Shown here: one piece after another, positions 1 through 56,757 of the stretch | How positions within the stretch are numbered: position 1 is the stretch's first letter | Layout: every line of letters starts with the position of its first letter | Source: an uncultured Flavobacteriales bacterium | GTDB lineage: Bacteria > Bacteroidota > Bacteroidia > Flavobacteriales_D > Crocinitomicaceae | Direction of reading: 5' to 3' | Assembly: GCA_903879765.1 (NCBI GenBank) | Contig: CAIRMS010000161.1 | Location: 1-56,757 of the forward strand | Length of the DNA stretch: 56,757 nt | The notes under the pieces: model-generated | Seen by the model: the letters and a program-made list of their open reading frames with translations, nothing else | Told to the model about the DNA's origin: nothing | The model's database searches: none | Made by a program: the position numbers and the translations under genes

Positions 1-1
1 C

Positions 2-229
2 CCACTTAAAGCTTACCAAATCAAGTGTCCAAATCATCTTTCTTTAAAAAATGAAATCGAATTACAACTTCTACTAAACACGCATTTTGATGAACTTCAG
101 TTTTACTTGGGAGAGAAACAATTGATGAAAGAGAAAGCTGACGAAGTATTCGATTTAATCATGAAAGGAAGTGAAGTTTGTGAGGATATCTATTTCCAGA
201 AATATACCCAACTCTTTAGTGGAATTTAA
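2..229 (+). CDS. 3' end of a gene that begins upstream of the window (hypothetical protein)
   Basis: Frame 2 is open from the window edge to TAA 227-229 (...EVCEDIYFQKYTQLFSGI*). No start codon in the window and no motif recognised. Confidence 0.4.
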   Translation, partial: PLKAYQIKCPNHLSLKNEIELQLLLNTHFDELQFYLGEKQLMKEKADEVFDLIMKGSEVCEDIYFQKYTQLFSGI

Positions 230-279
230 AAAAATCAACGGTGGGGACATCTTTTTTTGTTTTTCTCCGTTTATAAACA

Positions 280-287
280 TAAATTTG
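280..287 (+). promoter_or_regulatory. Bacteroidota-type -7 promoter box (TAnnTTTG)
   Basis: TAAATTTG lies 30 nt upstream of ATG 317, with a TTG about 20 nt further upstream (257-259). Confidence 0.4.
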
Positions 288-316
288 ACTATTAATTGCC
301 TAAACTATTGTAATCT

Positions 317-967
317 ATGAAAACATTCAAGTTCGCTATTATTGGCTTCGCGCTTGTGTCCTTATTCAGTGCATGTATTGAACACGAGGTTATTCCACCG
401 CCAACGAACAAAGTAGATTTAAATGCGAGTATAGTAGGATATGTGAATGGTACTCAATTTGAATTAACACAAAACGTTAATGGGTACAATGCAACAACAG
501 AAGACACCGCAGTGGTTATCGCATCTCCAGCTTTATCAAAAGTTATTTACACGTCAACTATATTCTCCAACCAAAACGCTCAATCGTTGAGTTTGATGTT
601 TGGAACGCTTGACTATGATGCTTCCACTAACACTGAACCTACCTTAAGTATGTTTAATGATTGGGCTATGACTAACTCAGGAATTCCAATTTTATTCAAG
701 GATAAAGCAACTATGGTGAGTCAGAGTGTTGACGGTGTTCAAGTAACGTACACAGATAACACTGGTAAGGTTTGGTATTCTAGAGAAACAGACCCAGGTC
801 AAGTTGCTAGCTTTACTATTTTAAAACAAGCATCCGATGGAACTGGAGATTATTCTTTATTTGAAGCAACATTTTCTTGTAAAGTTTGGTTCGTCGACCC
901 GCAAACCAGCGTAGAGTCATCCCTAAATATTACCAATGCCAAGTATCGTGCTTGGTTTAAAAGGTAA
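317..967 (+). CDS. hypothetical lipoprotein
   Basis: 216-aa ORF with a signal peptide ending in a lipobox-like LFSAC (Cys20). No other motif recognised. Confidence 0.6.
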   Translation: MKTFKFAIIGFALVSLFSACIEHEVIPPPTNKVDLNASIVGYVNGTQFELTQNVNGYNATTEDTAVVIASPALSKVIYTSTIFSNQNAQSLSLMFGTLDYDASTNTEPTLSMFNDWAMTNSGIPILFKDKATMVSQSVDGVQVTYTDNTGKVWYSRETDPGQVASFTILKQASDGTGDYSLFEATFSCKVWFVDPQTSVESSLNITNAKYRAWFKR

Positions 968-975
968 TTTTATTT

Positions 976-1674
976 ATGAGTGAAGTCCTCAAAATAGCTA
1001 TTATTGGCGATTATAACTTCACCTACAACGCGCATCACGCGACCAATTTATCTTTGGACCACGCATCTGATTTTTTAGAAACAGAAGTAAATTACTACTG
1101 GATAAAAATCAATGAAGCAATTCAACACAAACGCGTATATTTTGAGCAATTTGATGGCGTATGGATTGCACCGGGTCCTTTTCTTAATCACTTCTTTTTA
1201 AATGGTGTATTCAAATTAATTGTAGAGTCCAAAGTCCCCGTTTTTTTAACAGGAGAAGGATATAAATACTTTTTCGAATACCTTATCTCCATTAATCAAT
1301 TGAATCCTTTCGGAGAGAAGTTGATTTCTGATAATTTAATTGAAGGAAACCAATTTGAACGCGTAACGATTTACCCAAAAACAAAGGACATTGTTAAATT
1401 GTATGAGAATTGCAATCATACTGAACTTAGTTCATCTCGCTTCAGTTTATATCCTCAACTCATGGATCAATTAAATGGAAGTTTGATTGATATTGAAGCG
1501 ACGAATCAGTTTGATGATCCGGAGATTGTTACCTTGAGAAATCATCCTTTTTTTATGGCTTGTAGTTTTTGTCCACAGATTTCTTCGACAAGAGACCTAC
1601 CCCATCCATTGATCTATACTTTTTTGAAAATGGCACGGGAACTATCCCCCTCAAAGTTCAGTCAATTGGTTTAG
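976..1674 (+). CDS. CTP-synthase glutamine-amidotransferase-domain-like protein with the catalytic triad substituted
   Basis: The C-terminal NHPFFMACSFCPQISSTRDLPHPLIYTFLKMA aligns by eye with the PyrG GATase end ([19 protein letters not shown]..F). VPVFLTGEGYK sits where PyrG has the GICLGMQ nucleophile motif. Confidence 0.6.
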   Translation: MSEVLKIAIIGDYNFTYNAHHATNLSLDHASDFLETEVNYYWIKINEAIQHKRVYFEQFDGVWIAPGPFLNHFFLNGVFKLIVESKVPVFLTGEGYKYFFEYLISINQLNPFGEKLISDNLIEGNQFERVTIYPKTKDIVKLYENCNHTELSSSRFSLYPQLMDQLNGSLIDIEATNQFDDPEIVTLRNHPFFMACSFCPQISSTRDLPHPLIYTFLKMARELSPSKFSQLV

Positions 1675-4600
1675 GGCTGAATAGTACAGTAAACACCTTA
1701 CAGGTTTTTTAAATATTTCTTCCAGTAATTTAGCATAGGCAACAATTTGTTCCATATGACTTTGATTGATTTTTCCTGTTTTAAAATCAATCACGATGAT
1801 TTCATTAGATTTCACTAAAACTTTATCCGGTTTTTTCACGTCATTTTCGCCAGCTAATATGACCTGTTCATTCAGTGACTTTTCAATGTTTGATAAATAA
1901 TCACCTTCCTCCATTTTCTGCCAAAAAGAAAGAGCGCATTCTCGCAAACGAATTTCATTTTTCTGCTCGATTTGTCCGTCATTCAGTAAGTTCATTAATA
2001 CTGGGTCTGTATCAACTTTCGATTGACAGAGAGACATTACTAAGTGGAAATCATTTCCAAATCGTTGTTCTTCTTGTTGAATTTCTGTTTCTTCCTGAAA
2101 CACTTTTCGAAAGACAATATCAGGGTACCATAATCGTTGACTAAAGTCGACGGGAATGTAAAGATTTTCAGAAGGATCCTCCTTTTCCGAAATTGGTGTG
2201 GTCTGTCCAATTTGCAACAATCCATCTTCCGTCATTCCGAGGTTCAATCCTTCCAATTGATCATGAATCATTGCTCCAAACTTTCCTTTTTCAAAATCAT
2301 TTATCGCGTATAACCTCAATTCTGGACGCGTCATTCCAACATAAAAAAGGTTCATTTTATCCAAAAGAATCAAGTTATTTTCTTCTTTTGCAAAAGCATC
2401 CAATTCGGGTATTTGTTGGTTTTTCCCTGGAAAGGCATACAAAATTTTATCACGTACTTCCATTAAATACCTTCCGTTTGTATTCATCGAAATAGTAAAA
2501 TCCATGTTCGGGATTATCACAACTGGAAACTCTAATCCTTTCGATTTATGAATCGTCATAATTTTCAGTGCAGATTGCGTATCCGGCATTTGTAATGCGA
2601 TTTTGTCTTTTTGAGCATCAAAGTAGTCAAGGAAATGATGAATATCTGTTTGCCGTGCTAGTTGAAATCCATAGATCACATCCATAAAATGATGAAGGGA
2701 TGGTTCTTCTGTTTCTTTCCAATCCATCAATTTCATGAATTTCTGAACCAAATCATAAACACTTTCATAGGTTGCAAAGAAGTTTGATGTGCCGCCGAAA
2801 TGATCAATTAGGAACCGTGTATCATTAAAAACCCGAATAGACTTGCCGTCCTTTTGTATGACTTCGAAATATGCGAGGTAATCTGCGGCAGAATAAGTCC
2901 CTTGAATTCTGAAGTACAATTCGGCAAAGCGCTTTGTCTCCGTCGTTTTCTTTGGGGACGCGCGTCTTCTTAAATAGGAGAGGATCAATTGGACCTGCGC
3001 ATCTTTATAGATCAGAAGAGAATCTTGAGAAACTACTTGATATTTTCTTTCCGTCAAACCAATCGCGAGTGCATTTCCAAGTTTGTTTGTTTCCGTTAAA
3101 ATGCAGATGTCACCGGGTTCGAAACCGGCATGCAAAGATTCCTCTATAAAGCCAATCACTTTTTCTAAGCGTTCATCGAATGTTATTTTTTGTTGGATCG
3201 ATTCGATATGAATATATCCGCTTTTTTGTTGGGTAGGCTCTTGTTTCAAGTCTTGATAGAAATGAGCCATGTTCGCAGGTAAGCACTTTGCTAGTCCTTC
3301 AAAAAGTAGGTTGTTAAATTCAACGATTTCCTTTGCAGAACGGAAATTGGATGGAAGGACGCGTTTTGCACCTCGACTTGCAAAGGTGGCACTTTTAGCT
3401 GCAATTTGGCGGTCATTTTCAGGATTGTAAATTGCTGGTAAACTTACAAATTGTTCAGCGAGCCCATTATTGAATCGATAAATCGATTGCTTTGCATCAC
3501 CTACGATTAAATTCCATCGGTTGTGTGCCAGTGATTCCAACATTAACGGAATTAAATTTAGCCATTGAAGGCGTGAGGTGTCTTGAAATTCATCCAGTAG
3601 AAAATGTTCAAACCGGACTCCTAATCTTTCGTAGATATACGGTGCTTCTTCGTCTCTAACGAGTTTACTAATTAACTTGTTGAATTCAGATATCCGTATC
3701 AGTTGCTCATCGTTCATCATGAGCTGTAGTTGCTTTCCAACATGCTGTAACAACGCCATGTTAAAGAAATTCTTACGGTACAGTTCAATCAAATTAAATG
3801 CTGCTAAATCCGTCAAGTAACGGTCATTCAATCGTATTACATCTTGTTTCAAGGACAATGGAATGGCTAATTTCGAATTTGCCTCCATAAGATTCATCAG
3901 CGTAGCAGAGAATAATCCGTCATTATTTGAATTAATCTTTGGAAAAGCATTCTGCACATTTAGTTTCTCAAAATTCTTGACAGTCGTCCCTTTACCTGGA
4001 ATATCAGAAAGGTTCAACCCTAAATTGAAAAATTCATCGTGAACGTGCTTAGCATCAGCAAGAAAGGATGTTAAAATTTGATTTCGATCTTCGAATAACC
4101 GTTTATAGTTGCCTTTAGTGAGTTCAAGTTCTAATAATTGTTGGATTTTTTCAGCATTTTTTTCCTTGCCAAGCATGGAAGAAAATTCGATTAATTGCCT
4201 ACGAAAATTCCAACTATTTCCTTCTTCTAAATTAGCCTTTGCATATTGATACATCCAATCCGTCAGGTCTTCTGCTCCTGGAGCACCTAATTGATTCATG
4301 AGTAAATCAACGACATCTTCTGTTACTTGTTTTTCATTTAAAACAACTTCAAAATCTGCTGGCAAGTCTAAGTCTCTTGAGAAAGAACGAATCAGTCTGA
4401 GGTTGAATTTATCAATTGTGGATACATGAAAATCTTCATATGCATGTAAAATTCCTTCTAAAGCTAGTTTACTTCGTTTTGTTAATTCTTGAGCCGAAAG
4501 TCCAGTCTGTTTTTCTAAATCAGACCTCATATTCTCTACTTTTTTATTTTCCGGGTCCACATAAGCAATACCAAATAAAGTAGTCAATATTCTTTCCTTC

Positions 4601-4779
4601 ATTTCACTTGCCGCCTTATTGGTAAAGGTCATGGCAACAATGCTCTTAAATTTTCTTTTAAACTGAGTATCTTTCAATAAAATGGTGAGGTATTCAAGTA
4701 CCAATTGATGCGTTTTACCAGATCCAGCTGAGGCACTTAAAACGCTTAAGGGGTGTATGTTTCGATCAATACTTTGCAT
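1651..4779 (-). CDS. UvrD/AddA-type ATP-dependent helicase with C-terminal PD-(D/E)XK nuclease domain
   Basis: Walker A SASAGSGKTHQL, motif II LLDEFQDTS, motif VI TIHKSKGLEFP and a C-terminal IIVIDFKTGK nuclease motif. I prefer ATG 4779 (MQSIDRN...) over the track start at 4908, which would overlap the divergent gene at 4872. Confidence 0.8.
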   Translation of the reverse strand: MQSIDRNIHPLSVLSASAGSGKTHQLVLEYLTILLKDTQFKRKFKSIVAMTFTNKAASEMKERILTTLFGIAYVDPENKKVENMRSDLEKQTGLSAQELTKRSKLALEGILHAYEDFHVSTIDKFNLRLIRSFSRDLDLPADFEVVLNEKQVTEDVVDLLMNQLGAPGAEDLTDWMYQYAKANLEEGNSWNFRRQLIEFSSMLGKEKNAEKIQQLLELELTKGNYKRLFEDRNQILTSFLADAKHVHDEFFNLGLNLSDIPGKGTTVKNFEKLNVQNAFPKINSNNDGLFSATLMNLMEANSKLAIPLSLKQDVIRLNDRYLTDLAAFNLIELYRKNFFNMALLQHVGKQLQLMMNDEQLIRISEFNKLISKLVRDEEAPYIYERLGVRFEHFLLDEFQDTSRLQWLNLIPLMLESLAHNRWNLIVGDAKQSIYRFNNGLAEQFVSLPAIYNPENDRQIAAKSATFASRGAKRVLPSNFRSAKEIVEFNNLLFEGLAKCLPANMAHFYQDLKQEPTQQKSGYIHIESIQQKITFDERLEKVIGFIEESLHAGFEPGDICILTETNKLGNALAIGLTERKYQVVSQDSLLIYKDAQVQLILSYLRRRASPKKTTETKRFAELYFRIQGTYSAADYLAYFEVIQKDGKSIRVFNDTRFLIDHFGGTSNFFATYESVYDLVQKFMKLMDWKETEEPSLHHFMDVIYGFQLARQTDIHHFLDYFDAQKDKIALQMPDTQSALKIMTIHKSKGLEFPVVIIPNMDFTISMNTNGRYLMEVRDKILYAFPGKNQQIPELDAFAKEENNLILLDKMNLFYVGMTRPELRLYAINDFEKGKFGAMIHDQLEGLNLGMTEDGLLQIGQTTPISEKEDPSENLYIPVDFSQRLWYPDIVFRKVFQEETEIQQEEQRFGNDFHLVMSLCQSKVDTDPVLMNLLNDGQIEQKNEIRLRECALSFWQKMEEGDYLSNIEKSLNEQVILAGENDVKKPDKVLVKSNEIIVIDFKTGKINQSHMEQIVAYAKLLEEIFKKPVRCLLYYSALNQLTEL

Positions 4780-4859
4780 ATTTTTTACTGAAATTACCTG
4801 GGTTAACGAATCTTCGGAGGATTTTTTAAAATTAACAACAAAATTTGATTGTTTTAAGG

Positions 4860-4867
4860 TAAATTTG
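4860..4867 (+). promoter_or_regulatory. -7 promoter box (TAnnTTTG)
   Basis: TAAATTTG ends 4 nt before ATG 4872, which implies a very short or absent leader. Confidence 0.35.
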
Positions 4868-4871
4868 TTAC

Positions 4872-5618
4872 ATGAAGAAATTCCTTTATTTAGTAGTCTT
4901 ATCGCCATTACTTTGGAGTTGTGATCCAGATGACCCGAAGCCTGTTGATCCAGTAGTGGAAACAGTGAAGGTAAGCATCAATCCGACCTACGGAACGCAA
5001 CCTTTCTATATGGATTCAGTGTATACCACCGCTGAGGGATACAAAGTGAAATTCACAGAATTGACGTGTTATTTCACGTTAATGGGTAATGGGACTAATC
5101 AATTAATCGAGGCTGCCTTGTTTAACTTTCGTGAAACAGGTTCGCTTTTGGTGTCAAAACCTGCAAATCATTTAAACTATTCGAATCTTACTGGTAAAAT
5201 CGGGGTTGACTCCAGTTTAAACCACCTAGATCCTTCTGCTTTTCCGAATGAAAGTCCTTTAAACATTAGTAATGCGGGATCTATGCATTGGGGATGGAAT
5301 ACGGGTTACATCTTCATGAATATTGAAGGAAAAGTGGATACAATAATTGACGGAACAAATAACCTAGACTTGAGTTTCAGTTTTCATGTGGGGACGGATA
5401 CGTATTTACAATCCTTCAATTTCGAGAATGTCGCTTGGCAAGATAAAGGGAATAATGCTTGGGAATTGCCATTAAAATTAGATTTGGCTAACTTTTTATC
5501 AAATCCTTTAAACCCAATTAACCTCAAAGAGGAACATCTAACGCACACCGCAGCAGGTCAGGAGACTTTAACACAAAAAGTGATACAAAACTTCAAAAAT
5601 GCGCTAACATTAAACTAA
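4872..5618 (+). CDS. MbnP-like periplasmic lipoprotein (partner of the di-haem peroxidase)
   Basis: Signal peptide plus lipobox LLWSC (Cys17), about 250 aa, with a HWGWNTGYIF motif. It is translationally coupled (TAATG) to the di-haem peroxidase immediately downstream, which is the MbnP/MbnH gene order. Confidence 0.5.
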   Translation: MKKFLYLVVLSPLLWSCDPDDPKPVDPVVETVKVSINPTYGTQPFYMDSVYTTAEGYKVKFTELTCYFTLMGNGTNQLIEAALFNFRETGSLLVSKPANHLNYSNLTGKIGVDSSLNHLDPSAFPNESPLNISNAGSMHWGWNTGYIFMNIEGKVDTIIDGTNNLDLSFSFHVGTDTYLQSFNFENVAWQDKGNNAWELPLKLDLANFLSNPLNPINLKEEHLTHTAAGQETLTQKVIQNFKNALTLN

Positions 5619-6688
5619 TGAAATTCGTCATAGTTTTCTCTTTATTGTTTCTTTTCGTAGCTTGTCGTAAAGACAAAGCTGATTATACGCCTACTCCGTA
5701 TCAATTAAAAATTCCATCGCATTTTCCCGATATGATTATTCCATCGGATAATCCTATGACGGCAGAAGGAGTTGAACTTGGACGCTTTTTGTTTTACGAA
5801 AAGCGACTAAGTGGGGACAATACCATGAATTGCGCTTCATGTCACATGCCAGAACACTCCTTTTCAGATCCTAATAAATATTCAGTTGGGATTGATGGTG
5901 TTTTTGGGAATCGTCAATCAATGGCATTAATTAATATTGGGTGGGAGAATTTCTTTTTTTGGGACGGAAGGGAAACGACTTTAGAATCTCAAATCCTTGA
6001 ACCCGTATCAAATCCCATCGAAATGCATCAATCTTGGAAAGATGCCATTCACAAACTGAATTCGGATGTAACTTACCGCAATCGATTTTTCAAAGCATTC
6101 GGAGAGGAAGGAGTAGATTCTGTGAAAGCAACGAAGGCAATTGCACAATTTATTCGTACTATGATTTCTAGTGAATCAAAATTTGATGTCATGTACAAAT
6201 ATGAAAATAATTTGGCCTTAAATTCTTCAGAACAGGCAATGTTATCAACGATTGATTTAGACGAATGGGCAGGTTACGACCTTTTCAAAAGTTTAAACGG
6301 AGCTGATTGTTTTCATTGCCATAACGGACCATTAATGCGCGTTAAGAAATTTAGTAACAACGGACTAGATGCTACGTTTAGTGATTTAGGAAGAGGTGGT
6401 GTGACGCAAAATCCTGAAGAATATGGTAAGTTTAAAGTTACAACACTTCGTAACATTGCTTTTACAGCACCCTACATGCACGATGGGCGATTTACCACAT
6501 TAGATGAAGTAATTGAACATTACTCGAGTGGTATTCATATGAGTCCAACGATAGATCCTCTAATCGAATTCGCCAACCAAGGTGGTGTTCAATTAGATGC
6601 GCAAGAAAAATATTTATTGAAGAGATTTTTACTCACGTTAAGTGATTACAATTTCATCAATAATCCATCATTTAAAGATCCGAATTAA
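5618..6688 (+). CDS. di-haem cytochrome c peroxidase family protein (MbnH-like)
   Basis: Two CxxCH haem motifs (CASCH and CFHCH) and a PYMHDGRFTTLDEVIEHY distal-ligand motif. Has a lipoprotein signal (FVAC). Confidence 0.9.
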   Translation: MKFVIVFSLLFLFVACRKDKADYTPTPYQLKIPSHFPDMIIPSDNPMTAEGVELGRFLFYEKRLSGDNTMNCASCHMPEHSFSDPNKYSVGIDGVFGNRQSMALINIGWENFFFWDGRETTLESQILEPVSNPIEMHQSWKDAIHKLNSDVTYRNRFFKAFGEEGVDSVKATKAIAQFIRTMISSESKFDVMYKYENNLALNSSEQAMLSTIDLDEWAGYDLFKSLNGADCFHCHNGPLMRVKKFSNNGLDATFSDLGRGGVTQNPEEYGKFKVTTLRNIAFTAPYMHDGRFTTLDEVIEHYSSGIHMSPTIDPLIEFANQGGVQLDAQEKYLLKRFLLTLSDYNFINNPSFKDPN

Positions 6689-8106
6689 TGGGAGAAAATA
6701 CAAGACTAACGACAGAGGAAAAGGCATTAAAAATCAATTTAACGCCAGATATTTATGGGTGTTTTGCGGAAATTGGAGCAGGTCAAGAGGTCGCAGCAAA
6801 CTTTTTCAAAGCAGGTGGAAGTTCCGGTACAATTGCTTACACACAATCGGCATATGACATGAAAGTTTCCGACTCCATGTATGGTGAAACAATCCGATAC
6901 GTGTGTGAGGAACGTCTTACAACCATGTTGGAAACAGAGTTCTTGCACCTTCAAGATATTCTGCCCGTTAAAAACAGAGAAGCCCGTTTCTTTGCGTTTT
7001 GTAACACCGTTGAGTCTTTAAATTACCACAAAACAAATCAAGGTCAAGGCTGGGTTGGAATGCGCTTCCAATTAGGGATTGATAAAAAACCTAACAATGT
7101 CATATTGCACATCAAAATGCATGACAATAGCCACAAAGCGCAGCAAGAAGCACTTGGAATATTGGGGGTAAATTTGGTCTATGCATGTTATTTTCAATCA
7201 AGCAATATTGACGAATTTATTGACGGTATTGTTCAGCGACTTCCAAGAGACCGTATGGAAATTGACATGTTGCGCATTTCGGGACCGGACTTTGAGGAAA
7301 TGGATAATCGAATCATCGCATTAAATTTAGTTCGTCGGGGAATAACGAATGCAACAATGTTCGATTTAGCGAAGAATGTCATGCAGCCTTCAACGGCCTT
7401 GTACAAGAAAAATATCTTGTTGATGCGTGGACGTTTTCGTCCAGTTACGAAGGTGCATATCGACATGATTGAAAAGGCTCGAAAGGAGTTTTTGAAAGAA
7501 AACCGAGTAAAAGAAGAGAACTTGGAAGTTGTATTCGAGTTGACCTTAAAAGATTTAACAGCAGATGGAAAGATCTCGGATAAAGACTTCTTAGATCGCG
7601 CTGAATTGTTAGGTTCATTGGGCTATACGGTAATGATTTCAAATTATTTGAAACATTACAAGATGTTAGAATACTTATCAGCAATAGCGAAAGGGAATCT
7701 TGTTGGGGTGATTATGGGCGTTTACAACCTGCACATTATTTTCGATGAGAAATATTATGACAATTTACCGGGTGGATTATTAGAAGCCTTCGGTAGAGGA
7801 TTTGGACACAATGTTAAATTGTATGTGTATCCAGCCATCAATGTTGATTCTGGAGAGCTTTATGGACTTAACAACATTAAGTTACCTGAAAACCTTACTG
7901 GACTCCTTACCTACATGCAAGCGAATGATAAAATTGCGGCGATTCCGGAATACAATGAAAGGCTACTGCATATACTCTCAGATGACGTATTGAGTAAGAT
8001 TAAGTCTGGTGGTGTCAGTTGGGAAGAGGACGTTCCATACGAAGTAGTTCAAGCTATTAAGTTTTTTGAACTGTTTGGTTATCAGAAAAAAGCCGTCTTG
8101 AACTAA
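6688..8106 (+). CDS. conserved hypothetical cytoplasmic protein (472 aa)
   Basis: Long ORF with no signal peptide or TM segment. TAATG-coupled on both sides. I recognise no catalytic motif (N-terminal GCFAEIGAGQEVAANFFKAGGSSG). Confidence 0.6.
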   Translation: MGENTRLTTEEKALKINLTPDIYGCFAEIGAGQEVAANFFKAGGSSGTIAYTQSAYDMKVSDSMYGETIRYVCEERLTTMLETEFLHLQDILPVKNREARFFAFCNTVESLNYHKTNQGQGWVGMRFQLGIDKKPNNVILHIKMHDNSHKAQQEALGILGVNLVYACYFQSSNIDEFIDGIVQRLPRDRMEIDMLRISGPDFEEMDNRIIALNLVRRGITNATMFDLAKNVMQPSTALYKKNILLMRGRFRPVTKVHIDMIEKARKEFLKENRVKEENLEVVFELTLKDLTADGKISDKDFLDRAELLGSLGYTVMISNYLKHYKMLEYLSAIAKGNLVGVIMGVYNLHIIFDEKYYDNLPGGLLEAFGRGFGHNVKLYVYPAINVDSGELYGLNNIKLPENLTGLLTYMQANDKIAAIPEYNERLLHILSDDVLSKIKSGGVSWEEDVPYEVVQAIKFFELFGYQKKAVLN

Positions 8107-9122
8107 TGCCGCACATTAAAAATGCCTTGATTCGTTTTCGCATTATCGATCGGATGTTGCGCAATAAATACAAGCCATACCCAAGTAAATTAGAGCTTCG
8201 GTCCGCTTGTGAAGAATCGCTTTATGGTTCAGATCATGGAAATAATATTTGTGATTCAACCATTGAAAAGGACATGTTTAATATGAAGATGGAGCATGAT
8301 GCGCCCATCAAATACAGTAAACTGCACAAAGGTTATTATTACGAGGATCCAAATTTTAGCATCAATGACATTCCCTTATCGGAAGATGAATTAAGCTCGA
8401 TAAAATTCGCTGTTAAAACATTGCAGCAATTTAAGGAAGTTCCCTTTTTTCAGCAGTTTGGAAATGCCATTGATAAAATTGTAGACCGTGTTTCAATCGG
8501 TGGAAATCCGGAAGATGAAGACATACAGAAATTCGTGCAATTTGAGTCTGTCGTTTCGAGCGGTGGGAATGAATACCTGCCAATGATTCTTGAAGCGATC
8601 CGTGGTAAAAAAATGCTCTGGTTTATCTATGCGAGTTTCGTGAAAGGAGTTGAAAAACCAAGAAAAGTGTCGCCGCTTTTTCTAAAAGAATACCGAAACC
8701 GTTGGTACCTCATCTGTTTCGATAAACTGAAAAATGACATCATCACTTACGCACTAGACCGTATGCAGGACCCGAAAATTCTAGAGGACGAATCTAGTTT
8801 ACCTGTCGATTTTCAACCGGAACTCTATTTCCAAGACACGATTGGCATTACATCTTACAAAGGAAAAGCTGAGCGAATTGTATTCAAAGCCAATCCGATT
8901 GCGGCAAAGTATATTTCTTCGCAACCTTTTCATCAATCTCAGAAACTCACGGCTGAATCCGCAGATTTTAGTATGTTTGAATTAAATGTTTTAGTTTCAG
9001 AAGAATTCATCCGAAATTTGCTGGGATATGCTGGCGAATTAGAAGTCCTTGAGCCAAAAAGTTTACGTAAATCCATGGCAGAACGCGCTAAACAGTTACA
9101 CAAATTATATCAATCGAAATAA
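8106..9122 (+). CDS. WYL-domain transcriptional regulator (N-terminal HTH, WYL, C-terminal extension)
   Basis: N-terminal IRFRIIDRMLRN HTH-like segment and a central YRNRWYLICFD WYL signature. The start overlaps the stop of the upstream gene (TAATG). Confidence 0.8.
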   Translation: MPHIKNALIRFRIIDRMLRNKYKPYPSKLELRSACEESLYGSDHGNNICDSTIEKDMFNMKMEHDAPIKYSKLHKGYYYEDPNFSINDIPLSEDELSSIKFAVKTLQQFKEVPFFQQFGNAIDKIVDRVSIGGNPEDEDIQKFVQFESVVSSGGNEYLPMILEAIRGKKMLWFIYASFVKGVEKPRKVSPLFLKEYRNRWYLICFDKLKNDIITYALDRMQDPKILEDESSLPVDFQPELYFQDTIGITSYKGKAERIVFKANPIAAKYISSQPFHQSQKLTAESADFSMFELNVLVSEEFIRNLLGYAGELEVLEPKSLRKSMAERAKQLHKLYQSK

Positions 9123-9148
9123 GATAATCACACGATAAAAGAAAGATT

Positions 9149-9922
9149 ATGGAAATCATAAAAGAAATAATAAACGACGTTTGTCGCATTACATTCAACC
9201 GACCAACTGTCTTCAATTCATTCAATAAGACAATGGCCTTGCAACTCCAAGACGTGTTAGATGAATGCGCTGTAAATCCCGAAATCCGAGCAGTATTAAT
9301 TACAGGAGAGGGGAAAGCATTCTGTGCTGGACAAGATTTAGCGGAGGCGATTGATCCGGAAGGACCTGAATTAAAATCGATTGTGCGTGATCACTACAAT
9401 CCAATCATCATCAAAATCAGAGAATTGGAAAAACCAGTTATCGCAGCAGTGAATGGTGTTGCAGCAGGAGCAGGGGCTAATATTGCCTTGGCTTGTGACA
9501 TCGTTGTGGCAAAAAAATCCGCGTCATTTATTCAAGCGTTCTCCAAAATCGGACTAATTCCAGATTCAGGAGGAACGTATTTTTTACCAAGATTAGTTGG
9601 GGTCCAAAAAGCTGTGGCATTGATGATGACTGGCGATAAAGTTTCTGCGGACGATGCGGAACGAATGAACATGATTTACAAAGTGTTCGAAGATGAGTCT
9701 TTTGAAGAGGAAGTAATCAAATTAGCTGAAAACCTAGCTACGATGCCAACCTACGGACTCGGATTAACAAAAAAAGCGGTGAATTTAGGTTTATTTAATT
9801 CACTGGAAGATCAATTAGACTTAGAAGAAAGTTTACAAACAGAGGCTGGAGAAACGGATGATTTCACTGAAGGAGTGAATGCATTTATTCAAAAGCGTCC
9901 AGCAGTATTTAAAGGAAGATGA
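9149..9922 (+). CDS. enoyl-CoA hydratase/isomerase family protein (PaaG-like)
   Basis: Crotonase motifs GEGKAFCAGQDL and AAVNGVAAGAGANIALACD. Confidence 0.85.
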   Translation: MEIIKEIINDVCRITFNRPTVFNSFNKTMALQLQDVLDECAVNPEIRAVLITGEGKAFCAGQDLAEAIDPEGPELKSIVRDHYNPIIIKIRELEKPVIAAVNGVAAGAGANIALACDIVVAKKSASFIQAFSKIGLIPDSGGTYFLPRLVGVQKAVALMMTGDKVSADDAERMNMIYKVFEDESFEEEVIKLAENLATMPTYGLGLTKKAVNLGLFNSLEDQLDLEESLQTEAGETDDFTEGVNAFIQKRPAVFKGR

Positions 9923-11082
9923 GTAAAGTGATTGGAGTAATTGGAGCAGGAACTATGGGTTCTGGCATCGCGCAAGTGGCTGCTCAATGTGGGCATTCGG
10001 TTTATTTGATGGATGCGAATGTTGATCAATTGAATCGGGCGAAAACGGGCGTTTCTAAATCCCTCGAGAAATTAGTTGAAAAAGGGAAATTCACTTCTGT
10101 ACAAAAAACGGAGATTGAGTCAAACATTCACTATGTCGCACAATTGGAAGGACTTTCATCTTGCGATTTGATTATCGAAGCAATCGTGGAGAAAATGGAG
10201 GTCAAACACAGTGTTTTTTCGGCTTTGGAGAAAATTGTTTCGGCCGATTGTATTTTGGCAAGCAACACCTCTTCCCTATCCATTGCCTCCATTGGATCTT
10301 CTCTATCAAAAGCAGATCGTGTGATTGGCATTCATTTTTTCAATCCAGCAACGATTATGCCTTTGGTTGAAATTATTCCTGCAGTACAAACCAATGCTCA
10401 GACACTTGAATCATCGGTAGAATTAATTAAAAGCTGGGGGAAAACCGTAGTTGTGTGCAAAGATACTCCTGGGTTTATCGTCAACCGAGTTGCACGTCCA
10501 TTTTACGGCGAAGCACTTCGCATATACGAAGAAGGAATTGCAGATTTTGCAACAATCGATTGGGCGATGACCGAATTTGGCGGATTTAAAATGGGTCCAT
10601 TTACTTTGATGGACTACATTGGAAACGATGTGAATTACGCTGTAACTGAATCCGTATTTCAAGCATTTTACTACGATCCACGTTTCAAACCGTCCTTTAC
10701 TCAAAAACGACACAGTGAAGCAGGATTTTACGGAAGAAAAACGGGACGTGGTTTTTATACTTATGCTGAAGGAACAGTATTTCCGGAACCTAACAAAGAT
10801 CAAATCATTGGAAAAATGATTTTTGAGCGCGTGCTTGTGATGCTCATCAATGAAGCCATTGATGCTGTCTTTATGCAAGTAGCATCCGTGAAAGACGTCG
10901 ATTTAGCCATGACGAAAGGAGTGAATTATCCAAAAGGATTATTGGCATGGGCGGATGAAATTGGACTAGACTGGGTTTTAACAAAGTTGAACGTACTATT
11001 TCATGAGTACGGAGAAGACCGTTACCGTCCAAATGCGCTTCTCAAACGAATGGTAGAAAATGGTGATAAATTTTATTCATAG
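9919..11082 (+). CDS. 3-hydroxyacyl-CoA dehydrogenase (NAD-binding)
   Basis: Rossmann motif GVIGAGTMGSGIAQ with a PGFIVNR motif. ATGA overlap with the upstream hydratase gene. Confidence 0.85.
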   Translation: MSKVIGVIGAGTMGSGIAQVAAQCGHSVYLMDANVDQLNRAKTGVSKSLEKLVEKGKFTSVQKTEIESNIHYVAQLEGLSSCDLIIEAIVEKMEVKHSVFSALEKIVSADCILASNTSSLSIASIGSSLSKADRVIGIHFFNPATIMPLVEIIPAVQTNAQTLESSVELIKSWGKTVVVCKDTPGFIVNRVARPFYGEALRIYEEGIADFATIDWAMTEFGGFKMGPFTLMDYIGNDVNYAVTESVFQAFYYDPRFKPSFTQKRHSEAGFYGRKTGRGFYTYAEGTVFPEPNKDQIIGKMIFERVLVMLINEAIDAVFMQVASVKDVDLAMTKGVNYPKGLLAWADEIGLDWVLTKLNVLFHEYGEDRYRPNALLKRMVENGDKFYS

Positions 11083-11120
11083 TCAAGCAGTAAACACTTT
11101 ACATTCCCACTGAATATTGT

Positions 11121-11128
11121 TATTTTTG
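11121..11128 (+). promoter_or_regulatory. -7 promoter box (TAnnTTTG) for metK
   Basis: TATTTTTG lies 19 nt upstream of ATG 11147. Confidence 0.4.
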
Positions 11129-11146
11129 CACTCTAAAATATATTAA

Positions 11147-12403
11147 ATGGCTTACTTATTTACATCAGAATCCGTTTCTGAAGGACACCCAGATAAAGTT
11201 TCAGATCAAATTTCTGATGCATTGATTGATCATTTCATGGCATTTGACCCAAGTTCAAAAGTAGCTTGTGAGACACTTGTAACAACAGGACAAGTTGTAT
11301 TAGCGGGTGAAGTGAAATCAACTTCTTACTTGGATGTACAAGCAATTGCACGTGAAACGATTCGTCAAATTGGCTATACAAAATCAGAATACATGTTTGA
11401 TGCAAATTCTTGTGGGATTTTCTCTGCATTGCACGAACAGTCTTCTGACATCAACCAAGGAGTTGAGCGTTCCAATCCAGAGGATCAAGGTGCTGGTGAC
11501 CAAGGAATGATGTTTGGATATGCTACGATTGAAACAGATAACTACATGCCTTTGGCATTGGACCTTGCACACAAAATCTTGCAAGAACTATCTTATATTC
11601 GCAACAATGAATCAGCATTGATTCCTTATTTGCGTCCGGATGCGAAATCACAAGTAACGATTGAGTATTCTGACGACAATGTTCCTCAACGCATTGATAC
11701 CATCGTTGTTTCAACGCAACACGATGATTTTGATTCAGAAGCTACGATGTTAGCGAAAATCAAAAAAGACATCATCGAAATCGTTATTCCAAGAGTGAAA
11801 GCGAAATTGAAACCAGCGCTTCAAGCGTTATTCAATGACGCGATTACCTACCACATTAATCCAACAGGTAAATTTGTCATCGGTGGGCCACACGGAGATA
11901 CAGGTTTAACTGGACGTAAAATCATCGTGGATACGTACGGTGGAAAAGGAGCTCACGGTGGTGGAGCATTTTCTGGAAAAGATCCATCTAAAGTTGACCG
12001 TTCAGCTGCATACGCAACACGTCACATGGCGAAAAATGCGGTTGCTGCTGGATTATGTGATGAGCTTTTAGTACAAGTTTCTTATGCGATTGGAGTTGCT
12101 AAACCATGTGGTTTATATGTGAACACATATGGAACAGCGAAAGTTGATATGACAGATGGTCAAATTGCAGAGAAATTGAACGAAATTTTCGACATGCGTC
12201 CATACTTTATCGAACAACGTTTGAAATTAAGAAATCCAATTTACCAAGAAACAGCTGCATACGGACACATGGGACGTAAACATGAGAAGGTAACGAAATC
12301 GTTTAAAGCTCCAGACGGAACAGTGATTACAAGAGAAGTAGAATTATTCACTTGGGAAGAACTAAACTACGTAGATCAAGTTAAAGCCGCTTTCGGTTTA
12401 TAA
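11147..12403 (+). CDS. metK: S-adenosylmethionine synthetase
   Basis: [25 protein letters not shown] and [19 protein letters not shown] motifs. Confidence 0.97.
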
Positions 12404-12410
12404 ATCATTG

Positions 12411-12442
12411 AAATCCCGGTTCTGCGAATCGGGATTTTTTTT
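12411..12442 (+). terminator. Rho-independent terminator after metK
   Basis: AAATCCCG (12411-12418) pairs with CGGGATTT (12430-12437) and is followed by a T-run to 12442. Confidence 0.7.
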
Positions 12443-12461
12443 AGCTAACTATTTTTTAAAG

Positions 12462-13550
12462 ATGTCAACTTTCAGAACCATTTGGACCACAGAAGACCGC
12501 TATGTGGAAGTAATTGATCAACGTGTTTTGCCGCACGAATTGATTAACGTGAAATTAATGAATTACCGGGATGCTGATTTAGCTATTCGCAACATGACTG
12601 TTCGTGGAGCACCACTTATTGGAGCAACCGCCGCTTATGGAATTTACTTAGCGGTGCGGGAATTAATCGAAGAACAACGCGATGGTGCATTTTTGGATGA
12701 AGCATTTGACGTTTTAAGAGCTTCGCGTCCAACTGCCATCAATTTATTTTGGGCATTGGACCGCATGCAAAATGCCTTGGAGGACGCGGATGATTTTCTA
12801 CAAACGGCGTGGGAAGAAGCAGGTAGAATCGTTGAAGAAGACATTGAAACCTGTCGCATGATTGGCGTGCACGGATTACCGATTATTGAAGCGCTTTCAA
12901 ACGCAAAAAAAGGCGATACTGTAAATATTCTGACGCATTGTAACGCTGGAATGTTGGGTTGTATCCAATGGGGAACAATCACCTCCCCTATTTATCAAGC
13001 AAAAGAAAAAGGAATTAAAGTTCATGTGTGGGTGGATGAAACGCGTCCACGTAACCAAGGTTCTAATTTAACTGCTTACGAATTAACGAAGCACGGAATC
13101 GATCATACTTTAATCGTTGACAATACCGGGGGTCACCTCATGCAACACGGAATGGTGGACATGGTGATTGTTGGAACGGATCGTACCACACGAAATGGCG
13201 ATGTTGCCAATAAAATCGGAACCTATTTGAAAGCGTTGGCAGCGAAGGATAACGAAATCCCATTTTACGTTGCTTTGCCTTCCACAACTTTGGACATGTC
13301 TATTCGTGATGGATTGACAGAAATTCCCATTGAGGAACGTGACCAAAACGAAGTGAAATACATTCAAGGAAAGCGCAGTGATGGAAAAATTGACACTGTG
13401 TTGATTTGTCCAGAGACAACGAATGCAGCGAATTACGGATTTGATGTGACGCCAGCTCGATTAGTGACGGCACTCATCACGGAACGCGGAGTTTGTCCAG
13501 CAAATGAAGCGGGAATCATTTCCTTGTTTCCTGAATATACTGAATCATGA
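12462..13550 (+). CDS. mtnA: S-methyl-5-thioribose-1-phosphate isomerase (eIF-2B alpha/beta/delta family)
   Basis: VRGAPLIGATAAYG, THCNAG and VGTDRTTRNGDVANKIGTY motifs. ATG 12462 (MSTFRTIW...) is preferred because the track start at 12408 lies inside the metK terminator. Confidence 0.85.
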   Translation: MSTFRTIWTTEDRYVEVIDQRVLPHELINVKLMNYRDADLAIRNMTVRGAPLIGATAAYGIYLAVRELIEEQRDGAFLDEAFDVLRASRPTAINLFWALDRMQNALEDADDFLQTAWEEAGRIVEEDIETCRMIGVHGLPIIEALSNAKKGDTVNILTHCNAGMLGCIQWGTITSPIYQAKEKGIKVHVWVDETRPRNQGSNLTAYELTKHGIDHTLIVDNTGGHLMQHGMVDMVIVGTDRTTRNGDVANKIGTYLKALAAKDNEIPFYVALPSTTLDMSIRDGLTEIPIEERDQNEVKYIQGKRSDGKIDTVLICPETTNAANYGFDVTPARLVTALITERGVCPANEAGIISLFPEYTES

Positions 13551-14917
13551 AAAAGTTACTTTTCTTCCTTTTAGTATGTGTTAATTCTGCGCAAGCACAA
13601 CTTGACGGGCTTTGGCATAGTTCATTCCAAGTAGCCGGAAAATCACTGTTAATGGACCTTGATATCAAGGGCATTGGTCGCGATGGATCCGTTTCGGTCA
13701 TCCTTCCTGATCAGCCAGAGATAAAAGCTCAGGAAATGGCTATTTACGGTCTTTTTTTCGATAGTTTATACTTCCGTTGGGACCGTATTGGACTCAGTTT
13801 TGCCGGAAAATTAAAAAACGACAGCCTGAAAGGGATCATGAAACAAAGTGGCCTTGAATGGAATGTGATTTTTACGAAAACGGAACAAGCACGCGTGGAA
13901 GTTTCCGGTCGTCCACAAGATCCGGTTGGTCCATTTTCTTACGAGCGAAAGGAACTGGAAATCAAGAGTAAAAAGGTCAGTATAGCCGGGACACTTACAT
14001 TACCTAAGGAAACAGATTTTCCAATAGTTATCTTGGTTTCTGGATCAGGTCAACAGGACAGAGATTGTGAACTTGTTGGACACAAACCATTTTGGATTCT
14101 AGCCGATTATTTGAGTAAAAATGGAATAGCTGTATTTCGCTATGACGACCGTGGGATCGGAAAAAGTACTGGAGAGTTTGGTTCCTCAACTGAAACGGAT
14201 TTCACCGATGATTTACTTGCTATTTTCGCATACTTAAAGAAAAAATATCCCGGACATCCCATTGGGATTTATGGTCACTCAGAAGGCGGAATCATTGGAC
14301 TTCGTGCAGCTGCACAACAAAAAGATATTAGATTTCTAATTGAATCTGCATCGGTTGGAACAAATGGGAAAGATGTTTTAGTGAATCAACAATACGATAT
14401 TCCCATCGCATCTGGAATGAGTGAAGAAGAAGCAAAATGGAATTCCCGTTTATTTGAAGAGGCTGCCAACATTGTTCTAAAAACAGAAACAGCTTCCTTT
14501 CTTAAGGATTATAAAATTTGGTTAGCTACCGTATGGGAGAACATACCATCCTCTTTCAAAGAAGATAAATCGATGAATGACATGGCCACAGAAATGAGTG
14601 TCTTCATCAACACTGACTGGGCAAAAGAATTTCTCAGTTATCATGCGGCTGATTACCTTAAAAATGTGGATTTGCCCATGCTCATTCTCAACGGAAAAAA
14701 AGACCTACAAGTGCGTTGGGATGAAAGTCAAACTGGATTCAAGAAATCCATGAATGTAAATACCTTAAGACAGTCCACATTCAAGGCATATGACGACTTG
14801 AATCACCTATTACAACCCTGTTTAAAATGTACAATCTCGGAATACGCGACGATTGAAACCAGTATGAGTCCAATTGTCATGTCGGATATTTTAACGTGGG
14901 TAAAATCATTTAAATAA
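13547..14917 (+). CDS. secreted alpha/beta hydrolase
   Basis: Signal peptide (VNSAQAQ), nucleophile elbow GHSEGG, and ATGA overlap with mtnA. Confidence 0.75.
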   Translation: MKKLLFFLLVCVNSAQAQLDGLWHSSFQVAGKSLLMDLDIKGIGRDGSVSVILPDQPEIKAQEMAIYGLFFDSLYFRWDRIGLSFAGKLKNDSLKGIMKQSGLEWNVIFTKTEQARVEVSGRPQDPVGPFSYERKELEIKSKKVSIAGTLTLPKETDFPIVILVSGSGQQDRDCELVGHKPFWILADYLSKNGIAVFRYDDRGIGKSTGEFGSSTETDFTDDLLAIFAYLKKKYPGHPIGIYGHSEGGIIGLRAAAQQKDIRFLIESASVGTNGKDVLVNQQYDIPIASGMSEEEAKWNSRLFEEAANIVLKTETASFLKDYKIWLATVWENIPSSFKEDKSMNDMATEMSVFINTDWAKEFLSYHAADYLKNVDLPMLILNGKKDLQVRWDESQTGFKKSMNVNTLRQSTFKAYDDLNHLLQPCLKCTISEYATIETSMSPIVMSDILTWVKSFK

Positions 14918-15567
14918 TGGATAAAAAAGTTGTCATTATTGGCGCAACAGGATTAATTGGAAATGCTTTGTTGCACGATTTAATCCAAGAAACGAAGGTA
15001 AGTGAAATTCGAATTTTTGTTCGCCGAAAACTCGACGGACTTCCTGAAAAGGTGAAGCAAATCATAACAGATTTTAGTGATTTCTCTTCCTTGAAGGATC
15101 AAGTTCATGGAGACGTGATTTATTGCTGCGTCGGAACCACACGAAAAAAAACACCGGACTTAAACGATTATCGCAACATTGATTTTGGCATCAATATCGG
15201 CATGGCGAAGTTGGCTAAGGAGAATGGGATTCCTACGGTTCATTTAATCAGTGCCATTGGAGCTTCGACCTCATCGCGAATTTTCTATTCAAAACTTAAA
15301 GGAGAAATCGAAGAAGCGATGAAGGAATTAAAATTTGATAACTGCTACATATATCAACCATCCATGTTGATTGGATCAAGAACAGAATCACGTCCATTTG
15401 AATTCATTGGTCAAAAGTTGATGTTGTTTTTTGAAGGACTTCGCTTACTTTCAAAAAATGAATACCATAGCATTCGTGCAGAAACAATTGCGCAGTCGAT
15501 GGTAAAAACACTGGGGCAAGAAATTGAAGGGGTAAACATTCAACGTTACCAAGAAATGATTCGATAA
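14917..15567 (+). CDS. NAD(P)H-binding (atypical SDR / NmrA-like) protein
   Basis: N-terminal VVIIGATGLIGNAL Rossmann motif. TAATG overlap with the upstream gene. Confidence 0.7.
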   Translation: MDKKVVIIGATGLIGNALLHDLIQETKVSEIRIFVRRKLDGLPEKVKQIITDFSDFSSLKDQVHGDVIYCCVGTTRKKTPDLNDYRNIDFGINIGMAKLAKENGIPTVHLISAIGASTSSRIFYSKLKGEIEEAMKELKFDNCYIYQPSMLIGSRTESRPFEFIGQKLMLFFEGLRLLSKNEYHSIRAETIAQSMVKTLGQEIEGVNIQRYQEMIR

Positions 15568-15594
15568 ATTGATGAAAATTTAAATAAAAAAACA

Positions 15595-15618
15595 AAAGCC
15601 ACTCGAAAAAGTGGCTTT
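15595..15618. terminator. bidirectional stem-loop terminator
   Basis: AAAGCCACT/AGTGGCTTT 9-bp stem with a 6-nt loop. An A-run precedes it (a T-run on the minus strand) and TTTTA follows it. Confidence 0.6.
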
Positions 15619-15832
15619 TACCTACCGAATGTAAGAGGAATGAAATTGTTTACTAAACCCAAGCCTTCACTATTCCTCTTGAAATTGAATTTTCTTTTGT
15701 CGTTTGATTGGTAAGTTTTTTCAGTATCACTATTTGCTATGTCCCGTTGAACAATACAAAGGTGCAACACTGAATGATAACGTTACATGAGGTAAGTCAA
15801 GTAAGAACATGATTGATATCAGTAAAAAAGGG

Positions 15833-16750
15833 CTACTTTTTCTTTGGGGTCTTACTTTTAATTCCAACGACATTGGGCAAACTCCAAAAATGATTGTTTT
15901 CATCACTTTCCCATGTGTCTGACACCCAACTTCCTACTCTTTCAATATGGTGTCCATTTACATCGATAAACAGACTAGTTTCTGGTCCACCTTCCAAATA
16001 AATCGCATTTCGTATACCATAAGGCATCTTCAACATAAATTCAATCATTTGATTGTGGGTGTAAGGAGATCTACAAAAAATCAAATAGAATTTATTATCT
16101 GTACCCTCAGCTGCGATGATCATACTACATGATTGAATTTTTTTCTTCCAGAACATCGGTTTTCCATTACAATCGATCATTCTTAACCCTTGCGCATAAC
16201 AATTAAATTCGTTCTTTATTTGATTGAAATTTTCACACGTTAAATCTAAGACCTCAATGTTCTCTCGATGATTCACGTTTGGACTCATTGCCATCATTAA
16301 ATTGAAATCATCAATAATGGAGGGATTGTTCACATGTTTTCCTGACGACTTAAGGAATGCCCTGCTTAACAAGGTATTCTCTTGGCTATACATTCCAGCA
16401 TTAAATACGATGTTCAATTTGTGTTTATTGGCCCAATCACTCACACTTCGTGGCATGCTATCATACTCTGTTGCACTGTAAATATCAAATTCAAATGAAT
16501 CTTTATCCATGCGCACTAATGAAATTTTTGAATCTCCAATTTCAGATTTTATCGGTGCATTTATTTCCCGGTATTGCACGCCTTTAGTGAGTGTAACCCA
16601 ATTAGAATAATCGATTGGTTTCACTTTCTGTTCGTTTTCTTTTCGTTTTTTATTCGTTGAACAGGACAAAAACATGCTTACCATCAGGGACGGTAAAAGC
16701 AAACTCATAAGCCTAAGATGGGTGTTAAAATTGGGTGCTTTGTTCATCAC
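15833..16750 (-). CDS. phosphodiester glycosidase (DUF2233)-like lipoprotein
   Basis: Lipobox MFLSC, NIVFNAGMY and AIYLEGGPETSL segments resembling the NAGPA/DUF2233 family. Assigned from memory of the family motifs only. Confidence 0.5.
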   Translation of the reverse strand: MMNKAPNFNTHLRLMSLLLPSLMVSMFLSCSTNKKRKENEQKVKPIDYSNWVTLTKGVQYREINAPIKSEIGDSKISLVRMDKDSFEFDIYSATEYDSMPRSVSDWANKHKLNIVFNAGMYSQENTLLSRAFLKSSGKHVNNPSIIDDFNLMMAMSPNVNHRENIEVLDLTCENFNQIKNEFNCYAQGLRMIDCNGKPMFWKKKIQSCSMIIAAEGTDNKFYLIFCRSPYTHNQMIEFMLKMPYGIRNAIYLEGGPETSLFIDVNGHHIERVGSWVSDTWESDENNHFWSLPNVVGIKSKTPKKK

Positions 16751-16927
16751 TTTTAATTATGAGTTTTAAATATACTTGATAAGAAACAATGAAATGCTAA
16801 GTTTCACAAAAATTTAAGCGCACATGATCTATTAAAATTGTAGTTTTTAACAATCTTGGGCTGAGAACAAGCATAAGAATCGATCAAAGACGTCTCGATT
16901 TTGTTTTATTTTGTATAAATTCATCCT

Positions 16928-18295
16928 ATGAAAATACTTGTTCTCGCCCTTTTTACAACCATAACTTCCCTGTCTATTGCGCAAAATGAAGTTAAATTAA
17001 AAGATCAATTTAATGCTACACGCATTCTCGAAAACGGCATTGAGCTCTACAATAATGGGTCCTCGAGTGACGCTTATATGAACTTCAAACAAGCAAATGT
17101 CCTAAAACCAGGTTCCGCCAAAAATTTATATTACTTGGCAAGTGTGGAATTTGACTTTAAAAGTTTTCATGAAGCTGAAACACATGTTACGGAAGCATTG
17201 AAACTCAATGACAAAAAATTAACCAGCGATTTAGAGTTCCTTGCGGCACAGATTCATCATAATTTGAATCACTTAGATACTGCTATTGTTCACTATAGCA
17301 ATTGTGCGAAAATCATTGGGGAGAAATTAGCGAAAGAATACAATATACCTGCACTCATTGAACAATGTAATTTTGCCAAAAAAGAACAAGAAAATGGTGT
17401 GCAGAATATTCGTCAACCAATTAAGGAAATAAACACGAATTATGATGAATATGCACCTATTCTTGTGCAAAATGGCGCAGCACTTTATTTTACAGCTAAA
17501 ACTCCTGATTCGAAAGGTGACAACATGAATCCAGATGATCAAAGTTATTTCGAAGATTTTTACTATTCTTTCTGGAATGATACCACGAAAACATACAAAA
17601 TCACTTATTCGGAAGATCAAGATTTTAATACAGAAGGATTTGATGCCTTGAACTGTGTGCTGACAAACGGACTACATGCCTATGGTACATTGAATACATC
17701 CGCATCCAAAGAAAAAACAACGGAAAGTTCAGATATATTTGAGCAAACCGCAGAAACACCTTTTGTTTGGGATGCACCAAATGTCATGAAAATCCCAGGG
17801 GTAAACACCAGTTTCTTTGACGGTTCCGCTTGCATGTCCGATACATTTATGATCGATGAATACACCTACAAACGTGAACTTTATTTCGTGTCAGACCGTC
17901 GCGCTGAAAAAAGTTTAACCGATTTATTCGTTGCTACAGAAACCAATGGTATTTGGGGTGAAAGTGTACATGCATTGCCGGAATTTATAAATACCACCGG
18001 ACGTGAAACGACACCTTACGTCACAGAAGATGGAAAATTATTGTTCTTTAGTTCCGATGCACTTCCGGGAATGGGTGGGTACGACATTTATTTCTGTAAG
18101 CGAAATGGGGATCAATGGTCGAATCCAATTAATTTAGGTGCTGCCTTCAATACGGTAAATGATGATACACACTTTCAATATTATCCTGCTCTTGGTAAAG
18201 CAGTCATGGCTGGCATCAGCGAATTAAACGGACTCTTTAATTACAATATTTTCCAAATGGATTTAAAAGGGAAGTCCTTTCCATTTATGAAATAA
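16928..18295 (+). CDS. periplasmic TPR plus PD40 (TolB-like beta-propeller repeat) protein
   Basis: Signal peptide, an N-terminal TPR-like region, and PD40-like repeats (YDEYAPILVQNG, ETTPYVTEDGKLLFFSSD..GGYDIYF). Confidence 0.65.
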   Translation: MKILVLALFTTITSLSIAQNEVKLKDQFNATRILENGIELYNNGSSSDAYMNFKQANVLKPGSAKNLYYLASVEFDFKSFHEAETHVTEALKLNDKKLTSDLEFLAAQIHHNLNHLDTAIVHYSNCAKIIGEKLAKEYNIPALIEQCNFAKKEQENGVQNIRQPIKEINTNYDEYAPILVQNGAALYFTAKTPDSKGDNMNPDDQSYFEDFYYSFWNDTTKTYKITYSEDQDFNTEGFDALNCVLTNGLHAYGTLNTSASKEKTTESSDIFEQTAETPFVWDAPNVMKIPGVNTSFFDGSACMSDTFMIDEYTYKRELYFVSDRRAEKSLTDLFVATETNGIWGESVHALPEFINTTGRETTPYVTEDGKLLFFSSDALPGMGGYDIYFCKRNGDQWSNPINLGAAFNTVNDDTHFQYYPALGKAVMAGISELNGLFNYNIFQMDLKGKSFPFMK

Positions 18296-18355
18296 TTGAA
18301 CCATGTGGAATCTGCGTTGTATGCGCATCTACCTATCAGAACAAAACATCGAATT

Positions 18356-20365
18356 ATGAAAAAAATCATTGCTAGCATTCTTCTCGGATGTAGTTTCTTT
18401 GGCCTACGCGCACAAAAAGAGATCAACTCCGTTGCACCCATTAAAAAAGTTACAGTCTTTTTCACAGGCGCACAAGTTCAACATGAAGCTAAACTTGACT
18501 TACAAGCAGGTAGACAGGACATCGTTTTTCAAAAATTAACTGATTTTATTGATCCAAACACGGTACAGGTAAAAGCACAAGGTGATGTTACCATTCTTTC
18601 TGTTCGAACACGTAAGAATTTTGAGGACTTGAAAATCAGCAATGAAGAAATTCACGCATTGAATGTAAAGAAAGAGCTGTTATTTAAGAAAGACCAAACC
18701 TTACGTGATGAATATGTCATTCTTGAAATGGACAAGAATCTATTACTGAAAAATCGCGATTTAAAAGGACAAGACCAAGGATTGAAAATAACAGAATTAA
18801 AAGAAGCCTATTTGTTTATGCATACGAAGCTTACGGAAGTCATCACACGTGAAACGGAGATTTATGCAGAATTGGAAGACCTTCAAAAGAAAATGAATCA
18901 AATTGAGCAAGAGATTATTAGTCAACGTTCCAAACCAGTCATTAATTATTCTGAGGTAGTTGTTGAAGTGGATGTGACTAAATCTTGTACAGCTGGATTT
19001 CAATTCAATTATATTAGTCCAAATGCAACATGGAAAGCTTATTACGATATGCGCAGCGATGGCATTGGAAAACCCGTTCGTTTGGAAGCAAAAGCTAATT
19101 TGAGTCAAACGACAGGTATCGAGTGGAAGGATGTTGATTTAGTTCTTTCTACGAATGATCCCTATGAAAATGCACAAGAACCAACATTGCAACCTTGGAT
19201 TATCTATTACAATAATTACCCGCAGCAAAAAACGCAATCAACTCGAACCTTGCCTCAAGTTAATTACGCAGGAGAGAAATTAAGAGGAGAAGTAATTGAT
19301 GCTTCCACTGGAGAAGCAATGCCATTTGCAAAGGTTCGATTTTCAAACATTACAGGAGGAGCTATAACCGATTTCGATGGTAAGTTCGAACTGACGATTC
19401 CAAAAGGAGAAAATTACGTGACGGCAAGCTATGTTGGATACGATGAGGTGCAGTTACAAATTACTTCTACCTATTTGAAATTTTTCTTAGAACCGCAGGA
19501 AGTAAGTATACAAGAAGTTATGGTTCGCGGATCTAGATCGGAAGACGCTGATTATTATTATATAGATGGAATTGAAGTTAGAACACAAGCAAATACAATC
19601 AGTAGAGAAGATATTTCACGAATGCCTGCAAGATCTGCGGATGGAATTGCGAGCTCTGTTGGAGGTATTAACATAGGAAGAAAGCGTAAAATGGAATTCA
19701 AAAACGAAACTACTGGATGGAAAGCCAACGCTGTTGCAACAACTATTACAAAAAAAGACTTGCGTGTGGAGTATGCGATTCAGTCCAAAATGTCCATTCC
19801 TTCGGATGGCATGGATCACCGTGTGAGCATTGTTACACATGAATTACCAGCGTCATACGAATACCATGTTGTTCCGAAAATTGACCCTAGTGTCTATTTA
19901 TCCGCACAAGTTGTTGGATGGGAGAAATTGAATTTATTAAGCGGAGAATCCAATATTTACTTCGATGGTACATTCATGGGGAAATCATTTTTAGATGTGA
20001 ACTCCACAAAAGACACGCTCTCGTTCTCATTCGGAAAGGACAGTAAAATCAGTGTGGAACGAACTCGTTTGAAAGAAAAATCGAAGATTAAAACCATCGG
20101 ATCACGTCAAAAATTCGATGTGACTTGGGAGATTAAGATTAAAAATAATGGTGGGGCGATGATTCCGTTGATTGTAAAAGATCAGTTCCCTGTGTCGAAT
20201 CTAGAGGACATTAAAGTGAAACGAGGAGATGTATTAGATGCGAGAGTGGATGAAAAAACGGGAATTATTACGTGGAGTTTCTTAAAAGGAATTTCCGGAT
20301 CACAGACCATCACCTTCGACTATAGCGTGGATTCACAATATGGGATTCAGCTTTACTTAGAATAA
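18356..20365 (+). CDS. DUF4139-family protein with embedded CarboxypepD_reg / plug-like segment
   Basis: ATG 18356 gives a signal peptide (MKKIIASILLGCSFFGLRAQ), whereas the track start is a TTG extension. Coiled-coil region and DUF4139-like C-terminus. Internal GEVIDASTGEAMPFAKVRF...YYIDGIEV segment. Confidence 0.65.
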   Translation: MKKIIASILLGCSFFGLRAQKEINSVAPIKKVTVFFTGAQVQHEAKLDLQAGRQDIVFQKLTDFIDPNTVQVKAQGDVTILSVRTRKNFEDLKISNEEIHALNVKKELLFKKDQTLRDEYVILEMDKNLLLKNRDLKGQDQGLKITELKEAYLFMHTKLTEVITRETEIYAELEDLQKKMNQIEQEIISQRSKPVINYSEVVVEVDVTKSCTAGFQFNYISPNATWKAYYDMRSDGIGKPVRLEAKANLSQTTGIEWKDVDLVLSTNDPYENAQEPTLQPWIIYYNNYPQQKTQSTRTLPQVNYAGEKLRGEVIDASTGEAMPFAKVRFSNITGGAITDFDGKFELTIPKGENYVTASYVGYDEVQLQITSTYLKFFLEPQEVSIQEVMVRGSRSEDADYYYIDGIEVRTQANTISREDISRMPARSADGIASSVGGINIGRKRKMEFKNETTGWKANAVATTITKKDLRVEYAIQSKMSIPSDGMDHRVSIVTHELPASYEYHVVPKIDPSVYLSAQVVGWEKLNLLSGESNIYFDGTFMGKSFLDVNSTKDTLSFSFGKDSKISVERTRLKEKSKIKTIGSRQKFDVTWEIKIKNNGGAMIPLIVKDQFPVSNLEDIKVKRGDVLDARVDEKTGIITWSFLKGISGSQTITFDYSVDSQYGIQLYLE

Positions 20366-20370
20366 ATTTG
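20363..20370 (+). promoter_or_regulatory. -7 promoter box (TAnnTTTG) upstream of truA
   Basis: TAAATTTG overlaps the TAA stop of the upstream gene, 51 nt before ATG 20421. Confidence 0.35.
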
Positions 20371-20386
20371 ATCAAGTACCTTGAGG

Positions 20387-20415
20387 AGCCACCAATGTTT
20401 TGTAACTTGGTGGCT
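20387..20415 (+). terminator. perfect 9-bp stem-loop between the DUF4139 gene and truA (weak terminator or truA leader structure)
   Basis: AGCCACCAA (20387-20395) pairs with TTGGTGGCT (20407-20415) around an 11-nt loop. The U-tract is poor (TCGTT). Confidence 0.35.
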
Positions 20416-20420
20416 TCGTT

Positions 20421-21170
20421 ATGCAACGATATTTTGTTCAAGTCGCTTACCGTGGAACAGCTTACAATGGTTGGCAGTCTCAACCGAACGCACCCAGTGT
20501 TCAGGAGACAATTGAGCGCTGTTTTTCGAAGGTTTTTGGAAATACTTCAGTTCCAATCGTGGGGTGCGGGAGAACGGATGCAGGCGTTCATGCGAAATCC
20601 TATTTTTTCCATGTAGATTTACCACAAGTTTGGGACGAACAGCACATCTGTTTTAAGTTAAACCGCATGCTTCCTCCGGACATCAGTGCGATTGAGGCGA
20701 TGAAAGTATCCTCTGAATTTCATGCACGTTTCCATGCGACCAAACGCACGTATCGTTATTTCCTTCACCAGCATAAAGATCCTTTTCAATTAGATCAAAG
20801 TTGGTATTTCCAACAGCCATTAGATTTTTCGGCCATGAATGCGGCTGCTCAGCGTTTGTTGGGTACTAAAGACTTTGGTTCCTTTTCCAAATTACATACC
20901 GTTGTCAAGACAAATATCTGTACTGTTTTTCATGCCGAATGGACTCAAACCGATGATCAATGGTATTTTGAAATCTCTGCCAATCGTTTTTTACGAAATA
21001 TGGTTCGAGCGATTGTTGGAACCTTAATTGAAGTTGGATTAGGTAATCTTTCCATTGATGATATCGACGCGATCATCGAGGCAAAGGACCGTGGTCAAGC
21101 GGCGGTTTCCGTTCCTGCCCATGGCTTATTTCTGTGGGACATTGCTTATCCATTTTTGTCAGAAAAGTAA
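20421..21170 (+). CDS. truA: tRNA pseudouridine(38-40) synthase
   Basis: GCGRTDAGVHA catalytic-Asp motif, N-terminal YNGWQSQ, 249 aa. Confidence 0.93.
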   Translation: MQRYFVQVAYRGTAYNGWQSQPNAPSVQETIERCFSKVFGNTSVPIVGCGRTDAGVHAKSYFFHVDLPQVWDEQHICFKLNRMLPPDISAIEAMKVSSEFHARFHATKRTYRYFLHQHKDPFQLDQSWYFQQPLDFSAMNAAAQRLLGTKDFGSFSKLHTVVKTNICTVFHAEWTQTDDQWYFEISANRFLRNMVRAIVGTLIEVGLGNLSIDDIDAIIEAKDRGQAAVSVPAHGLFLWDIAYPFLSEK

Positions 21171-21179
21171 CCCAAAAAA

Positions 21180-21202
21180 AAAGGCGACATTTCTGCCGCC
21201 TT
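21180..21202. terminator. stem-loop terminator between convergent genes
   Basis: AAGGCG/CGCCTT stem preceded by A9 (a T-run on the minus strand). Confidence 0.5.
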
Positions 21203-21222
21203 TCCAAAGTTCAATTTTGTTT

Positions 21223-21933
21223 TTATTCCTGATTGGACATGTAAGCTCTGTATAAGTCAAAGTAGCTTTTTGTTTCTACAACAATTGCTCCTCCAAGCGT
21301 ATCTCCGTATTTTGCTGGAAGTCCACCCGTGTAGACCATCATTCTATTAATAGAGCAACTTGGCACGCTAAACACTTCGTTGCTTTTGATACCGTCCAAA
21401 ATATAAATCATATCGCCTTTACGCGCACCTCGAAACATCAATTGACCATCATCGTCCATTTTAATTTCAGAAGACATGGATGTCGCTAGTGTCTTTATAT
21501 CAAATTTATTTGCGTTGTGTACTAAATCCTTAGACGTTAATTCCTTTACAGGTAATTCTCCATAGATTAAGCGAATTCGCGTACCAACGGGAACCGCTTT
21601 CATTGTTTGAACGGCATTCGTGTTCATTAAAATCGTTCCTAAATTACAATAGGCTTCGATCGGAACATCTACTGGAATTCCTTTCAAGGAATCTGTTTTA
21701 TAAACGATGTACATCGTGTATTTTCCTACGGGTACACTTGAGATTCGGAATCGACCATCAGCATCGGTCATGGCATAATATATTTTATCCTGATCTTCCA
21801 CCACTGCGCGAGCATTTGGCAAGGGTTTATCGTCGTTAAAATTCATCACTTTGCCGATGATGTCACCTGTTACAGACTGAGCAATTGTGTTTCCTGCAAA
21901 TATTAGCATCCACACTGCGAACCAACTTTTCAT
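21223..21933 (-). CDS. CarboxypepD_reg plus TonB-receptor plug domain protein with no beta-barrel
   Basis: Signal peptide, GKVMNFNDDKPLPNARAVV and GRFRISSVPVGKYTM (CarboxypepD_reg-like). The IYILDGIKSN...VYTGGLPAKYGD plug motifs are followed by the end of the protein. Confidence 0.6.
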   Translation of the reverse strand: MKSWFAVWMLIFAGNTIAQSVTGDIIGKVMNFNDDKPLPNARAVVEDQDKIYYAMTDADGRFRISSVPVGKYTMYIVYKTDSLKGIPVDVPIEAYCNLGTILMNTNAVQTMKAVPVGTRIRLIYGELPVKELTSKDLVHNANKFDIKTLATSMSSEIKMDDDGQLMFRGARKGDMIYILDGIKSNEVFSVPSCSINRMMVYTGGLPAKYGDTLGGAIVVETKSYFDLYRAYMSNQE

Positions 21934-21999
21934 AGATTTTTGTTTTTTGGATTTCTTTAAAGATGTTGACTACGATGAAATTCCATAAAAGACAAAAAA

Positions 22000-22025
22000 A
22001 AAGGCCCACATTGCTGTGAGCCTTT
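22000..22025 (-). terminator. Rho-independent terminator of fabD
   Basis: AAAGGCCCACA/TGTGAGCCTTT stem with one mismatch and a 4-nt loop, followed on the minus strand by a T9 run. Confidence 0.6.
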
Positions 22026-22043
22026 GACTATTTTATTTCCGTA

Positions 22044-22931
22044 TTATTCAACGATTGTTGCACTGCTTGTTGTTAATTCGCGGTTTACTTTTTTGAAAAG
22101 TCCTTGTAAAACTTTTCCCGGACCAACCTCTACTACTTCGTCACAACCATCAGAAAGCATGTTATTCATGATTTGTGTCCATTTCACTGCTCCCGTTAAT
22201 TGTAAAACCAAATTTTGTTTGATTTCAGCTGGATCAGAAACCGCTTTTGCATTAACATTCTGATACACGGGACATGTTGGTTGTGAAAAATGTGTTGCTT
22301 CGATAGCCGCTGCGAGTTCTTCGCGTGCGGGCTCCATCAAAGGTGAATGAAAGGCTCCACCTACTTGTAGCATCATCGCTCTTTTCGCGCCAGCTTCTGT
22401 TAACTTGGCACACGCTGCTTCCACTGCTGGTATGGAACCAGATATCACTAATTGTCCAGGACAGTTATAGTTTGCCGGAACAACGACACCCTCGATTTCG
22501 GAACAGATTTTTTCCACGACGTCGTCTTCCAATCCAAGAATTGCTGCCATCGTTGAAGGTTGCATTTCGCATGCTTTTTGCATCGCGAGAGCACGTTGCG
22601 AAACCAAACGGAGTCCATCCTCGAAACTCAACGCTTTGTTTGCAACCAACGCTGAAAACTCACCTAATGAGTGTCCTGCAACCATTGCCGGCTGAAATGA
22701 CTCACCTAAACATGCTGCAAGAATTGTCGAATGTAAGAAGATAGCCGGCTGTGTCACTTTTGTTTGTTTCAACTCCTCTTCGCTTCCTTCGAACATGATT
22801 TTTTGAATATCGAATCCAAGAATTTCATTTGCTTTTTGGAACATTGATTTGGCTAAATCTGAATGTTCATATAAATCTTTACCCATTCCGGTGAACTGTG
22901 CACCTTGTCCGGGAAATACATATGCTTTCAT
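22044..22931 (-). CDS. fabD: malonyl CoA-ACP transacylase
   Basis: FPGQGAQ and GHSLGEFSAL active-site motifs, 295 aa. Confidence 0.95.
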   Translation of the reverse strand: MKAYVFPGQGAQFTGMGKDLYEHSDLAKSMFQKANEILGFDIQKIMFEGSEEELKQTKVTQPAIFLHSTILAACLGESFQPAMVAGHSLGEFSALVANKALSFEDGLRLVSQRALAMQKACEMQPSTMAAILGLEDDVVEKICSEIEGVVVPANYNCPGQLVISGSIPAVEAACAKLTEAGAKRAMMLQVGGAFHSPLMEPAREELAAAIEATHFSQPTCPVYQNVNAKAVSDPAEIKQNLVLQLTGAVKWTQIMNNMLSDGCDEVVEVGPGKVLQGLFKKVNRELTTSSATIVE

Positions 22932-22973
22932 AACGCTTAATTTTGGGGTAAAATTAATGATTCCTTTGGAATG

Positions 22974-23813
22974 TTATAATTGTCCGTCGGAATGATAACG
23001 TCCGGCTTTAAAGATTCTCACCTTTTGAAGAATCCCATCAGCATCATAATCATAGACTTTTCCATCCCACAACTGGCCATTTTTAAAATCTCCTTCCATC
23101 CAAATTTCATCGTTGTCGTTATACACTTTGTTATAACCATTTGTGACAAATTTCAATCCTTTCATCCTTGGATTGGTGATTTTTGGTGGATATATCATTG
23201 ATTCCATGCTCGATACAGCTGGTTTGGGCTGCGGAATAGCTGAACTATTTTTCACGTTTAAAATTGTACCTGATGCAGATACCTCAAAAGATTCTATCAG
23301 ATTTCCTTGTGTATTATAACGATTTACCTTTCCACCTAAGGTTCCGTTTTTCATTGAATACTCCAAGGCAATTTTTCCATTCTCATGAAAATATTGAACA
23401 TTTCCGGTTTCTTTTCCTTCGTTATTATAGATCGCCTTATAAGCAATGACCCCATTCTCATAATAGCGAACAAGAGTACCTTTGTATCCATTCTTTTCGA
23501 AACTTCCTTGTTCCTTGATATGTCCATTCGAATAAAAACGAGTAAATGATCCTTCAGGTCGATTATTGGAATAATTTCCTTTCAACTTTGGCGTTTTACC
23601 ATCTTTGTGGTATTTCGTCCATATCCCTTCTTTTCTTCCATCAACATAGATTCCCTCTTCTACCTTTCCTGTTTTAGCGATTCCAGAATGAGGTTTATCT
23701 GCGCCAGTATAAATCCATTTGCCTGTTCGCTTTCCATGCGCATCTTTTTTATTCTGCGCTTGAACAAGAGACGTAAGCAAAATGAATAAGAAGATTAGGT
23801 GATATTTTATCAT
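22974..23813 (-). CDS. secreted MORN-variant repeat protein (YwqK-like)
   Basis: Signal peptide and repeated G.W..Y..NG motifs (YYENGVIAYKAIYNNEGKETG, YFHENGKIALEY). Confidence 0.7.
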   Translation of the reverse strand: MIKYHLIFLFILLTSLVQAQNKKDAHGKRTGKWIYTGADKPHSGIAKTGKVEEGIYVDGRKEGIWTKYHKDGKTPKLKGNYSNNRPEGSFTRFYSNGHIKEQGSFEKNGYKGTLVRYYENGVIAYKAIYNNEGKETGNVQYFHENGKIALEYSMKNGTLGGKVNRYNTQGNLIESFEVSASGTILNVKNSSAIPQPKPAVSSMESMIYPPKITNPRMKGLKFVTNGYNKVYNDNDEIWMEGDFKNGQLWDGKVYDYDADGILQKVRIFKAGRYHSDGQL

Positions 23814-23919
23814 AATTAAAATCTAATGTAAAAGTATGAAAAGAAGGTAGAAATCTGTGAATAACTACTGAAAAATTACCATCAAAAAACGAGAAGAAAA
23901 AGGTAATTTTGAATTCATT

Positions 23920-24813
23920 ATGTTGACATTTAATCCACAGGAAATATCGGTTCAGCGACTTCATCAGTTGCTACTAGGGTCTATTGGTCCAAGGCCAATT
24001 GCATTTGCATCAACCATGAATGCTGCCGGACAAGCAAATCTGGCACCATTTAGTTTTTTTAATGTTTTTAGTGCGAATCCCCCGATTTTAATTTTTTCGC
24101 CGGCACGATCTGGCAGAACAAATGAAACGAAGGATACTTACAAAAATGTGAAGGAGCTTCCGGAGGTAGTCATCAACGTGGTAAATTTCGATATTGTACA
24201 TCAAATGAGTTTGGCGAGTTCACCTTATTCTCCAGGGATAAGTGAATTTGAAAAAGCTGGACTTACCGCTATTCCATCAGAGACAATTAAACCCTTCCGC
24301 GTTGCAGAAGCACCTGTTCAGTTTGAATGTCGTGTAAATGAAGTGAAAGAACTTGGTAACAAGGGCGGAGCTGGAAACTTAATCATTTGTGAAGTATTGC
24401 GTATGCATGTGAGAGAAGACCTCATAAATGAAAAAGGACTGATTGATCAGCACAAAATAGACTTGGTTTCACGTATGGGGGGAGATTGGTACGTTCGAGC
24501 AAATGAACAGTCTATGTTCGAGGTTAAAAAACCAATTACGACATGTGGAATTGGCTTTGACGCACTTCCAAAGGACATCAGAAATAGTAAATTTTTAAGC
24601 GGAAATGACCTTGGTCAATTGGCTGGAATCGAAGAACTGCCAAATGAAACGGATGTGAACGAATATAAGCTGATTGAATTAAGCGAATTATTTGTATCTT
24701 TAGAAAACGACGCAGTCGAACTCGAAACACAACTTCATCAAAAAGCAAAAGCCCTTTTAAGCGAAAATAAGTTAGAAGAAGCTTGGCTCACTTTATTAGC
24801 ATTTAACAATTAA
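23920..24813 (+). CDS. flavin reductase-like (FMN-binding split barrel) protein
   Basis: The PRPIAFASTMNAAGQANLAPFSFFN motif is typical of the flavin reductase domain. Confidence 0.75.
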   Translation: MLTFNPQEISVQRLHQLLLGSIGPRPIAFASTMNAAGQANLAPFSFFNVFSANPPILIFSPARSGRTNETKDTYKNVKELPEVVINVVNFDIVHQMSLASSPYSPGISEFEKAGLTAIPSETIKPFRVAEAPVQFECRVNEVKELGNKGGAGNLIICEVLRMHVREDLINEKGLIDQHKIDLVSRMGGDWYVRANEQSMFEVKKPITTCGIGFDALPKDIRNSKFLSGNDLGQLAGIEELPNETDVNEYKLIELSELFVSLENDAVELETQLHQKAKALLSENKLEEAWLTLLAFNN

Positions 24814-24824
24814 ATTATAATTCA

Positions 24825-25220
24825 ATGTTTAAATTCACCGGAACCATCAAGGTTATCCAACCAACGCAACAAGTCACAGAGAAATTTGCTAAAAGAGAAT
24901 TTGTTGTGACAGATACAACTTCAATGTATCCACAAGACATTATGTTTCAAGCAACACAGGACAAATGTAGCATGTTAGACAGCTACAATGTGAATGATCA
25001 AGTGGAGGTTTCATTTAACCTACGTGGACGTGAGTGGACAAGTCCTCAAGGTGAAGTGAAGTACTTTAATACGATTGAAGCGTGGAGAATTGAGCGTCCA
25101 GGACAAGGAACTGGAATGCCGGCTGGCGGACCTTCAGCAATGTCTTTAGGTAATGCTCCTGCATCTACACCAAGCAGTCCAATAACGGCAGCTGAGGATG
25201 ACGACGATTTACCATTCTAA
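24825..25220 (+). CDS. DUF3127-like OB-fold protein with an SSB-type disordered linker and acidic tip
   Basis: N-terminal MFKFTGTIKVIQP...REFVV pattern, a Gly/Pro/Ser-rich tail, and a terminal EDDDDLPF. Confidence 0.6.
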   Translation: MFKFTGTIKVIQPTQQVTEKFAKREFVVTDTTSMYPQDIMFQATQDKCSMLDSYNVNDQVEVSFNLRGREWTSPQGEVKYFNTIEAWRIERPGQGTGMPAGGPSAMSLGNAPASTPSSPITAAEDDDDLPF

Positions 25221-25238
25221 GTAACAAGAATCATAAAA

Positions 25239-25271
25239 ATGCCCCTAACGATACTGTTGGGGGCATTTTTT
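25239..25271. terminator. bidirectional Rho-independent terminator
   Basis: ATGCCCCTAAC/GTTGGGGGCAT stem with a 6-nt loop. An A-run lies upstream and T6 downstream, between convergent genes. Confidence 0.7.
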
Positions 25272-25293
25272 ATTTGTACTCTTCGTGATTGTA

Positions 25294-26019
25294 TCAATAC
25301 ATTAACATCGCTAAACCGCAACCAACAACAATGCTCATTAATTTCATGAGGTTGAATTTGTGGTTCTCGGTTGTTTCAAAAATAATGGTGGTGGAAATAT
25401 GTAGAAACATTCCAACTACAACCGCCAATATCACGTGAACATCCAGTCCAAGTTCGGCTGGAGAAACAGTAAATCCTAGTAGAACGCCGAACGGAGTCAT
25501 TACTGCGAATAAACTAAGCACTAACCACGATTGAAGTTGACTTAACTTCGTATTTATCAATAAGGTCATTAAAGCAATCGCTACCGGAACTTGGTGAAAA
25601 ATAATCCCCCAGAAAAGTGATCCATGTGCGTGCTCATGCGTATTCACAATACCCATATACTCATTACCTAATGGAATTCCTTCAATGATTGAATGAACGG
25701 ATAGAGAAATAAACAAAACCCAAGGCAAGGGTTGTCCTTTGTGCACGTGAACGTGTCCATGTTCTATTCCACCAGAAAAATACTCCAGGATTAATTGTAC
25801 TAAAAATCCAAGGAGAATGAAAATTCCCATTTTCGCTTGACCATCAGCATAAATATCTGGAATCAGGTGCTGAAAGATGATCGCTAATAAGAATCCACCA
25901 CTAAAAGCTAATGCTAATTTGATGAATTGACTTTTATTGGTCGCATTTAGGTATGTCACAACTAATCCACCCATAATTACGGAGGCAATAAGACCAATAA
26001 AAACTAGTGAGATATTCAT
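25294..26019 (-). CDS. ZIP-family metal (zinc) transporter
   Basis: Polytopic membrane protein with a His-rich loop (EHGHVHVHKG) and an HSIIEGIPLG motif. Confidence 0.85.
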   Translation of the reverse strand: MNISLVFIGLIASVIMGGLVVTYLNATNKSQFIKLALAFSGGFLLAIIFQHLIPDIYADGQAKMGIFILLGFLVQLILEYFSGGIEHGHVHVHKGQPLPWVLFISLSVHSIIEGIPLGNEYMGIVNTHEHAHGSLFWGIIFHQVPVAIALMTLLINTKLSQLQSWLVLSLFAVMTPFGVLLGFTVSPAELGLDVHVILAVVVGMFLHISTTIIFETTENHKFNLMKLMSIVVGCGLAMLMY

Positions 26020-26765
26020 TATTTTAACTGTGCTTGAAGGATTAAACGATCGGAATTTTCTTCGTTAAAAGATATCAAATCGTAGGACCCAAAGGTATTT
26101 ACAATTTCGAATTTATCCGCTAACAAGGAATGAAAATCAGACAATTTTAGGGCCTGTACGCGTTCCATGAAGTGATTTACTTGTCCGTTTTCGATCACCT
26201 CAATGTTTTTAAAGATGTGTTTTCCGTCATAGTTACGTGTGATTTGAAAGGTAACTTCATCGATTACTTTCGTTTCTGAAGGAACTAAATTCTGTATGAC
26301 CTTTGAAGCATTCATGAAATCAATCAAGACAGTGGCGCCAGGTTTCAACATATTCGAAATAGACTCACAAACGCGTTTGTTTTCCGATTCGTGATCAAAG
26401 TAACCAAAACTTGTAAATAAATTGAAAACGGCGTCAAATTGTTCATTTTCTAAGGCCTCTCGCATGTCGTGCGTTTGAAAGCGCAAACGATCATTAGACC
26501 ATTGACTTGCAAGAGAAATGCTGTTTGGAGATAAATCTACACCAAGGACATCGTGTCCAAATTCACTTAAATATTTGGCATGTCGCCCTTTGCCGCAGGC
26601 TAAATCCAATAATTTAGACCCCGAGGGTAAGTTTAAATGGTTAATGAGATTTTGAATAAAGCGTTCTGCTTCCTGTTCATCGCGATTTTGATAGAGTAAA
26701 TGATAATAGCCCGTATCAAACCATTCTTCAAACCATTCTTTTTTTGACATGTTCAAAATTACCAT
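26019..26765 (-). CDS. class I SAM-dependent methyltransferase
   Basis: Motif I LLDLACGKGRH and post-I VLGVDLS. Confidence 0.8.
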   Translation of the reverse strand: MVILNMSKKEWFEEWFDTGYYHLLYQNRDEQEAERFIQNLINHLNLPSGSKLLDLACGKGRHAKYLSEFGHDVLGVDLSPNSISLASQWSNDRLRFQTHDMREALENEQFDAVFNLFTSFGYFDHESENKRVCESISNMLKPGATVLIDFMNASKVIQNLVPSETKVIDEVTFQITRNYDGKHIFKNIEVIENGQVNHFMERVQALKLSDFHSLLADKFEIVNTFGSYDLISFNEENSDRLILQAQLK

Positions 26766-26849
26766 TTTGTTTTCTAAAAAGTGAAAAGAGAATTTGAATG
26801 TTTGTTGTTTTCAGCTGAATATTTTGTATTTTTGACATTATTTTCTGTT

Positions 26850-28142
26850 ATGTCTGAATTTTTTGCGCTAATTGAAAAGTATAATTTCTGGAACAATCCA
26901 ATAAAAACAGGTTGTTTAAGGGAAAAATACTTACATCAACTTTTGCTCTTCAAGGATACCCGATTGGTCAAGGTACTTGTTGGTCAACGACGAGCAGGTA
27001 AAAGTTTTGTGCTCAGACAATACATCGACCACCTCATAAAAAATGGGGTTCAGCCACAAAACACATTATACATCAACAAGGAATTTACGGACTTCGACAG
27101 CATCGAAACGTATCAAGATTTAACGAAGGTAATTAGAGATTATGAATCTCACTTTCAAATAGAAGGAAGACTTTATGTGTTTATAGATGAAATACAATAC
27201 ATAAAGGACTGGGAAAGGGCTGTCAACTCATTGTCTCAGGATTTCACTTTAGATATTGATCTATTCATCACCGGTTCTAATTCCGAAATGTTATCTAGTG
27301 AACTTTCAAGTTTACTATCAGGAAGGTATGTGCAATTCCACATATTACCATTTTCCTTTGATGAATACTGTTCCTTTCACAAAAGAGAAAAAAACAGAAA
27401 AAACTACCTTAAATTTCTCCACGAAGGAGCATTGCCAGAATTGTTCCATTTACCAAACGATGAAAGTAAATTCCACTACTTATCTTCATTAAAAGACACC
27501 ATTATCCTTCGTGACATCGTACAACGATTTTCCATAAAGGACACTTCCCTACTCTTGGATATATTTGCTTACCTCACGAATAACGTATCTAATTTATTTT
27601 CAGTGAATAATGTGGTGAACTATTTCGAAAGTAAAAAGCGTAAAACGAATTATGAAACGGTTGCCAACTACATTCATTATTTAAATCAAACGTTCATCAT
27701 ACATCGCTGTGATCGTTATGACATAAAAGGAAAAGAGTTGCTAGGAGGCAATGTAAAATACTATTTAAATGACCTTTCTTTTCGCACTTATTTATTTGGG
27801 AGCAATGCACTCTCCTATGGGAATCTATTAGAAAACAGTGTGTTTCTTGAACTTGTACATTTTGGATTTGGAGCGCAAGTTGGTGCCTTACGGAACAAAG
27901 AAATTGATTTTGTCGCCTATCGAAATGGAGTGACACTGTTCATTCAAGTGGCGTACACGCTCGCAGATGATAAAACATTTAACCGTGAGTTTGATAATTT
28001 AATGTCCTTGAAAAACAATCATCCCAAACTTATCGTTACGATGGATGAACTTCCCGTAAAAGAAAAAGACGGCATATACCTTGTTCCTGTTTGGGAATTG
28101 ACTGATTTTTTGGAAAGTTTGACTACATTCACCACGAAATAA
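26850..28142 (+). CDS. AAA-family ATPase with DUF4143-like C-terminal domain
   Basis: Walker A GQRRAGKS and Walker B YVFIDEIQ. ATG 26850 is preferred over the GTG 26781 extension. Confidence 0.75.
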   Translation: MSEFFALIEKYNFWNNPIKTGCLREKYLHQLLLFKDTRLVKVLVGQRRAGKSFVLRQYIDHLIKNGVQPQNTLYINKEFTDFDSIETYQDLTKVIRDYESHFQIEGRLYVFIDEIQYIKDWERAVNSLSQDFTLDIDLFITGSNSEMLSSELSSLLSGRYVQFHILPFSFDEYCSFHKREKNRKNYLKFLHEGALPELFHLPNDESKFHYLSSLKDTIILRDIVQRFSIKDTSLLLDIFAYLTNNVSNLFSVNNVVNYFESKKRKTNYETVANYIHYLNQTFIIHRCDRYDIKGKELLGGNVKYYLNDLSFRTYLFGSNALSYGNLLENSVFLELVHFGFGAQVGALRNKEIDFVAYRNGVTLFIQVAYTLADDKTFNREFDNLMSLKNNHPKLIVTMDELPVKEKDGIYLVPVWELTDFLESLTTFTTK

Positions 28143-28153
28143 ACATAGGTTTC

Positions 28154-28732
28154 ATGAAGAAAATTGGACTAACAGGAGGAATCGGTTCTGGCAAAACAAC
28201 AATCGCTCATATGCTAGAAGCAATGTCCTACCCTGTTTATTTTTCCGATAACCGTTCTAAGGAATTATGTGACAGTGACGAAGGAATTCGCTCTCAACTC
28301 ATCTTGTTATGTGGTGAAAAAGCATATGAAAACGGACACATGAATCGTCCTTACTTGAGTGAATGCATCTTCTCGAATCCTGATTTGAGAATCAAGGTCA
28401 ATGAAATCATTCATCCGGTTGTGAGAAAGGACTTTGAAACTTGGTCAGCCAAACAAACAAGCACATTGATTTTTAATGAAGCAGCCATTCTGTTTGAAAC
28501 AGGCGCTTATCAACAGTTTGATGCCGTTGTGTTAGTTTGTGCGCCGATTCATCAACGTATAGAACGCGTCATGCTCCGGGATTTATGCGACAAAGCAAGC
28601 GTGGAAAGCCGTATACAAAGCCAATGGCCAGAGGAAGAAAAACGGAAATTAACGAATTATTGCATCGAAAACGATGGAATTCGGCCAATTCTTATTCAAG
28701 TGGAAGAACTTATTGCGAGGTTAGTTTCTTAG
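28154..28732 (+). CDS. coaE: dephospho-CoA kinase
   Basis: GLTGGIGSGKTT P-loop, 192 aa. Confidence 0.9.
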   Translation: MKKIGLTGGIGSGKTTIAHMLEAMSYPVYFSDNRSKELCDSDEGIRSQLILLCGEKAYENGHMNRPYLSECIFSNPDLRIKVNEIIHPVVRKDFETWSAKQTSTLIFNEAAILFETGAYQQFDAVVLVCAPIHQRIERVMLRDLCDKASVESRIQSQWPEEEKRKLTNYCIENDGIRPILIQVEELIARLVS

Positions 28733-29166
28733 TAAACCATTTTAATGGTAATGACCTTGTCTTTGTCTAATTTCACCGCACATTCCTCAAAACTTGGAGC
28801 CGATAACTTTGGACGCATGTTATTGGAGAATGCATAAGCTTCCGTAGGGATACCAAAGAAATTTTTATCGCAAATTTTATTGCTGTTGTCATCATGGTAA
28901 ACGACAATGGCATATTTACCTGATTCCAAATCCGTAAATTCAAATTTCACTTCTGGGGCTTTTGCATCCAATCTAGCTAATCGATGTGTTTTTCCTGCTT
29001 GGGTAAACACCGCAGGATTTTTATAAAGTGCGAATTCAATTAAGCCCTTACTATGCTGAATGGCATTTACTTTTACGGTTAAATCACAAGTGGATTTTGT
29101 TGTTTCCGTTTTAAAAGGAAAGAGAACATAACTTAGGGAAAAAACACCTACGAACAACTTAAACAT
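28729..29166 (-). CDS. DUF2141-like secreted protein
   Basis: Signal peptide and an FGIPTEAYAFSNN motif typical of DUF2141. Confidence 0.65.
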   Translation of the reverse strand: MFKLFVGVFSLSYVLFPFKTETTKSTCDLTVKVNAIQHSKGLIEFALYKNPAVFTQAGKTHRLARLDAKAPEVKFEFTDLESGKYAIVVYHDDNSNKICDKNFFGIPTEAYAFSNNMRPKLSAPSFEECAVKLDKDKVITIKMVY

Positions 29167-29175
29167 AGAAAATGA

Positions 29176-29898
29176 TTAATTGATTTTCAAATAAACACCT
29201 AATGTCATCTGTTTGTTGTTCAAAGAAAAAATTGAATTTCCGACATTTTGAATCCACTCCTTCCATGCGCCGAATTCATATCCATTACTTAGGTCTCTTT
29301 GACCCTCATAATAAGAGATTTTACATCCAAAACGTTTTGTGAAATTAAAGGAAGCATATGCGAAATAACCGTAGTCGAGCTTTGAATTTGTATTTTCACT
29401 TACCACTGTACCTAAATCTGTGCTATTCGATGCGAATGCTGCGATGGATGAATAATCGGTTGTCATGCTTCCAGCTACTCTGTAGCGACACTCAATCCCA
29501 CCACCTACATGCAACTTCCAGGCATTCAGTTGGAGTCCGACTGGCAATGAGATCATATCAGCTGTCGTCAATTTGTCACTTGTATAAGTAGCTTGCAAAC
29601 TTCCGTCTGTATTATAAGCATTTTGAGAAGTAACATAACGCCCATTGGTTTTCACGTATCCCAAACCGGAAAACACAGTAGCGAATTTCAACACCGTGTA
29701 ACTTAATTCTACTCCACCACTTGCGGCAAACTTCCAATAAACTTTTGGGTCCAATTCATTTTGTTGAACTAAGTTTGTTACAGCGGATACATCTTGTTTA
29801 TTCAACCCTGTCTCCGCGTGAAGTGTCCATTTCCATTGTGCATTCGATTGAAATCCAATAAGAAAAAAGGCACCGAAAAGTATTAAAAATCGACTCAT
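29176..29898 (-). CDS. outer-membrane beta-barrel protein (porin-family-like)
   Basis: Signal peptide (SNAQW), alternating beta-strand pattern, and an aromatic-rich C-terminal strand. Confidence 0.55.
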   Translation of the reverse strand: MSRFLILFGAFFLIGFQSNAQWKWTLHAETGLNKQDVSAVTNLVQQNELDPKVYWKFAASGGVELSYTVLKFATVFSGLGYVKTNGRYVTSQNAYNTDGSLQATYTSDKLTTADMISLPVGLQLNAWKLHVGGGIECRYRVAGSMTTDYSSIAAFASNSTDLGTVVSENTNSKLDYGYFAYASFNFTKRFGCKISYYEGQRDLSNGYEFGAWKEWIQNVGNSIFSLNNKQMTLGVYLKIN

Positions 29899-29899
29899 G

Positions 29900-31528
29900 T
29901 TATCCTAAAAATGGGTATTTATAATCCGTTGGCGGAACAAATGTTTCTTTAATTGTTCTCGCAGAAGACCAACGTAAAAGGTTCATTGCTGCACCCGCTT
30001 TGTCATTTGTTCCAGAACCTCTAGCACCACCGAATGGTTGTTGTCCAACAACTGCACCTGTTGGTTTGTCATTGATGTAGAAGTTCCCTGCCGCATTCAC
30101 TAGTTTTTTTGTGGCCAACTGAATGGCATAGCGATCGTTCGAAATAATTGATCCTGTTAAAGCATATTCTGAAGTAGAATCTAACATCTCTAACGTTTCT
30201 TCAAACTGATTTTCATCATATACAAACACCGTTAAGACTGGACCAAAGATTTCTTCACACATTGTGCGGAATTTTGGATTGGAAGTTACGACAGTTGTTG
30301 GTTCAATGAAATATCCTTTGGATTTATCATAAGATCCTCCAGTAATGATTTCAGCATCACTTTGTCCTTTGCAATAATCGATGAATCCTGCAATTTTATC
30401 GAATGCTCTTTCATCAATCACCGCATTCACAAAATTACTCGTGTCTTCAGGTGTTCCCATTTTGAAGGAATTCACTTGCGCTGTGAAGATACGCTTTACT
30501 TCCGGCCAAATGTTTGAAGGAACATAAGCACGTGATGCTGCGGAACATTTTTGACCTTGGAATTCAAAGGCTCCACGGGACATTGCCGTTGCTACCTCTG
30601 CAGCGTTAGCTGATTTGTGAACCATGATGAAATCCTTTCCACCTGTTTCTCCAACGATGCGCGGATATGTACGGTAATGGTCTAGGTTAGTACCAATTTC
30701 TTTCCACAAGTGACGGAAAACTCCTGTTGAACCTGTGAAATGAAGTCCTGCAAAATCTCTGTGCTTGAAAACGATGTCTCCAGCGACTGGTCCATCAACA
30801 GTAATCATGTTAATGACGCCATCAGGAACTCCAGCTGCTTTAAATAAATCCATGATTACTTGAGCAGAATACACTTGTGAATCAGCCGGTTTCCAAACAA
30901 CAACATTTCCCATCATTGCTGGAGCAGCGCACAAATTCGCTGCAATGGAAGTAAAGTTGAACGGAGTAATCGCGAAAACGAATCCTTCCAATGGACGGTA
31001 TTCCAATCGATTCCACATCCCAGGCAAGGATTCTGGTTGTTCTTTATAAATCTGCGTCATGTATTGCACATTGAAGCGGAAAAAGTCAATCAACTCGCAC
31101 GCCGCATCAATTTCTGCCTGCATGACATTTTTCGACTGAGCCAACATTGTTGCTGCATTCATGCGGTTACGGAAAGGTCCTGCTAGTAAATCTGCTGCTT
31201 TTAAGAAAATCGCTGCTCGTTCTTCCCACGGAAGTTCTGCCCATGCTTTCTTTGCTTGTAAAGCGGATTCAATCGCATCAGTTACATGACTTGCATCTCC
31301 TAGGTTGAAATGTCCAAGCACGTGTGCGTGGTCATGCGGGGCCGTCATCGCTTTTTTTGTATTTGTACGAACTTCTTTTCCACCAATATACATCGGGACA
31401 TCAATTGGAGCTTGACTCCACATGTCTTTGTATGTTTGAATTAATGAATTCGTTTCTGCCGTTCCAGGAGCATAAGCTTTCACTGGTTCGTTGATGGCAA
31501 TTGGGGTTTTAAAAAAAGCGTTTGACAT
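29900..31528 (-). CDS. pruA: L-glutamate gamma-semialdehyde (1-pyrroline-5-carboxylate) dehydrogenase
   Basis: Aldehyde dehydrogenase motifs VGETGGKDF and FEFQGQKCSAASR, 542 aa. Confidence 0.9.
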   Translation of the reverse strand: MSNAFFKTPIAINEPVKAYAPGTAETNSLIQTYKDMWSQAPIDVPMYIGGKEVRTNTKKAMTAPHDHAHVLGHFNLGDASHVTDAIESALQAKKAWAELPWEERAAIFLKAADLLAGPFRNRMNAATMLAQSKNVMQAEIDAACELIDFFRFNVQYMTQIYKEQPESLPGMWNRLEYRPLEGFVFAITPFNFTSIAANLCAAPAMMGNVVVWKPADSQVYSAQVIMDLFKAAGVPDGVINMITVDGPVAGDIVFKHRDFAGLHFTGSTGVFRHLWKEIGTNLDHYRTYPRIVGETGGKDFIMVHKSANAAEVATAMSRGAFEFQGQKCSAASRAYVPSNIWPEVKRIFTAQVNSFKMGTPEDTSNFVNAVIDERAFDKIAGFIDYCKGQSDAEIITGGSYDKSKGYFIEPTTVVTSNPKFRTMCEEIFGPVLTVFVYDENQFEETLEMLDSTSEYALTGSIISNDRYAIQLATKKLVNAAGNFYINDKPTGAVVGQQPFGGARGSGTNDKAGAAMNLLRWSSARTIKETFVPPTDYKYPFLG

Positions 31529-31625
31529 AACTATTGAATTTTCAACAAAGATAATAGAATAGTTATTCGTGAACGTATCTCTTGTAACGAAGGAAGGATT
31601 TCCGTTCGATTCGCGAAATAAATAC

Positions 31626-31633
31626 TACCTTTG
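31626..31633 (+). promoter_or_regulatory. -7 promoter box (TAnnTTTG) for recF
   Basis: TACCTTTG ends 6 nt before ATG 31640. The TTG used as the track start (31631) is part of this box. Confidence 0.4.
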
Positions 31634-31639
31634 ACACAC

Positions 31640-32749
31640 ATGTTTTTAGCCCAATTACACCTGATAAATTTCAAGAATTACGAAGATGTAGAAGTCGATC
31701 TATGTCCAGGAATTAATGGGCTAGTCGGTCAAAACGGAAGTGGAAAAACGAATATCCTCGACGCTGTTTATTACCTCAGCATGTGCAAGTCCTATTTGAA
31801 TGCGATTGACCGTCAGAACATTCGTTTCGACCAAGCTTTTTTTTCCATTCAAGGTAAATGGAATTTAGACAATCAAGAACAGAATGTTCATTGTGCGTTA
31901 AAAAATGGTGGCAAAAAAACAGTAAAGCTGAATAAAAAGGAATACGAAAAGTTAGCTGATCACATTGGGAAATTTCCAGTGGTTTTTATCTCACCGTATG
32001 ATGGTGATTTAATTGCAGACGGATCCGAAATGCGTCGTAAATGGATGGACGGGATTTTATCTCAATTAGACAAAGTTTATTTAGAAGAAATTCAACGCTA
32101 CCATAAAATCCTTGAACAGCGGAATGCTCTTTTAAAGAACATGTTTGAACACCGACTGTTTGATGTAGATTCAATCGAAGTATGGAACGAACAATTGATT
32201 CCTTGTGGAAATTACATCCATCAGAAAAGAGCGGAATTTTTAGCTGAATTCATTCCTGTTTTCAAACGTTTTTACGCGGAGATAGGACTCGACTCGGAAG
32301 ATGTTGAACTCGAATACCGATCTCAGCTCAATGAAAAACCTTTCGGGGAATTATTAAAGGACTATGCTAAAAAGGATGCGGCTACACAGTATTCGAATGC
32401 CGGCATTCACAAGGATGATTTGATTTTCAGCATTAAAAATCATCCAGTAAAAAAGTTTGGTTCACAGGGGCAACAGAAGTCGTTTGTCATCGCACTACGT
32501 TTGGCGCAATACGACTGGATGAAGCAACACAAAGGATTAAAACCCGTTTTATTGCTCGATGATATCTTTGACAAGTTAGATAATGACCGCGTGCAACGAT
32601 TGATTGATTTGGTCACTGCTGATTACTTCGGACAAGTAATTGTTACGGACTCTGATCCAGAGCGTATGAAGCAACTTTTTGATTCCATTCAGACAGAAAA
32701 GCGTCTTTTTCAAGTGAATGAACAACAACTTTCCTTGATTTTATCCTAA
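31640..32749 (+). CDS. recF: DNA replication/repair protein RecF
   Basis: Walker A GQNGSGKTNILDA, signature GSQGQQKS and Walker B LLLDDIFDKLD. Confidence 0.92.
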   Translation: MFLAQLHLINFKNYEDVEVDLCPGINGLVGQNGSGKTNILDAVYYLSMCKSYLNAIDRQNIRFDQAFFSIQGKWNLDNQEQNVHCALKNGGKKTVKLNKKEYEKLADHIGKFPVVFISPYDGDLIADGSEMRRKWMDGILSQLDKVYLEEIQRYHKILEQRNALLKNMFEHRLFDVDSIEVWNEQLIPCGNYIHQKRAEFLAEFIPVFKRFYAEIGLDSEDVELEYRSQLNEKPFGELLKDYAKKDAATQYSNAGIHKDDLIFSIKNHPVKKFGSQGQQKSFVIALRLAQYDWMKQHKGLKPVLLLDDIFDKLDNDRVQRLIDLVTADYFGQVIVTDSDPERMKQLFDSIQTEKRLFQVNEQQLSLILS

Positions 32750-32758
32750 CTTTAATCC

Positions 32759-33064
32759 ATGCGCGAAGACAACAGACGAAGTTCGGACGAGGAACCATTA
32801 AAAGACCTCATCGATAAATTCTTAAAAGCCTATTCTTTAGAAGGTAAAATGAAGGAATATGATATCATTGCTGCTTGGCCAGATTTGATGGGTCCTGCTG
32901 TCGCGCATCGCACGAAAGAAATTCACATCAAACATCAAATCTTGTATTTAAAAATTGACTCTTCTGTAATGAGGGAAGAATTATTAAATGGCAAGCAAAT
33001 CATTATTGAACGCGTAAATAAAGAAGCGAAATGTCAATTAATCAATGACATTTGGTTTTCCTAA
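32759..33064 (+). CDS. DUF721 (DciA-like) protein
   Basis: 101 aa, immediately downstream of recF as is typical for DUF721, with an IIAAWPDLMGPAVAHRT motif. Confidence 0.7.
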   Translation: MREDNRRSSDEEPLKDLIDKFLKAYSLEGKMKEYDIIAAWPDLMGPAVAHRTKEIHIKHQILYLKIDSSVMREELLNGKQIIIERVNKEAKCQLINDIWFS

Positions 33065-33757
33065 TTACTTGAGATCCGCTTTACTAAATTGGAATAACCA
33101 ATTGTAAAGTTCATCTGTACGGAAGGCTTTTTCTAAATCACCATGACTGGCACCTTGACGAACAGTGTATTTGAGATTCGTACCGCCATTACAAGCTTTG
33201 ATGGATTTAACCATTTTTTCGGATTCACTAATTGGAACAGCCGTGTCCAAGTTACCATGCTGGATCCATACTGGAATTGTAGAAAGGTTACATCCGTTTT
33301 TTGGATTTCCTCCTCCACACAATGCCACTGCAGCAGTCACAATTCCTGGGTATTCACCGGCAAAATTCAAGGTTCCATATCCACCTAAACTCATTCCCGT
33401 TACGTAGACACGATTGGTATCCGTATCAAATTGTTTCTGAACGAAGCGAAGAACCGATAAAATTTTCGCGGGTTCCCAAGATTTTCCTGCGGCAACTTGA
33501 GGAGCAATAACGATTGCTGGTATTTTTCGTCCTTTTTCAATTTCATGAATGACGCCATATCGCTTCACCAAATCTAAATTATTTCCTGATAGGCTTCTTC
33601 CATGAAGAAAAATCAACACAGGTGGGTTGTTTTTTAGAATGCTATCTGCAGGCAAGTGCAATAAAAATGGATAATCAGCTTGATTATGAATGGATTTAAG
33701 CTGCGCGGAGAGTTGCAGAGATAAAAATGCGATGCAAAAGAGGAGAATTTTTTTCAT
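33065..33757 (-). CDS. secreted alpha/beta hydrolase (carboxylesterase/phospholipase-like)
   Basis: ATG 33757 gives a signal peptide (MKKILLFCIAFLSLQLSAQ). Nucleophile elbow GMSLGG. Confidence 0.7.
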   Translation of the reverse strand: MKKILLFCIAFLSLQLSAQLKSIHNQADYPFLLHLPADSILKNNPPVLIFLHGRSLSGNNLDLVKRYGVIHEIEKGRKIPAIVIAPQVAAGKSWEPAKILSVLRFVQKQFDTDTNRVYVTGMSLGGYGTLNFAGEYPGIVTAAVALCGGGNPKNGCNLSTIPVWIQHGNLDTAVPISESEKMVKSIKACNGGTNLKYTVRQGASHGDLEKAFRTDELYNWLFQFSKADLK

Positions 33758-33843
33758 ACACAAATTTAAAGGAACGTGATTGATCCGCCAAGTTGATTTT
33801 TCAACACTGGAAATCTTGGTTATGAACAAGTTATAAACAAGAT

Positions 33844-34485
33844 TTACGAGTCGAATTTTGATCTTTTCATCAAGGGGACACTCCATCCGAGTGCAACACC
33901 TAGCCCATAATTAAATTCAAGAAATCCTGCTTTTCGTGTCTCAATAAATGTTTTTGCAAAAAAGCGGTCGGCAAACCAATATGAACAGCGAACCCCGGCT
34001 GAAGCCGAATATAAAAGGTAGTTCTTTCCTACATCGGAAATAGCCGGAACAAAATCAAAGCCAAGGACATTCACGTATGGAGAAATATCCCAGCGATAAG
34101 AAATTGGAATGTGGTAACTTATTCCGTCAGGGATAGCCATAATCATTAAACCGAGAACGATGGACGTTCCAATTCCCTTTGGCGTCCAGGAATTGTTAAT
34201 TGCCCAAGCCATAAATGCTGGACCTCCAATTAATCCCATCGAACCATGTAGCTGAAGAATACTATCCATGCGGGATTGAACTTCAGAATTCCAATTGAGT
34301 GTCCATTTTGGTTGGAATTGATATTCGCTTGTCCAACCATAATTTGCATAAAAGGTTTTACCCGCAAATCCCATGGAGTACTTTGGATAATGTTGCCATT
34401 TCGAAGCATCCATTTGACCATTACCGGCGAAAGAAAATCCAAGCGTAAATAGCAAAGCAAAAAGAAATAAGCGAAAGAAACGCAT
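33844..34485 (-). CDS. hypothetical secreted/membrane protein
   Basis: Signal peptide MRFFRLFLFALLFTLGFSFA. No motif recognised. Confidence 0.5.
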   Translation of the reverse strand: MRFFRLFLFALLFTLGFSFAGNGQMDASKWQHYPKYSMGFAGKTFYANYGWTSEYQFQPKWTLNWNSEVQSRMDSILQLHGSMGLIGGPAFMAWAINNSWTPKGIGTSIVLGLMIMAIPDGISYHIPISYRWDISPYVNVLGFDFVPAISDVGKNYLLYSASAGVRCSYWFADRFFAKTFIETRKAGFLEFNYGLGVALGWSVPLMKRSKFDS

Positions 34486-34487
34486 AC

Positions 34488-35387
34488 TTAATTGTTTTCT
34501 AGTTTATATGAAATTCCGATTCCCAAAACTGATTTAAATTGGGTTCGCGGACCAAAACCCCCATAAATATCGCGGATTTTTATGTCGTCATCATAGACTA
34601 AATTCCATTGCGCTGTAGCTGAAAAAAGGGAGTTTACGCGAAAAACAAAGAGCAATTCTGCATTTACATCGATGTTTTGCGGGTTGTTTAAGTAATTACT
34701 AAACAATTCCAGTTTTGACTTCATTTCAATATTCTTTGCCAGATTTCGATTCCATTTCATTTTTAAAAACGCTCCGTATTCTTGACGATAACGCGCACCT
34801 TTTTCCACTCCAAAAGCACCAGCTGCGGATAAGGAATCATCCAAGACAAACGTTGACTTAAATGCAATGGACGAAAAGAAAATAGAAAATTGATCTCCTT
34901 TGCGTAAATCTGTACCTAGCGCCAAATTCAAATAACCTGGTGCCATAAAAGTGGATACCACAACAGAGTCGTTTGGATAGGAAAAACCATTTACCATCTG
35001 TGTTTTAAATCCCGCAGCAATTGTTAAAAAGAAATCCTTAGATAAAAGCATCCCAAAAGTGCTAGCTAAATCGAGTCGATCATCTGTTTTTTGAAGTCCT
35101 ACACCTGTTATATTGTCTAAATACTTAATTCCACCTAGTGCTAAACTAGCGTCGTTGGTCCATTTGACATTATTTTTTGTGTAATAAGCACTTGCCCCTA
35201 CAGATCCAATCATGGAAATATTATTACGTCCACCAGCATTCCAATTCACAAATGATGACTGTGTACCACTCAAAGAGTAAAGGGATTTTAATTTCCAGGA
35301 TTTTATAGAATCCCCCTTCACTTGAGCGAAATTCATCGTCCATGAAAGCAGAAAAACAGATAGAATGTATGTATTTTTGAGTCGCAT
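34488..35387 (-). CDS. DUF3078-like outer-membrane beta-barrel protein
   Basis: ATG 35387 gives a signal peptide. SGTQSSFVNWNAGGRNNIS motif. Confidence 0.6.
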   Translation of the reverse strand: MRLKNTYILSVFLLSWTMNFAQVKGDSIKSWKLKSLYSLSGTQSSFVNWNAGGRNNISMIGSVGASAYYTKNNVKWTNDASLALGGIKYLDNITGVGLQKTDDRLDLASTFGMLLSKDFFLTIAAGFKTQMVNGFSYPNDSVVVSTFMAPGYLNLALGTDLRKGDQFSIFFSSIAFKSTFVLDDSLSAAGAFGVEKGARYRQEYGAFLKMKWNRNLAKNIEMKSKLELFSNYLNNPQNIDVNAELLFVFRVNSLFSATAQWNLVYDDDIKIRDIYGGFGPRTQFKSVLGIGISYKLENN

Positions 35388-35409
35388 TGTCTTATCAAGC
35401 ACAAAATTA

Positions 35410-36387
35410 ATGGACAAATTCACGTTTACGCTTCTTTTGTTATGGAATGTTTCAACAAGTCATTGTTTTTCACAATCAATAGACTATTCAGAAAAACAAA
35501 ATTGGGCAGTTTTGCCAGGTGCTTATCCTAAAGAATTGTCGGACCAATTACACGATACAAGTTTATGGTCGTCCGTTGATGTGTTTTATGTTTATCCTAC
35601 CTTAATGTTGGACAAAAAAGATGAGCGATGGAATGTCGAATTAAGCGATCAAGAACAGCAACAAAAAGTTTTGGGAACCGCCGTAAAATACCAAGCAAGC
35701 GCATGGGGTGAAGCGGGAAGAATGTACGTTCCTTTTTACCGTCAAGCACACATTCGTTCCTATGAACTGCTCGAGAAAGGTGGACGCGAGGCCTTGCTTT
35801 TTGCATATGCAGATATCAAAAATGCCTTTCAATATTACTTAGATCATTACAATCATGGTCGTCCAATTATACTAGCCGGACACAGCCAAGGAAGCACACA
35901 TTTACGCATGATTATTGAAGAATTTTTTGACAACAAAGAACTTCGAGGACAATTAGTTGCGGCGTATATTCCGGGAATTGGTATTTACCATAATGAGTTT
36001 AAAAGTATACCGTTAATGAATTCAGCGAGTCAAACAGGAGGATTTGTTACTTGGAACACCTTCAAGAAAAATGTTGACCAAGATTCGTACCGTCGCTGGT
36101 ACAAAGGGAAAGCTGTTGTGAATCCGGTAACATGGCGGACCTCTGGGACAGCGACAAAAGACCAACATCTTGGATTTTTATATTCCAATGATGACTTATT
36201 TTGTCACTGTTTTGAAACAACGGTCATGGATGGAGCCGTATGGATTTCTCGTCCGTGCAGCTATCTCGGATTGGTTTCTTGGACCATGAAAAACCTACAT
36301 GTAGGCGATGTGAATTTGTTTTGGAAAGACATTCAAGAAAATGCAAAATTAAGAGCCCGTAATTATTTGCACGAAAAAGGTTCATAA
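35410..36387 (+). CDS. DUF3089-like alpha/beta hydrolase
   Basis: ATG 35410 (MDKFTFTLLLLW...). VDVFYVYPT and GHSQGS motifs. Confidence 0.6.
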   Translation: MDKFTFTLLLLWNVSTSHCFSQSIDYSEKQNWAVLPGAYPKELSDQLHDTSLWSSVDVFYVYPTLMLDKKDERWNVELSDQEQQQKVLGTAVKYQASAWGEAGRMYVPFYRQAHIRSYELLEKGGREALLFAYADIKNAFQYYLDHYNHGRPIILAGHSQGSTHLRMIIEEFFDNKELRGQLVAAYIPGIGIYHNEFKSIPLMNSASQTGGFVTWNTFKKNVDQDSYRRWYKGKAVVNPVTWRTSGTATKDQHLGFLYSNDDLFCHCFETTVMDGAVWISRPCSYLGLVSWTMKNLHVGDVNLFWKDIQENAKLRARNYLHEKGS

Positions 36388-36446
36388 GTCCAAATTTCGG
36401 TTCAAAACTTCCACCCTATTTCATTGACGATTCTTTTTTTGCTTTG

Positions 36447-36454
36447 TATATTTG
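36447..36454 (+). promoter_or_regulatory. -7 promoter box (TAnnTTTG) for gcvP
   Basis: TATATTTG lies 22 nt upstream of ATG 36476, with a TTG at 36424-36426 about 20 nt further upstream. Confidence 0.45.
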
Positions 36455-36475
36455 TGCACTCAAAAAAGAACGTTC

Positions 36476-39304
36476 ATGACACCATTTTCTAGAAGACACA
36501 TCGGACCGAGTGAAGCAGAGAAAAAAGCCATGTTGGCTGCTATCGGCATCGACTCGATTTCAACATTGATTGACCGTACCATTCCTGCCCAAATTCGTTT
36601 GGATGGTGAATTGAAAATCGCTGATGCGATGACGGAACAAGAATATTTACAGCATGTTTCAGAATTGGCTGCGAAAAACCAAGTGTTTAAGTCATTTATT
36701 GGTTTAGGATACCATGAAACAATCGTTCCTAGTGTCATTTTAAGAAATGTTTTAGAAAATCCAGGATGGTATACTGCATATACGCCTTACCAAGCGGAGA
36801 TTTCACAAGGACGCCTAGAAGCTTTACTGAATTTCCAAACGATGATTTTGGATTTAACTGGAATGGAAATTGCCAATGCTTCTTTGTTAGATGAGTCGAC
36901 TGCTGCAGCTGAAGCAATGATTATGTTCTATAACTCACGTTCTAGAGCTGAGGTTCAAGCAGGAAAAAATAAATTTTTCGTTTCAGAAGATGCATTACCG
37001 CAAAGCATTGATGTCATGCTTGGACGTGCCATTAATTTAGGCATTGAATTGGTAAAAGGAAACATCGATTCATTTGAAGGTTCTGCAGAATATTTTGGTG
37101 CATTTATCCAAAATCCAAGTGCACATGGACACGTTCGTGATTTGACAGCGAAAATTTCGCAATTGAAAGGACATGGAATTCAAGTGGCAGTAGCTGCAGA
37201 TATTCTTTCGATGGTTCTCTTGAAATCACCAGGAAGTATGGGTGCAGATGTTGTTTTGGGATCTTCTCAACGATTTGGTGTTCCAATGGGTTACGGTGGG
37301 CCTCATGCAGCATTCTTTGCAGCGAAGGAAGAGTACAAACGAAATATTCCAGGAAGAATTATTGGTGTATCGAAAGATGCCGATGACAATTTCGCTTTAC
37401 GAATGGCACTTCAAACAAGAGAGCAACACATAAAACGCGATAAAGCGACGTCGAATATTTGTACAGCGCAAGCATTATTGTCTGTTATGGCAAGTATGTA
37501 TGCTGTTTACCACGGTCCAGATGGAATCCGTGCAATCGCAAATCATGTTCATGATTTAGCAACAAAAACAGCCGCAGGATTAGCAGCAAAAGGAATTACA
37601 TTAGGGACACAGTCCTATTTTGACACACTTTGGATAAAAGATGTTAATTGTTCCGTTATTCGCTCAAAAGCAGAAGCACAAAAATTAAATTTCCGCTACA
37701 TCTCTGACTCAGAATTGAGCATCAGTTTTGGCGAGCCACATACGATGGAAGATGTTCATGCTATTTTAGCATGTTTCGATGCTCATGCATCAGAAGGAAC
37801 ATCTAAACTTTCTTCCGACTTGAAGAGAAGCGATGCTGTTTTAAGTCATCCGGTATTTAACAGTCATCATTCTGAATCTCAAATGATGCGTTATTTGAAA
37901 CGATTGGAGAACAAGGACCTTTCATTGGTTCACAGCATGATTCCATTAGGCTCATGTACCATGAAGTTGAATGCGGCAACAGAATTAATGCCGATTACCA
38001 ATCCGCAATTCGCGAATTTACATCCATTTGCTCCGGTTGAACAAGCTGCAGGATACCATGAAATGTTTAAACAATTGTCTTTAGATTTATCTGAAAGCAC
38101 TGGATTTGCAGGTGTTTCCCTACAGCCAAACTCTGGTGCGCAAGGAGAATACGCAGGATTAATGGTCATCAAAGCATTCCACGAATCGAATGGTGATACA
38201 CAACGTAAAAAAATGATCATCCCATCATCTGCGCATGGAACAAATCCTGCTTCTGCAGTTATGGCTGGATTTGAAGTGGTTGTCACTGGTTGCGATGAAA
38301 ATGGAAACATCGATATTGAGGAATTACGCCGCGTAGCGATTGATTTGAAAGATGTATTAGGCGGGATCATGGTAACGTATCCATCAACACATGGTGTGTA
38401 CGAAGAAGGTATTCGTGAAATCACTTCGATTATCCACGAGAACGGTGGACAAGTTTACATGGACGGTGCGAATATGAATGCACAGGTTGGATTAACAAAT
38501 CCAGGAAATATCGGTGCTGACGTTTGTCACTTGAACTTACACAAAACATTCGCTATTCCACATGGTGGTGGTGGTCCAGGTATGGGTCCAATCGGTGTTG
38601 CGGCTCACTTACTTCCTTTCTTACCTGGAAGTCCGATTGTGAAAACAGGAGGAGAAAAAGCAATCCATGCGATTTCTGCGGCTCCATTCGGAAGTGCGTT
38701 GATTCTATTAATTTCTTACGCTTACATCAAAATGTTAGGTGCAAAAGGACTTCGTGAATCTACCGAAATTGCGATTTTAAATGCGAATTACATTGCTGCA
38801 GGTTTGAAAGGACATTACGATATTCTTTACACAGGACAAAACGGAACAGTAGCGCATGAGATGATCTTAGACTGTCGCGATTTCAAACGTACAGCTGAAG
38901 TAGAAGTAGCCGACATGGCGAAACGATTGATCGATTTCAACTTCCACGCTCCAACGGTATCCTTCCCTGTGGCAGGAACCTTGATGATTGAACCAACAGA
39001 ATCAGAGGATAAAGAAGAATTAGATCGCTTTATCATCGCGATGATTAAAATCCGTGAGGAAATTCGTCAAATCGAAAACGGAGAAGCAGATAAGGTGAAT
39101 AACTTATTGAAAAATGCACCGCATACAGCAGATTGCATTATAAACAAAGAATGGAATTACCCATATACTCCTCAAGAAGCGGCTTATCCAGTGGCTTATT
39201 TGAAAGAGTGGAAATATTGGGTGCCTGTTCGACGTGTTGACAATGCGTTCGGTGACCGAAATTTGGTTTGCTCTTGTCCAAGTATTGAGAGTTATCAATC
39301 ATAG
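36476..39304 (+). CDS. gcvP: glycine dehydrogenase (decarboxylating), glycine cleavage P protein
   Basis: N-terminal FSRRHIGP and the PLP-lysine motif CHLNLHKTFAIPHGGGGPGMGPIGV, about 940 aa. Confidence 0.96.
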   Translation: MTPFSRRHIGPSEAEKKAMLAAIGIDSISTLIDRTIPAQIRLDGELKIADAMTEQEYLQHVSELAAKNQVFKSFIGLGYHETIVPSVILRNVLENPGWYTAYTPYQAEISQGRLEALLNFQTMILDLTGMEIANASLLDESTAAAEAMIMFYNSRSRAEVQAGKNKFFVSEDALPQSIDVMLGRAINLGIELVKGNIDSFEGSAEYFGAFIQNPSAHGHVRDLTAKISQLKGHGIQVAVAADILSMVLLKSPGSMGADVVLGSSQRFGVPMGYGGPHAAFFAAKEEYKRNIPGRIIGVSKDADDNFALRMALQTREQHIKRDKATSNICTAQALLSVMASMYAVYHGPDGIRAIANHVHDLATKTAAGLAAKGITLGTQSYFDTLWIKDVNCSVIRSKAEAQKLNFRYISDSELSISFGEPHTMEDVHAILACFDAHASEGTSKLSSDLKRSDAVLSHPVFNSHHSESQMMRYLKRLENKDLSLVHSMIPLGSCTMKLNAATELMPITNPQFANLHPFAPVEQAAGYHEMFKQLSLDLSESTGFAGVSLQPNSGAQGEYAGLMVIKAFHESNGDTQRKKMIIPSSAHGTNPASAVMAGFEVVVTGCDENGNIDIEELRRVAIDLKDVLGGIMVTYPSTHGVYEEGIREITSIIHENGGQVYMDGANMNAQVGLTNPGNIGADVCHLNLHKTFAIPHGGGGPGMGPIGVAAHLLPFLPGSPIVKTGGEKAIHAISAAPFGSALILLISYAYIKMLGAKGLRESTEIAILNANYIAAGLKGHYDILYTGQNGTVAHEMILDCRDFKRTAEVEVADMAKRLIDFNFHAPTVSFPVAGTLMIEPTESEDKEELDRFIIAMIKIREEIRQIENGEADKVNNLLKNAPHTADCIINKEWNYPYTPQEAAYPVAYLKEWKYWVPVRRVDNAFGDRNLVCSCPSIESYQS

Positions 39305-39311
39305 ATTACTA

Positions 39312-39339
39312 AAAAGTCCCTTTTCCGAGGGGCTTTTTT
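39312..39339 (+). terminator. Rho-independent terminator of gcvP
   Basis: AAAAGTCCC/GGGGCTTTT stem (one G:U pair) followed by T6. Confidence 0.6.
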
Positions 39340-39376
39340 ATTTTTAACGTAGTTTCGTACGTAAATTCAAACGAAG

Positions 39377-40093
39377 ATGAAATTAGATATCTTAGCTTTT
39401 GCCGCCCATCCCGACGATGTAGAATTATCTGCATCAGGTACTTTGTTGCATTACGCTGCACAAGGAAAGAAAATCGGAATCATTGATTTAACTGAGGGTG
39501 AATTGGGGACAAGAGGTTCTGTTGCTGATCGCTATGCTGAATCAGCTGCAGCAGTTGAACTCATGGGATTAACTATTCGCAAGAACTTGAACATGGGCGA
39601 TGGATTCTTCGAAGTAAATGAAGTAAACAAACGCAAAATCGTTGAACAAATTCGCATTCATAAACCGGAAATCGTTTTCGCCAATTGCTTGAGCGACCGA
39701 CATCCAGATCATGGACGAGCAGGAAAATTAGTGTCCGATGCATGCTTTCTAGCTGGTTTGCGGAAAATCGAAACAATGGTCGATGGTATTTCTTTGGCGC
39801 CACATCGTCCGAGATTAGTATTGCATTACATTCAAGATCACTACGCCCATCCTGATATCGTCATGGATGTAACACCATTCATGGAACAAAAAATAGAGGT
39901 TATTAAAGCGTTCCGCTCACAGTTTTTCGATCCAAATTCTATCGAACCAACGACGCCAATTTCTGGCGAAGAATTTTTTCAATTCATCAAAGGAAGAATG
40001 ATGCAATATGGACGTCCTATTGGAGTTGATTACGCCGAAGGATTTACAGTTACGCGCATTCTTGGTACGAAAGATCTTTTTGGATTAGTTTGA
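39377..40093 (+). CDS. bshB1: bacillithiol biosynthesis deacetylase BshB1 (PIG-L family)
   Basis: MKLDILAFAAHPDDVELSASGT, GIIDLTEGELGTRGS and HPDHGRAG motifs. Confidence 0.8.
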   Translation: MKLDILAFAAHPDDVELSASGTLLHYAAQGKKIGIIDLTEGELGTRGSVADRYAESAAAVELMGLTIRKNLNMGDGFFEVNEVNKRKIVEQIRIHKPEIVFANCLSDRHPDHGRAGKLVSDACFLAGLRKIETMVDGISLAPHRPRLVLHYIQDHYAHPDIVMDVTPFMEQKIEVIKAFRSQFFDPNSIEPTTPISGEEFFQFIKGRMMQYGRPIGVDYAEGFTVTRILGTKDLFGLV

Positions 40094-40097
40094 GGCT

Positions 40098-40231
40098 AAT
40101 GTGCTAATGACTTAATGTGCTAGTGTGCTGGTTAGTTAATGTGCTAATGTGTTAGTGTGAGTAAGCTATCGGAGCATGTCAGTAGCAAATTAGATCATTG
40201 GCACATTAGTCCATTAGCACATTAGTCCATT
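40098..40231. repeat. octamer array A1: 8 forward units (40098-40161), 22-nt spacer, 6 inverted units (40184-40231)
   Basis: Parsed in unbroken 8-nt phase. Forward: aatgtgct aatgactt aatgtgct agtgtgct ggttagtt aatgtgct aatgtgtt agtgtgag. Inverted: agcaaatt agatcatt ggcacatt agtccatt agcacatt agtccatt. Confidence 0.9.
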
Positions 40232-40236
40232 ATTCC

Positions 40237-40244
40237 TACATTTG
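40237..40244 (+). promoter_or_regulatory. -7 promoter box (TAnnTTTG)
   Basis: TACATTTG starts 6 nt after the inverted arm of A1 and ends 4 nt before ATG 40249. Confidence 0.35.
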
Positions 40245-40248
40245 TACC

Positions 40249-40662
40249 ATGAAATCGCTGATTCTTATTTTCTTAAGTACGCTTTTGTTTCTAGGGAACG
40301 TTGGGATTCCTGTGTTTACACATGCTTGTGAAGAAGATGGCATTTTCACTTCGTTTTTCATTAAGCTGCAAAATCATTGTCAAGAAGAACAGTCGGATTT
40401 ACCTCCTTGCTGTCAAAAAGAAAAAAAGAAGAATTGCTGTCACGATGAGAAAACTGTGGTGCAATTGGATGAGAAATACGTTCTTACACATGCTTTTTCC
40501 GTTCCATTTTTTCACGTTTCATTTACCGCGAATCAGCCTATTTCATTTGATTCATACATACTTCTTTCAGAAGTTGTTTCCATTCAAACATGGGACGACC
40601 CACCTCCGCTGAGGAAATACGGTAAAGAATTACTGATCCAAAACTGCGTTTTTCGTATTTGA
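40249..40662 (+). CDS. small Cys-rich membrane-anchored protein (HYC_CC_PP-family-like)
   Basis: N-terminal TM/signal segment, then THAC, PPCC, NCCHDE and DDPPP motifs. It sits upstream of a TonB-dependent receptor. The family name is recalled from memory, not searched. Confidence 0.55.
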   Translation: MKSLILIFLSTLLFLGNVGIPVFTHACEEDGIFTSFFIKLQNHCQEEQSDLPPCCQKEKKKNCCHDEKTVVQLDEKYVLTHAFSVPFFHVSFTANQPISFDSYILLSEVVSIQTWDDPPPLRKYGKELLIQNCVFRI

Positions 40663-40737
40663 AATTCCAATCATCCATACTCTAAACGGACTTGAAAAAT
40701 CAAGTGTTCGTTGCGTATTCATGATTTAATTTTAGCT

Positions 40738-42932
40738 ATGAAACATTATTTTTTAGGATTTCTCCTCATCTGGATGACCTCCAAAACCAATGCACAAATC
40801 AAAGGAGTTGTTCTACGACAAGACTCCACAAAAACTAGTCCCATTGAAAATGCAAAGATTCGTCTTTCCCATTCAAATCAAGGGGTATTTTCCAACAAGG
40901 ATGGACGATTTGAAATAGTTCTTCCCAAAGTTTTACCGGACACCCTGATCATCAGTGCAATGGGTTACTTATCAGACTCCATTGTGGTGACAAAAAATGA
41001 TCGCTTCGTCGCGTTCACTATTTTACTCATTCCGGTTTCGACGAAAACAGAAATTGTCTATCAACTTCGTAAAAATTCCCATCAGATCTCCAAAATGAAA
41101 ACATTACATGTGGAAGAAATTGGATCGGGAGAATTGCGAAAAGCTGCTTGTTGTAATTTATCTGAATCTTTTGAAACAAACGCTTCTGTCGATGTCAATA
41201 TTACCGACGCAGTTTCGGGTGCCAAAAAATCCAACTGATGGGTCTCGATGGTGTTTACACCCAAATTCAATTAGAAAACATTCCTTATTTGCGCGGACTC
41301 GAAAGTTCTTTTGGACTTCAGTCTATTCCTGGAACTTGGATTGAGTCAATACAAATCACCAAAGGAACAGGAAATGTCGTAAACGGCTATGAATCGATGG
41401 CGGGACTCGTGAATTTAGAAATGAAAAAACCGAGTGAAATGGAAAAATTCTATTTTAACGCCTACCAAAATCGCTTTGGACGCTCTGAAATGAATATGAA
41501 TGCAGGAACCAAAATCAATCAAAAATGGAGCACCGGAATACTGGGTCACGCTTCCTCTATGTTCGGAAATATCGATCATAACATGGATGGATTTCGGGAC
41601 ATTCCAATGGGCGATAACGTCGCTTTGATGAATCGCTGGTCTTTTCAAGGAAAAAAAATGGAAGCGCAATTTGGCTTCAATGTTTACCAAGATCGCAAAA
41701 CAGGTGGGCAAACCACTTTCTACCGAGATAATCCAAACGGATACGGAGTGGTGATGAATTCGCGCCATGCCGATGTTTATGCGAAAACAGGGTTCTTTAG
41801 TAAAAAGCCAATGCGGTCAATTGGTGTAGTTTACAACCTGAAATACCAAGCAATGAATGGCGCATTTGGTATACGTGATTTTCAAGGAGAAGAAAAACGC
41901 GTCTATGTGAATGCGATTTACGACGATATAATTGCAACAAGTGATCATAAAGTTAAACTTGGTGCGAGTTTCGTTGGTCTACAAATCCGTCAGCGAGTAC
42001 AAAATTTGGATCAACGTCGAACAGAAATCGTCCCGGGGATTTTTGGGGAATATACCTATACGGGTTCTCGATTAATCACAGTATTAGGAGCGCGTTACGA
42101 TCAACACTTCACCTATGGCGGACAATTCTCGCCTCGAATTCATGCGAAATATGCCTTAACCCAGCGAGCAGATCTACGCATTACGGCTGGAAAAGGTTGG
42201 CGTGTACCAAACTACATGATTGACAATATTTCACTTTTAGCGAATTCCAAAACCTGGATTGCTCCATCGGAAATCAAACCGGAAATATCATGGAATGCTG
42301 GAATTTCTTTAGTGAAAGATTTTACCGTTCTCGAAAAAAATGGGAATATCAGCTTGGACTTCTATCATACACTTTTTCAAAATCAGTTGATTGTTGATCG
42401 TGATGCTGCATTGGATGCGATTGTCTTTCAAAATCTTGCAAACTCATCTTACTCAAATAGTTTTCAGTTAGAAATGTCGTATTCACCCACTAAGAACTTC
42501 GAACTTCGATTTGCCTACAAACATTTAGATGTGAAGGCGTTGTACGATGGTGTAATGCGTCAACAAGTGATGATTCCGAAGAACCGTGGATTCGTTAATC
42601 TCGCCTACCGAACGCGAAATAAACGCTGGGAATTCGATGCTACATGTACGATTTACGGCTCGGGACGTTTACCTGTCATTCTTCAAGCGTCGGGTCTAGA
42701 ACAGCATGATGAACAAAGTTCAGTGTATCCTATGGTCAACTCACAAATTACGCATATTTACAAAAAATGGAATTTTTACCTTGGTGGCGAAAATTTAGCG
42801 AACTTTAGACAATTGAATCCGATTATTGATGCCCAGAATCCTTTTGGAAGTTCCTTCGATGCAAATAGAGTTTGGGGTCCGATAATGGGTTGGAATGTTT
42901 ATGCGGGACTTAGGTATGCGATGAAGGGTTAA
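40738..42932 (+). pseudogene. TonB-dependent receptor (CarboxypepD_reg, plug, barrel) interrupted by a 1-nt frameshift
   Basis: ORF 40711..41238 ends ...TDAVSGAKKSN* and ORF 41238..42932 starts in the plug (MGLDGVYTQIQLENIPYL...). One extra A in the A6 run 41224-41229 would fuse them as ...GAKKIQLMGLDG... ATG 40738 gives a signal peptide. Confidence 0.8.
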
Positions 42933-43079
42933 TGCCCTAGTGTGCTAGTTTGCTAATGTGCTAATTGATTAATGTGCTAATGGACTAATGTGCTAATGTG
43001 CTAATTAATCAATGTGCTAATTTGCCGATGGACTAATGTGCTAGTTACTTAATGTGCTAGTTTAATGTGCTCATGTGGA
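42931..43079. repeat. octamer array A2: 16 forward units in phase (42931-43058), a 5-nt slip, then 2 more units
   Basis: aatgccct agtgtgct agtttgct aatgtgct aattgatt aatgtgct aatggact aatgtgct aatgtgct aattaatc aatgtgct aatttgcc gatggact aatgtgct agttactt aatgtgct. There is no inverted arm. Confidence 0.9.
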
Positions 43080-43118
43080 GGAGAGATAGTGAGAAATGAA
43101 TACTTTTTAAATTTATAT

Positions 43119-43454
43119 ATGATGAAAACAATAACCTTAAGTCTATTCTTTGTGCTATTCAGCGCGCTAAGTTTTGGGCAAAAATCAATGACGAGTCAAA
43201 TTCAGACGAATGCGCAATGTGGTGATTGTAAGGAACGAATCGAAGGGAAATTAAACTATATAAAAGGAATCAAATTTGCAGAACTCGATGACCAGACGAA
43301 AATTGTTACTGTTAAATACGACCCGAGTAAAATTGAACTTCTGACGATCAAGCAAACAATTGCGAAAATTGGTTATGATGCCGATGAGGTGAAAGCGGCT
43401 AAAGAAGACGTGGAGAAATTACCGAAGTGTTGTCAGCCGAATGGACATGAATAA
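43119..43454 (+). CDS. secreted heavy-metal-associated (HMA) domain protein
   Basis: ATG 43119 gives a signal peptide (MMKTITLSLFFVLFSALSFGQ). Has the CGDC metal-binding motif, a ferredoxin-like HMA pattern and a C-terminal CC pair. The track N-terminus reads out of array A2. Confidence 0.8.
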   Translation: MMKTITLSLFFVLFSALSFGQKSMTSQIQTNAQCGDCKERIEGKLNYIKGIKFAELDDQTKIVTVKYDPSKIELLTIKQTIAKIGYDADEVKAAKEDVEKLPKCCQPNGHE

Positions 43455-43564
43455 TGTGCTAATGTGTTAGTTAACTAATGTGCTAATTAACTAATGTGCT
43501 AATGTGCTAATTAACTCATGTGCTAATTAACTTATGGGTTGATGTGCTATTAGACGGGTGTGCT
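43453..43564. repeat. octamer array A3: 14 forward units in phase
   Basis: aatgtgct aatgtgtt agttaact aatgtgct aattaact aatgtgct aatgtgct aattaact catgtgct aattaact tatgggtt gatgtgct attagacg ggtgtgct. It lies between convergent genes. Confidence 0.9.
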
Positions 43565-43589
43565 TCAGCGGAATAAAGAGATATGAGCT

Positions 43590-45425
43590 TTAATCTACGA
43601 TCGTGATGCGTTTCCGTTGTGATCCAATTAAAACGTAGTACATTCCTGGTTGGATTCCTTCTAGATTGATCTGTGTCGAGAAGGTTCCGGAACGTAATTC
43701 TGATCCATTCAAATCGTATAATCGGAAGATTCCAGGAGAAATTCCACTGATGTTCAAGGACTGATTTTCGTTAAGAGGATTTGGATAAACTAAAAACGTT
43801 TCTTCGTATTCGTTCAGCCCTGAATCTACAATGGTCAAATCTATGGTAACTGTGCTATCACAACCATAAATACTCGTGAAAAATTGAGTGTGTAACGCCG
43901 ACGTTGTGTATTCCTGTCCATTCCATGTAAATACATCAAAAACAGTTGAGTCAATTAGCGTACTTGTTATTGGATGAATGGTTAAATTCAAAGCAACAGT
44001 AGAATCGCATCCAGAAATACTTTGTAAGGAATCAATGTATACACCACTTTGCCAAAATGATTGACCATTCCAGCTAAAACTACCACAAGCACTTTCGGTC
44101 ACATTAGTGGTGTATGCTTGGACTACCGTTAAATTTAGTGATACGATAGAATCACATCCAGACATACTTTGCAAGGTATCAATGTAAACACCACTTTGTG
44201 AAAACGATTGTCCATTCCAAACAAAATTTCCACAAGCGCTTTCGTTTACATTGATATTGTAGGCTTGAACAATAGTTAAATTCAAGACAACCGTCGAATC
44301 ACATCCCCAGACAGTTGTTCCCTGAAAAGGATATGTTCCACTTTGAGTGTACGTTTGTCCGTTGAAGCTATAGGAATTACAAGAAGAAACATTCAGTGTA
44401 TTTGCATAGGCTAAATGCTGATTGATACTTAACACCACCGCTGGACTTTGTCCGCAGGTATTTTGTGCAAGAACGCTCACTGTACCACTCACAAAACTTG
44501 GGCTAAACAATAAATTGAGTGTTGTTCCGATGCTGCTTCCCGTTGCACCATTGGGGGTTGTCCATACATAGGAAGTTGCACCACTTACGGGCGTAATCGT
44601 ATACGATTCTGATCCATCATAGCAAAAGTGTGCCGCACCTGTAATTCCCGTTGGGGAAGATGGTGCTGTATTTATGACAACAGTTACTGCTAATCGATTA
44701 GTGGATTCTACACCGCTCACTGTTTGAGATGCATAATATGTTGTTCCATTGTTCAGAACCGAAGTTCCATTTAAAGGCGTTCCACCTGTAGCACTTGCAT
44801 ACCATTGAATAGACGTTCCTGTTGCCGATAATTGGGAAAGCACAGCGCCAGTACAAAAGGTTTGTGTAGAAGATCCTGTTGGTGCCGCTGGTGTAGGTGG
44901 TGGCGGGACCAAAGTGAAATTCGCAGTGGTAATTCCACGATTAGAAGATCCGTGGTAACTATAACTAAAACCATTACTTCCTGCTCTCGCCCAAATTAGG
45001 CCTAGTGAACCTGTGGAAGCGGTAAAAATATGGTCGTTCGCATCTCCTGTATTTAAAGCTCTTGTAGCAATAACCGTTCGAACACCTGATGCAACTGCGT
45101 CACTAACAATGGTCCAGTTTTGCTGTGGATCTGCAGTTGGAGCGGAATATCCTCCTATACTTGCATCAAAGGAGTTCAATGTTCCAGAGGTGTGAACCCC
45201 AACAACATCCTCTCCATTACCCATACTCGTTGCATTAAAACCAAGTGCAAACCATCTCGCAGAAGGTCCTGTTAGGGTTAGTGTCACTTGAGTACCGACA
45301 TCGATTTTTGCCGTCATAGCTAATCCTGCGGTAGAACTCAAACTAACAACACCTGTTGTATATGTTTGGGCTTTAACAATGGTCGCCGCAAATAAAAGAA
45401 TCAGAAATAATAGGTTATTTTTCAT
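43590..45425 (-). CDS. T9SS-secreted surface protein (N-terminal DOMON-like domain, Ig-like region, 4 tandem Cys-containing repeats, T9SS C-terminal sorting domain)
   Basis: Signal peptide, then four copies of the C..(Y/F).WNGQ.(Y/F)..SG.Y....S..GCDS.V.LNLT(I/V) repeat. C-terminal LVYPNPLNE...GMYYVLIGSQRKRITIVD sorting domain. Confidence 0.8.
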   Translation of the reverse strand: MKNNLLFLILLFAATIVKAQTYTTGVVSLSSTAGLAMTAKIDVGTQVTLTLTGPSARWFALGFNATSMGNGEDVVGVHTSGTLNSFDASIGGYSAPTADPQQNWTIVSDAVASGVRTVIATRALNTGDANDHIFTASTGSLGLIWARAGSNGFSYSYHGSSNRGITTANFTLVPPPPTPAAPTGSSTQTFCTGAVLSQLSATGTSIQWYASATGGTPLNGTSVLNNGTTYYASQTVSGVESTNRLAVTVVINTAPSSPTGITGAAHFCYDGSESYTITPVSGATSYVWTTPNGATGSSIGTTLNLLFSPSFVSGTVSVLAQNTCGQSPAVVLSINQHLAYANTLNVSSCNSYSFNGQTYTQSGTYPFQGTTVWGCDSTVVLNLTIVQAYNINVNESACGNFVWNGQSFSQSGVYIDTLQSMSGCDSIVSLNLTVVQAYTTNVTESACGSFSWNGQSFWQSGVYIDSLQSISGCDSTVALNLTIHPITSTLIDSTVFDVFTWNGQEYTTSALHTQFFTSIYGCDSTVTIDLTIVDSGLNEYEETFLVYPNPLNENQSLNISGISPGIFRLYDLNGSELRSGTFSTQINLEGIQPGMYYVLIGSQRKRITIVD

Positions 45426-45939
45426 CGGATTTAAATATTTTGTTAAGCTTTTCGTCGTTATATAAAATCAAAAGTTCCTTGATGGATTTTCCATTTTGAT
45501 CAAGAATTTTCATGTTTGGATTTCCCATTAACATTCTTTCTACCAACTCATACCTTCTTAGACTCATAGCAAAATGTAACGGTGTTCCAAATTGAGAAAA
45601 TTGACAAGTATCGTTCAAAGAAACACCCTTTTGAAGTAAAAGTTCGAAAATCTCAAGGTTATTTTTATAAATCACTCCATAAACTGCAGAACCTTCTGTA
45701 AAACATGTTTTAATATCTGCGCCACGTTCCACTAAAAGTTTAGCCACCTCGTTATTTCCGCGGTAAGCAGCTAGTAAAAATGGAGATAATCCTTGCTCAG
45801 AAAGTTGATTGACCTGATTAGGTTGTTCATCCAAAAGCTTTTTCATCGCGACAACATCTCCTGTACGTGCTATTTCGTGAATTGATTGCCCGTAAGATAC
45901 AACGCTGAGGAATAGAGAAATGAATAGTAACTTAATCAT
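45415..45939 (-). CDS. secreted ankyrin-repeat protein
   Basis: Signal peptide (LSVVSYGQ) and ANK consensus (SPFLLAAYRGNNEVAKLLVERGADI, TPLHFAM). 11-nt overlap with the downstream T9SS gene. Confidence 0.85.
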   Translation of the reverse strand: MIKLLFISLFLSVVSYGQSIHEIARTGDVVAMKKLLDEQPNQVNQLSEQGLSPFLLAAYRGNNEVAKLLVERGADIKTCFTEGSAVYGVIYKNNLEIFELLLQKGVSLNDTCQFSQFGTPLHFAMSLRRYELVERMLMGNPNMKILDQNGKSIKELLILYNDEKLNKIFKSDEK

Positions 45940-45956
45940 TGTGTAAAAATAAGGAT

Positions 45957-46274
45957 AATGTGCTAATGATTTAATGTGCTAATGATTTAATGTGCTAATG
46001 GCTTAGTGTGCTAGTTGTCCAATGTGCTAATGTGCTAGTTGTCCAATGTGCTAATTGCTTAGTGTGCTAGTTATTTAATGTGCTAATTTGCTAATTGCTT
46101 AATGTGCTAGTTATTTAATGTGCTAATTTGCTAATTGCTTAATGTGCTAGTTATTTAATGTGCTAATGTGCCAGTTAGACAATGTGCTAGTTGTTTTATT
46201 TCGTGGCGGGAGCACATTAATCCATTGGTAAATTAGCACATTAGATCATTGCTACATTAGTACATTGATACATT
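45957..46274. repeat. octamer array A4: 30 forward units in unbroken phase (45957-46196), 14-nt spacer, 8 inverted units (46211-46274)
   Basis: Parsed by eye with no indel over 240 bp. Contains an exact 40-bp duplication (46077-46116 = 46117-46156) and a 16-bp duplication (45957-45972 = 45973-45988). It sits in the divergent region between the ankyrin operon and purF. Confidence 0.92.
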
Positions 46275-46279
46275 ATCAC

Positions 46280-46287
46280 TATCTTTG
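46280..46287 (+). promoter_or_regulatory. -7 promoter box (TAnnTTTG) for purF
   Basis: TATCTTTG starts 6 nt after the inverted arm of A4 and lies 20 nt upstream of ATG 46307. Confidence 0.4.
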
Positions 46288-46306
46288 CCGCAAACTTAAA
46301 CGAACC

Positions 46307-48208
46307 ATGAGTGATCCGATAAAACATGAATGTGGAATAGCTCTTTTAAGGCTGAAAAAACCTTTGGAATATTACCTGGAAAAGTACGGTACGGCACTGT
46401 ATGGCATCAACAAGATGCACCTACTCATGGAAAAACAACACAATCGTGGTCAAGATGGCGCTGGAATCGCGAATATTAAGTTCGATATGGAACCGGGACA
46501 ACGGTACATTTCTAGAACACGATCCATAAAAAAGAATCCAACACAGGATATTTTTGATCAAATCAATGGGAAATTCCAACAAATTCAACAAGAAAATCCT
46601 GCCCATCTGAAGGATGTTAATTACCTAAAACAAAATGCTGGATTCACTGGAGAATTGTTTTTGGGACACCTTCGTTACGGAACTTTTGGACGAAACTCCA
46701 TTGAAAGTTGTCACCCATTTTTACGTCAAAACAACTGGATTACTCGCAACTTGGTTGTGGCTGGAAATTTCAATTTAACAAACGTCGACGAGTTGTTTCA
46801 AAACTTGGTCAACTTGGGTCAACATCCGAAAGAAAAAAGTGACACAGTAACGGTTTTAGAAAAAATAGGCCATTTCCTTGATGTAGAGAATGACGACTTA
46901 TATGCTCATTACAAATCACTTGGCTATTCTAAAGATCAAATATATGCTCGCATCGCGAAAGAAGTTAATTTGGTTAAGATCTTGAAAAAAGCATCCGAAG
47001 TTTGGGATGGTGGATATGCCATGGCAGGGCTACTTGGTCATGGTGACGCATTTGTCTTACGAGATCCAAATGGCATTCGTCCGGCATTTTGGTATGAAGA
47101 TGATGAAATTTGTGTTGTTGCATCTGAACGACCAGTGATTCAAACTGCCTTCAACTTAACCAGTGATCAAATCCATGAACTTCAACCGGGACACGCATTA
47201 ATCGTGCGCAAAAACGGTGAAGTAAAAGAAGAGATGATTAATGCTCCTAGAGAGATTAAAAAATGTTCTTTTGAACGCATCTATTTCTCCCGCGGATCAG
47301 ATACTGACATTTACAAAGAACGAAAAGCTTTAGGAAGACTAATCGTTGATCAAGTACTAAGGACGGTTAATCACGATTTCGACAATAGTGTATTTTCATT
47401 CATTCCAAATACAGCAGAAGTTTCCTTTTACGGATTGATCAAAGGATTGGAAGAGAATTTGAATCAACAAAAAATCAAGCAAATTCAAACGCTTGGAAAA
47501 GATGCGAGTACAGAACAGCTAGCAGAAATCATCAACCGTCGTGCACGTATCGAAAAGATTGCAATTAAGGATGCCAAGTTGCGTACCTTCATCACACAAG
47601 ATGACTCACGTGACGATCTTGTTGCGCATGTATATGACATTACCTATGGAAGTGTGCGTCCAGGAACAGATAACCTCATCGTAATTGATGATAGTATCGT
47701 ACGTGGAACAACTTTAAAACAAAGTATCTTACGAATTCTTGATCGTTTGTCACCGAAGAAAATCGTTGTTGTTTCGTCTGCACCTCAAATTCGTTACCCG
47801 GATTGTTATGGAATCGATATGGCGAAAATGGGTGATTTCATCGCATTCGAGGCCGCTATTCAATTGTTGCGTGACCGAAAAATGGACCGTGTAATAAAAG
47901 AAGTATACGAAAAATGTATAGAGCAAGTAAACCTACCAAAGGAACAAGTTCGGAATTTCGTGAAAGAAATTTATGCGCCATTCAGCAACGAAGAAATTTC
48001 CGCGAAAATTGCTGAATTGTTGACTCCTCCGACGATCAAAGCGGAAGTTGAAATCGTTTTCCAAACAGTAGAAAACCTACACATTGCTTGTCCAAATCAC
48101 CTTGGAGACTGGTACTTCACAGGAGATTATCCAACACCTGGTGGAAACAAAGTGGTGAATAAGGCATTTATCAATTGGGTAGAGAAGAGGAACGAGCGAG
48201 CATATTAA
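46307..48208 (+). CDS. purF: amidophosphoribosyltransferase (long Bacteroidota-type class II glutamine amidotransferase)
   Basis: MSDPIKHEC|GIA Ntn-Cys after a short propeptide, and the PRPP-binding motif LIVIDDSIVRGTT. ATG 46307 is preferred over the track extension that reads out of array A4. Confidence 0.88.
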   Translation: MSDPIKHECGIALLRLKKPLEYYLEKYGTALYGINKMHLLMEKQHNRGQDGAGIANIKFDMEPGQRYISRTRSIKKNPTQDIFDQINGKFQQIQQENPAHLKDVNYLKQNAGFTGELFLGHLRYGTFGRNSIESCHPFLRQNNWITRNLVVAGNFNLTNVDELFQNLVNLGQHPKEKSDTVTVLEKIGHFLDVENDDLYAHYKSLGYSKDQIYARIAKEVNLVKILKKASEVWDGGYAMAGLLGHGDAFVLRDPNGIRPAFWYEDDEICVVASERPVIQTAFNLTSDQIHELQPGHALIVRKNGEVKEEMINAPREIKKCSFERIYFSRGSDTDIYKERKALGRLIVDQVLRTVNHDFDNSVFSFIPNTAEVSFYGLIKGLEENLNQQKIKQIQTLGKDASTEQLAEIINRRARIEKIAIKDAKLRTFITQDDSRDDLVAHVYDITYGSVRPGTDNLIVIDDSIVRGTTLKQSILRILDRLSPKKIVVVSSAPQIRYPDCYGIDMAKMGDFIAFEAAIQLLRDRKMDRVIKEVYEKCIEQVNLPKEQVRNFVKEIYAPFSNEEISAKIAELLTPPTIKAEVEIVFQTVENLHIACPNHLGDWYFTGDYPTPGGNKVVNKAFINWVEKRNERAY

Positions 48209-48343
48209 TGTGCTAATGTGCTAATTGTCTAATGTGCTATTGACCTAATGGGCTAATTTGCTAGTTGTTTAATGTGCTAATTGTCTAATGTGCTATGGTT
48301 ACAATGTGCTAGTTGTTTTAATGTACTGATGTGCTTATATGCT
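48207..48343. repeat. octamer array A5: 14 forward units in phase (48207-48318), a 1-nt slip, then 3 more units
   Basis: aatgtgct aatgtgct aattgtct aatgtgct attgacct aatgggct aatttgct agttgttt aatgtgct aattgtct aatgtgct atggttac aatgtgct agttgttt, then aatgtact gatgtgct tatatgct. Confidence 0.9.
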
Positions 48344-48418
48344 GGTGGAGTTCCTATTGATTTTGATGATTATGTGACGTTTAGAGAATAAAATTCAACT
48401 TCTTGCGTTAAATGATTC

Positions 48419-48769
48419 ATGACTGATTCTAAGAACCCATTACTCACTAAATCTTTTGATTTTGCACTATTGATTGTGTCGTTTTGTCAAGAGTTACAAT
48501 CCCAAAGAAGTTACGTTATTGCACATCAACTGTTGAAATCAGGTACTTCTGTTGGAGCAAATATTCGTGAAGCTCAGCATGCAGAGTCTAGAGCGGATTT
48601 CATTCACAAACTGAAAATTGCCTCCAAGGAATGTGAGGAAACAACCTATTGGCTCGAAATCTGTCAAGCAAGTTATCCCATGAATTGTGATACACTCATT
48701 AACGAATCACTCCAAATCGGTAAACTACTCAGTCGCATCATCTCCACTGCAAAACGAAATAGATCCTAA
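48419..48769 (+). CDS. four-helix-bundle protein (23S rRNA intervening-sequence protein / Avd-like family)
   Basis: 116 aa with the GTSVGANIREAQHAESRADFIHKLKIASKECEETTYWLEI signature of the family. Confidence 0.85.
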   Translation: MTDSKNPLLTKSFDFALLIVSFCQELQSQRSYVIAHQLLKSGTSVGANIREAQHAESRADFIHKLKIASKECEETTYWLEICQASYPMNCDTLINESLQIGKLLSRIISTAKRNRS

Positions 48770-48816
48770 ACTAATTGGCAAATTAGTCCATTAGTCCATT
48801 AGCACATTACTCCATA
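48769..48816. repeat. octamer array A6: about 6 inverted units
   Basis: aactaatt ggcaaatt agtccatt agtccatt agcacatt actccata. It begins on the last base of the TAA stop of the four-helix-bundle gene. Confidence 0.8.
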
Positions 48817-48842
48817 ATCCCTACTTTTATAAAAAATTAAAC

Positions 48843-50045
48843 TTGTCACTTATCTACTCCTTTTTTATTCGATGCTACGGCGTGTTGATTCACGTTGCTT
48901 CTCGGTTCAATCCGAAGGCGAAGGCCTGGGTAGAAGGACGACAACAATGGCAAGAGAAATTACGGAAACAAATTCCAAAGGAACGCAAGGTGTTGTGGTT
49001 TCATTGTGCTTCGCTAGGCGAGTTTGACCAGGGGTCACCCTTGATGAAGTCTATGAAGGAAGCCGACCCAAGTTTATTCCTATTGGTAAGTTTCTTCTCT
49101 CCATCGGGAATGGAACATTACCAAAAACGTGAAAAAATCGTTGATGCTGCTTGCTACCTTCCGCTGGACACACTCCAAAATGCACGGACGTTTGTCCAAA
49201 TAGTACAGCCACAAAAAGCGGTTTTCGTGAAATATGAATTCTGGCCAAATTTCCTTAGAGCTTTGGATGAAAATAACATCGAAACAGTAGCTGTATCGGC
49301 AATTTTCCGTCCCTCACAGCTCTATTTTCGTTGGTACGGTGGATTTTTCAGAAAGGCATTGAAACGCATTCATCATTTTTACGTGCAAAACGAAGAAAGT
49401 GCGAAGTTATTGAAATCGATAGGTATTCATCAAAGCACAGTTTCTGGCGACATGCGTTACAAACGTGTGGTACAAGCGAAGGAAATAGCAATGCAGACTA
49501 CCAATGAACTTCTTGCATGCTTTACCTCGGGTTCCATTACACTCATACTTGGGAGTTCTTGGCCTAAAGAGGAAGAAATCGTGTGTACGGCTTTTCCGGA
49601 GCTCGGAGCAACTAAATTGATCATCGCTCCACACGATGTGAGCGAGCAGCATATTGCATCCATTCAAGCAGCGTTTCCTTCAGCTTTGCGCTATACTCAG
49701 TTAGAAGTGCGTCGTGATGAACAGCAACTTTTGGATGCCCAGATCCTAATCATCGATTGCATTGGACAATTAAGTGCCGCTTACCGCTATGGAACAATTG
49801 CTTTTATCGGCGGTGGTTTTACCGGAAGTCTACACAATATCCTAGAACCTGCCGTTTATGGACTACCACTCCTATTTGGTCCAAAACATAGAAAATTTCC
49901 CGAAGCAGATTTATTTCTTGAAAAAGGCTTCGCCCTTGAGGTTAACAATCCCACAGATTTTCACAAAGCGTTCAACTCGCTACTTACTAAAGTATCTTCA
50001 CTGCGTCCAGAAATGGAATCGTTTGTTGAAAGTCAAATTGGTTAA
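48843..50045 (+). CDS. waaA: 3-deoxy-D-manno-octulosonic acid (Kdo) transferase
   Basis: N-terminal anchor, RFNPKAKAWVEGR and WFHCASLGEFDQGSPL motifs. TTG start, with no nearby in-frame ATG. Confidence 0.88.
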   Translation: MSLIYSFFIRCYGVLIHVASRFNPKAKAWVEGRQQWQEKLRKQIPKERKVLWFHCASLGEFDQGSPLMKSMKEADPSLFLLVSFFSPSGMEHYQKREKIVDAACYLPLDTLQNARTFVQIVQPQKAVFVKYEFWPNFLRALDENNIETVAVSAIFRPSQLYFRWYGGFFRKALKRIHHFYVQNEESAKLLKSIGIHQSTVSGDMRYKRVVQAKEIAMQTTNELLACFTSGSITLILGSSWPKEEEIVCTAFPELGATKLIIAPHDVSEQHIASIQAAFPSALRYTQLEVRRDEQQLLDAQILIIDCIGQLSAAYRYGTIAFIGGGFTGSLHNILEPAVYGLPLLFGPKHRKFPEADLFLEKGFALEVNNPTDFHKAFNSLLTKVSSLRPEMESFVESQIG

Positions 50046-50258
50046 TGTGCTAATGGACTAATGTGCTAATGGACTAATGTGCTAATATGCTAATTGGCTA
50101 ATGTGCTAATGGACTAGTTGCTTAATTTGCTAATGGACTAATTTGCTTGTTGATTGATGTTCTAGATACTTTCAGGCGCAGTGGAAATCCAATGGGCACA
50201 TTAGTACATCGAATCATTAGCACATTGATTAATTAACACATTGAATCATTAGCACATT
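50044..50258. repeat. octamer array A7: about 15 forward units (50044-50163), 31-nt spacer, 8 inverted units (50195-50258)
   Basis: Forward: aatgtgct aatggact aatgtgct aatggact aatgtgct aatatgct aattggct aatgtgct aatggact agttgctt aatttgct aatggact aatttgct... Inverted: ggcacatt agtacatc gaatcatt agcacatt gattaatt aacacatt gaatcatt agcacatt. Confidence 0.9.
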
Positions 50259-51018
50259 AATTATAATAATAATCCTTCGGCTGCTTCGAGTAAAATGGGA
50301 TGTACCAACCAATGCGAATACCTGTCTGAAGATCGAGGCGCAAAGCGGTGGACACAGGAATGTCCGGTTGGTCGTAGTTGATGGTGCGACGATTATACGT
50401 CAGACCTTGTTGGCAGTAGATACCTGCATAAAAGTTTAATGGTCCCCCATTGTTGAGGAAGGAATAACCTACAAACTGATGGAAGTTGATTCCGGTAGTC
50501 ATTCGGTCGTAGCCACGTTTGTATGTTAATTCGATTTGGGGAACCACTTGATCGTTGGTTTCGATGCGTAAGTGATGTAACAAGTAACCTGCGCCAGCGT
50601 GAACAAGAATTCCTGAATTGGCGTTTTTCTTTCCAGTTGGAAATAAGCGTCCAACGCTGAAGTTCGCATTAAATCCACGTGGAAAAACGAGGACGGTCGC
50701 CTTGGTTCCATTGACATCTGTAATGTTACCCTTGTCATCTAATAAGTGATCAAAGATTCCATTCATTTTAACGTTGTTGCCAAAGATGAAATTCGCATCA
50801 ACGCCGAAATACCATTGGCTTTGAAGTTTGTATCCTGCAGAAAAGCCAAGGTTATTGAGATAACCATATCTCGCTAATAAATCTCCGCCTGGTAGATTTC
50901 CTCCCCAATGAATTCCAACTAGAGGTGTGCTTATTGATTCATTTTTCACTTCTCCTTGTGCAAAAACAAGGTATTGCATTGAAAATACTAAACCGATTAA
51001 AACACTAAATATTTTCAT
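50257..51018 (-). CDS. outer-membrane beta-barrel protein of unknown function, co-transcribed with wzc
   Basis: Signal peptide (QYLVFAQ), alternating beta-strand pattern, and ATGA overlap with wzc. Confidence 0.5.
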   Translation of the reverse strand: MKIFSVLIGLVFSMQYLVFAQGEVKNESISTPLVGIHWGGNLPGGDLLARYGYLNNLGFSAGYKLQSQWYFGVDANFIFGNNVKMNGIFDHLLDDKGNITDVNGTKATVLVFPRGFNANFSVGRLFPTGKKNANSGILVHAGAGYLLHHLRIETNDQVVPQIELTYKRGYDRMTTGINFHQFVGYSFLNNGGPLNFYAGIYCQQGLTYNRRTINYDQPDIPVSTALRLDLQTGIRIGWYIPFYSKQPKDYYYN

Positions 51019-53483
51019 TTTCTCTTTCTAAGAAATCGTGAGTACATGCTAAAAATGAAACCTCTATTTTGTTTTGGAGAATCTAAATATTCGTTTCCAT
51101 AACCATAGCCGTAGCCGTATCCATATCCTGAACCATATCCATATCCTGAGCCATAACCGTAACCATAACTCGATTTTTTCATATCTACAGCATTAACTAA
51201 ACACGCCATTTTAGCGAATTTTTTGTCTTGGTACAAACTTGCTGGTAAATTCAACATACCGCAATCAATCAATTCAGCACGAACAACATAGATTACCATA
51301 TCTGCAAGTTTACTAATGTGTAAGGAATCTGAAACCAAGGCCACAGGAGCTGTATCTAGGATAACATAATCATATTTTTTTCTAGCTTCTGAGATAAGTT
51401 GTGTTAATCTATCTCGCATAAGTAATTCTGTTGGATTCGGAGGGATATCACCAGAAATGATGTAACTAACATTTGGATTTCCAGGATCTTTTATCGTTAG
51501 ATCATCAAACGTTAAATCTGGATTCACGATATAATTGGTTACCCCAACAGTGTGATTCATATCAATGTAACGTGCAATTTTCGGCGCTCGTAAATCTAAA
51601 CCGATAATTACCGCCGTTTTATTACCTTGAGCTAAGGTGTGGCAAAGATTAATCGAGATAAATGTTTTACCCTCTTTGGCGATGGATGATGTTACTAAAA
51701 TCACTTTTGCTTCATGTTGATCTTCATCAATCATAAAGTTCAGATTGGAACGAACCATGCGGAATGCTTCGGCAATATGGGTGCGCGCATTCTTGGTTAT
51801 GACAATTTTTCTTTGATCCTCGGGTCCTTTTGGAATTTCACCTAACACTGGAAGTTTAAACTTGAGTAAATCTTGTGATCCGTGTACTTTTGTGTCTAAT
51901 AGATTACGTAGGTAAACAACTGCTATTGGGAATAGTAATCCGAGTAAAAAACTAGCCAAATAAATGACACTTCTTTTAGGTGAGATTGGATTAATATTTG
52001 TGTTTGGTTCTTGTATGATTTTTGTATTACCAATGGACGAAGCCGCCTTAATTTCGTTTTCTTCGCGTTTTTGTAATAAAAAGACATACAACGTTTCCTT
52101 AATTTGCTGCTGACGCTCTATATCTCGGTATTCACGCTCGAATCCTGGAACAGCAGCAATTCTTCCTTCGTAACGATTTACCTGGTCATTTAATGACTTT
52201 ATTGTTATTCTTATACGCGATTCTGTTGAACGAAGTCCTTCTGTTAAGGAATAACGAAGTCCTTCAATCTGATCATCAATTTTTTGAATACTTGGATTTT
52301 TATTGCTGGATGTTTTTGACAATCGAAGTCGGTCCAAAACCAAGCGATTGTATTGAGCCGTTATTGCCACAACACTTTCATCCTCAAAACCGAGATTTGC
52401 TGGAAGCAATTCTCCTGGATTTACATTTTTCCGCATGTACTCCTCCAAATATTGGCAAAGATTTAATTGAACGGATTGGGTTATCAATTCCTTTTCGATT
52501 TCATCTCTTTTGGCAACAAATGATTGTCCATCCGTTAAAACATCAACGATTTCATGACGTGACTTAAAATTCTCTGCACTTTTCTCGACGTCACTCAATT
52601 CATCTGACAAGAAGCGCATGCGTTCATTTATGAAATCACTCGTATTTCGGGCAATTTGACTTTGATCTTTTATTTTTTCCTCCTTGTGGAATTGCATCAT
52701 AGACCAAATGATGTCTTCGTTTTTCTCAACGACGGGACCTTTGATTGTGATATCCACCAAATCAGATCCACGGTCTTTGCTATCAGGCATGGATAATTCG
52801 ATTATCGAATTGAGTTCTTCGACAACCATTTTCAATGGACGCAATTGAATGATAAACTCATCCTCAATAAAATACCTCCAAAAATTAGTGGTTTTTTCAA
52901 CTTTAACAATACCCGTTTTCGTTACGATAGGAGTTCCAAAAAGGTAAGTGCCGATTTTATTCTTTTCTCCTTCAACCAATTCAAATTTCGTTTTGGAAAG
53001 TATGCGAATGCGGAATTCGGCTTTAACATCTCTCCAAGTTGAATCCATCTTTAATGGGACAATAAAAAACGGCTCAACTTTATATACATCCGTTTTACGT
53101 ATCCCTGTTCTTCTACCGAGGATATACGTTCGTTGCTGTAAGTGTAGTTTTTCTGAAATTCCGGATAAAATGCCCGGTGTTTTCATCATAGCCATTTCAT
53201 TTCCTAACTTACTCCCTTGTGGACCGACACCCAAAGCAGAGAACATAGACAATTCTTCCATCACATTCTCTTCTTGATCATGGAATAGAATCTGCGCCTT
53301 TGTTTCAAAGATATTTGTGCTGTATCGTAGGTAAACGTATGAAGAAAATAAAGCGATTCCTATTGACAATAAAAACCAGGGCCAAATGCGTAAATAGCGA
53401 AATAAAATCCCTTTTAGTTGAACCGTTCCTTGGTCCTCAAGATCCATATCGAAGTTTCCCTCTGATTTTGTTTCTAAACTCAT
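51015..53483 (-). CDS. wzc: polysaccharide co-polymerase / tyrosine autokinase (Wzc-like)
   Basis: Two TM segments flank a coiled-coil Wzz-like domain. C-terminal kinase P-loop SSIAKEGKT, Walker B YVILDTAP, and the terminal Tyr cluster SSYGYGYGSGYGYGSGYGYGYGYGYGNEY. Confidence 0.9.
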   Translation of the reverse strand: MSLETKSEGNFDMDLEDQGTVQLKGILFRYLRIWPWFLLSIGIALFSSYVYLRYSTNIFETKAQILFHDQEENVMEELSMFSALGVGPQGSKLGNEMAMMKTPGILSGISEKLHLQQRTYILGRRTGIRKTDVYKVEPFFIVPLKMDSTWRDVKAEFRIRILSKTKFELVEGEKNKIGTYLFGTPIVTKTGIVKVEKTTNFWRYFIEDEFIIQLRPLKMVVEELNSIIELSMPDSKDRGSDLVDITIKGPVVEKNEDIIWSMMQFHKEEKIKDQSQIARNTSDFINERMRFLSDELSDVEKSAENFKSRHEIVDVLTDGQSFVAKRDEIEKELITQSVQLNLCQYLEEYMRKNVNPGELLPANLGFEDESVVAITAQYNRLVLDRLRLSKTSSNKNPSIQKIDDQIEGLRYSLTEGLRSTESRIRITIKSLNDQVNRYEGRIAAVPGFEREYRDIERQQQIKETLYVFLLQKREENEIKAASSIGNTKIIQEPNTNINPISPKRSVIYLASFLLGLLFPIAVVYLRNLLDTKVHGSQDLLKFKLPVLGEIPKGPEDQRKIVITKNARTHIAEAFRMVRSNLNFMIDEDQHEAKVILVTSSIAKEGKTFISINLCHTLAQGNKTAVIIGLDLRAPKIARYIDMNHTVGVTNYIVNPDLTFDDLTIKDPGNPNVSYIISGDIPPNPTELLMRDRLTQLISEARKKYDYVILDTAPVALVSDSLHISKLADMVIYVVRAELIDCGMLNLPASLYQDKKFAKMACLVNAVDMKKSSYGYGYGSGYGYGSGYGYGYGYGYGNEYLDSPKQNRGFIFSMYSRFLRKRK

Positions 53484-54283
53484 TAGTTAATGGAAATAAT
53501 GGTGTATAATGATAGAAAAATGGATATCAACGGAGTCAACACCTGTGTGTAATTTTGTAAATTCTGACCTTGAAAACGAGCCCCACCATTCGGTTCGACA
53601 TAAATGACATCATTTTGTGCAAGAAAAAACGCAGGACTTTCGTACACGTCTTTCTTTGTTAAATCCAAACGGTATTCGATGCGCTTTCCGGAAATTTCAC
53701 GAATCACCAAAATGTTTTTTCGAATTGCTGAAAGATCTAGATCACCCGCAAGTCCCAGCGCATCTAGAATTGTTGCCCGCTCTGAATTTAATACAAATGA
53801 GCCTGGATTCTTAACCTGTCCCAATACAGTTACTCGGAAATTTTTTAGTTGTATGTTCACCACTGGAGCTTCTACGTATGCTGAAATTAACTCTTGTAAT
53901 TTTACTGTCGCTTCCAAACGTGTTAGACCCGCTAATTTCACAAAGCCTAAAACAGGGAAATTAATGTTTCCGTTTTGATCAATTAGATACGTAATGCTCG
54001 CTGTAACTTGTGTGTTTTGAGCATTATTCATTTGATTGGCAGATGAAGAATAAAACTGAAATGCCGCCAAGGCCTCTTGATCTTGTCCCCCAACTTGAAT
54101 CAACAATAAATCATCCGTCCGAAGTACCGGTACGTATGTCATGTTTTGACCAATAGTCGCTAATGAATCTGCTGAATTATCTTGAAGATAAACTAATTTC
54201 TCACGCAACTTACATGAAGTCATACTTGTTCCAATCAGAAAAATTAGAAGAACTTTAGGAAGGTGTTTAAGGAGAGGAAGCAT
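53483..54283 (-). CDS. wza: polysaccharide export outer-membrane protein (Wza-like)
   Basis: Lipobox MTSC, a Poly_export motif region, and SLBB (RVTVLGQVKNPGSFVL). ATG 54283 is preferred over the TTG at 54304. TAATG overlap with wzc. Confidence 0.88.
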   Translation of the reverse strand: MLPLLKHLPKVLLIFLIGTSMTSCKLREKLVYLQDNSADSLATIGQNMTYVPVLRTDDLLLIQVGGQDQEALAAFQFYSSSANQMNNAQNTQVTASITYLIDQNGNINFPVLGFVKLAGLTRLEATVKLQELISAYVEAPVVNIQLKNFRVTVLGQVKNPGSFVLNSERATILDALGLAGDLDLSAIRKNILVIREISGKRIEYRLDLTKKDVYESPAFFLAQNDVIYVEPNGGARFQGQNLQNYTQVLTPLISIFLSLYTIISIN

Positions 54284-54337
54284 GAAAAAAGTATTTGTTG
54301 GCAAAGTTACGTAATAATACGATTTATTTGATGTGGA

Positions 54338-55411
54338 TTACGTTCTAGCAGCCAATTTCTTCGCCAGTCTTTTTAAGTATAGGGCTAAAATTAAGCTAAC
54401 TGATGCATGAATAAGAATGGAAATGGATTGTTTAAAAAAGTCCGTAACAAATCCCATAAGTAAAAGGAAAATGGTATTAAATAATATGATAACGAAAGAT
54501 GTTTGGCGATGTGAAAGGTTAAAGTAATCCAATAAAACATGGTGTATGTGATTTCGATCGGATGAAAAAGGACTTTTCCTATTTTGTACACGAATGATAA
54601 ATACGCGAATTGAATCAAATACAGGAATGTACAATGCTGAAATGATCAAGAGCGGTAAGTTCGCCACATAACGCATGTGAATGTCCTCATGATAGTCTTT
54701 CGAGAGGATATTAATGACAACGGCTGCAATCAGAAACCCTATCAATAATGAACCTGTATCTCCCAAGAAGATGCGCTTGTCCTTGGATGTATTGTAACGG
54801 AGAAAAGCGACAAATGCACCGACCATTGACAAACAAACAGCCATCATCATGTAGTCATTCAAGGTAAAATATACGATCGAAAAGAAGGTGAAAAATAATG
54901 CGCCGAGTCCAGATGCTAAACCGTCGATCCCATCAATCAAATTATATGCATTGATGTAAAAGATTACCACCAAATATGCCAAAGGAATACATATCCATGG
55001 TGCAATCTCGTGAATACCTAAAAATCCATGCAGGTTTGTGATTTGAAAATCTGGTGATAAAAATAAAATTGTTGTTGCAATGAGCTGAACCATGATTTTA
55101 TTCCAAGGATTAATTCCCGTTAAATCATCTTTCAAGCCCATGAAAAAGATAAACAAGGCAGACGGAACCAAATAAACCGCTCTCGAAGTAATGAAAAACT
55201 GATCGGCAATATTGAGGGCCAGAATAAGAACAATAAAAAAGGTAATGCCGCCAAAGCTAGGAACTTGTTGAACATGTGAACTACGATTGGACACACGTTC
55301 GAACAATCTTTTCAACTTGACTACTTGAATTACTACAGGCGTCACAAAGTACATGAGCATGAACCCTGTAGTAAAGAAAATAATTAAAATGAGTGCTGTA
55401 AAGGTGGTCAT
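54338..55411 (-). CDS. glycosyltransferase family 4 (MraY/WecA-type undecaprenyl-phosphate sugar-1-phosphate transferase)
   Basis: Polytopic membrane protein with INAYNLIDGIDGLASG and FLGDTGS motifs. Confidence 0.85.
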   Translation of the reverse strand: MTTFTALILIIFFTTGFMLMYFVTPVVIQVVKLKRLFERVSNRSSHVQQVPSFGGITFFIVLILALNIADQFFITSRAVYLVPSALFIFFMGLKDDLTGINPWNKIMVQLIATTILFLSPDFQITNLHGFLGIHEIAPWICIPLAYLVVIFYINAYNLIDGIDGLASGLGALFFTFFSIVYFTLNDYMMMAVCLSMVGAFVAFLRYNTSKDKRIFLGDTGSLLIGFLIAAVVINILSKDYHEDIHMRYVANLPLLIISALYIPVFDSIRVFIIRVQNRKSPFSSDRNHIHHVLLDYFNLSHRQTSFVIILFNTIFLLLMGFVTDFFKQSISILIHASVSLILALYLKRLAKKLAART

Positions 55412-55505
55412 CGTTTATATCGGACGTAATCAGGATGCAAAAGTAGCCTCAAAAATTACTTTTGGCATGAACTTTTTTAATTTTTTTTGTAATTAATAAG
55501 GTATA

Positions 55506-56757
55506 CTAGGATTTCTCCTTTTCATTGTTTTCCGGCGAACCCTCTGTTTCCAAATCAATATCTTCATTCCAATGAATGATTTTCATTCGCTTATCCACGT
55601 TATGCTTAGATTCAACCAAGATTTCATCTATTGGTTTACGCGTAATCAACGCTATTTTAATGCGCAAATTTTTAACAAAAGACTCTCTTCTCTTTTTAAG
55701 CGTTTCATGGGACAGTCCCTCCTCATTAAAGTAGGTATTCAGCGCCGATAGTTCCATTTCTCCTTGAATTCGTATTAAACTCAATACTTCCCATTCGGTT
55801 GAAGAAAAGTCTGTTTTACGCAATTTCTTTTGAGCTCTTTGCAAAAATCGAACCTTGTGCATGCGACGAATGTAAAATAACAAGGTAAATAAAAAGAAAT
55901 TTAAAATTAAAGAGATCCATAGGTAATCCTCTTTCGGAAATAAACTAAATACAGAGGGTTTCTGATAAATGTTATACTCCCCTATTTTAAATTCCTTTAG
56001 TTCACTGAATTTTTGAACTACTACAGATAAATTTTTATTATTTGAATTAGACAATACGTACATCAAATAAGCATGATTCTTCGATGAAACAATTTTGTTC
56101 ATATTCAGTACCAACGGGTTTTCGTAGGAAGACCATTTATTTTTTGCTATGTCAAATTCAATAATGCGATTAGACATGCGGGATATTTCGTTCGGTAAAT
56201 TCTCGTGAACATCAAAAAGATTAAATTCCTTGGCTAGCAATTCACTTAAATCCCCTAACTTTTTCCATGTTTTGCTTTTGCAATCATATTCCCAACAATC
56301 TTGAATTGTCTTTCCCTTTAATTGATTTCGATTGATCCCTCCCAATAAATAAAATGAATTCTCTCCTAAAAAAAACAATGGTGCAGTGCGAGCTGCAGGA
56401 CAATCTTTGCTTTTAATCGCCACCTCAAACCACTCTCTTGCCCTTGGAACAAATCGCGTAAAGACATTTTTCACTTGAAAGAAACCATATCCACCGAACA
56501 TAAAAACATTGCCTTTCCAAGCGTACATAACCGAACCGTACTGATTTCTATGTGGGAAACTTAGGTCAATTCTTTTGAGTGTATCGTGATACAATTCATA
56601 TACATTTCCACAGCTTTCATGCACAAAGTAATAGCGGTTTTTGGCTATTGAAAGTACACGAGTCATTTCTACAACCTCCTTGAACAGTTGATCTACATCA
56701 TACACATAGGTATGTTTTATCCATCGATGACTTCCTGGCCGCTGTGTCCAATAATGC
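55506..56757 (-). CDS. Kelch-like beta-propeller, single TM helix and C-terminal OmpR-type winged-helix protein (5' end outside the window)
   Basis: Kelch-like blades (VFMFGGYG...REWFEV, FYLLGGIN...DCWEYDCKSKTWKKL), TM YLWISLILNFFLFTLLFYI followed by RRMHKVRFLQRAQKKLRK, and a C-terminal FSSTEWEVLSLI...VKNLRIKIA winged-helix-like segment. The frame stays open upstream of the GTG at 56705 to the window edge. Confidence 0.6.
   Translation of the reverse strand, partial: HYWTQRPGSHRWIKHTYVYDVDQLFKEVVEMTRVLSIAKNRYYFVHESCGNVYELYHDTLKRIDLSFPHRNQYGSVMYAWKGNVFMFGGYGFFQVKNVFTRFVPRAREWFEVAIKSKDCPAARTAPLFFLGENSFYLLGGINRNQLKGKTIQDCWEYDCKSKTWKKLGDLSELLAKEFNLFDVHENLPNEISRMSNRIIEFDIAKNKWSSYENPLVLNMNKIVSSKNHAYLMYVLSNSNNKNLSVVVQKFSELKEFKIGEYNIYQKPSVFSLFPKEDYLWISLILNFFLFTLLFYIRRMHKVRFLQRAQKKLRKTDFSSTEWEVLSLIRIQGEMELSALNTYFNEEGLSHETLKKRRESFVKNLRIKIALITRKPIDEILVESKHNVDKRMKIIHWNEDIDLETEGSPENNEKEKS

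Follow-up and report, generated by a model that had tools for sequence, protein, structure and literature searches.

Octamer arrays of a Crocinitomicaceae contig as probable repeat arms of IVS-like PF05635 cassettes and their gene-less foldback derivatives

Intergenic heptamer arrays, often organized as convergent pairs, have been described in Xanthomonas and Nostoc (PMC4692102) as well as in Beggiatoaceae, Cyanobacteria, and Bacteroidetes (PMC4679880), and polymerase slippage has been put forward as the cause of the heptamer excess seen in bacteria (Mrazek 2007, according to its citation in PMC4679880 and PMC4692102). In the Coxiella IVS, variable GACAGAT heptamers precede the S23p ORF (PMC4990558). 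The latter belongs to the family PF05635/TIGR02436, which comprises S23p, the "23S rRNA intervening-sequence protein", and Avd, and the homology between PF05635 and Avd is supported (PMC10053308). The window studied here, i.e., 56,757 nt of contig CAIRMS010000161.1 from an uncultured Crocinitomicaceae bacterium, harbors comparable arrays with an 8-nt unit. Neither the 13- to 16-mers of these arrays nor a link between octamer arrays and a PF05635 gene was found in the literature searched. The novelty claimed in the initial annotation of the window is supported for the octamer itself, but as a class the phenomenon is not wholly undescribed, since intergenic heptamer arrays were already published.

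Hand-phased parsing assigned 129 phase-locked octamers to seven arrays (A1 to A7) within 40.1–50.3 kb and none to the rest of the window, in good agreement with the c. 130 units and seven arrays initially reported, whose arm sizes were off by one or two units at most. The core AATGTGCT occurred 44 times in the window compared to 2.9 ± 1.7 expected copies; all except one were located inside 40098–50258, and the exact core made up 42 of the 129 units. Hand-phased octamers revealed an A at position 1 in 116, a T at position 3 in 125, and a T at position 8 in 108 of 129 cases, so that the near fixation reported for the first two was reproduced. A self-identity scan of the window (threshold ≥0.58), in which lags 8, 16, and 24 were tested against other lags, detected these three lags at the seven array sites only, and a position-weight detector found ten arms at matching coordinates but none in shuffled sequence. 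Lags 6, 12, and 18 also passed the scan due to an unrelated coding hexamer repeat, while no other lag gave any signal. Eight intergenic gaps lie between 40094 and 50256, and all but one are filled by arrays, i.e., nearly every gap, as had been stated. The claim of a phase free of indels proved valid inside the arms, including 240 nt of the A4 forward arm, but small slips were identified in A2, whose last core (43064) lies 5 nt off phase, and in A5, with a +1 shift at the array end. The previously noted 16-nt super-period is real and a general property of such arrays, as unit identity in 70 long arrays from other genomes was 0.80–0.85 at even unit lags versus 0.75–0.76 at odd ones. Since the unit junctions read T|AA and T|AG and 8 is not a multiple of 3, the arrays are closed to reading frames, and the original argument that they are non-coding holds.

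Three of the arrays, namely A1, A4, and A7, consist of a forward arm, a short loop, and an inverted arm. In A1, eight forward octamers (40098–40161, plus strand), beginning 4 nt past the stop codon of a PIG-L gene, pair across a 22-nt loop with six inverted octamers (40184–40231, minus strand). A4 comprises 30 forward octamers (45957–46196, plus strand), containing a recent 40-nt block duplication, a 14-nt loop, and eight inverted octamers (46211–46274, minus strand). In A7, the stop codon of kdtA forms the first junction of about 15–16 forward octamers (50036–50163, plus strand), which are separated by a 31-nt loop from eight inverted octamers (50195–50258, minus strand), the last of these providing the stop codon of the convergent gene 50257–51018. 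As suggested before, forward and inverted arms can pair: A1 and A7 fold into long hairpins of −61 kcal/mol (z = −7.2) and −74.4 kcal/mol (z = −5.9), respectively. The loops of A1, A4, and A7 are dissimilar to each other, and a G-rich apex motif common to loops is weak and lineage-specific. Single forward arms are represented by A2 (42931–43071, plus strand, about 17 octamers), where a TonB-receptor gene terminates at the first T|AA junction, and A3 (43453–43564, plus strand, 14 octamers), where the stop codon of an HMA gene likewise forms the first junction.

The remaining two arrays enclose a gene. A5 (48207–48343, plus strand) harbors about 17 forward octamers, starting with the purF stop codon as first junction, and A6 (48769–48816, minus strand) consists of six inverted octamers complementary to A5. 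Their duplex reached −47.4 kcal/mol compared to −17.4 ± 3.5 kcal/mol with A6 shuffled, and in a fold of the whole cassette 37 bases of A5 were paired with A6. The ORF between them (48419–48769, plus strand) encodes a 116-aa four-helix-bundle protein with matches to PF05635 (E = 2.5e-22), TIGR02436 (E = 1.4e-27), and PDB 2RLD (E = 2.9e-25); it had been overlooked in the initial annotation, according to which no mobile-element gene lies nearby. Comparison among four relatives revealed ratios of synonymous to non-synonymous differences from 16:3 to 30:4; this strong surplus of synonymous changes indicates purifying selection and hence a functional protein.

The link between gene and arrays extends well beyond the window. 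Matches to the AATGTGCT pattern exceeded 118 loci and came almost exclusively from Bacteroidota and allied phyla. Of 118 genome loci retrieved solely through the array pattern, ten carried a PF05635 gene, in eight cases at most 135 nt from the array, and among 78 small ORFs adjoining arrays PF05635 was the sole Pfam family matched more than once (seven times), the other families listed being housekeeping singletons. Conversely, 75 of 80 metagenome loci found by similarity to the cassette protein showed short-period tandem repeats within 400 nt. Repeats covered 13.0% of the bases within 250 nt of the PF05635 ORF, but only 0.85% of those beyond 400 nt. In the 72 loci with both flanks, arms of at least three in-phase RATKTG units were arranged forward upstream and inverted downstream in 56, with the reverse arrangement in five. 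Furthermore, the variable unit positions 7–8 agreed between both arms in 30 of these 56 loci, whereas 11 were expected and 2000 shuffles yielded a maximum of 20. The octamer AATGTGCT, regarded initially as an invariant-looking core, turned out not to be special: it is a variant within a wider RATKTGNN consensus, whose commonest version is AATTTGAA. Units of 7 and 9 nt build equivalent arrays as well, and unit sequences diverge widely from lineage to lineage. The near-constancy of the RATKTG core across Bacteroidota is left unexplained by a pure model in which any stem will do. Short-unit tandem arrays, mostly of heptamers, also flanked all eight plasmid-borne PF05635 genes (Nostoc, Anabaena, Dolichospermum, Planktothrix, Treponema, and Bernardetia), and in most of these loci the downstream array was the reverse complement of the upstream one, e.g., (TAATTCG)4.7 ... 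(CGAATTA)4.7.

On balance, we consider it probable that the arrays represent repeat arms, belonging to a family of selfish IVS-like gene cassettes and to its gene-less foldback (MITE-like) derivatives; among the roles proposed initially, remnants of a small palindromic mobile element fit the evidence best. The full element reads 5'-(RATKTGNN)n – PF05635 four-helix-bundle ORF – (NNCAMAYT)m-3', represented in the window by A5, the gene, and A6; A1, A4, and A7 are gene-less hairpins and A2 and A3 single arms. Such elements would enter intergenic DNA mostly just 3' of stop codons, be transferred between genomes with phages as one vehicle, and gain or lose 8-nt units through slipped-strand mispairing until the gap is filled. 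They would be tolerated because stop codons at every unit junction leave no frame open across the array. If the elements behave like 23S rRNA intervening sequences, the arms would pair in the transcript, and the insert could be processed out, possibly by RNase III, or folded away, leaving neighboring genes unharmed. The protein may serve as the element's own nucleic-acid-binding factor.

Several observations are in line with these cassettes and derivatives. A complementary partner within 250 nt was located on the 3' side of 39 of 113 arms and on the 5' side of none, and this strict polarity fits terminal inverted repeats, though about two thirds of genomic arms stand alone, an unusual condition for MITEs. 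Only nine of 104 arrays lie between divergent genes, and 82 of 167 gene 3' ends facing an array stop inside it or at most 10 nt from it, a pattern that fits tolerated insertions. Gain and spread are indicated by the relatives of the window, of which those with 95–98% identical purF have all seven arrays and those with 85% identical purF have none, by the repeated occurrence of one unique loop in a phage segment, and by phages related to Bacteroides phage Bacuni_F1. The latter is array-free, whereas its relatives contain 5–6 hairpins per 10 kb, located in gaps absent from Bacuni_F1. Related phages also revealed filled and empty alleles, one with a clean 9-bp target duplication; for the single allele pair of the AATGTGCT family, the target duplication was not clear (4 nt at most), and its presence or absence could alternatively reflect a palindrome having been deleted precisely. 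The arrays were not associated with any transposase, integrase, or reverse transcriptase, a point against mobile cassettes. Among the 80 protein-anchored loci, recent transposition of gene-bearing cassettes was not seen, the only two CDS pairs with at least 85% identity being at orthologous sites. The unlike loops of A1, A4, and A7 and the independent variation of arm lengths likewise count against this reading.

An alternative that we regard as unlikely is that the arrays are host-beneficial RNA elements like REP/BIME, maintained by selection, with hairpins acting as 3'-end protectors, RNase III sites, or attenuators tuning their neighbors. The high stability of the hairpins, their frequent position at gene 3' ends, their retention by four related genomes at orthologous positions (relatives with 95–98% identical purF keep all seven), and their abundance in compact phage genomes, where they sit in late operons between protease, portal, and capsid genes and resemble phage T7 RNase III sites in placement, would suit such a role. 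However, relatives with 85% identical purF possess the same genes with tight gaps and lack both the arrays and the PF05635 gene, and most genomic arms are single. A U-tract was looked for 3' of the array hairpins and none was found; together with the location inside phage late operons and the mixed orientation of single arms to the upstream gene (41 antisense, 27 sense), this speaks against the proposed terminator role. Pairing was not better in the sense than in the antisense transcript (40 versus 29, p = 0.2) and thus gives no direct support for a function at the RNA level. Arm lengths vary independently among relatives, and the inverted arm of A1 is lost in assembly L231, which argues against strong selection for the stem.

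Less likely still are slip-strand minisatellites that arose in place, next to PF05635 as a separate mobile ORF preferring hairpin loops or repeat tracts, as with rRNA helix tips; array and gene would then be neighbors rather than one element. Slippage as such, suggested at the outset, clearly occurs: comparison of orthologous arrays revealed indels of exactly 8 nt as well as strongly different unit numbers, e.g., 30+8, 14+12, and 22+4 for A4, and a phage 9-mer hairpin grew in place from 2+4 to 9+10 units. Slippage has also been named as the cause of the heptamer excess mentioned above, and gene-less arrays, which Bacteroidota genomes and the associated phages carry either as hairpins or as single arms, far outnumber gene-bearing ones. 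An origin in place, however, does not account for one unit consensus recurring across the phylum and beyond, for a forward-then-inverted polarity without exception in 39 paired arms, or for array and ORF meeting exactly, the start codon falling in unit phase, in roughly half of the cases where the two closely abut. In addition, complete hairpins are present or absent as a unit, and whole hairpins with unique loops are repeated at several phage sites, one such loop being present in both orientations at no fewer than five sites of a single 12.8-kb phage segment.

An iteron-like or protein-platform role, also among the initial candidates, is possible; that the arrays act as a multivalent platform bound by the PF05635 protein or a host factor with a cellular role (regulation, defence or anti-defence, nucleoid or RNA organization), and are not merely selfish, appears rather doubtful to us. 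The conserved RATKTG core, the match of both arms at variable unit positions, and the purifying selection on the protein point in this direction. For Avd, a relative of the PF05635 protein, homo-pentamers and nucleic-acid binding have been reported, and the deposited structure of the solved homologue 2RLD contains five chains. Copies of PF05635 genes were also seen inside cas2|cas1 and DISARM operons. Against this, the cassette protein had no match in PADLOC, a 40-nt (five-unit) periodicity was absent except in one recent duplication, the 8-nt period is mismatched to the helical repeat of duplex DNA, and lineages differ widely in their unit sequences. Finally, an assembly or sequencing artefact, for which the general difficulty of assembling repeats and the probable origin of the window from a metagenome-assembled genome might speak, is refuted for practical purposes by independent assemblies, as the same arrays recur at the same sites in three of them (L075, L230, and L231), arrays are found in isolate genomes and long-read assemblies, and an equivalent architecture exists on cyanobacterial plasmids of complete genomes.

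The observation of octamer arrays was confirmed, as the core AATGTGCT occurred 44 times in the window (2.9 occurrences expected from shuffled sequences) and 43 of the 44 copies were located between positions 40098 and 50258. High self-identity at lags of 8, 16, and 24 nt was restricted to the seven arrays of this region (A1 to A7), so that, as described, no arrays were present elsewhere in the window, and Tandem Repeats Finder detected arrays with periods of 8, 16, 24, or 40 nt at these seven sites. A weight-matrix detector recovered ten arms at the coordinates read by eye and none in shuffled sequence. Phasing by hand resulted in 129 octamers (about 130 had been claimed), including 42 units with the exact core; A at position 1 and T at position 3, the two positions described as nearly fixed, were found in 116 and 125 units, respectively, and T at position 8 in 108. 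Arrays were present in seven of the eight intergenic gaps of this stretch, in line with the reported near-complete filling. The claim that the 8-nt phase is kept without indels held within the arms with the exception of two minor slips, one at the end of A2 and one at that of A5, and the 16-nt super-period could be traced to alternating strong and weak units, a general feature that was also found among arrays of other genomes. Folding predicted hairpins of -61 kcal/mol for A1 (z = -7.2) and -74 kcal/mol for A7 (z = -5.9). By eye, the units also resemble the Bacteroidota -7 motif TAnnTTTG, offset by one base in register.

The genes around the arrays encode ordinary Bacteroidota housekeeping functions, namely a PIG-L deacetylase, a TonB-dependent receptor, an HMA protein, a T9SS-sorted DOMON/PKD protein, an ankyrin protein, an amidophosphoribosyltransferase (purF), and a Kdo transferase. 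Homologues of purF assign the source organism to Crocinitomicaceae (order Flavobacteriales); exact look-ups with two proteins of the window gave no match. As stated in the initial annotation, no transposase or integrase was detected in the region or in syntenic relatives, and a search of 8 kb on either side in relatives found no transposases. Rfam at gathering thresholds gave no match in the window, hence no rRNA was found, and neither were tRNA or tmRNA genes. The stop codons at 42930-42932, 43452-43454, 48206-48208, and 50043-50045 represent the first T/AA junctions of A2, A3, A5, and A7, respectively, and a fifth one (50257-50259) is made by the terminal unit junction of A7. Thus, the arrays begin exactly where the coding sequence ends; the purF protein comprises 633 aa, the same length as in array-free relatives. 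The TonB-dependent receptor is split in the window into two overlapping ORFs (40711-41238, 175 aa; 41238-42932, 564 aa), which may reflect a frameshift, making it a pseudogene, or an error in sequencing, and is a single gene of 730-732 aa in the array-bearing relatives L230 and L231.

Three array-bearing relatives with 95-98% identity in purF (L075, L230, and L231) retained the arrays at identical sites, but unit numbers differed greatly. A4 comprised 30+8 units in the window, 14+12 in L230, and 22+4 in L231, and A6 comprised 6, 15, and 4 units, respectively. The inverted arm of A1 was lost in L231, arm lengths drifted independently between relatives, and comparison of the window with L075 revealed three exact 8-nt indels. 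Two relatives with 85% identity in purF (L232 and L233) shared these genes, separated by tight gaps, but lacked arrays as well as a PF05635 gene. Based on the presence of arrays at 95-98% identity, their absence at 85%, and the differing unit numbers, we conclude that the arrays entered the lineage and then changed length quickly. The exact 8-nt indels and large changes in unit number support the suggestion of the initial annotation that the arrays are slip-strand minisatellites. In the 85% relatives, gene order differed at six of the seven array sites, and six of the seven arrays coincided with synteny breakpoints relative to L232, so that the arrays may either favour rearrangement or be markers of it. 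In the window, kdtA is co-directional with purF (48769-50258), whereas it converges on and overlaps purF in L232 (9899-11149) and L233 (9899-11188); the inverted kdtA block is bounded by the inverted arm A6 and the forward arm of A7. Identity between the window and L075 was mosaic around 46789-47788, reaching 98-100% in mid-purF, 74-90% in the vicinity, and some 60-70% past 51 kb, which suggests recent recombination between related lineages.

Between A5 and A6, and hence between purF and kdtA, the window carries a gene of the family PF05635/TIGR02436 (48419-48769; 116 aa; PF05635 E = 2.5e-22), whose members are annotated as "23S rRNA intervening-sequence protein" or "four helix bundle protein". 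Its product matched PDB entry 2RLD from B. thetaiotaomicron (E = 2.9e-25), which was deposited with five chains. The idea that a 40-nt periodicity matches a five-subunit protein was rejected, as this periodicity was present only in the window, where it is attributed to one recent duplication in A4, and was absent from 70 other long arrays. The gene is under purifying selection, with synonymous to non-synonymous differences of 16:3 to 30:4 among relatives. A PADLOC search with the protein gave no match, so membership in a defence system was unsupported. The predicted duplex of A5 with A6 reached -47.4 kcal/mol compared to -17.4 +/- 3.5 kcal/mol for shuffled A6. Several hairpin apices and inner array edges have a G-rich motif (TTTTATTACGTGGCGGRAG-like) in common (window 46196-46211; L230 2092-2114 and 7850-7873; L231 about 10480-10510), which hints that A1, A4, and the arms of this cassette may be paralogous copies within the lineage. 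A universal apex motif was dismissed: GYGGNGGA was found after forward arms 13 vs. 4 times in the lineage of the window, but 21 vs. 21 times elsewhere.

The link between gene and arrays was recovered in a protein-anchored sample: 80 metagenome loci code for relatives with 45-60% identity, and the flanks of these loci were protein-coding and ORF-dense. Short-period repeats were located within 400 nt in 75 of them, nearly all with a period of 8. Both flanks were available for 72 loci, and in 56 of these, three or more in-phase RATKTG units were present in forward orientation upstream and in inverted orientation downstream, compared to five loci with the reverse arrangement. At unit positions 7 and 8, which are variable, the two arms matched in 30 of the 56 loci (11 expected). 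Up to 250 nt from the ORF, repeats made up 13.0% of the bases, compared to 0.85% beyond 400 nt. Where array and ORF abut closely, about half of the ORFs start, in phase, with the ATG of the following unit. No recent transposition of gene-bearing cassettes was found in the 80 loci. At L086 (4125-4544) and L092 (190-579), the called PF05635 ORFs extend into a downstream 9-nt array, resulting in a QSNQSNQSN... tail.

The commonest unit in this sample was AATTTGAA, with AATGTGCT as one variant. In AATGTGCT arms, e.g., at 42987-43002, the core and the next AA read ATG-TGC-TAA, yielding a UAAUG stop/start overlap each 8 nt; along such arrays, these overlaps could allow repeated termination and translational re-initiation. 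Since AATTTGAA lacks an ATG, re-initiation was rejected as a general role. Selection at the RNA level, by which G-U pairs would favour the sense strand, was likewise not retained (for gene-flanking arms, 40 vs. 29; p = 0.2, not significant). Hairpins without a gene seemed to favour the antisense strand, but this bias follows from which of the two arms is the longer one and from phage copies that are not independent of each other.

A scan of a single genome of each species for three cores at 16-nt spacing revealed at least 118 loci; with 24 specified bases, about 0.004 chance matches were expected. Nearly all matches listed belonged to Bacteroidota (Chitinophagales, Saprospiraceae, Flavobacteriales, Bacteroidales, Cytophagales, and Sphingobacteriales), with a few in Ignavibacteria, Chlorobiota, and Verrucomicrobiota, and the isolates among them included Phocaeicola intestinalis, Adhaeribacter, Hymenobacter, Rufibacter, Longitalea, and Flaviaesturariibacter. 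Matches in Methanosarcina and Dolichospermum were unrelated 16-nt tandem repeats that contain the core by chance and were excluded. Among the matches listed, 150 array clusters were almost all intergenic, with 68 between tandem, 27 between convergent, and 9 between divergent genes. The same matches included 167 gene 3' ends facing an array, 54 of which had the stop codon inside the array and 28 more within 10 nt. A PF05635 gene was present in 10 of the 118 loci, among the matches listed, and lay within 135 nt of an array in eight of the ten. The 78 small ORFs adjoining arrays in these matches revealed PF05635 as the only Pfam family matched more than once (seven matches); no transposase or other recurrent neighbour was present among the families listed, and PF05635 is not a known transposase.

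The arms followed a strict polarity. A complementary partner was found within 250 nt downstream in 39 of 113 arms and upstream in none (matches listed), so that in 39 of 39 paired arms the second arm was located 3' of the forward-reading one, 5'-(AATGTGCT)n...(AGCACATT)m-3'. This arrangement is what terminal inverted repeats give. The opposite arm order would give an equally good hairpin, and thus hairpin formation alone cannot explain the rule. Solitary arms accounted for about two thirds of the arms in genomes among the matches listed.

Bounding arrays were also found in other phyla. All eight PF05635 genes examined on plasmids (Nostoc, Anabaena, Dolichospermum, Planktothrix, Treponema, and Bernardetia) were flanked by tandem short-unit arrays, mostly heptamers, with units including TAATTCG, CAATTCG, AATTCAA, AATCCCC, and TTAGTGA, and in most of the eight the downstream array was the reverse complement of the upstream one. 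Two of the array-bounded genes are located within defence operons, namely in Anabaena cylindrica pANACY.01 (L235, 680-1027) between cas2 and cas1 and in Planktothrix agardhii p1 (L237, 674-1033) between DISARM drmD and a gene for an MmeI-type enzyme.

In IMG/VR, the array pattern was present in 30 loci, mostly from one metagenome. These represent true tailed-phage genomes with genes for terminase, portal, protease, capsid, tail, and lysin, and the array-bearing phages are related to Bacteroides phage Bacuni_F1. Genes of Bacuni_F1 abut and harbor no arrays between them, whereas the gaps of its metagenomic relatives contain hairpins of the forward-loop-inverted type, five or six in every 10 kb. 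One unique loop was found at at least five sites, in both orientations, within 12.8 kb of phage locus L127, while the loops of A1, A4, and A7 in the window differ among themselves. Related phages varied in the presence or absence of whole hairpins. A AATGTGCT-type hairpin was present in L122 and L135 and absent from L120, L137, and L144, with an ambiguous duplication of at most 4 nt, and a GTTGACGA-type hairpin was present in L142 and absent from L145 and L119, with a clean 9-bp duplication. The array-bearing phages also hold hairpins with 7-nt (TTAGGGA/TTAGTGA, telomere-like), 9-nt (GAGTTTAAT), or other 8-nt (GTTGACGA/GTTAACAA) arms (L121 4683-4892, L144 9356-9587, L127 3322-3555; L123 6543-6694; L142 4720-4896; L124 6268-6419). 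One hairpin of the 7-/9-nt type grew in place from 2+4 to 9+10 units. In some of the phage hairpins not built of AATGTGCT, extra sequence is inserted in the loop.

Altogether, the cassettes have a fixed architecture of repeat arm, PF05635 ORF, and inverted repeat arm, and gene-less hairpins and single arms consist of the same units in the same polarity. The arrays were gained in particular lineages and phages, change length by whole units, and are located where insertions are tolerated. Hairpins, fixed polarity, and presence/absence alleles in phages support the palindromic mobile element considered in the initial annotation. We regard it as probable on the whole that the arrays belong to selfish elements of the intervening-sequence (IVS) type with MITE-like or foldback derivatives. 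In this process, slippage would expand the arrays until coding sequence stops their growth, stop codons at the unit junctions would make them harmless to reading frames, the arms would pair in transcripts or single-stranded DNA, and the PF05635 protein would act as the element's own nucleic-acid-binding factor; in each of these inferred steps, taken singly, we place considerably less confidence than in the whole. Weak points of the selfish-cassette reading are the lack of a known movement enzyme and of recently transposed gene-bearing copies, the two thirds of arms that are solitary, the independent drift of arm lengths, and the missing strand asymmetry of pairing that would prove a role as RNA.

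The closest known system is the 23S rRNA IVS with an S23p ORF in Coxiella burnetii and Leptospira, which has the PF05635 family in common with the cassette and in which the ORF is enclosed by terminal inverted repeats forming a long stem, as it is by A5 and A6. The Coxiella IVS even carries copy-variable GACAGAT heptamers just before the S23p ORF, inside the terminal-repeat stem cut by RNase III, and S23p-bearing IVSs are regarded as selfish and horizontally acquired, with no known mobility enzyme (PMC4990558). In contrast, the window element is not located in a 23S or 16S rRNA helix tip but between purF and kdtA, both arms are built wholly of phased 8-nt units, and many copies are gene-less. 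Excision by RNase III has been demonstrated for the 23S rRNA IVS, and for the window element it is a candidate process.

A second group comprises published intergenic heptamer arrays, i.e., GGGAATC in Xanthomonas and GGGGA(C/T)T in Nostoc/Anabaena (PMC4692102) and TAACTGA in Beggiatoaceae, Cyanobacteria, and Bacteroidetes (PMC4679880), together with the STRR of Calothrix. Like the octamers, they consist of head-to-tail short units, exclusively intergenic and near the end of the 5' neighbour, occur in either orientation with few between divergent genes and frequent convergent pairs capable of forming stem-loops, are conserved in position and variable in length between related species, and show a patchy phyletic distribution suggesting horizontal transfer (PMC4692102, PMC4679880). 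In both papers (PMC4692102, PMC4679880), the repeats are interpreted as sequences forming G-quadruplexes or as sites of translational regulators, and a term search of the two found no associated gene named for the arrays; the link to PF05635 and the phage carriers come from the present analysis. The window unit differs from the heptamer LSSR/STRR class in its 8 nt and 16-nt super-period, although heptamers flank PF05635 genes in other phyla. Both IVS-type selfish cassettes and short-unit intergenic arrays are known kinds; new here is their link, across phyla and into phages. In the literature covered, from which subscription journals were absent, neither the repeat sequences nor a link of PF05635 to flanking repeats was found, and given this coverage an earlier description is possible.

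Terminal inverted repeats around a short non-coding core, as in MITEs, are present in A1, A4, and A7, whereas an autonomous element with a transposase and the same ends was found neither among the listed neighbours nor in relatives. Correia/NEMIS elements of Neisseria are small, non-autonomous, palindromic, intergenic MITEs that are often co-transcribed, form transcript hairpins, show presence/absence alleles, and contain no transposase. They terminate in unique inverted repeats of 26 bp, accompanied by a TA duplication, whereas the arms described here are open-ended tandem arrays of variable length, with single arms being common. Foldback (FB) transposons of Drosophila have long terminal inverted repeats made of tandem short repeats in variable number, and some have coding loops while most have none; they are eukaryotic with much larger units and arms, and as nothing points to homology, they are no more than an analogy. 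Correia-type elements, too, are cited here as a functional or architectural parallel.

REP/BIME elements likewise occur in large numbers as palindromic repeats in intergenic DNA near the 3' ends of genes, and one small gene family recurs in association with them. A REP unit, however, is an imperfect palindrome of 20-40 nt that is tagged by GTAG or CGTC and accompanied by a RAYT gene (PMC3733652), and this assignment was rejected for the non-palindromic tandem octamer, with no Y1/HUH transposase among the listed array-neighbour families. Avd, the accessory protein of diversity-generating retroelements (DGRs), is homologous to the PF05635 family and has the four-helix-bundle fold (PMC10053308), and the related phage Bacuni_F1 encodes Avd and a reverse transcriptase; no reverse transcriptase, template, or variable repeat was found beside the window gene or among the listed array-neighbour families, and a DGR was rejected. 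The terminator role proposed initially found no support: an intrinsic terminator consists of a short GC-rich stem with a U-tract behind it, but no predicted terminator coincided with an array and the sequences after the hairpins lacked T-runs. CRISPR arrays, with repeats of about 23-50 nt and unique spacers of similar size, were rightly set aside for contiguous 8-nt units.

A further-reaching proposal, which we put forward tentatively and consider rather unlikely in full, is that stand-alone PF05635 genes and their bounding 7-9-nt arrays form one unrecognised kind of element from Bacteroidota to Cyanobacteria, spirochaetes, and gamma-proteobacteria, in which the protein would read its own arms as RNA or ssDNA and promote copying, spread, or processing without a classical transposase, with phages as one vehicle. 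If true, the intervening sequences of rRNA, the heptamer arrays of Cyanobacteria and Xanthomonas, and the present octamer arrays would share one origin.

Short-unit intergenic arrays (STRR, GGGAATC, GGGGATT, TAACTGA) have been catalogued since 1990 with no agreed origin or function, and the ORF of rRNA intervening sequences has been unexplained since 1993; the finding that such arrays bound a single gene family, with constant polarity, across at least four phyla turns these two descriptive puzzles into one testable hypothesis. The gene-less arrays behave like non-autonomous offspring of PF05635 cassettes, including in phages. In practice, the arrays mark rearrangement-prone and length-variable sites, break short-read assemblies, provide neighbouring genes with stop codons, and may be mistaken for regulatory motifs.

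Two further repeats of the window, both coding and unrelated to the octamers, are a 147-nt tandem repeat with 2.2 copies (43977-44306) within the DOMON/PKD surface-protein gene and a 6- or 18-nt repeat of the CCATAA type (51097-51169) within an ORF starting at 51015.

Follow-up and report, generated by a model that had tools for sequence, protein, structure and literature searches.

A REP element of Proteobacteria is one imperfect palindrome of 20-40 nt that has a conserved head and is linked to a RAYT transposase gene. Among MITEs and foldback elements are the Neisseria Correia elements and, in eukaryotes, the Foldback transposons, which have long inverted arms built of tandem sub-repeats. 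In integrons, each cassette gene is directly followed by an attC site, an imperfect palindrome that often contains the stop codon, and the next gene begins just beyond it. Tandem arrays of a TAACTGA heptamer have been described in Beggiatoaceae, Cyanobacteria and five Bacteroidetes (MacGregor 2015, PMC4679880). 'Long simple sequence repeats' (LSSR) have units of 5-11 nt, and the cyanobacterial STRR are heptamers (PMC4679880). The intervening sequences (IVS) found in helix 25 or 45 of 23S rRNA are excised by RNase III and are regarded as selfish and horizontally acquired; that of Coxiella burnetii carries an S23p (PF05635) frame with short tandem heptamers beside it (PMC4990558).

In this study, we analysed a stretch of 56,757 nt (the window) in which the octamer TAATGTGC forms tandem arrays directly at gene ends. 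The results showed 35 exact copies of TAATGTGCTA in the window against 0.07 expected, and TRF returned array periods of 8 and multiples of 8, so that head-to-tail copies of a unit within the 5-11-nt range occur far above chance. The arrays range from 3 to more than 30 units, and each has its own set of higher-order local repeats of 16, 24, 40 and 56 nt. The unit opens with TAA (variants TAG and TGA) and places a stop in all frames within 24 nt. No description of the octamer or its repeat family was found in the searchable literature, and Rfam 15 gave zero matches to the window at the gathering score and one chance-level hit (E = 0.09). The arrays are probably a mobile repeat family, widespread but patchy in Bacteroidota and their phages.

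Array junctions in the window

A sequence-only reading of this DNA had claimed that arrays start on the TAA stop codon of five genes. Pfam confirmed the identities of the window genes, and all five junctions (5/5) had the form sense codon|TAA|TG at the positions claimed. Because the arrays are flush with the gene ends, the first TAA of the array is the stop codon of the gene. The A1 array, a forward arm alone (42930-43077, plus strand), opens with a degenerate unit, TAATGCCC (5/8), that holds the TBDR stop (ggt|TAA|TGCCC, 42930-42932). The first unit of the A2 forward arm (43452-43563, plus strand) holds the HMA stop (gaa|TAA|TGTGC, 43452-43454), that of the A4 forward arm (48206-48343, plus strand) the native purF stop (tat|TAA|TGTGC, 48206-48208), and that of the A5 forward arm (50043-50146, plus strand) the waaA stop (ggt|TAA|TGTGC, 50043-50045). 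On the minus strand, the first unit of the A5 inverted arm (50196-50259) holds the barrel gene's native stop (aat|TAA|TGTGC, 50257-50259). Mere overlap of arrays and gene ends would place stops equally at +0, +8 and +16; with these three taken as equally likely, 5/5 at +0 gives P = 0.004, indicating that the exact register is not random, as had been argued.

The three exceptions named alongside these junctions were also found. The PIG-L/bshB1 gene (39377-40093) ends in TGA, followed by GGC and then by the first of the 8 units of the A0 forward arm (40097-40160, plus strand), which thus starts 3 nt past the stop. The four-helix gene stops 8 nt ahead of the inner end of an inverted arm opposite A4 (48778-48817, minus strand), the outer end of which lies about 25 nt ahead of the waaA start (48843). 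Between the stop of the T9SS gene and the inner end of the HMA array (A2) there are about 25 nt.

Arms adjoin start codons as well. The outer end of the A0 inverted arm (40185-40232, minus strand) is 16 nt from the ATG of orf137 (40249), and between them, at 40237-40244, lies TACATTTG, which we take to be a Bacteroidetes-type -7 box. The arms of A3 occupy a divergent promoter region with no stop upstream of them: the 31-unit forward arm (45956-46203, plus strand) has its outer end 16 nt from where the ankyrin gene (minus strand, 45415-45939) starts, and the inverted arm (46212-46275, minus strand) has its outer end 31 nt from the purF ATG (46307), with a conserved -7 box, TATCTTTG, between the two at 46280-46287.

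The four-helix-bundle gene (48419-48769, plus strand) is flanked by the purF arm (A4) and the opposing inverted arm. It belongs to PF05635, the 23S rRNA intervening-sequence protein family (Pfam E = 2.5e-22), and its product matched PDB 2RLD (E = 3e-25). PF05635 genes lay between facing arms at 9/9 insertion sites examined, a PF05635 frame being enclosed by stem-forming inverted flanks in the window (48206-48817) and at the eight further sites. This 116-aa protein is the recurrent cargo between arms, and nothing else recurs. The hosts are gene junctions, either between protein genes or between a gene and a tRNA, rather than helix 25 or 45 of 23S rRNA, and the window is free of rRNA.

Polarity, distribution and turnover of the arms

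We tabulated stop-to-array distances in a sample made up of the window and at least 120 loci of other genomes that carry arrays, with genes in the non-window loci approximated as open frames of at least 100 codons. As had been proposed for the window, the TAAT end of the arms clustered at stops. The other end did not. Among the loci listed, the TAAT end stood exactly at the upstream stop in 27/97 arms with the window and 23/91 without it, against 0/82 for the equivalent position of the other arm end, which served as an internal control (Fisher P = 1e-8). Within -8 to +16 nt of a stop, the counts were 65/97 for the TAAT end versus 3/82 for the other end (P = 2e-20). The arms read TAATGTGC away from the adjoining coding sequence whether the boundary is a stop or a start, and in 20/57 cases a divergent start codon lay no more than 7 nt from the outer arm end (mode 5 nt). 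These results showed that the TAAT end of each arm is anchored at a coding-sequence boundary, from which the arm reads away; the arrays are intergenic, beside starts or stops, with an orientation linked to the gene.

Where two arms shared a single spacer, they faced each other in 16 pairs and stood back to back in 0 (loci listed). Facing arms of one spacer are able to pair, in the manner of the terminal inverted repeats of MITEs and foldback elements. The predicted hairpins of A0 (forward and inverted arm) and A5 had energies of -61 kcal/mol (z = -7.2) and -72.8 kcal/mol (z = -6.8), and the predicted fold of A3 had z = -5.7. Across this range (z = -5.7 to -7.2 against shuffled sequence), the outermost units of the two-arm arrays were paired. 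A facing partner within 300 nt could be detected for only 47/152 arms.

The genome scan found at least 120 array-bearing loci across many Bacteroidota orders, and the viral scan found 28. Besides Bacteroidota, the octamer family colonises short gene-gene spacers of some Ignavibacteria and Chlorobiota and of at least one phage family of these hosts. In metagenomic phages, hairpin arrays were found at the TerS/TerL and portal/protease junctions.

Arrays come and go between close relatives, as presence/absence polymorphism at the phage TerS site, at A1 and at the purF 3' array showed. Of 80 PurF-selected loci (0.84 Mb), 2 had arrays, both in relatives of 95% identity, and the purF 3' array was confined to one clade. 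Only the window and L230, the relative with the closest arrangement, had the TBDR array (A1). Local duplication quickly remodels the interior of an array while the gene junction stays fixed, as was seen on comparing the window with L230, L231, L046, L088 and L149. Unit number and order shift very fast among close relatives, and no genome-wide set of shared unit variants was found in the window, the evidence for homogenisation being weak. Rearrangements at arrays included a waaA inversion, a T9SS-ankyrin indel and the gain of the four-helix gene. Arrays persist at shared junctions across about 80% nucleotide identity. Heptamer arrays, (CAGTGAT)n and TAGTGAC, came after stops in relatives of the window.

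Proposed insertion at gene junctions and alternative explanations

Alignment of C-termini with array-less relatives bore on the suggestion that arrays supply the stop and trim the protein, which was borne out for HMA, WaaA and TBDR and failed for PurF and the barrel protein. The PurF end codon is shared by 51/51 relatives examined, nearly all array-free, the C-terminus being ...RAY* (in one relative, RPY*), and the barrel protein has the same end codon in 7/9 array-less relatives. The end codons of HMA, WaaA and TBDR differ, the stop having shifted into the first unit. HMA ends NGH* TAG-A-CAATGTGC in three relatives and NGHE* TAA|TGTGC in the window, and the tail and stop of WaaA are unlike those of relatives. 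The TBDR ends MKG* inside the degenerate first unit in the window, and four other close relatives have array-free ends (KQSEE*, KQKTDN* or KQSAEAEKARARNSAKK*) with a TGA stop. A1 was acquired in the lineage of the window and L230.

Empty alleles of the phage TerS site have the sequence TTTC-ACACTATG-GCACGC, and filled alleles carry a foldback array of about 110-170 nt between ACACTATG and ACTCTATG. This sole clean filled/empty comparison showed an 8-bp target duplication, ACACTATG, ending in the ATG of the next gene. At locus L098 the two flanks repeat AAGTAATG exactly (8/8), and the upstream TAA is part of this repeat. Among 52 non-redundant two-arm arrays, 5 had flanking 8-bp direct repeats matching at 7/8 or better against 3.1 expected (P = 0.19, not significant), so the claim of target duplication consists of one polymorphic site and one exact case. 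The barrel/waaA junction in array-less relatives was a TAATG or TGATG overlap in 7/9, which points to a TAATG stop/start overlap as its ancestral form. TAATG was not seen after the purF stop in array-less purF relatives, which gives no support to a target preference at purF. The proposed TAA/TTAA target specificity thus survives only in changed form, as the 8-bp duplication at the TerS site and the ancestral TAATG overlap at barrel/waaA; TTAA is not needed (T precedes TAA in about 10/23 cases in other genomes). TTAA/TAA duplications, which the sequence-only reading had suggested as a check, were not seen, and the TA is part of the unit itself. No transposase or mobility gene lay between arms in the genome fragments searched, where the frames were ordinary housekeeping genes; nor did these fragments hold a cognate autonomous element coding for a transposase, the sole recurrent cargo being the PF05635 protein.

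On balance, we interpret the arrays as the arms of a polar TAATGTGC family of foldback type that inserts at compact gene junctions and then expands. An array would arrive as a discrete insertion at such a junction, often a TAATG-like stop/start, and would expand afterwards. Because the unit starts with TAA and closes all reading frames within 24 nt, fusion of the first unit of an array with a native TAA would be free of cost, as may have happened at PurF and the barrel gene, or the first unit could become the stop once the native stop or tail was lost, as at HMA, WaaA and TBDR. If so, the exact TAA|TGTGC junction would be a by-product of survivable sites and the unit sequence, and no evidence of a dedicated post-stop function. 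With only 47/152 arms having a detectable partner, this model needs frequent loss or decay of one arm. The retention of arrays at junctions over about 80% identity and after phage capsid and tail genes would also fit a selected function.

A role for the arrays as an RNA or DNA element selected to lie right after the stop seems to us improbable, although it is the strongest competitor. In this explanation, (UAAUGUGC)n in the transcript, together with a facing (GCACAUUA)n where there is one, would form a long stem with its base at the stop codon and just ahead of the next start. Such a stem could be an RNase III-type processing or mRNA-stabilising site or a terminator substitute, or it could couple translation of the neighbours, because termination by a ribosome at the base would open the segment of stem over the next start. 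The folds of two-arm arrays, far better than those of shuffled sequence and with the outermost units paired, the tight stop-stem-start spacing (mode 5 nt ahead of the ATG) and the junctions kept across relatives whose interiors differ are all consistent with it. So is the position of phage arrays after the TerS, portal, major capsid and major tail genes; however, Bacteroides phage Bacuni_F1, the nearest cultured relative, has overlapping TerS/TerL and portal/protease junctions and does without arrays. Between 34.0 and 53.9 kb, an intrinsic terminator (G+C-rich short stem and T run) was convincing only after gcvP, with 0/7 in the array-bearing window spacers, but a canonical terminator follows the array at L044, L074 and L096. 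The scarcity of partnered arms, the A3 arms with no preceding stop, the range from 3 to more than 30 units and the patchiness (78/80 PurF-selected loci array-free) also argue against a selected element.

That the arrays are 'long simple sequence repeats' grown wholly in situ through replication slippage, seeded at stops with no insertion and spreading until constrained sequence is reached, is less probable still. It would account for the array-specific higher-order repeats, the very fast change in unit number and order and the lack of genome-wide shared unit variants in the window, and short tandem heptamer arrays beside starts and stops are known in other bacteria (PMC4679880). Symmetric slippage, however, does not predict strict polarity with a single anchored end, and one octamer consensus in distant orders and phages despite patchiness, together with discrete filled/empty polymorphism with an 8-bp duplication, also speaks against it.

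We give very little credence to a cut-and-paste transposon with a TTAA or TA target (piggyBac-like or IS630/mariner-like) landing in the stop TAA: TTAA|TGTGC does occur at 4/5 window junctions, and removal of A5 leaves ggTTAAtt with two overlapping convergent stops, but the HMA junction is ATAA, the T is present in only those 10 or so of 23 cases elsewhere, TGA- and TAG-ending genes have arrays 1-4 nt downstream, arms adjoin start codons too, the A0 and A3 flanks lack TTAA, and the sole clean duplication is 8 bp.

Comparison with known systems

As with integron attC sites, gene blocks between the arrays are gained, lost and rearranged, but the site here is a tandem array with no integrase/attI context and no R/L core sites, and the flanking genes are housekeeping genes of conserved order in both orientations. 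Like REP/BIME (REPIN) elements, the arrays are extragenic, are concentrated at gene 3' ends, often a few nt from the stop, form facing pairs that would give mRNA hairpins, and are recombination hot spots. We rejected membership in that class; the unit is a non-palindromic tandem octamer, and no RAYT-like gene was seen in the loci examined. With IVS they share stem-forming inverted flanks round a small gene for a four-helix bundle from one and the same Pfam family, short tandem repeats beside that gene and, probably, transcription within the host transcript, whereas here the hosts are protein-coding gene junctions and most arrays are gene-free.

The likeness to MITEs and foldback elements lies in non-coding, multi-copy sequences with presence/absence polymorphism, in inverted arms of variable length round a unique, sometimes gene-bearing centre, in one case of target duplication and in the promotion of inversions and deletions. 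Here, however, the arms consist wholly of 8-nt units, most copies have one detectable arm, no cognate transposase was found, and target duplications are not generally detectable. LSSR, STRR and TAACTGA arrays likewise lie between genes as tandem repeats whose 7-8-nt unit includes stop triplets, placed a few nt from starts or directly after stops with opposite orientation in each. They too have a patchy phylogeny suggesting horizontal spread, whole-unit length changes between strains and a suspected role in rearrangement. The present family differs in its octamer, TAATGTGC, and its paired, facing arms, in the quantified anchoring of one end at the coding boundary, in insertion polymorphism with an 8-bp duplication, and in its abundance in a phage family and the recurrent PF05635 gene between its arms.

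Octamer arrays in the window and the stop codons beside them

A scan of the window showed seven intergenic arrays of an 8-nt unit, all within 40.1-50.3 kb. They lay in a run of eight consecutive intergenic spacers (40097-50259, a span of 10 kb), and no arrays were found in the remaining 46 kb of the 56.7-kb window. The unit had the consensus TAATGTGC, alternating with TAATnnnn or TAGTnnnn variants, and TAATGTGCTA was observed 35 times against 0.07 expected. Pfam confirmed the flanking genes, which encode a PIG-L/bshB1-type deacetylase, a TonB-dependent receptor (TBDR), an HMA-domain protein, a T9SS-sorted protein, an ankyrin protein, PurF, a PF05635 four-helix-bundle protein and WaaA; the barrel gene, which faces waaA on the minus strand, had no Pfam match. 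Sequence similarity placed the window in the Flavobacteriales, close to Crocinitomicaceae. The syntenic region of the relative Ww7 (L046, L051, L073) was likewise array-rich. Coding sequence held two further repeats with no relation to the arrays, one of 147 nt in tandem in the T9SS-sorted protein gene (43977-44306) and one of 6/18 nt close to the 3' end of the GNVR/AAA_31 gene (51097-51169). The TBDR gene was broken into frames of 175 and 564 residues at 41224-41238 by one base in an A run (A6 in the window; the single 732-residue gene of L230 needs A7), and this split may mark a pseudogene, or may come from phase variation of the homopolymer or from an error in sequencing.

The sequence-only reading of the window had claimed that arrays begin exactly on the TAA stop codon of five flanking genes. 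The results confirmed the junction sense-codon|TAA|TG in 5/5 cases, at the stops of TBDR (42930-42932), HMA (43452-43454), purF (48206-48208), waaA (50043-50045) and the barrel gene (50257-50259), the first unit at TBDR being degenerate (TAATGCCC). The three exceptions named in that reading (bshB1, the four-helix gene and the T9SS gene) were also correct.

We compared the five C-termini with those of syntenic relatives (L046/L051/L073, L088 and L230; 75-85% nucleotide identity to the window) and of 80 further metagenome loci picked by PurF similarity alone. PurF ended in ...RAY* (RPY* in one) at an identical stop codon position in 51/51 relatives (66-95% identity), and the sequence after the stop was unrelated in all relatives except the closest; the purF stop is native, and no residues have been trimmed. 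An exact look-up of the window's PurF sequence gave no record. The barrel protein ended in ...YYYN* or its equivalent at the same position in the window, L046 and L088. Its stop lay at the same codon in 7/9 array-less relatives, the other two carrying a two-residue extension, and the codon itself was TAA, TAG or TGA among relatives. The HMA protein ended in NGH* in three relatives, with TAG-A-CAATGTGC, and in NGHE* in the window and NGHD* in L230, both with TAA|TGTGC, which shows that the stop has shifted into the first unit. The terminal residues and stop of WaaA varied, with TGA in L046 and L088 and the first-unit TAA in the window and L230. Among close relatives, the TBDR array was present only in the window, where the tail MKG* ended in the degenerate unit, and in L230, where MKEK* ended 6 nt ahead of the array. 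Four other close relatives had KQSEE*, KQKTDN* or a longer tail with a TGA stop and no array, and distant relatives ended at the K or carried a short variable tail. These comparisons indicate that the stops of PurF and the barrel protein are native and simply coincide with the first unit, and that those of HMA, WaaA and TBDR have been taken over by it. The earlier proposal that arrays supply the stop and trim C-termini thus held for the latter three genes and failed for PurF and the barrel protein, whose stop keeps its position in array-less relatives (in 7/9 for the barrel protein).

Anchoring and polarity of arms across genomes

We scanned one genome per species with a query of two perfect units plus TA and obtained at least 120 loci. 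Among the loci listed, the carriers were Bacteroidales, Chitinophagales, Sphingobacteriales, Flavobacteriales, Saprospiraceae, Cytophagales and a few Ignavibacteria and Chlorobiota, and a few carrier bins bore other taxon labels. Candidate closed or near-closed carriers are the contig Ga0620986_00020 (L230; 2.87 Mb), Adhaeribacter sp. BT258 (GCA_016623615), the Rufibacter assembly GCA_001647285, Hymenobacter fastidiosus (GCA_039539565) and Niastella populi. For each arm, a tandem run of the unit, we took as the outer end the end where TAATGTGC reading starts and measured how far it lay from the stop of an open frame that had at least 100 codons and ran in the same direction. Among the loci listed, the offset was 0 nt in 27/97 cases, +8 nt in 11, +16 nt in 6 and -4 to -7 nt in 20. 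The stop-on-first-unit junction seen in the window proved general and one-sided: a stop lay within -8 to +16 of the outer end in 65/97 cases, compared with 3/82 for a convergent stop at the inner end (Fisher P = 2e-20). Adjacent arms in the same loci formed 16 facing pairs and 0 back-to-back pairs (P = 3e-5). When no stop was adjacent, the outer end lay within 7 nt of a divergent start codon in 20/57 of the listed arms and within 16 nt in 29/57, with a mode of 5 nt. This anchoring at stops and divergent starts indicates that an arm is fixed to a coding boundary at its TAAT end and that its reading direction leads away from the gene concerned. The usual layout elsewhere was a stop, a forward arm, a unique centre of 50-100 nt, an inverted arm, and a stop or start; a canonical terminator lay beyond the array in some loci, and 47/152 arms had a detectable partner at the thresholds used. 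In L238, the inverted arm after a four-helix gene (1888-1999) stops 4 nt short of tRNA-Arg(CCT), indicating that arms can lie directly beside RNA genes and not just beside coding sequences.

The unit begins with TAA, its variants with TAG or TGA, and, as 8 is not divisible by 3, each frame of the forward strand meets a stop within 24 nt. An arm abutting a gene can therefore use the native TAA in common, at offset 0, with the protein unchanged. If the native stop were lost, the cost would be at most 5 residues and the offset would be 0, +8 or +16. The observed ratio of these offsets was 27:11:6 (P = 3e-4, loci listed), and the excess at 0 would fit retention of a native TAA together with insertion at TAATG-like junctions. 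For genes ending in TGA or TAG, the array mostly lay 1-4 nt further downstream. Compact stop/start junctions presumably tolerate insertions harmlessly, which would explain their accumulation there.

Taken as a whole, the interpretation in the sequence-only reading was supported in part. The likeliest account, to which we give somewhat better than even chances, is a polar repeat family, mobile or expanding, in which the sequence of the unit lets the first one double as a stop. A selected role of the arrays at the RNA level is a live alternative, although we think it rather improbable, and the two are not mutually exclusive. The forward unit can be likened to the consensus for elemental pausing of RNA polymerase (G at -10, TG|TG), which we offer as an idea only. 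A second idea, that UAAUG may permit termination-reinitiation through Met-Cys mini-frames, sits poorly with variable units that lose the ATG and with arms where no ribosome arrives. Specificity for TTAA or TA targets was not supported.

Sequences matching TAnnTTTG, the Bacteroidetes -7 promoter box, occur at 40237-40244 ahead of orf137 and at 46280-46287 ahead of purF, each in the short gap that separates an arm's outer end from the start codon, and thus outside the arms. The purF box was kept in L046, L088 and L230, and a -33 element for either box, if any, would fall within the arm. The unit itself was rejected as such a box, since the alignment fits only 3/6 specified positions.

Probable insertion, turnover and rearrangement of the arrays

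Two-arm arrays were also found in an HK97-like siphovirus family from one metagenome (3300045988; contigs L121-L148 from IMG/VR and L229), related to Bacteroides phage Bacuni_F1. The terminase subunits, portal, protease, major capsid, major tail and amidase genes were recognised. In one contig, L130, arrays lay in six of about seventeen co-directional junctions, including those after TerS, portal, major capsid and major tail. Siphovirus units often start with A, G or C instead of T, indicating that TAA is not the conserved part there. Upstream of TerS, the empty allele reads ...TTTC ACACTATG GCACGC..., in which ATG is the TerS start. Filled alleles carry a foldback array of about 110-170 nt between ACACTATG and ACTCTATG, and further ones read ACAGAATG ... 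ACACTATG; the flanks are 95-100% identical among alleles. Judged from these alleles, the site bears the marks of an 8-bp target duplication, equal in length to the unit. The right-hand duplicate keeps the start codon, and the arm sits 5 nt from the ATG, the modal start spacing elsewhere. In L130 the flanks are remodelled and the upstream frame terminates at AAT AAT TAA T|AAATGTGC; in the other alleles it continues 35 nt into the arm. Bacuni_F1, the closest cultured relative (TerL 68% identical), lacks arrays, and its genes overlap at the TerS/TerL and portal/protease junctions. Its genome includes a diversity-generating retroelement that encodes the four-helix protein Avd. BLAST of array A3, which precedes purF, gave no match among GenBank phages, possibly owing to the low-complexity filter.

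In bacterial genomes, the barrel stop and waaA start overlap as TAATG or TGATG in 7/9 array-less relatives, and the window clade has arrays there. L098 carries an exact 8/8 direct repeat (AAGTAATG), including the upstream TAA, on both sides of a two-arm array. Reading it as a duplicated stop/start overlap was rejected, as the downstream 'gene' has only 18 codons, and it counts as a flank repeat only. Arrays were present in 2/80 PurF-selected loci, both 95%-identity relatives, and the same octamer occurs across the phylum and in phages, a patchy distribution more in keeping with horizontal spread than with an ancient function in the host. Counting against insertion, flanking 8-bp repeats were not significant at 52 non-redundant two-arm arrays (P = 0.19), and no transposase was found between arms.

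Array interiors of the window and of L230 or L231 differed almost wholly in unit number and order, and junctions such as tat|TAA|TGTGC were unaltered. Each window array had its own higher-order period, indicating local duplication. Unit variants common to the arrays of one genome were not evident except in phage L130, the sole outlier (0.49 within vs 0.34 between genomes); with 0.12 within vs 0.13 between genomes for the window, genome-specific 'dialects' are a weak sign of exchange between loci.

Rearrangements coincided with arrays at waaA, the T9SS-ankyrin pair and the four-helix gene. In the window and L230, waaA (48843-50045) has been inverted when compared with L046, L088 and outgroups L151-L185, in which it runs the same way as the barrel gene and converges on purF. 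Each arm is still joined to its gene boundary after the inversion; this suggests that arms of opposite orientation recombined. The T9SS-ankyrin pair (43590-45939, bounded by array A2, which follows HMA, and A3) is missing from L046, where the HMA and purF arms share a single spacer. The four-helix gene is restricted to the window, L230 and L231 among syntenic relatives.

Small G+C-rich hairpins such as GTCCCGAGCCTTCGGGAT and TTCCGCTGCGGCGGAG are nested in relatives' arrays (L088 at the purF 3' end, L230 11684-11699, L231 ~950-970, L064 and L051) and look like a second, tiny inserted element. Other short-unit repeat families fill the same post-stop positions in relatives, namely (CAGTGAT)n heptamers, heptamers of TAGTGAC in which the first TAG serves as the stop, and a ~19-nt repeat, GAGAAACAGAGCG (L149/L150 at the T9SS stop, L088 at the barrel stop, L150/L088 at purF and HMA, and L232/L236). 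In L232/L236, TTGGAAAT/ATTTCCAA arms enclose a four-helix gene.

The four-helix gene and relation to known systems

The four-helix gene of the window (48419-48769; 116 residues; PF05635 E = 2.5e-22, PDB 2RLD E = 3e-25) is flanked by the purF arm and a facing arm. In the array-selected loci (1.17 Mb), 4/4 full-length homologues, three plus the window's own, had this between-arms setting. We picked further PF05635 loci by protein similarity alone. TAATGTGC-type arms lay on both sides of the gene at the CoA-transferase A/B (L235, L242), TldD/PmbA (L237), MetRS/tRNA-Arg (L238, tRNA confirmed) and ArsC/ACR3 (L241) junctions, and arms of a different unit, TTGGAAAT, at the Thioredoxin/DsbD junction (L232, L236). 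The upstream stop was TAA|TGTGC in L235, L237 and L242 and TGA|TGTGT in L238, and in L241 TGA was followed immediately by TAATGTGC. The inverted arm lay 0-5 nt from the next start; in L242 its final A is the A of ATG (TAA|TGTGC ... GCACATT|ATG).

PF05635 'four helix bundle' genes are not known to have a role outside diversity-generating retroelements. Tentatively, and with the odds against it, the forward arm, PF05635 gene and inverted arm may be the complete form of an unrecognised class of mobile hairpin, provided that all of the following parts hold. Gene-less octamer arrays would be its abundant non-autonomous derivatives. Elements would insert at TAATG-like junctions, exactly between one gene's stop and the start that follows; their terminal unit would remake TAA on one side and, as in L242, could remake ATG on the other. 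They would be carried in host operon transcripts and spread among Bacteroidota lineages, partly via phages. The four-helix protein, a relative of Avd, would be a nucleic-acid-binding mobility or maintenance factor, and the design would be akin to S23p-bearing intervening sequences of 23S rRNA.

If the broader picture holds, a large, apparently undescribed repeat family moulds intergenic DNA across a major phylum and some phages, and many genes that seem to end within a repeat are explained. Stops and short C-terminal tails can be captured by the repeat, which bears on gene calling and orthologue comparison. The arrays would flag hot spots of inversion, deletion and gene insertion, and since they break short-read assemblies, recognising them matters for metagenome reconstruction. 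Widespread PF05635 genes would gain a concrete genomic context and may thereby be tied to rRNA intervening sequences.

No Rfam family matched the arrays, and searches with TAATGTGC in four registers and as dimers found no description in the searchable literature, which does not disprove that one exists elsewhere; word searches led only to the papers on heptamers and on intervening sequences. REP/BIME elements, intrinsic terminators and attC sites were rejected on the features that define them. The arms with a four-helix gene resemble the 23S rRNA intervening sequence that is excised by RNase III, which likewise combines a stem, short tandem repeats and an S23p (PF05635) frame (PMC4990558). Among described kinds, short tandem intergenic repeats (LSSR, STRR and TAACTGA heptamers) and MITE and foldback elements come closest; of these, TAACTGA heptamers lie a few nt from starts and, when reversed, follow stops (PMC4679880).
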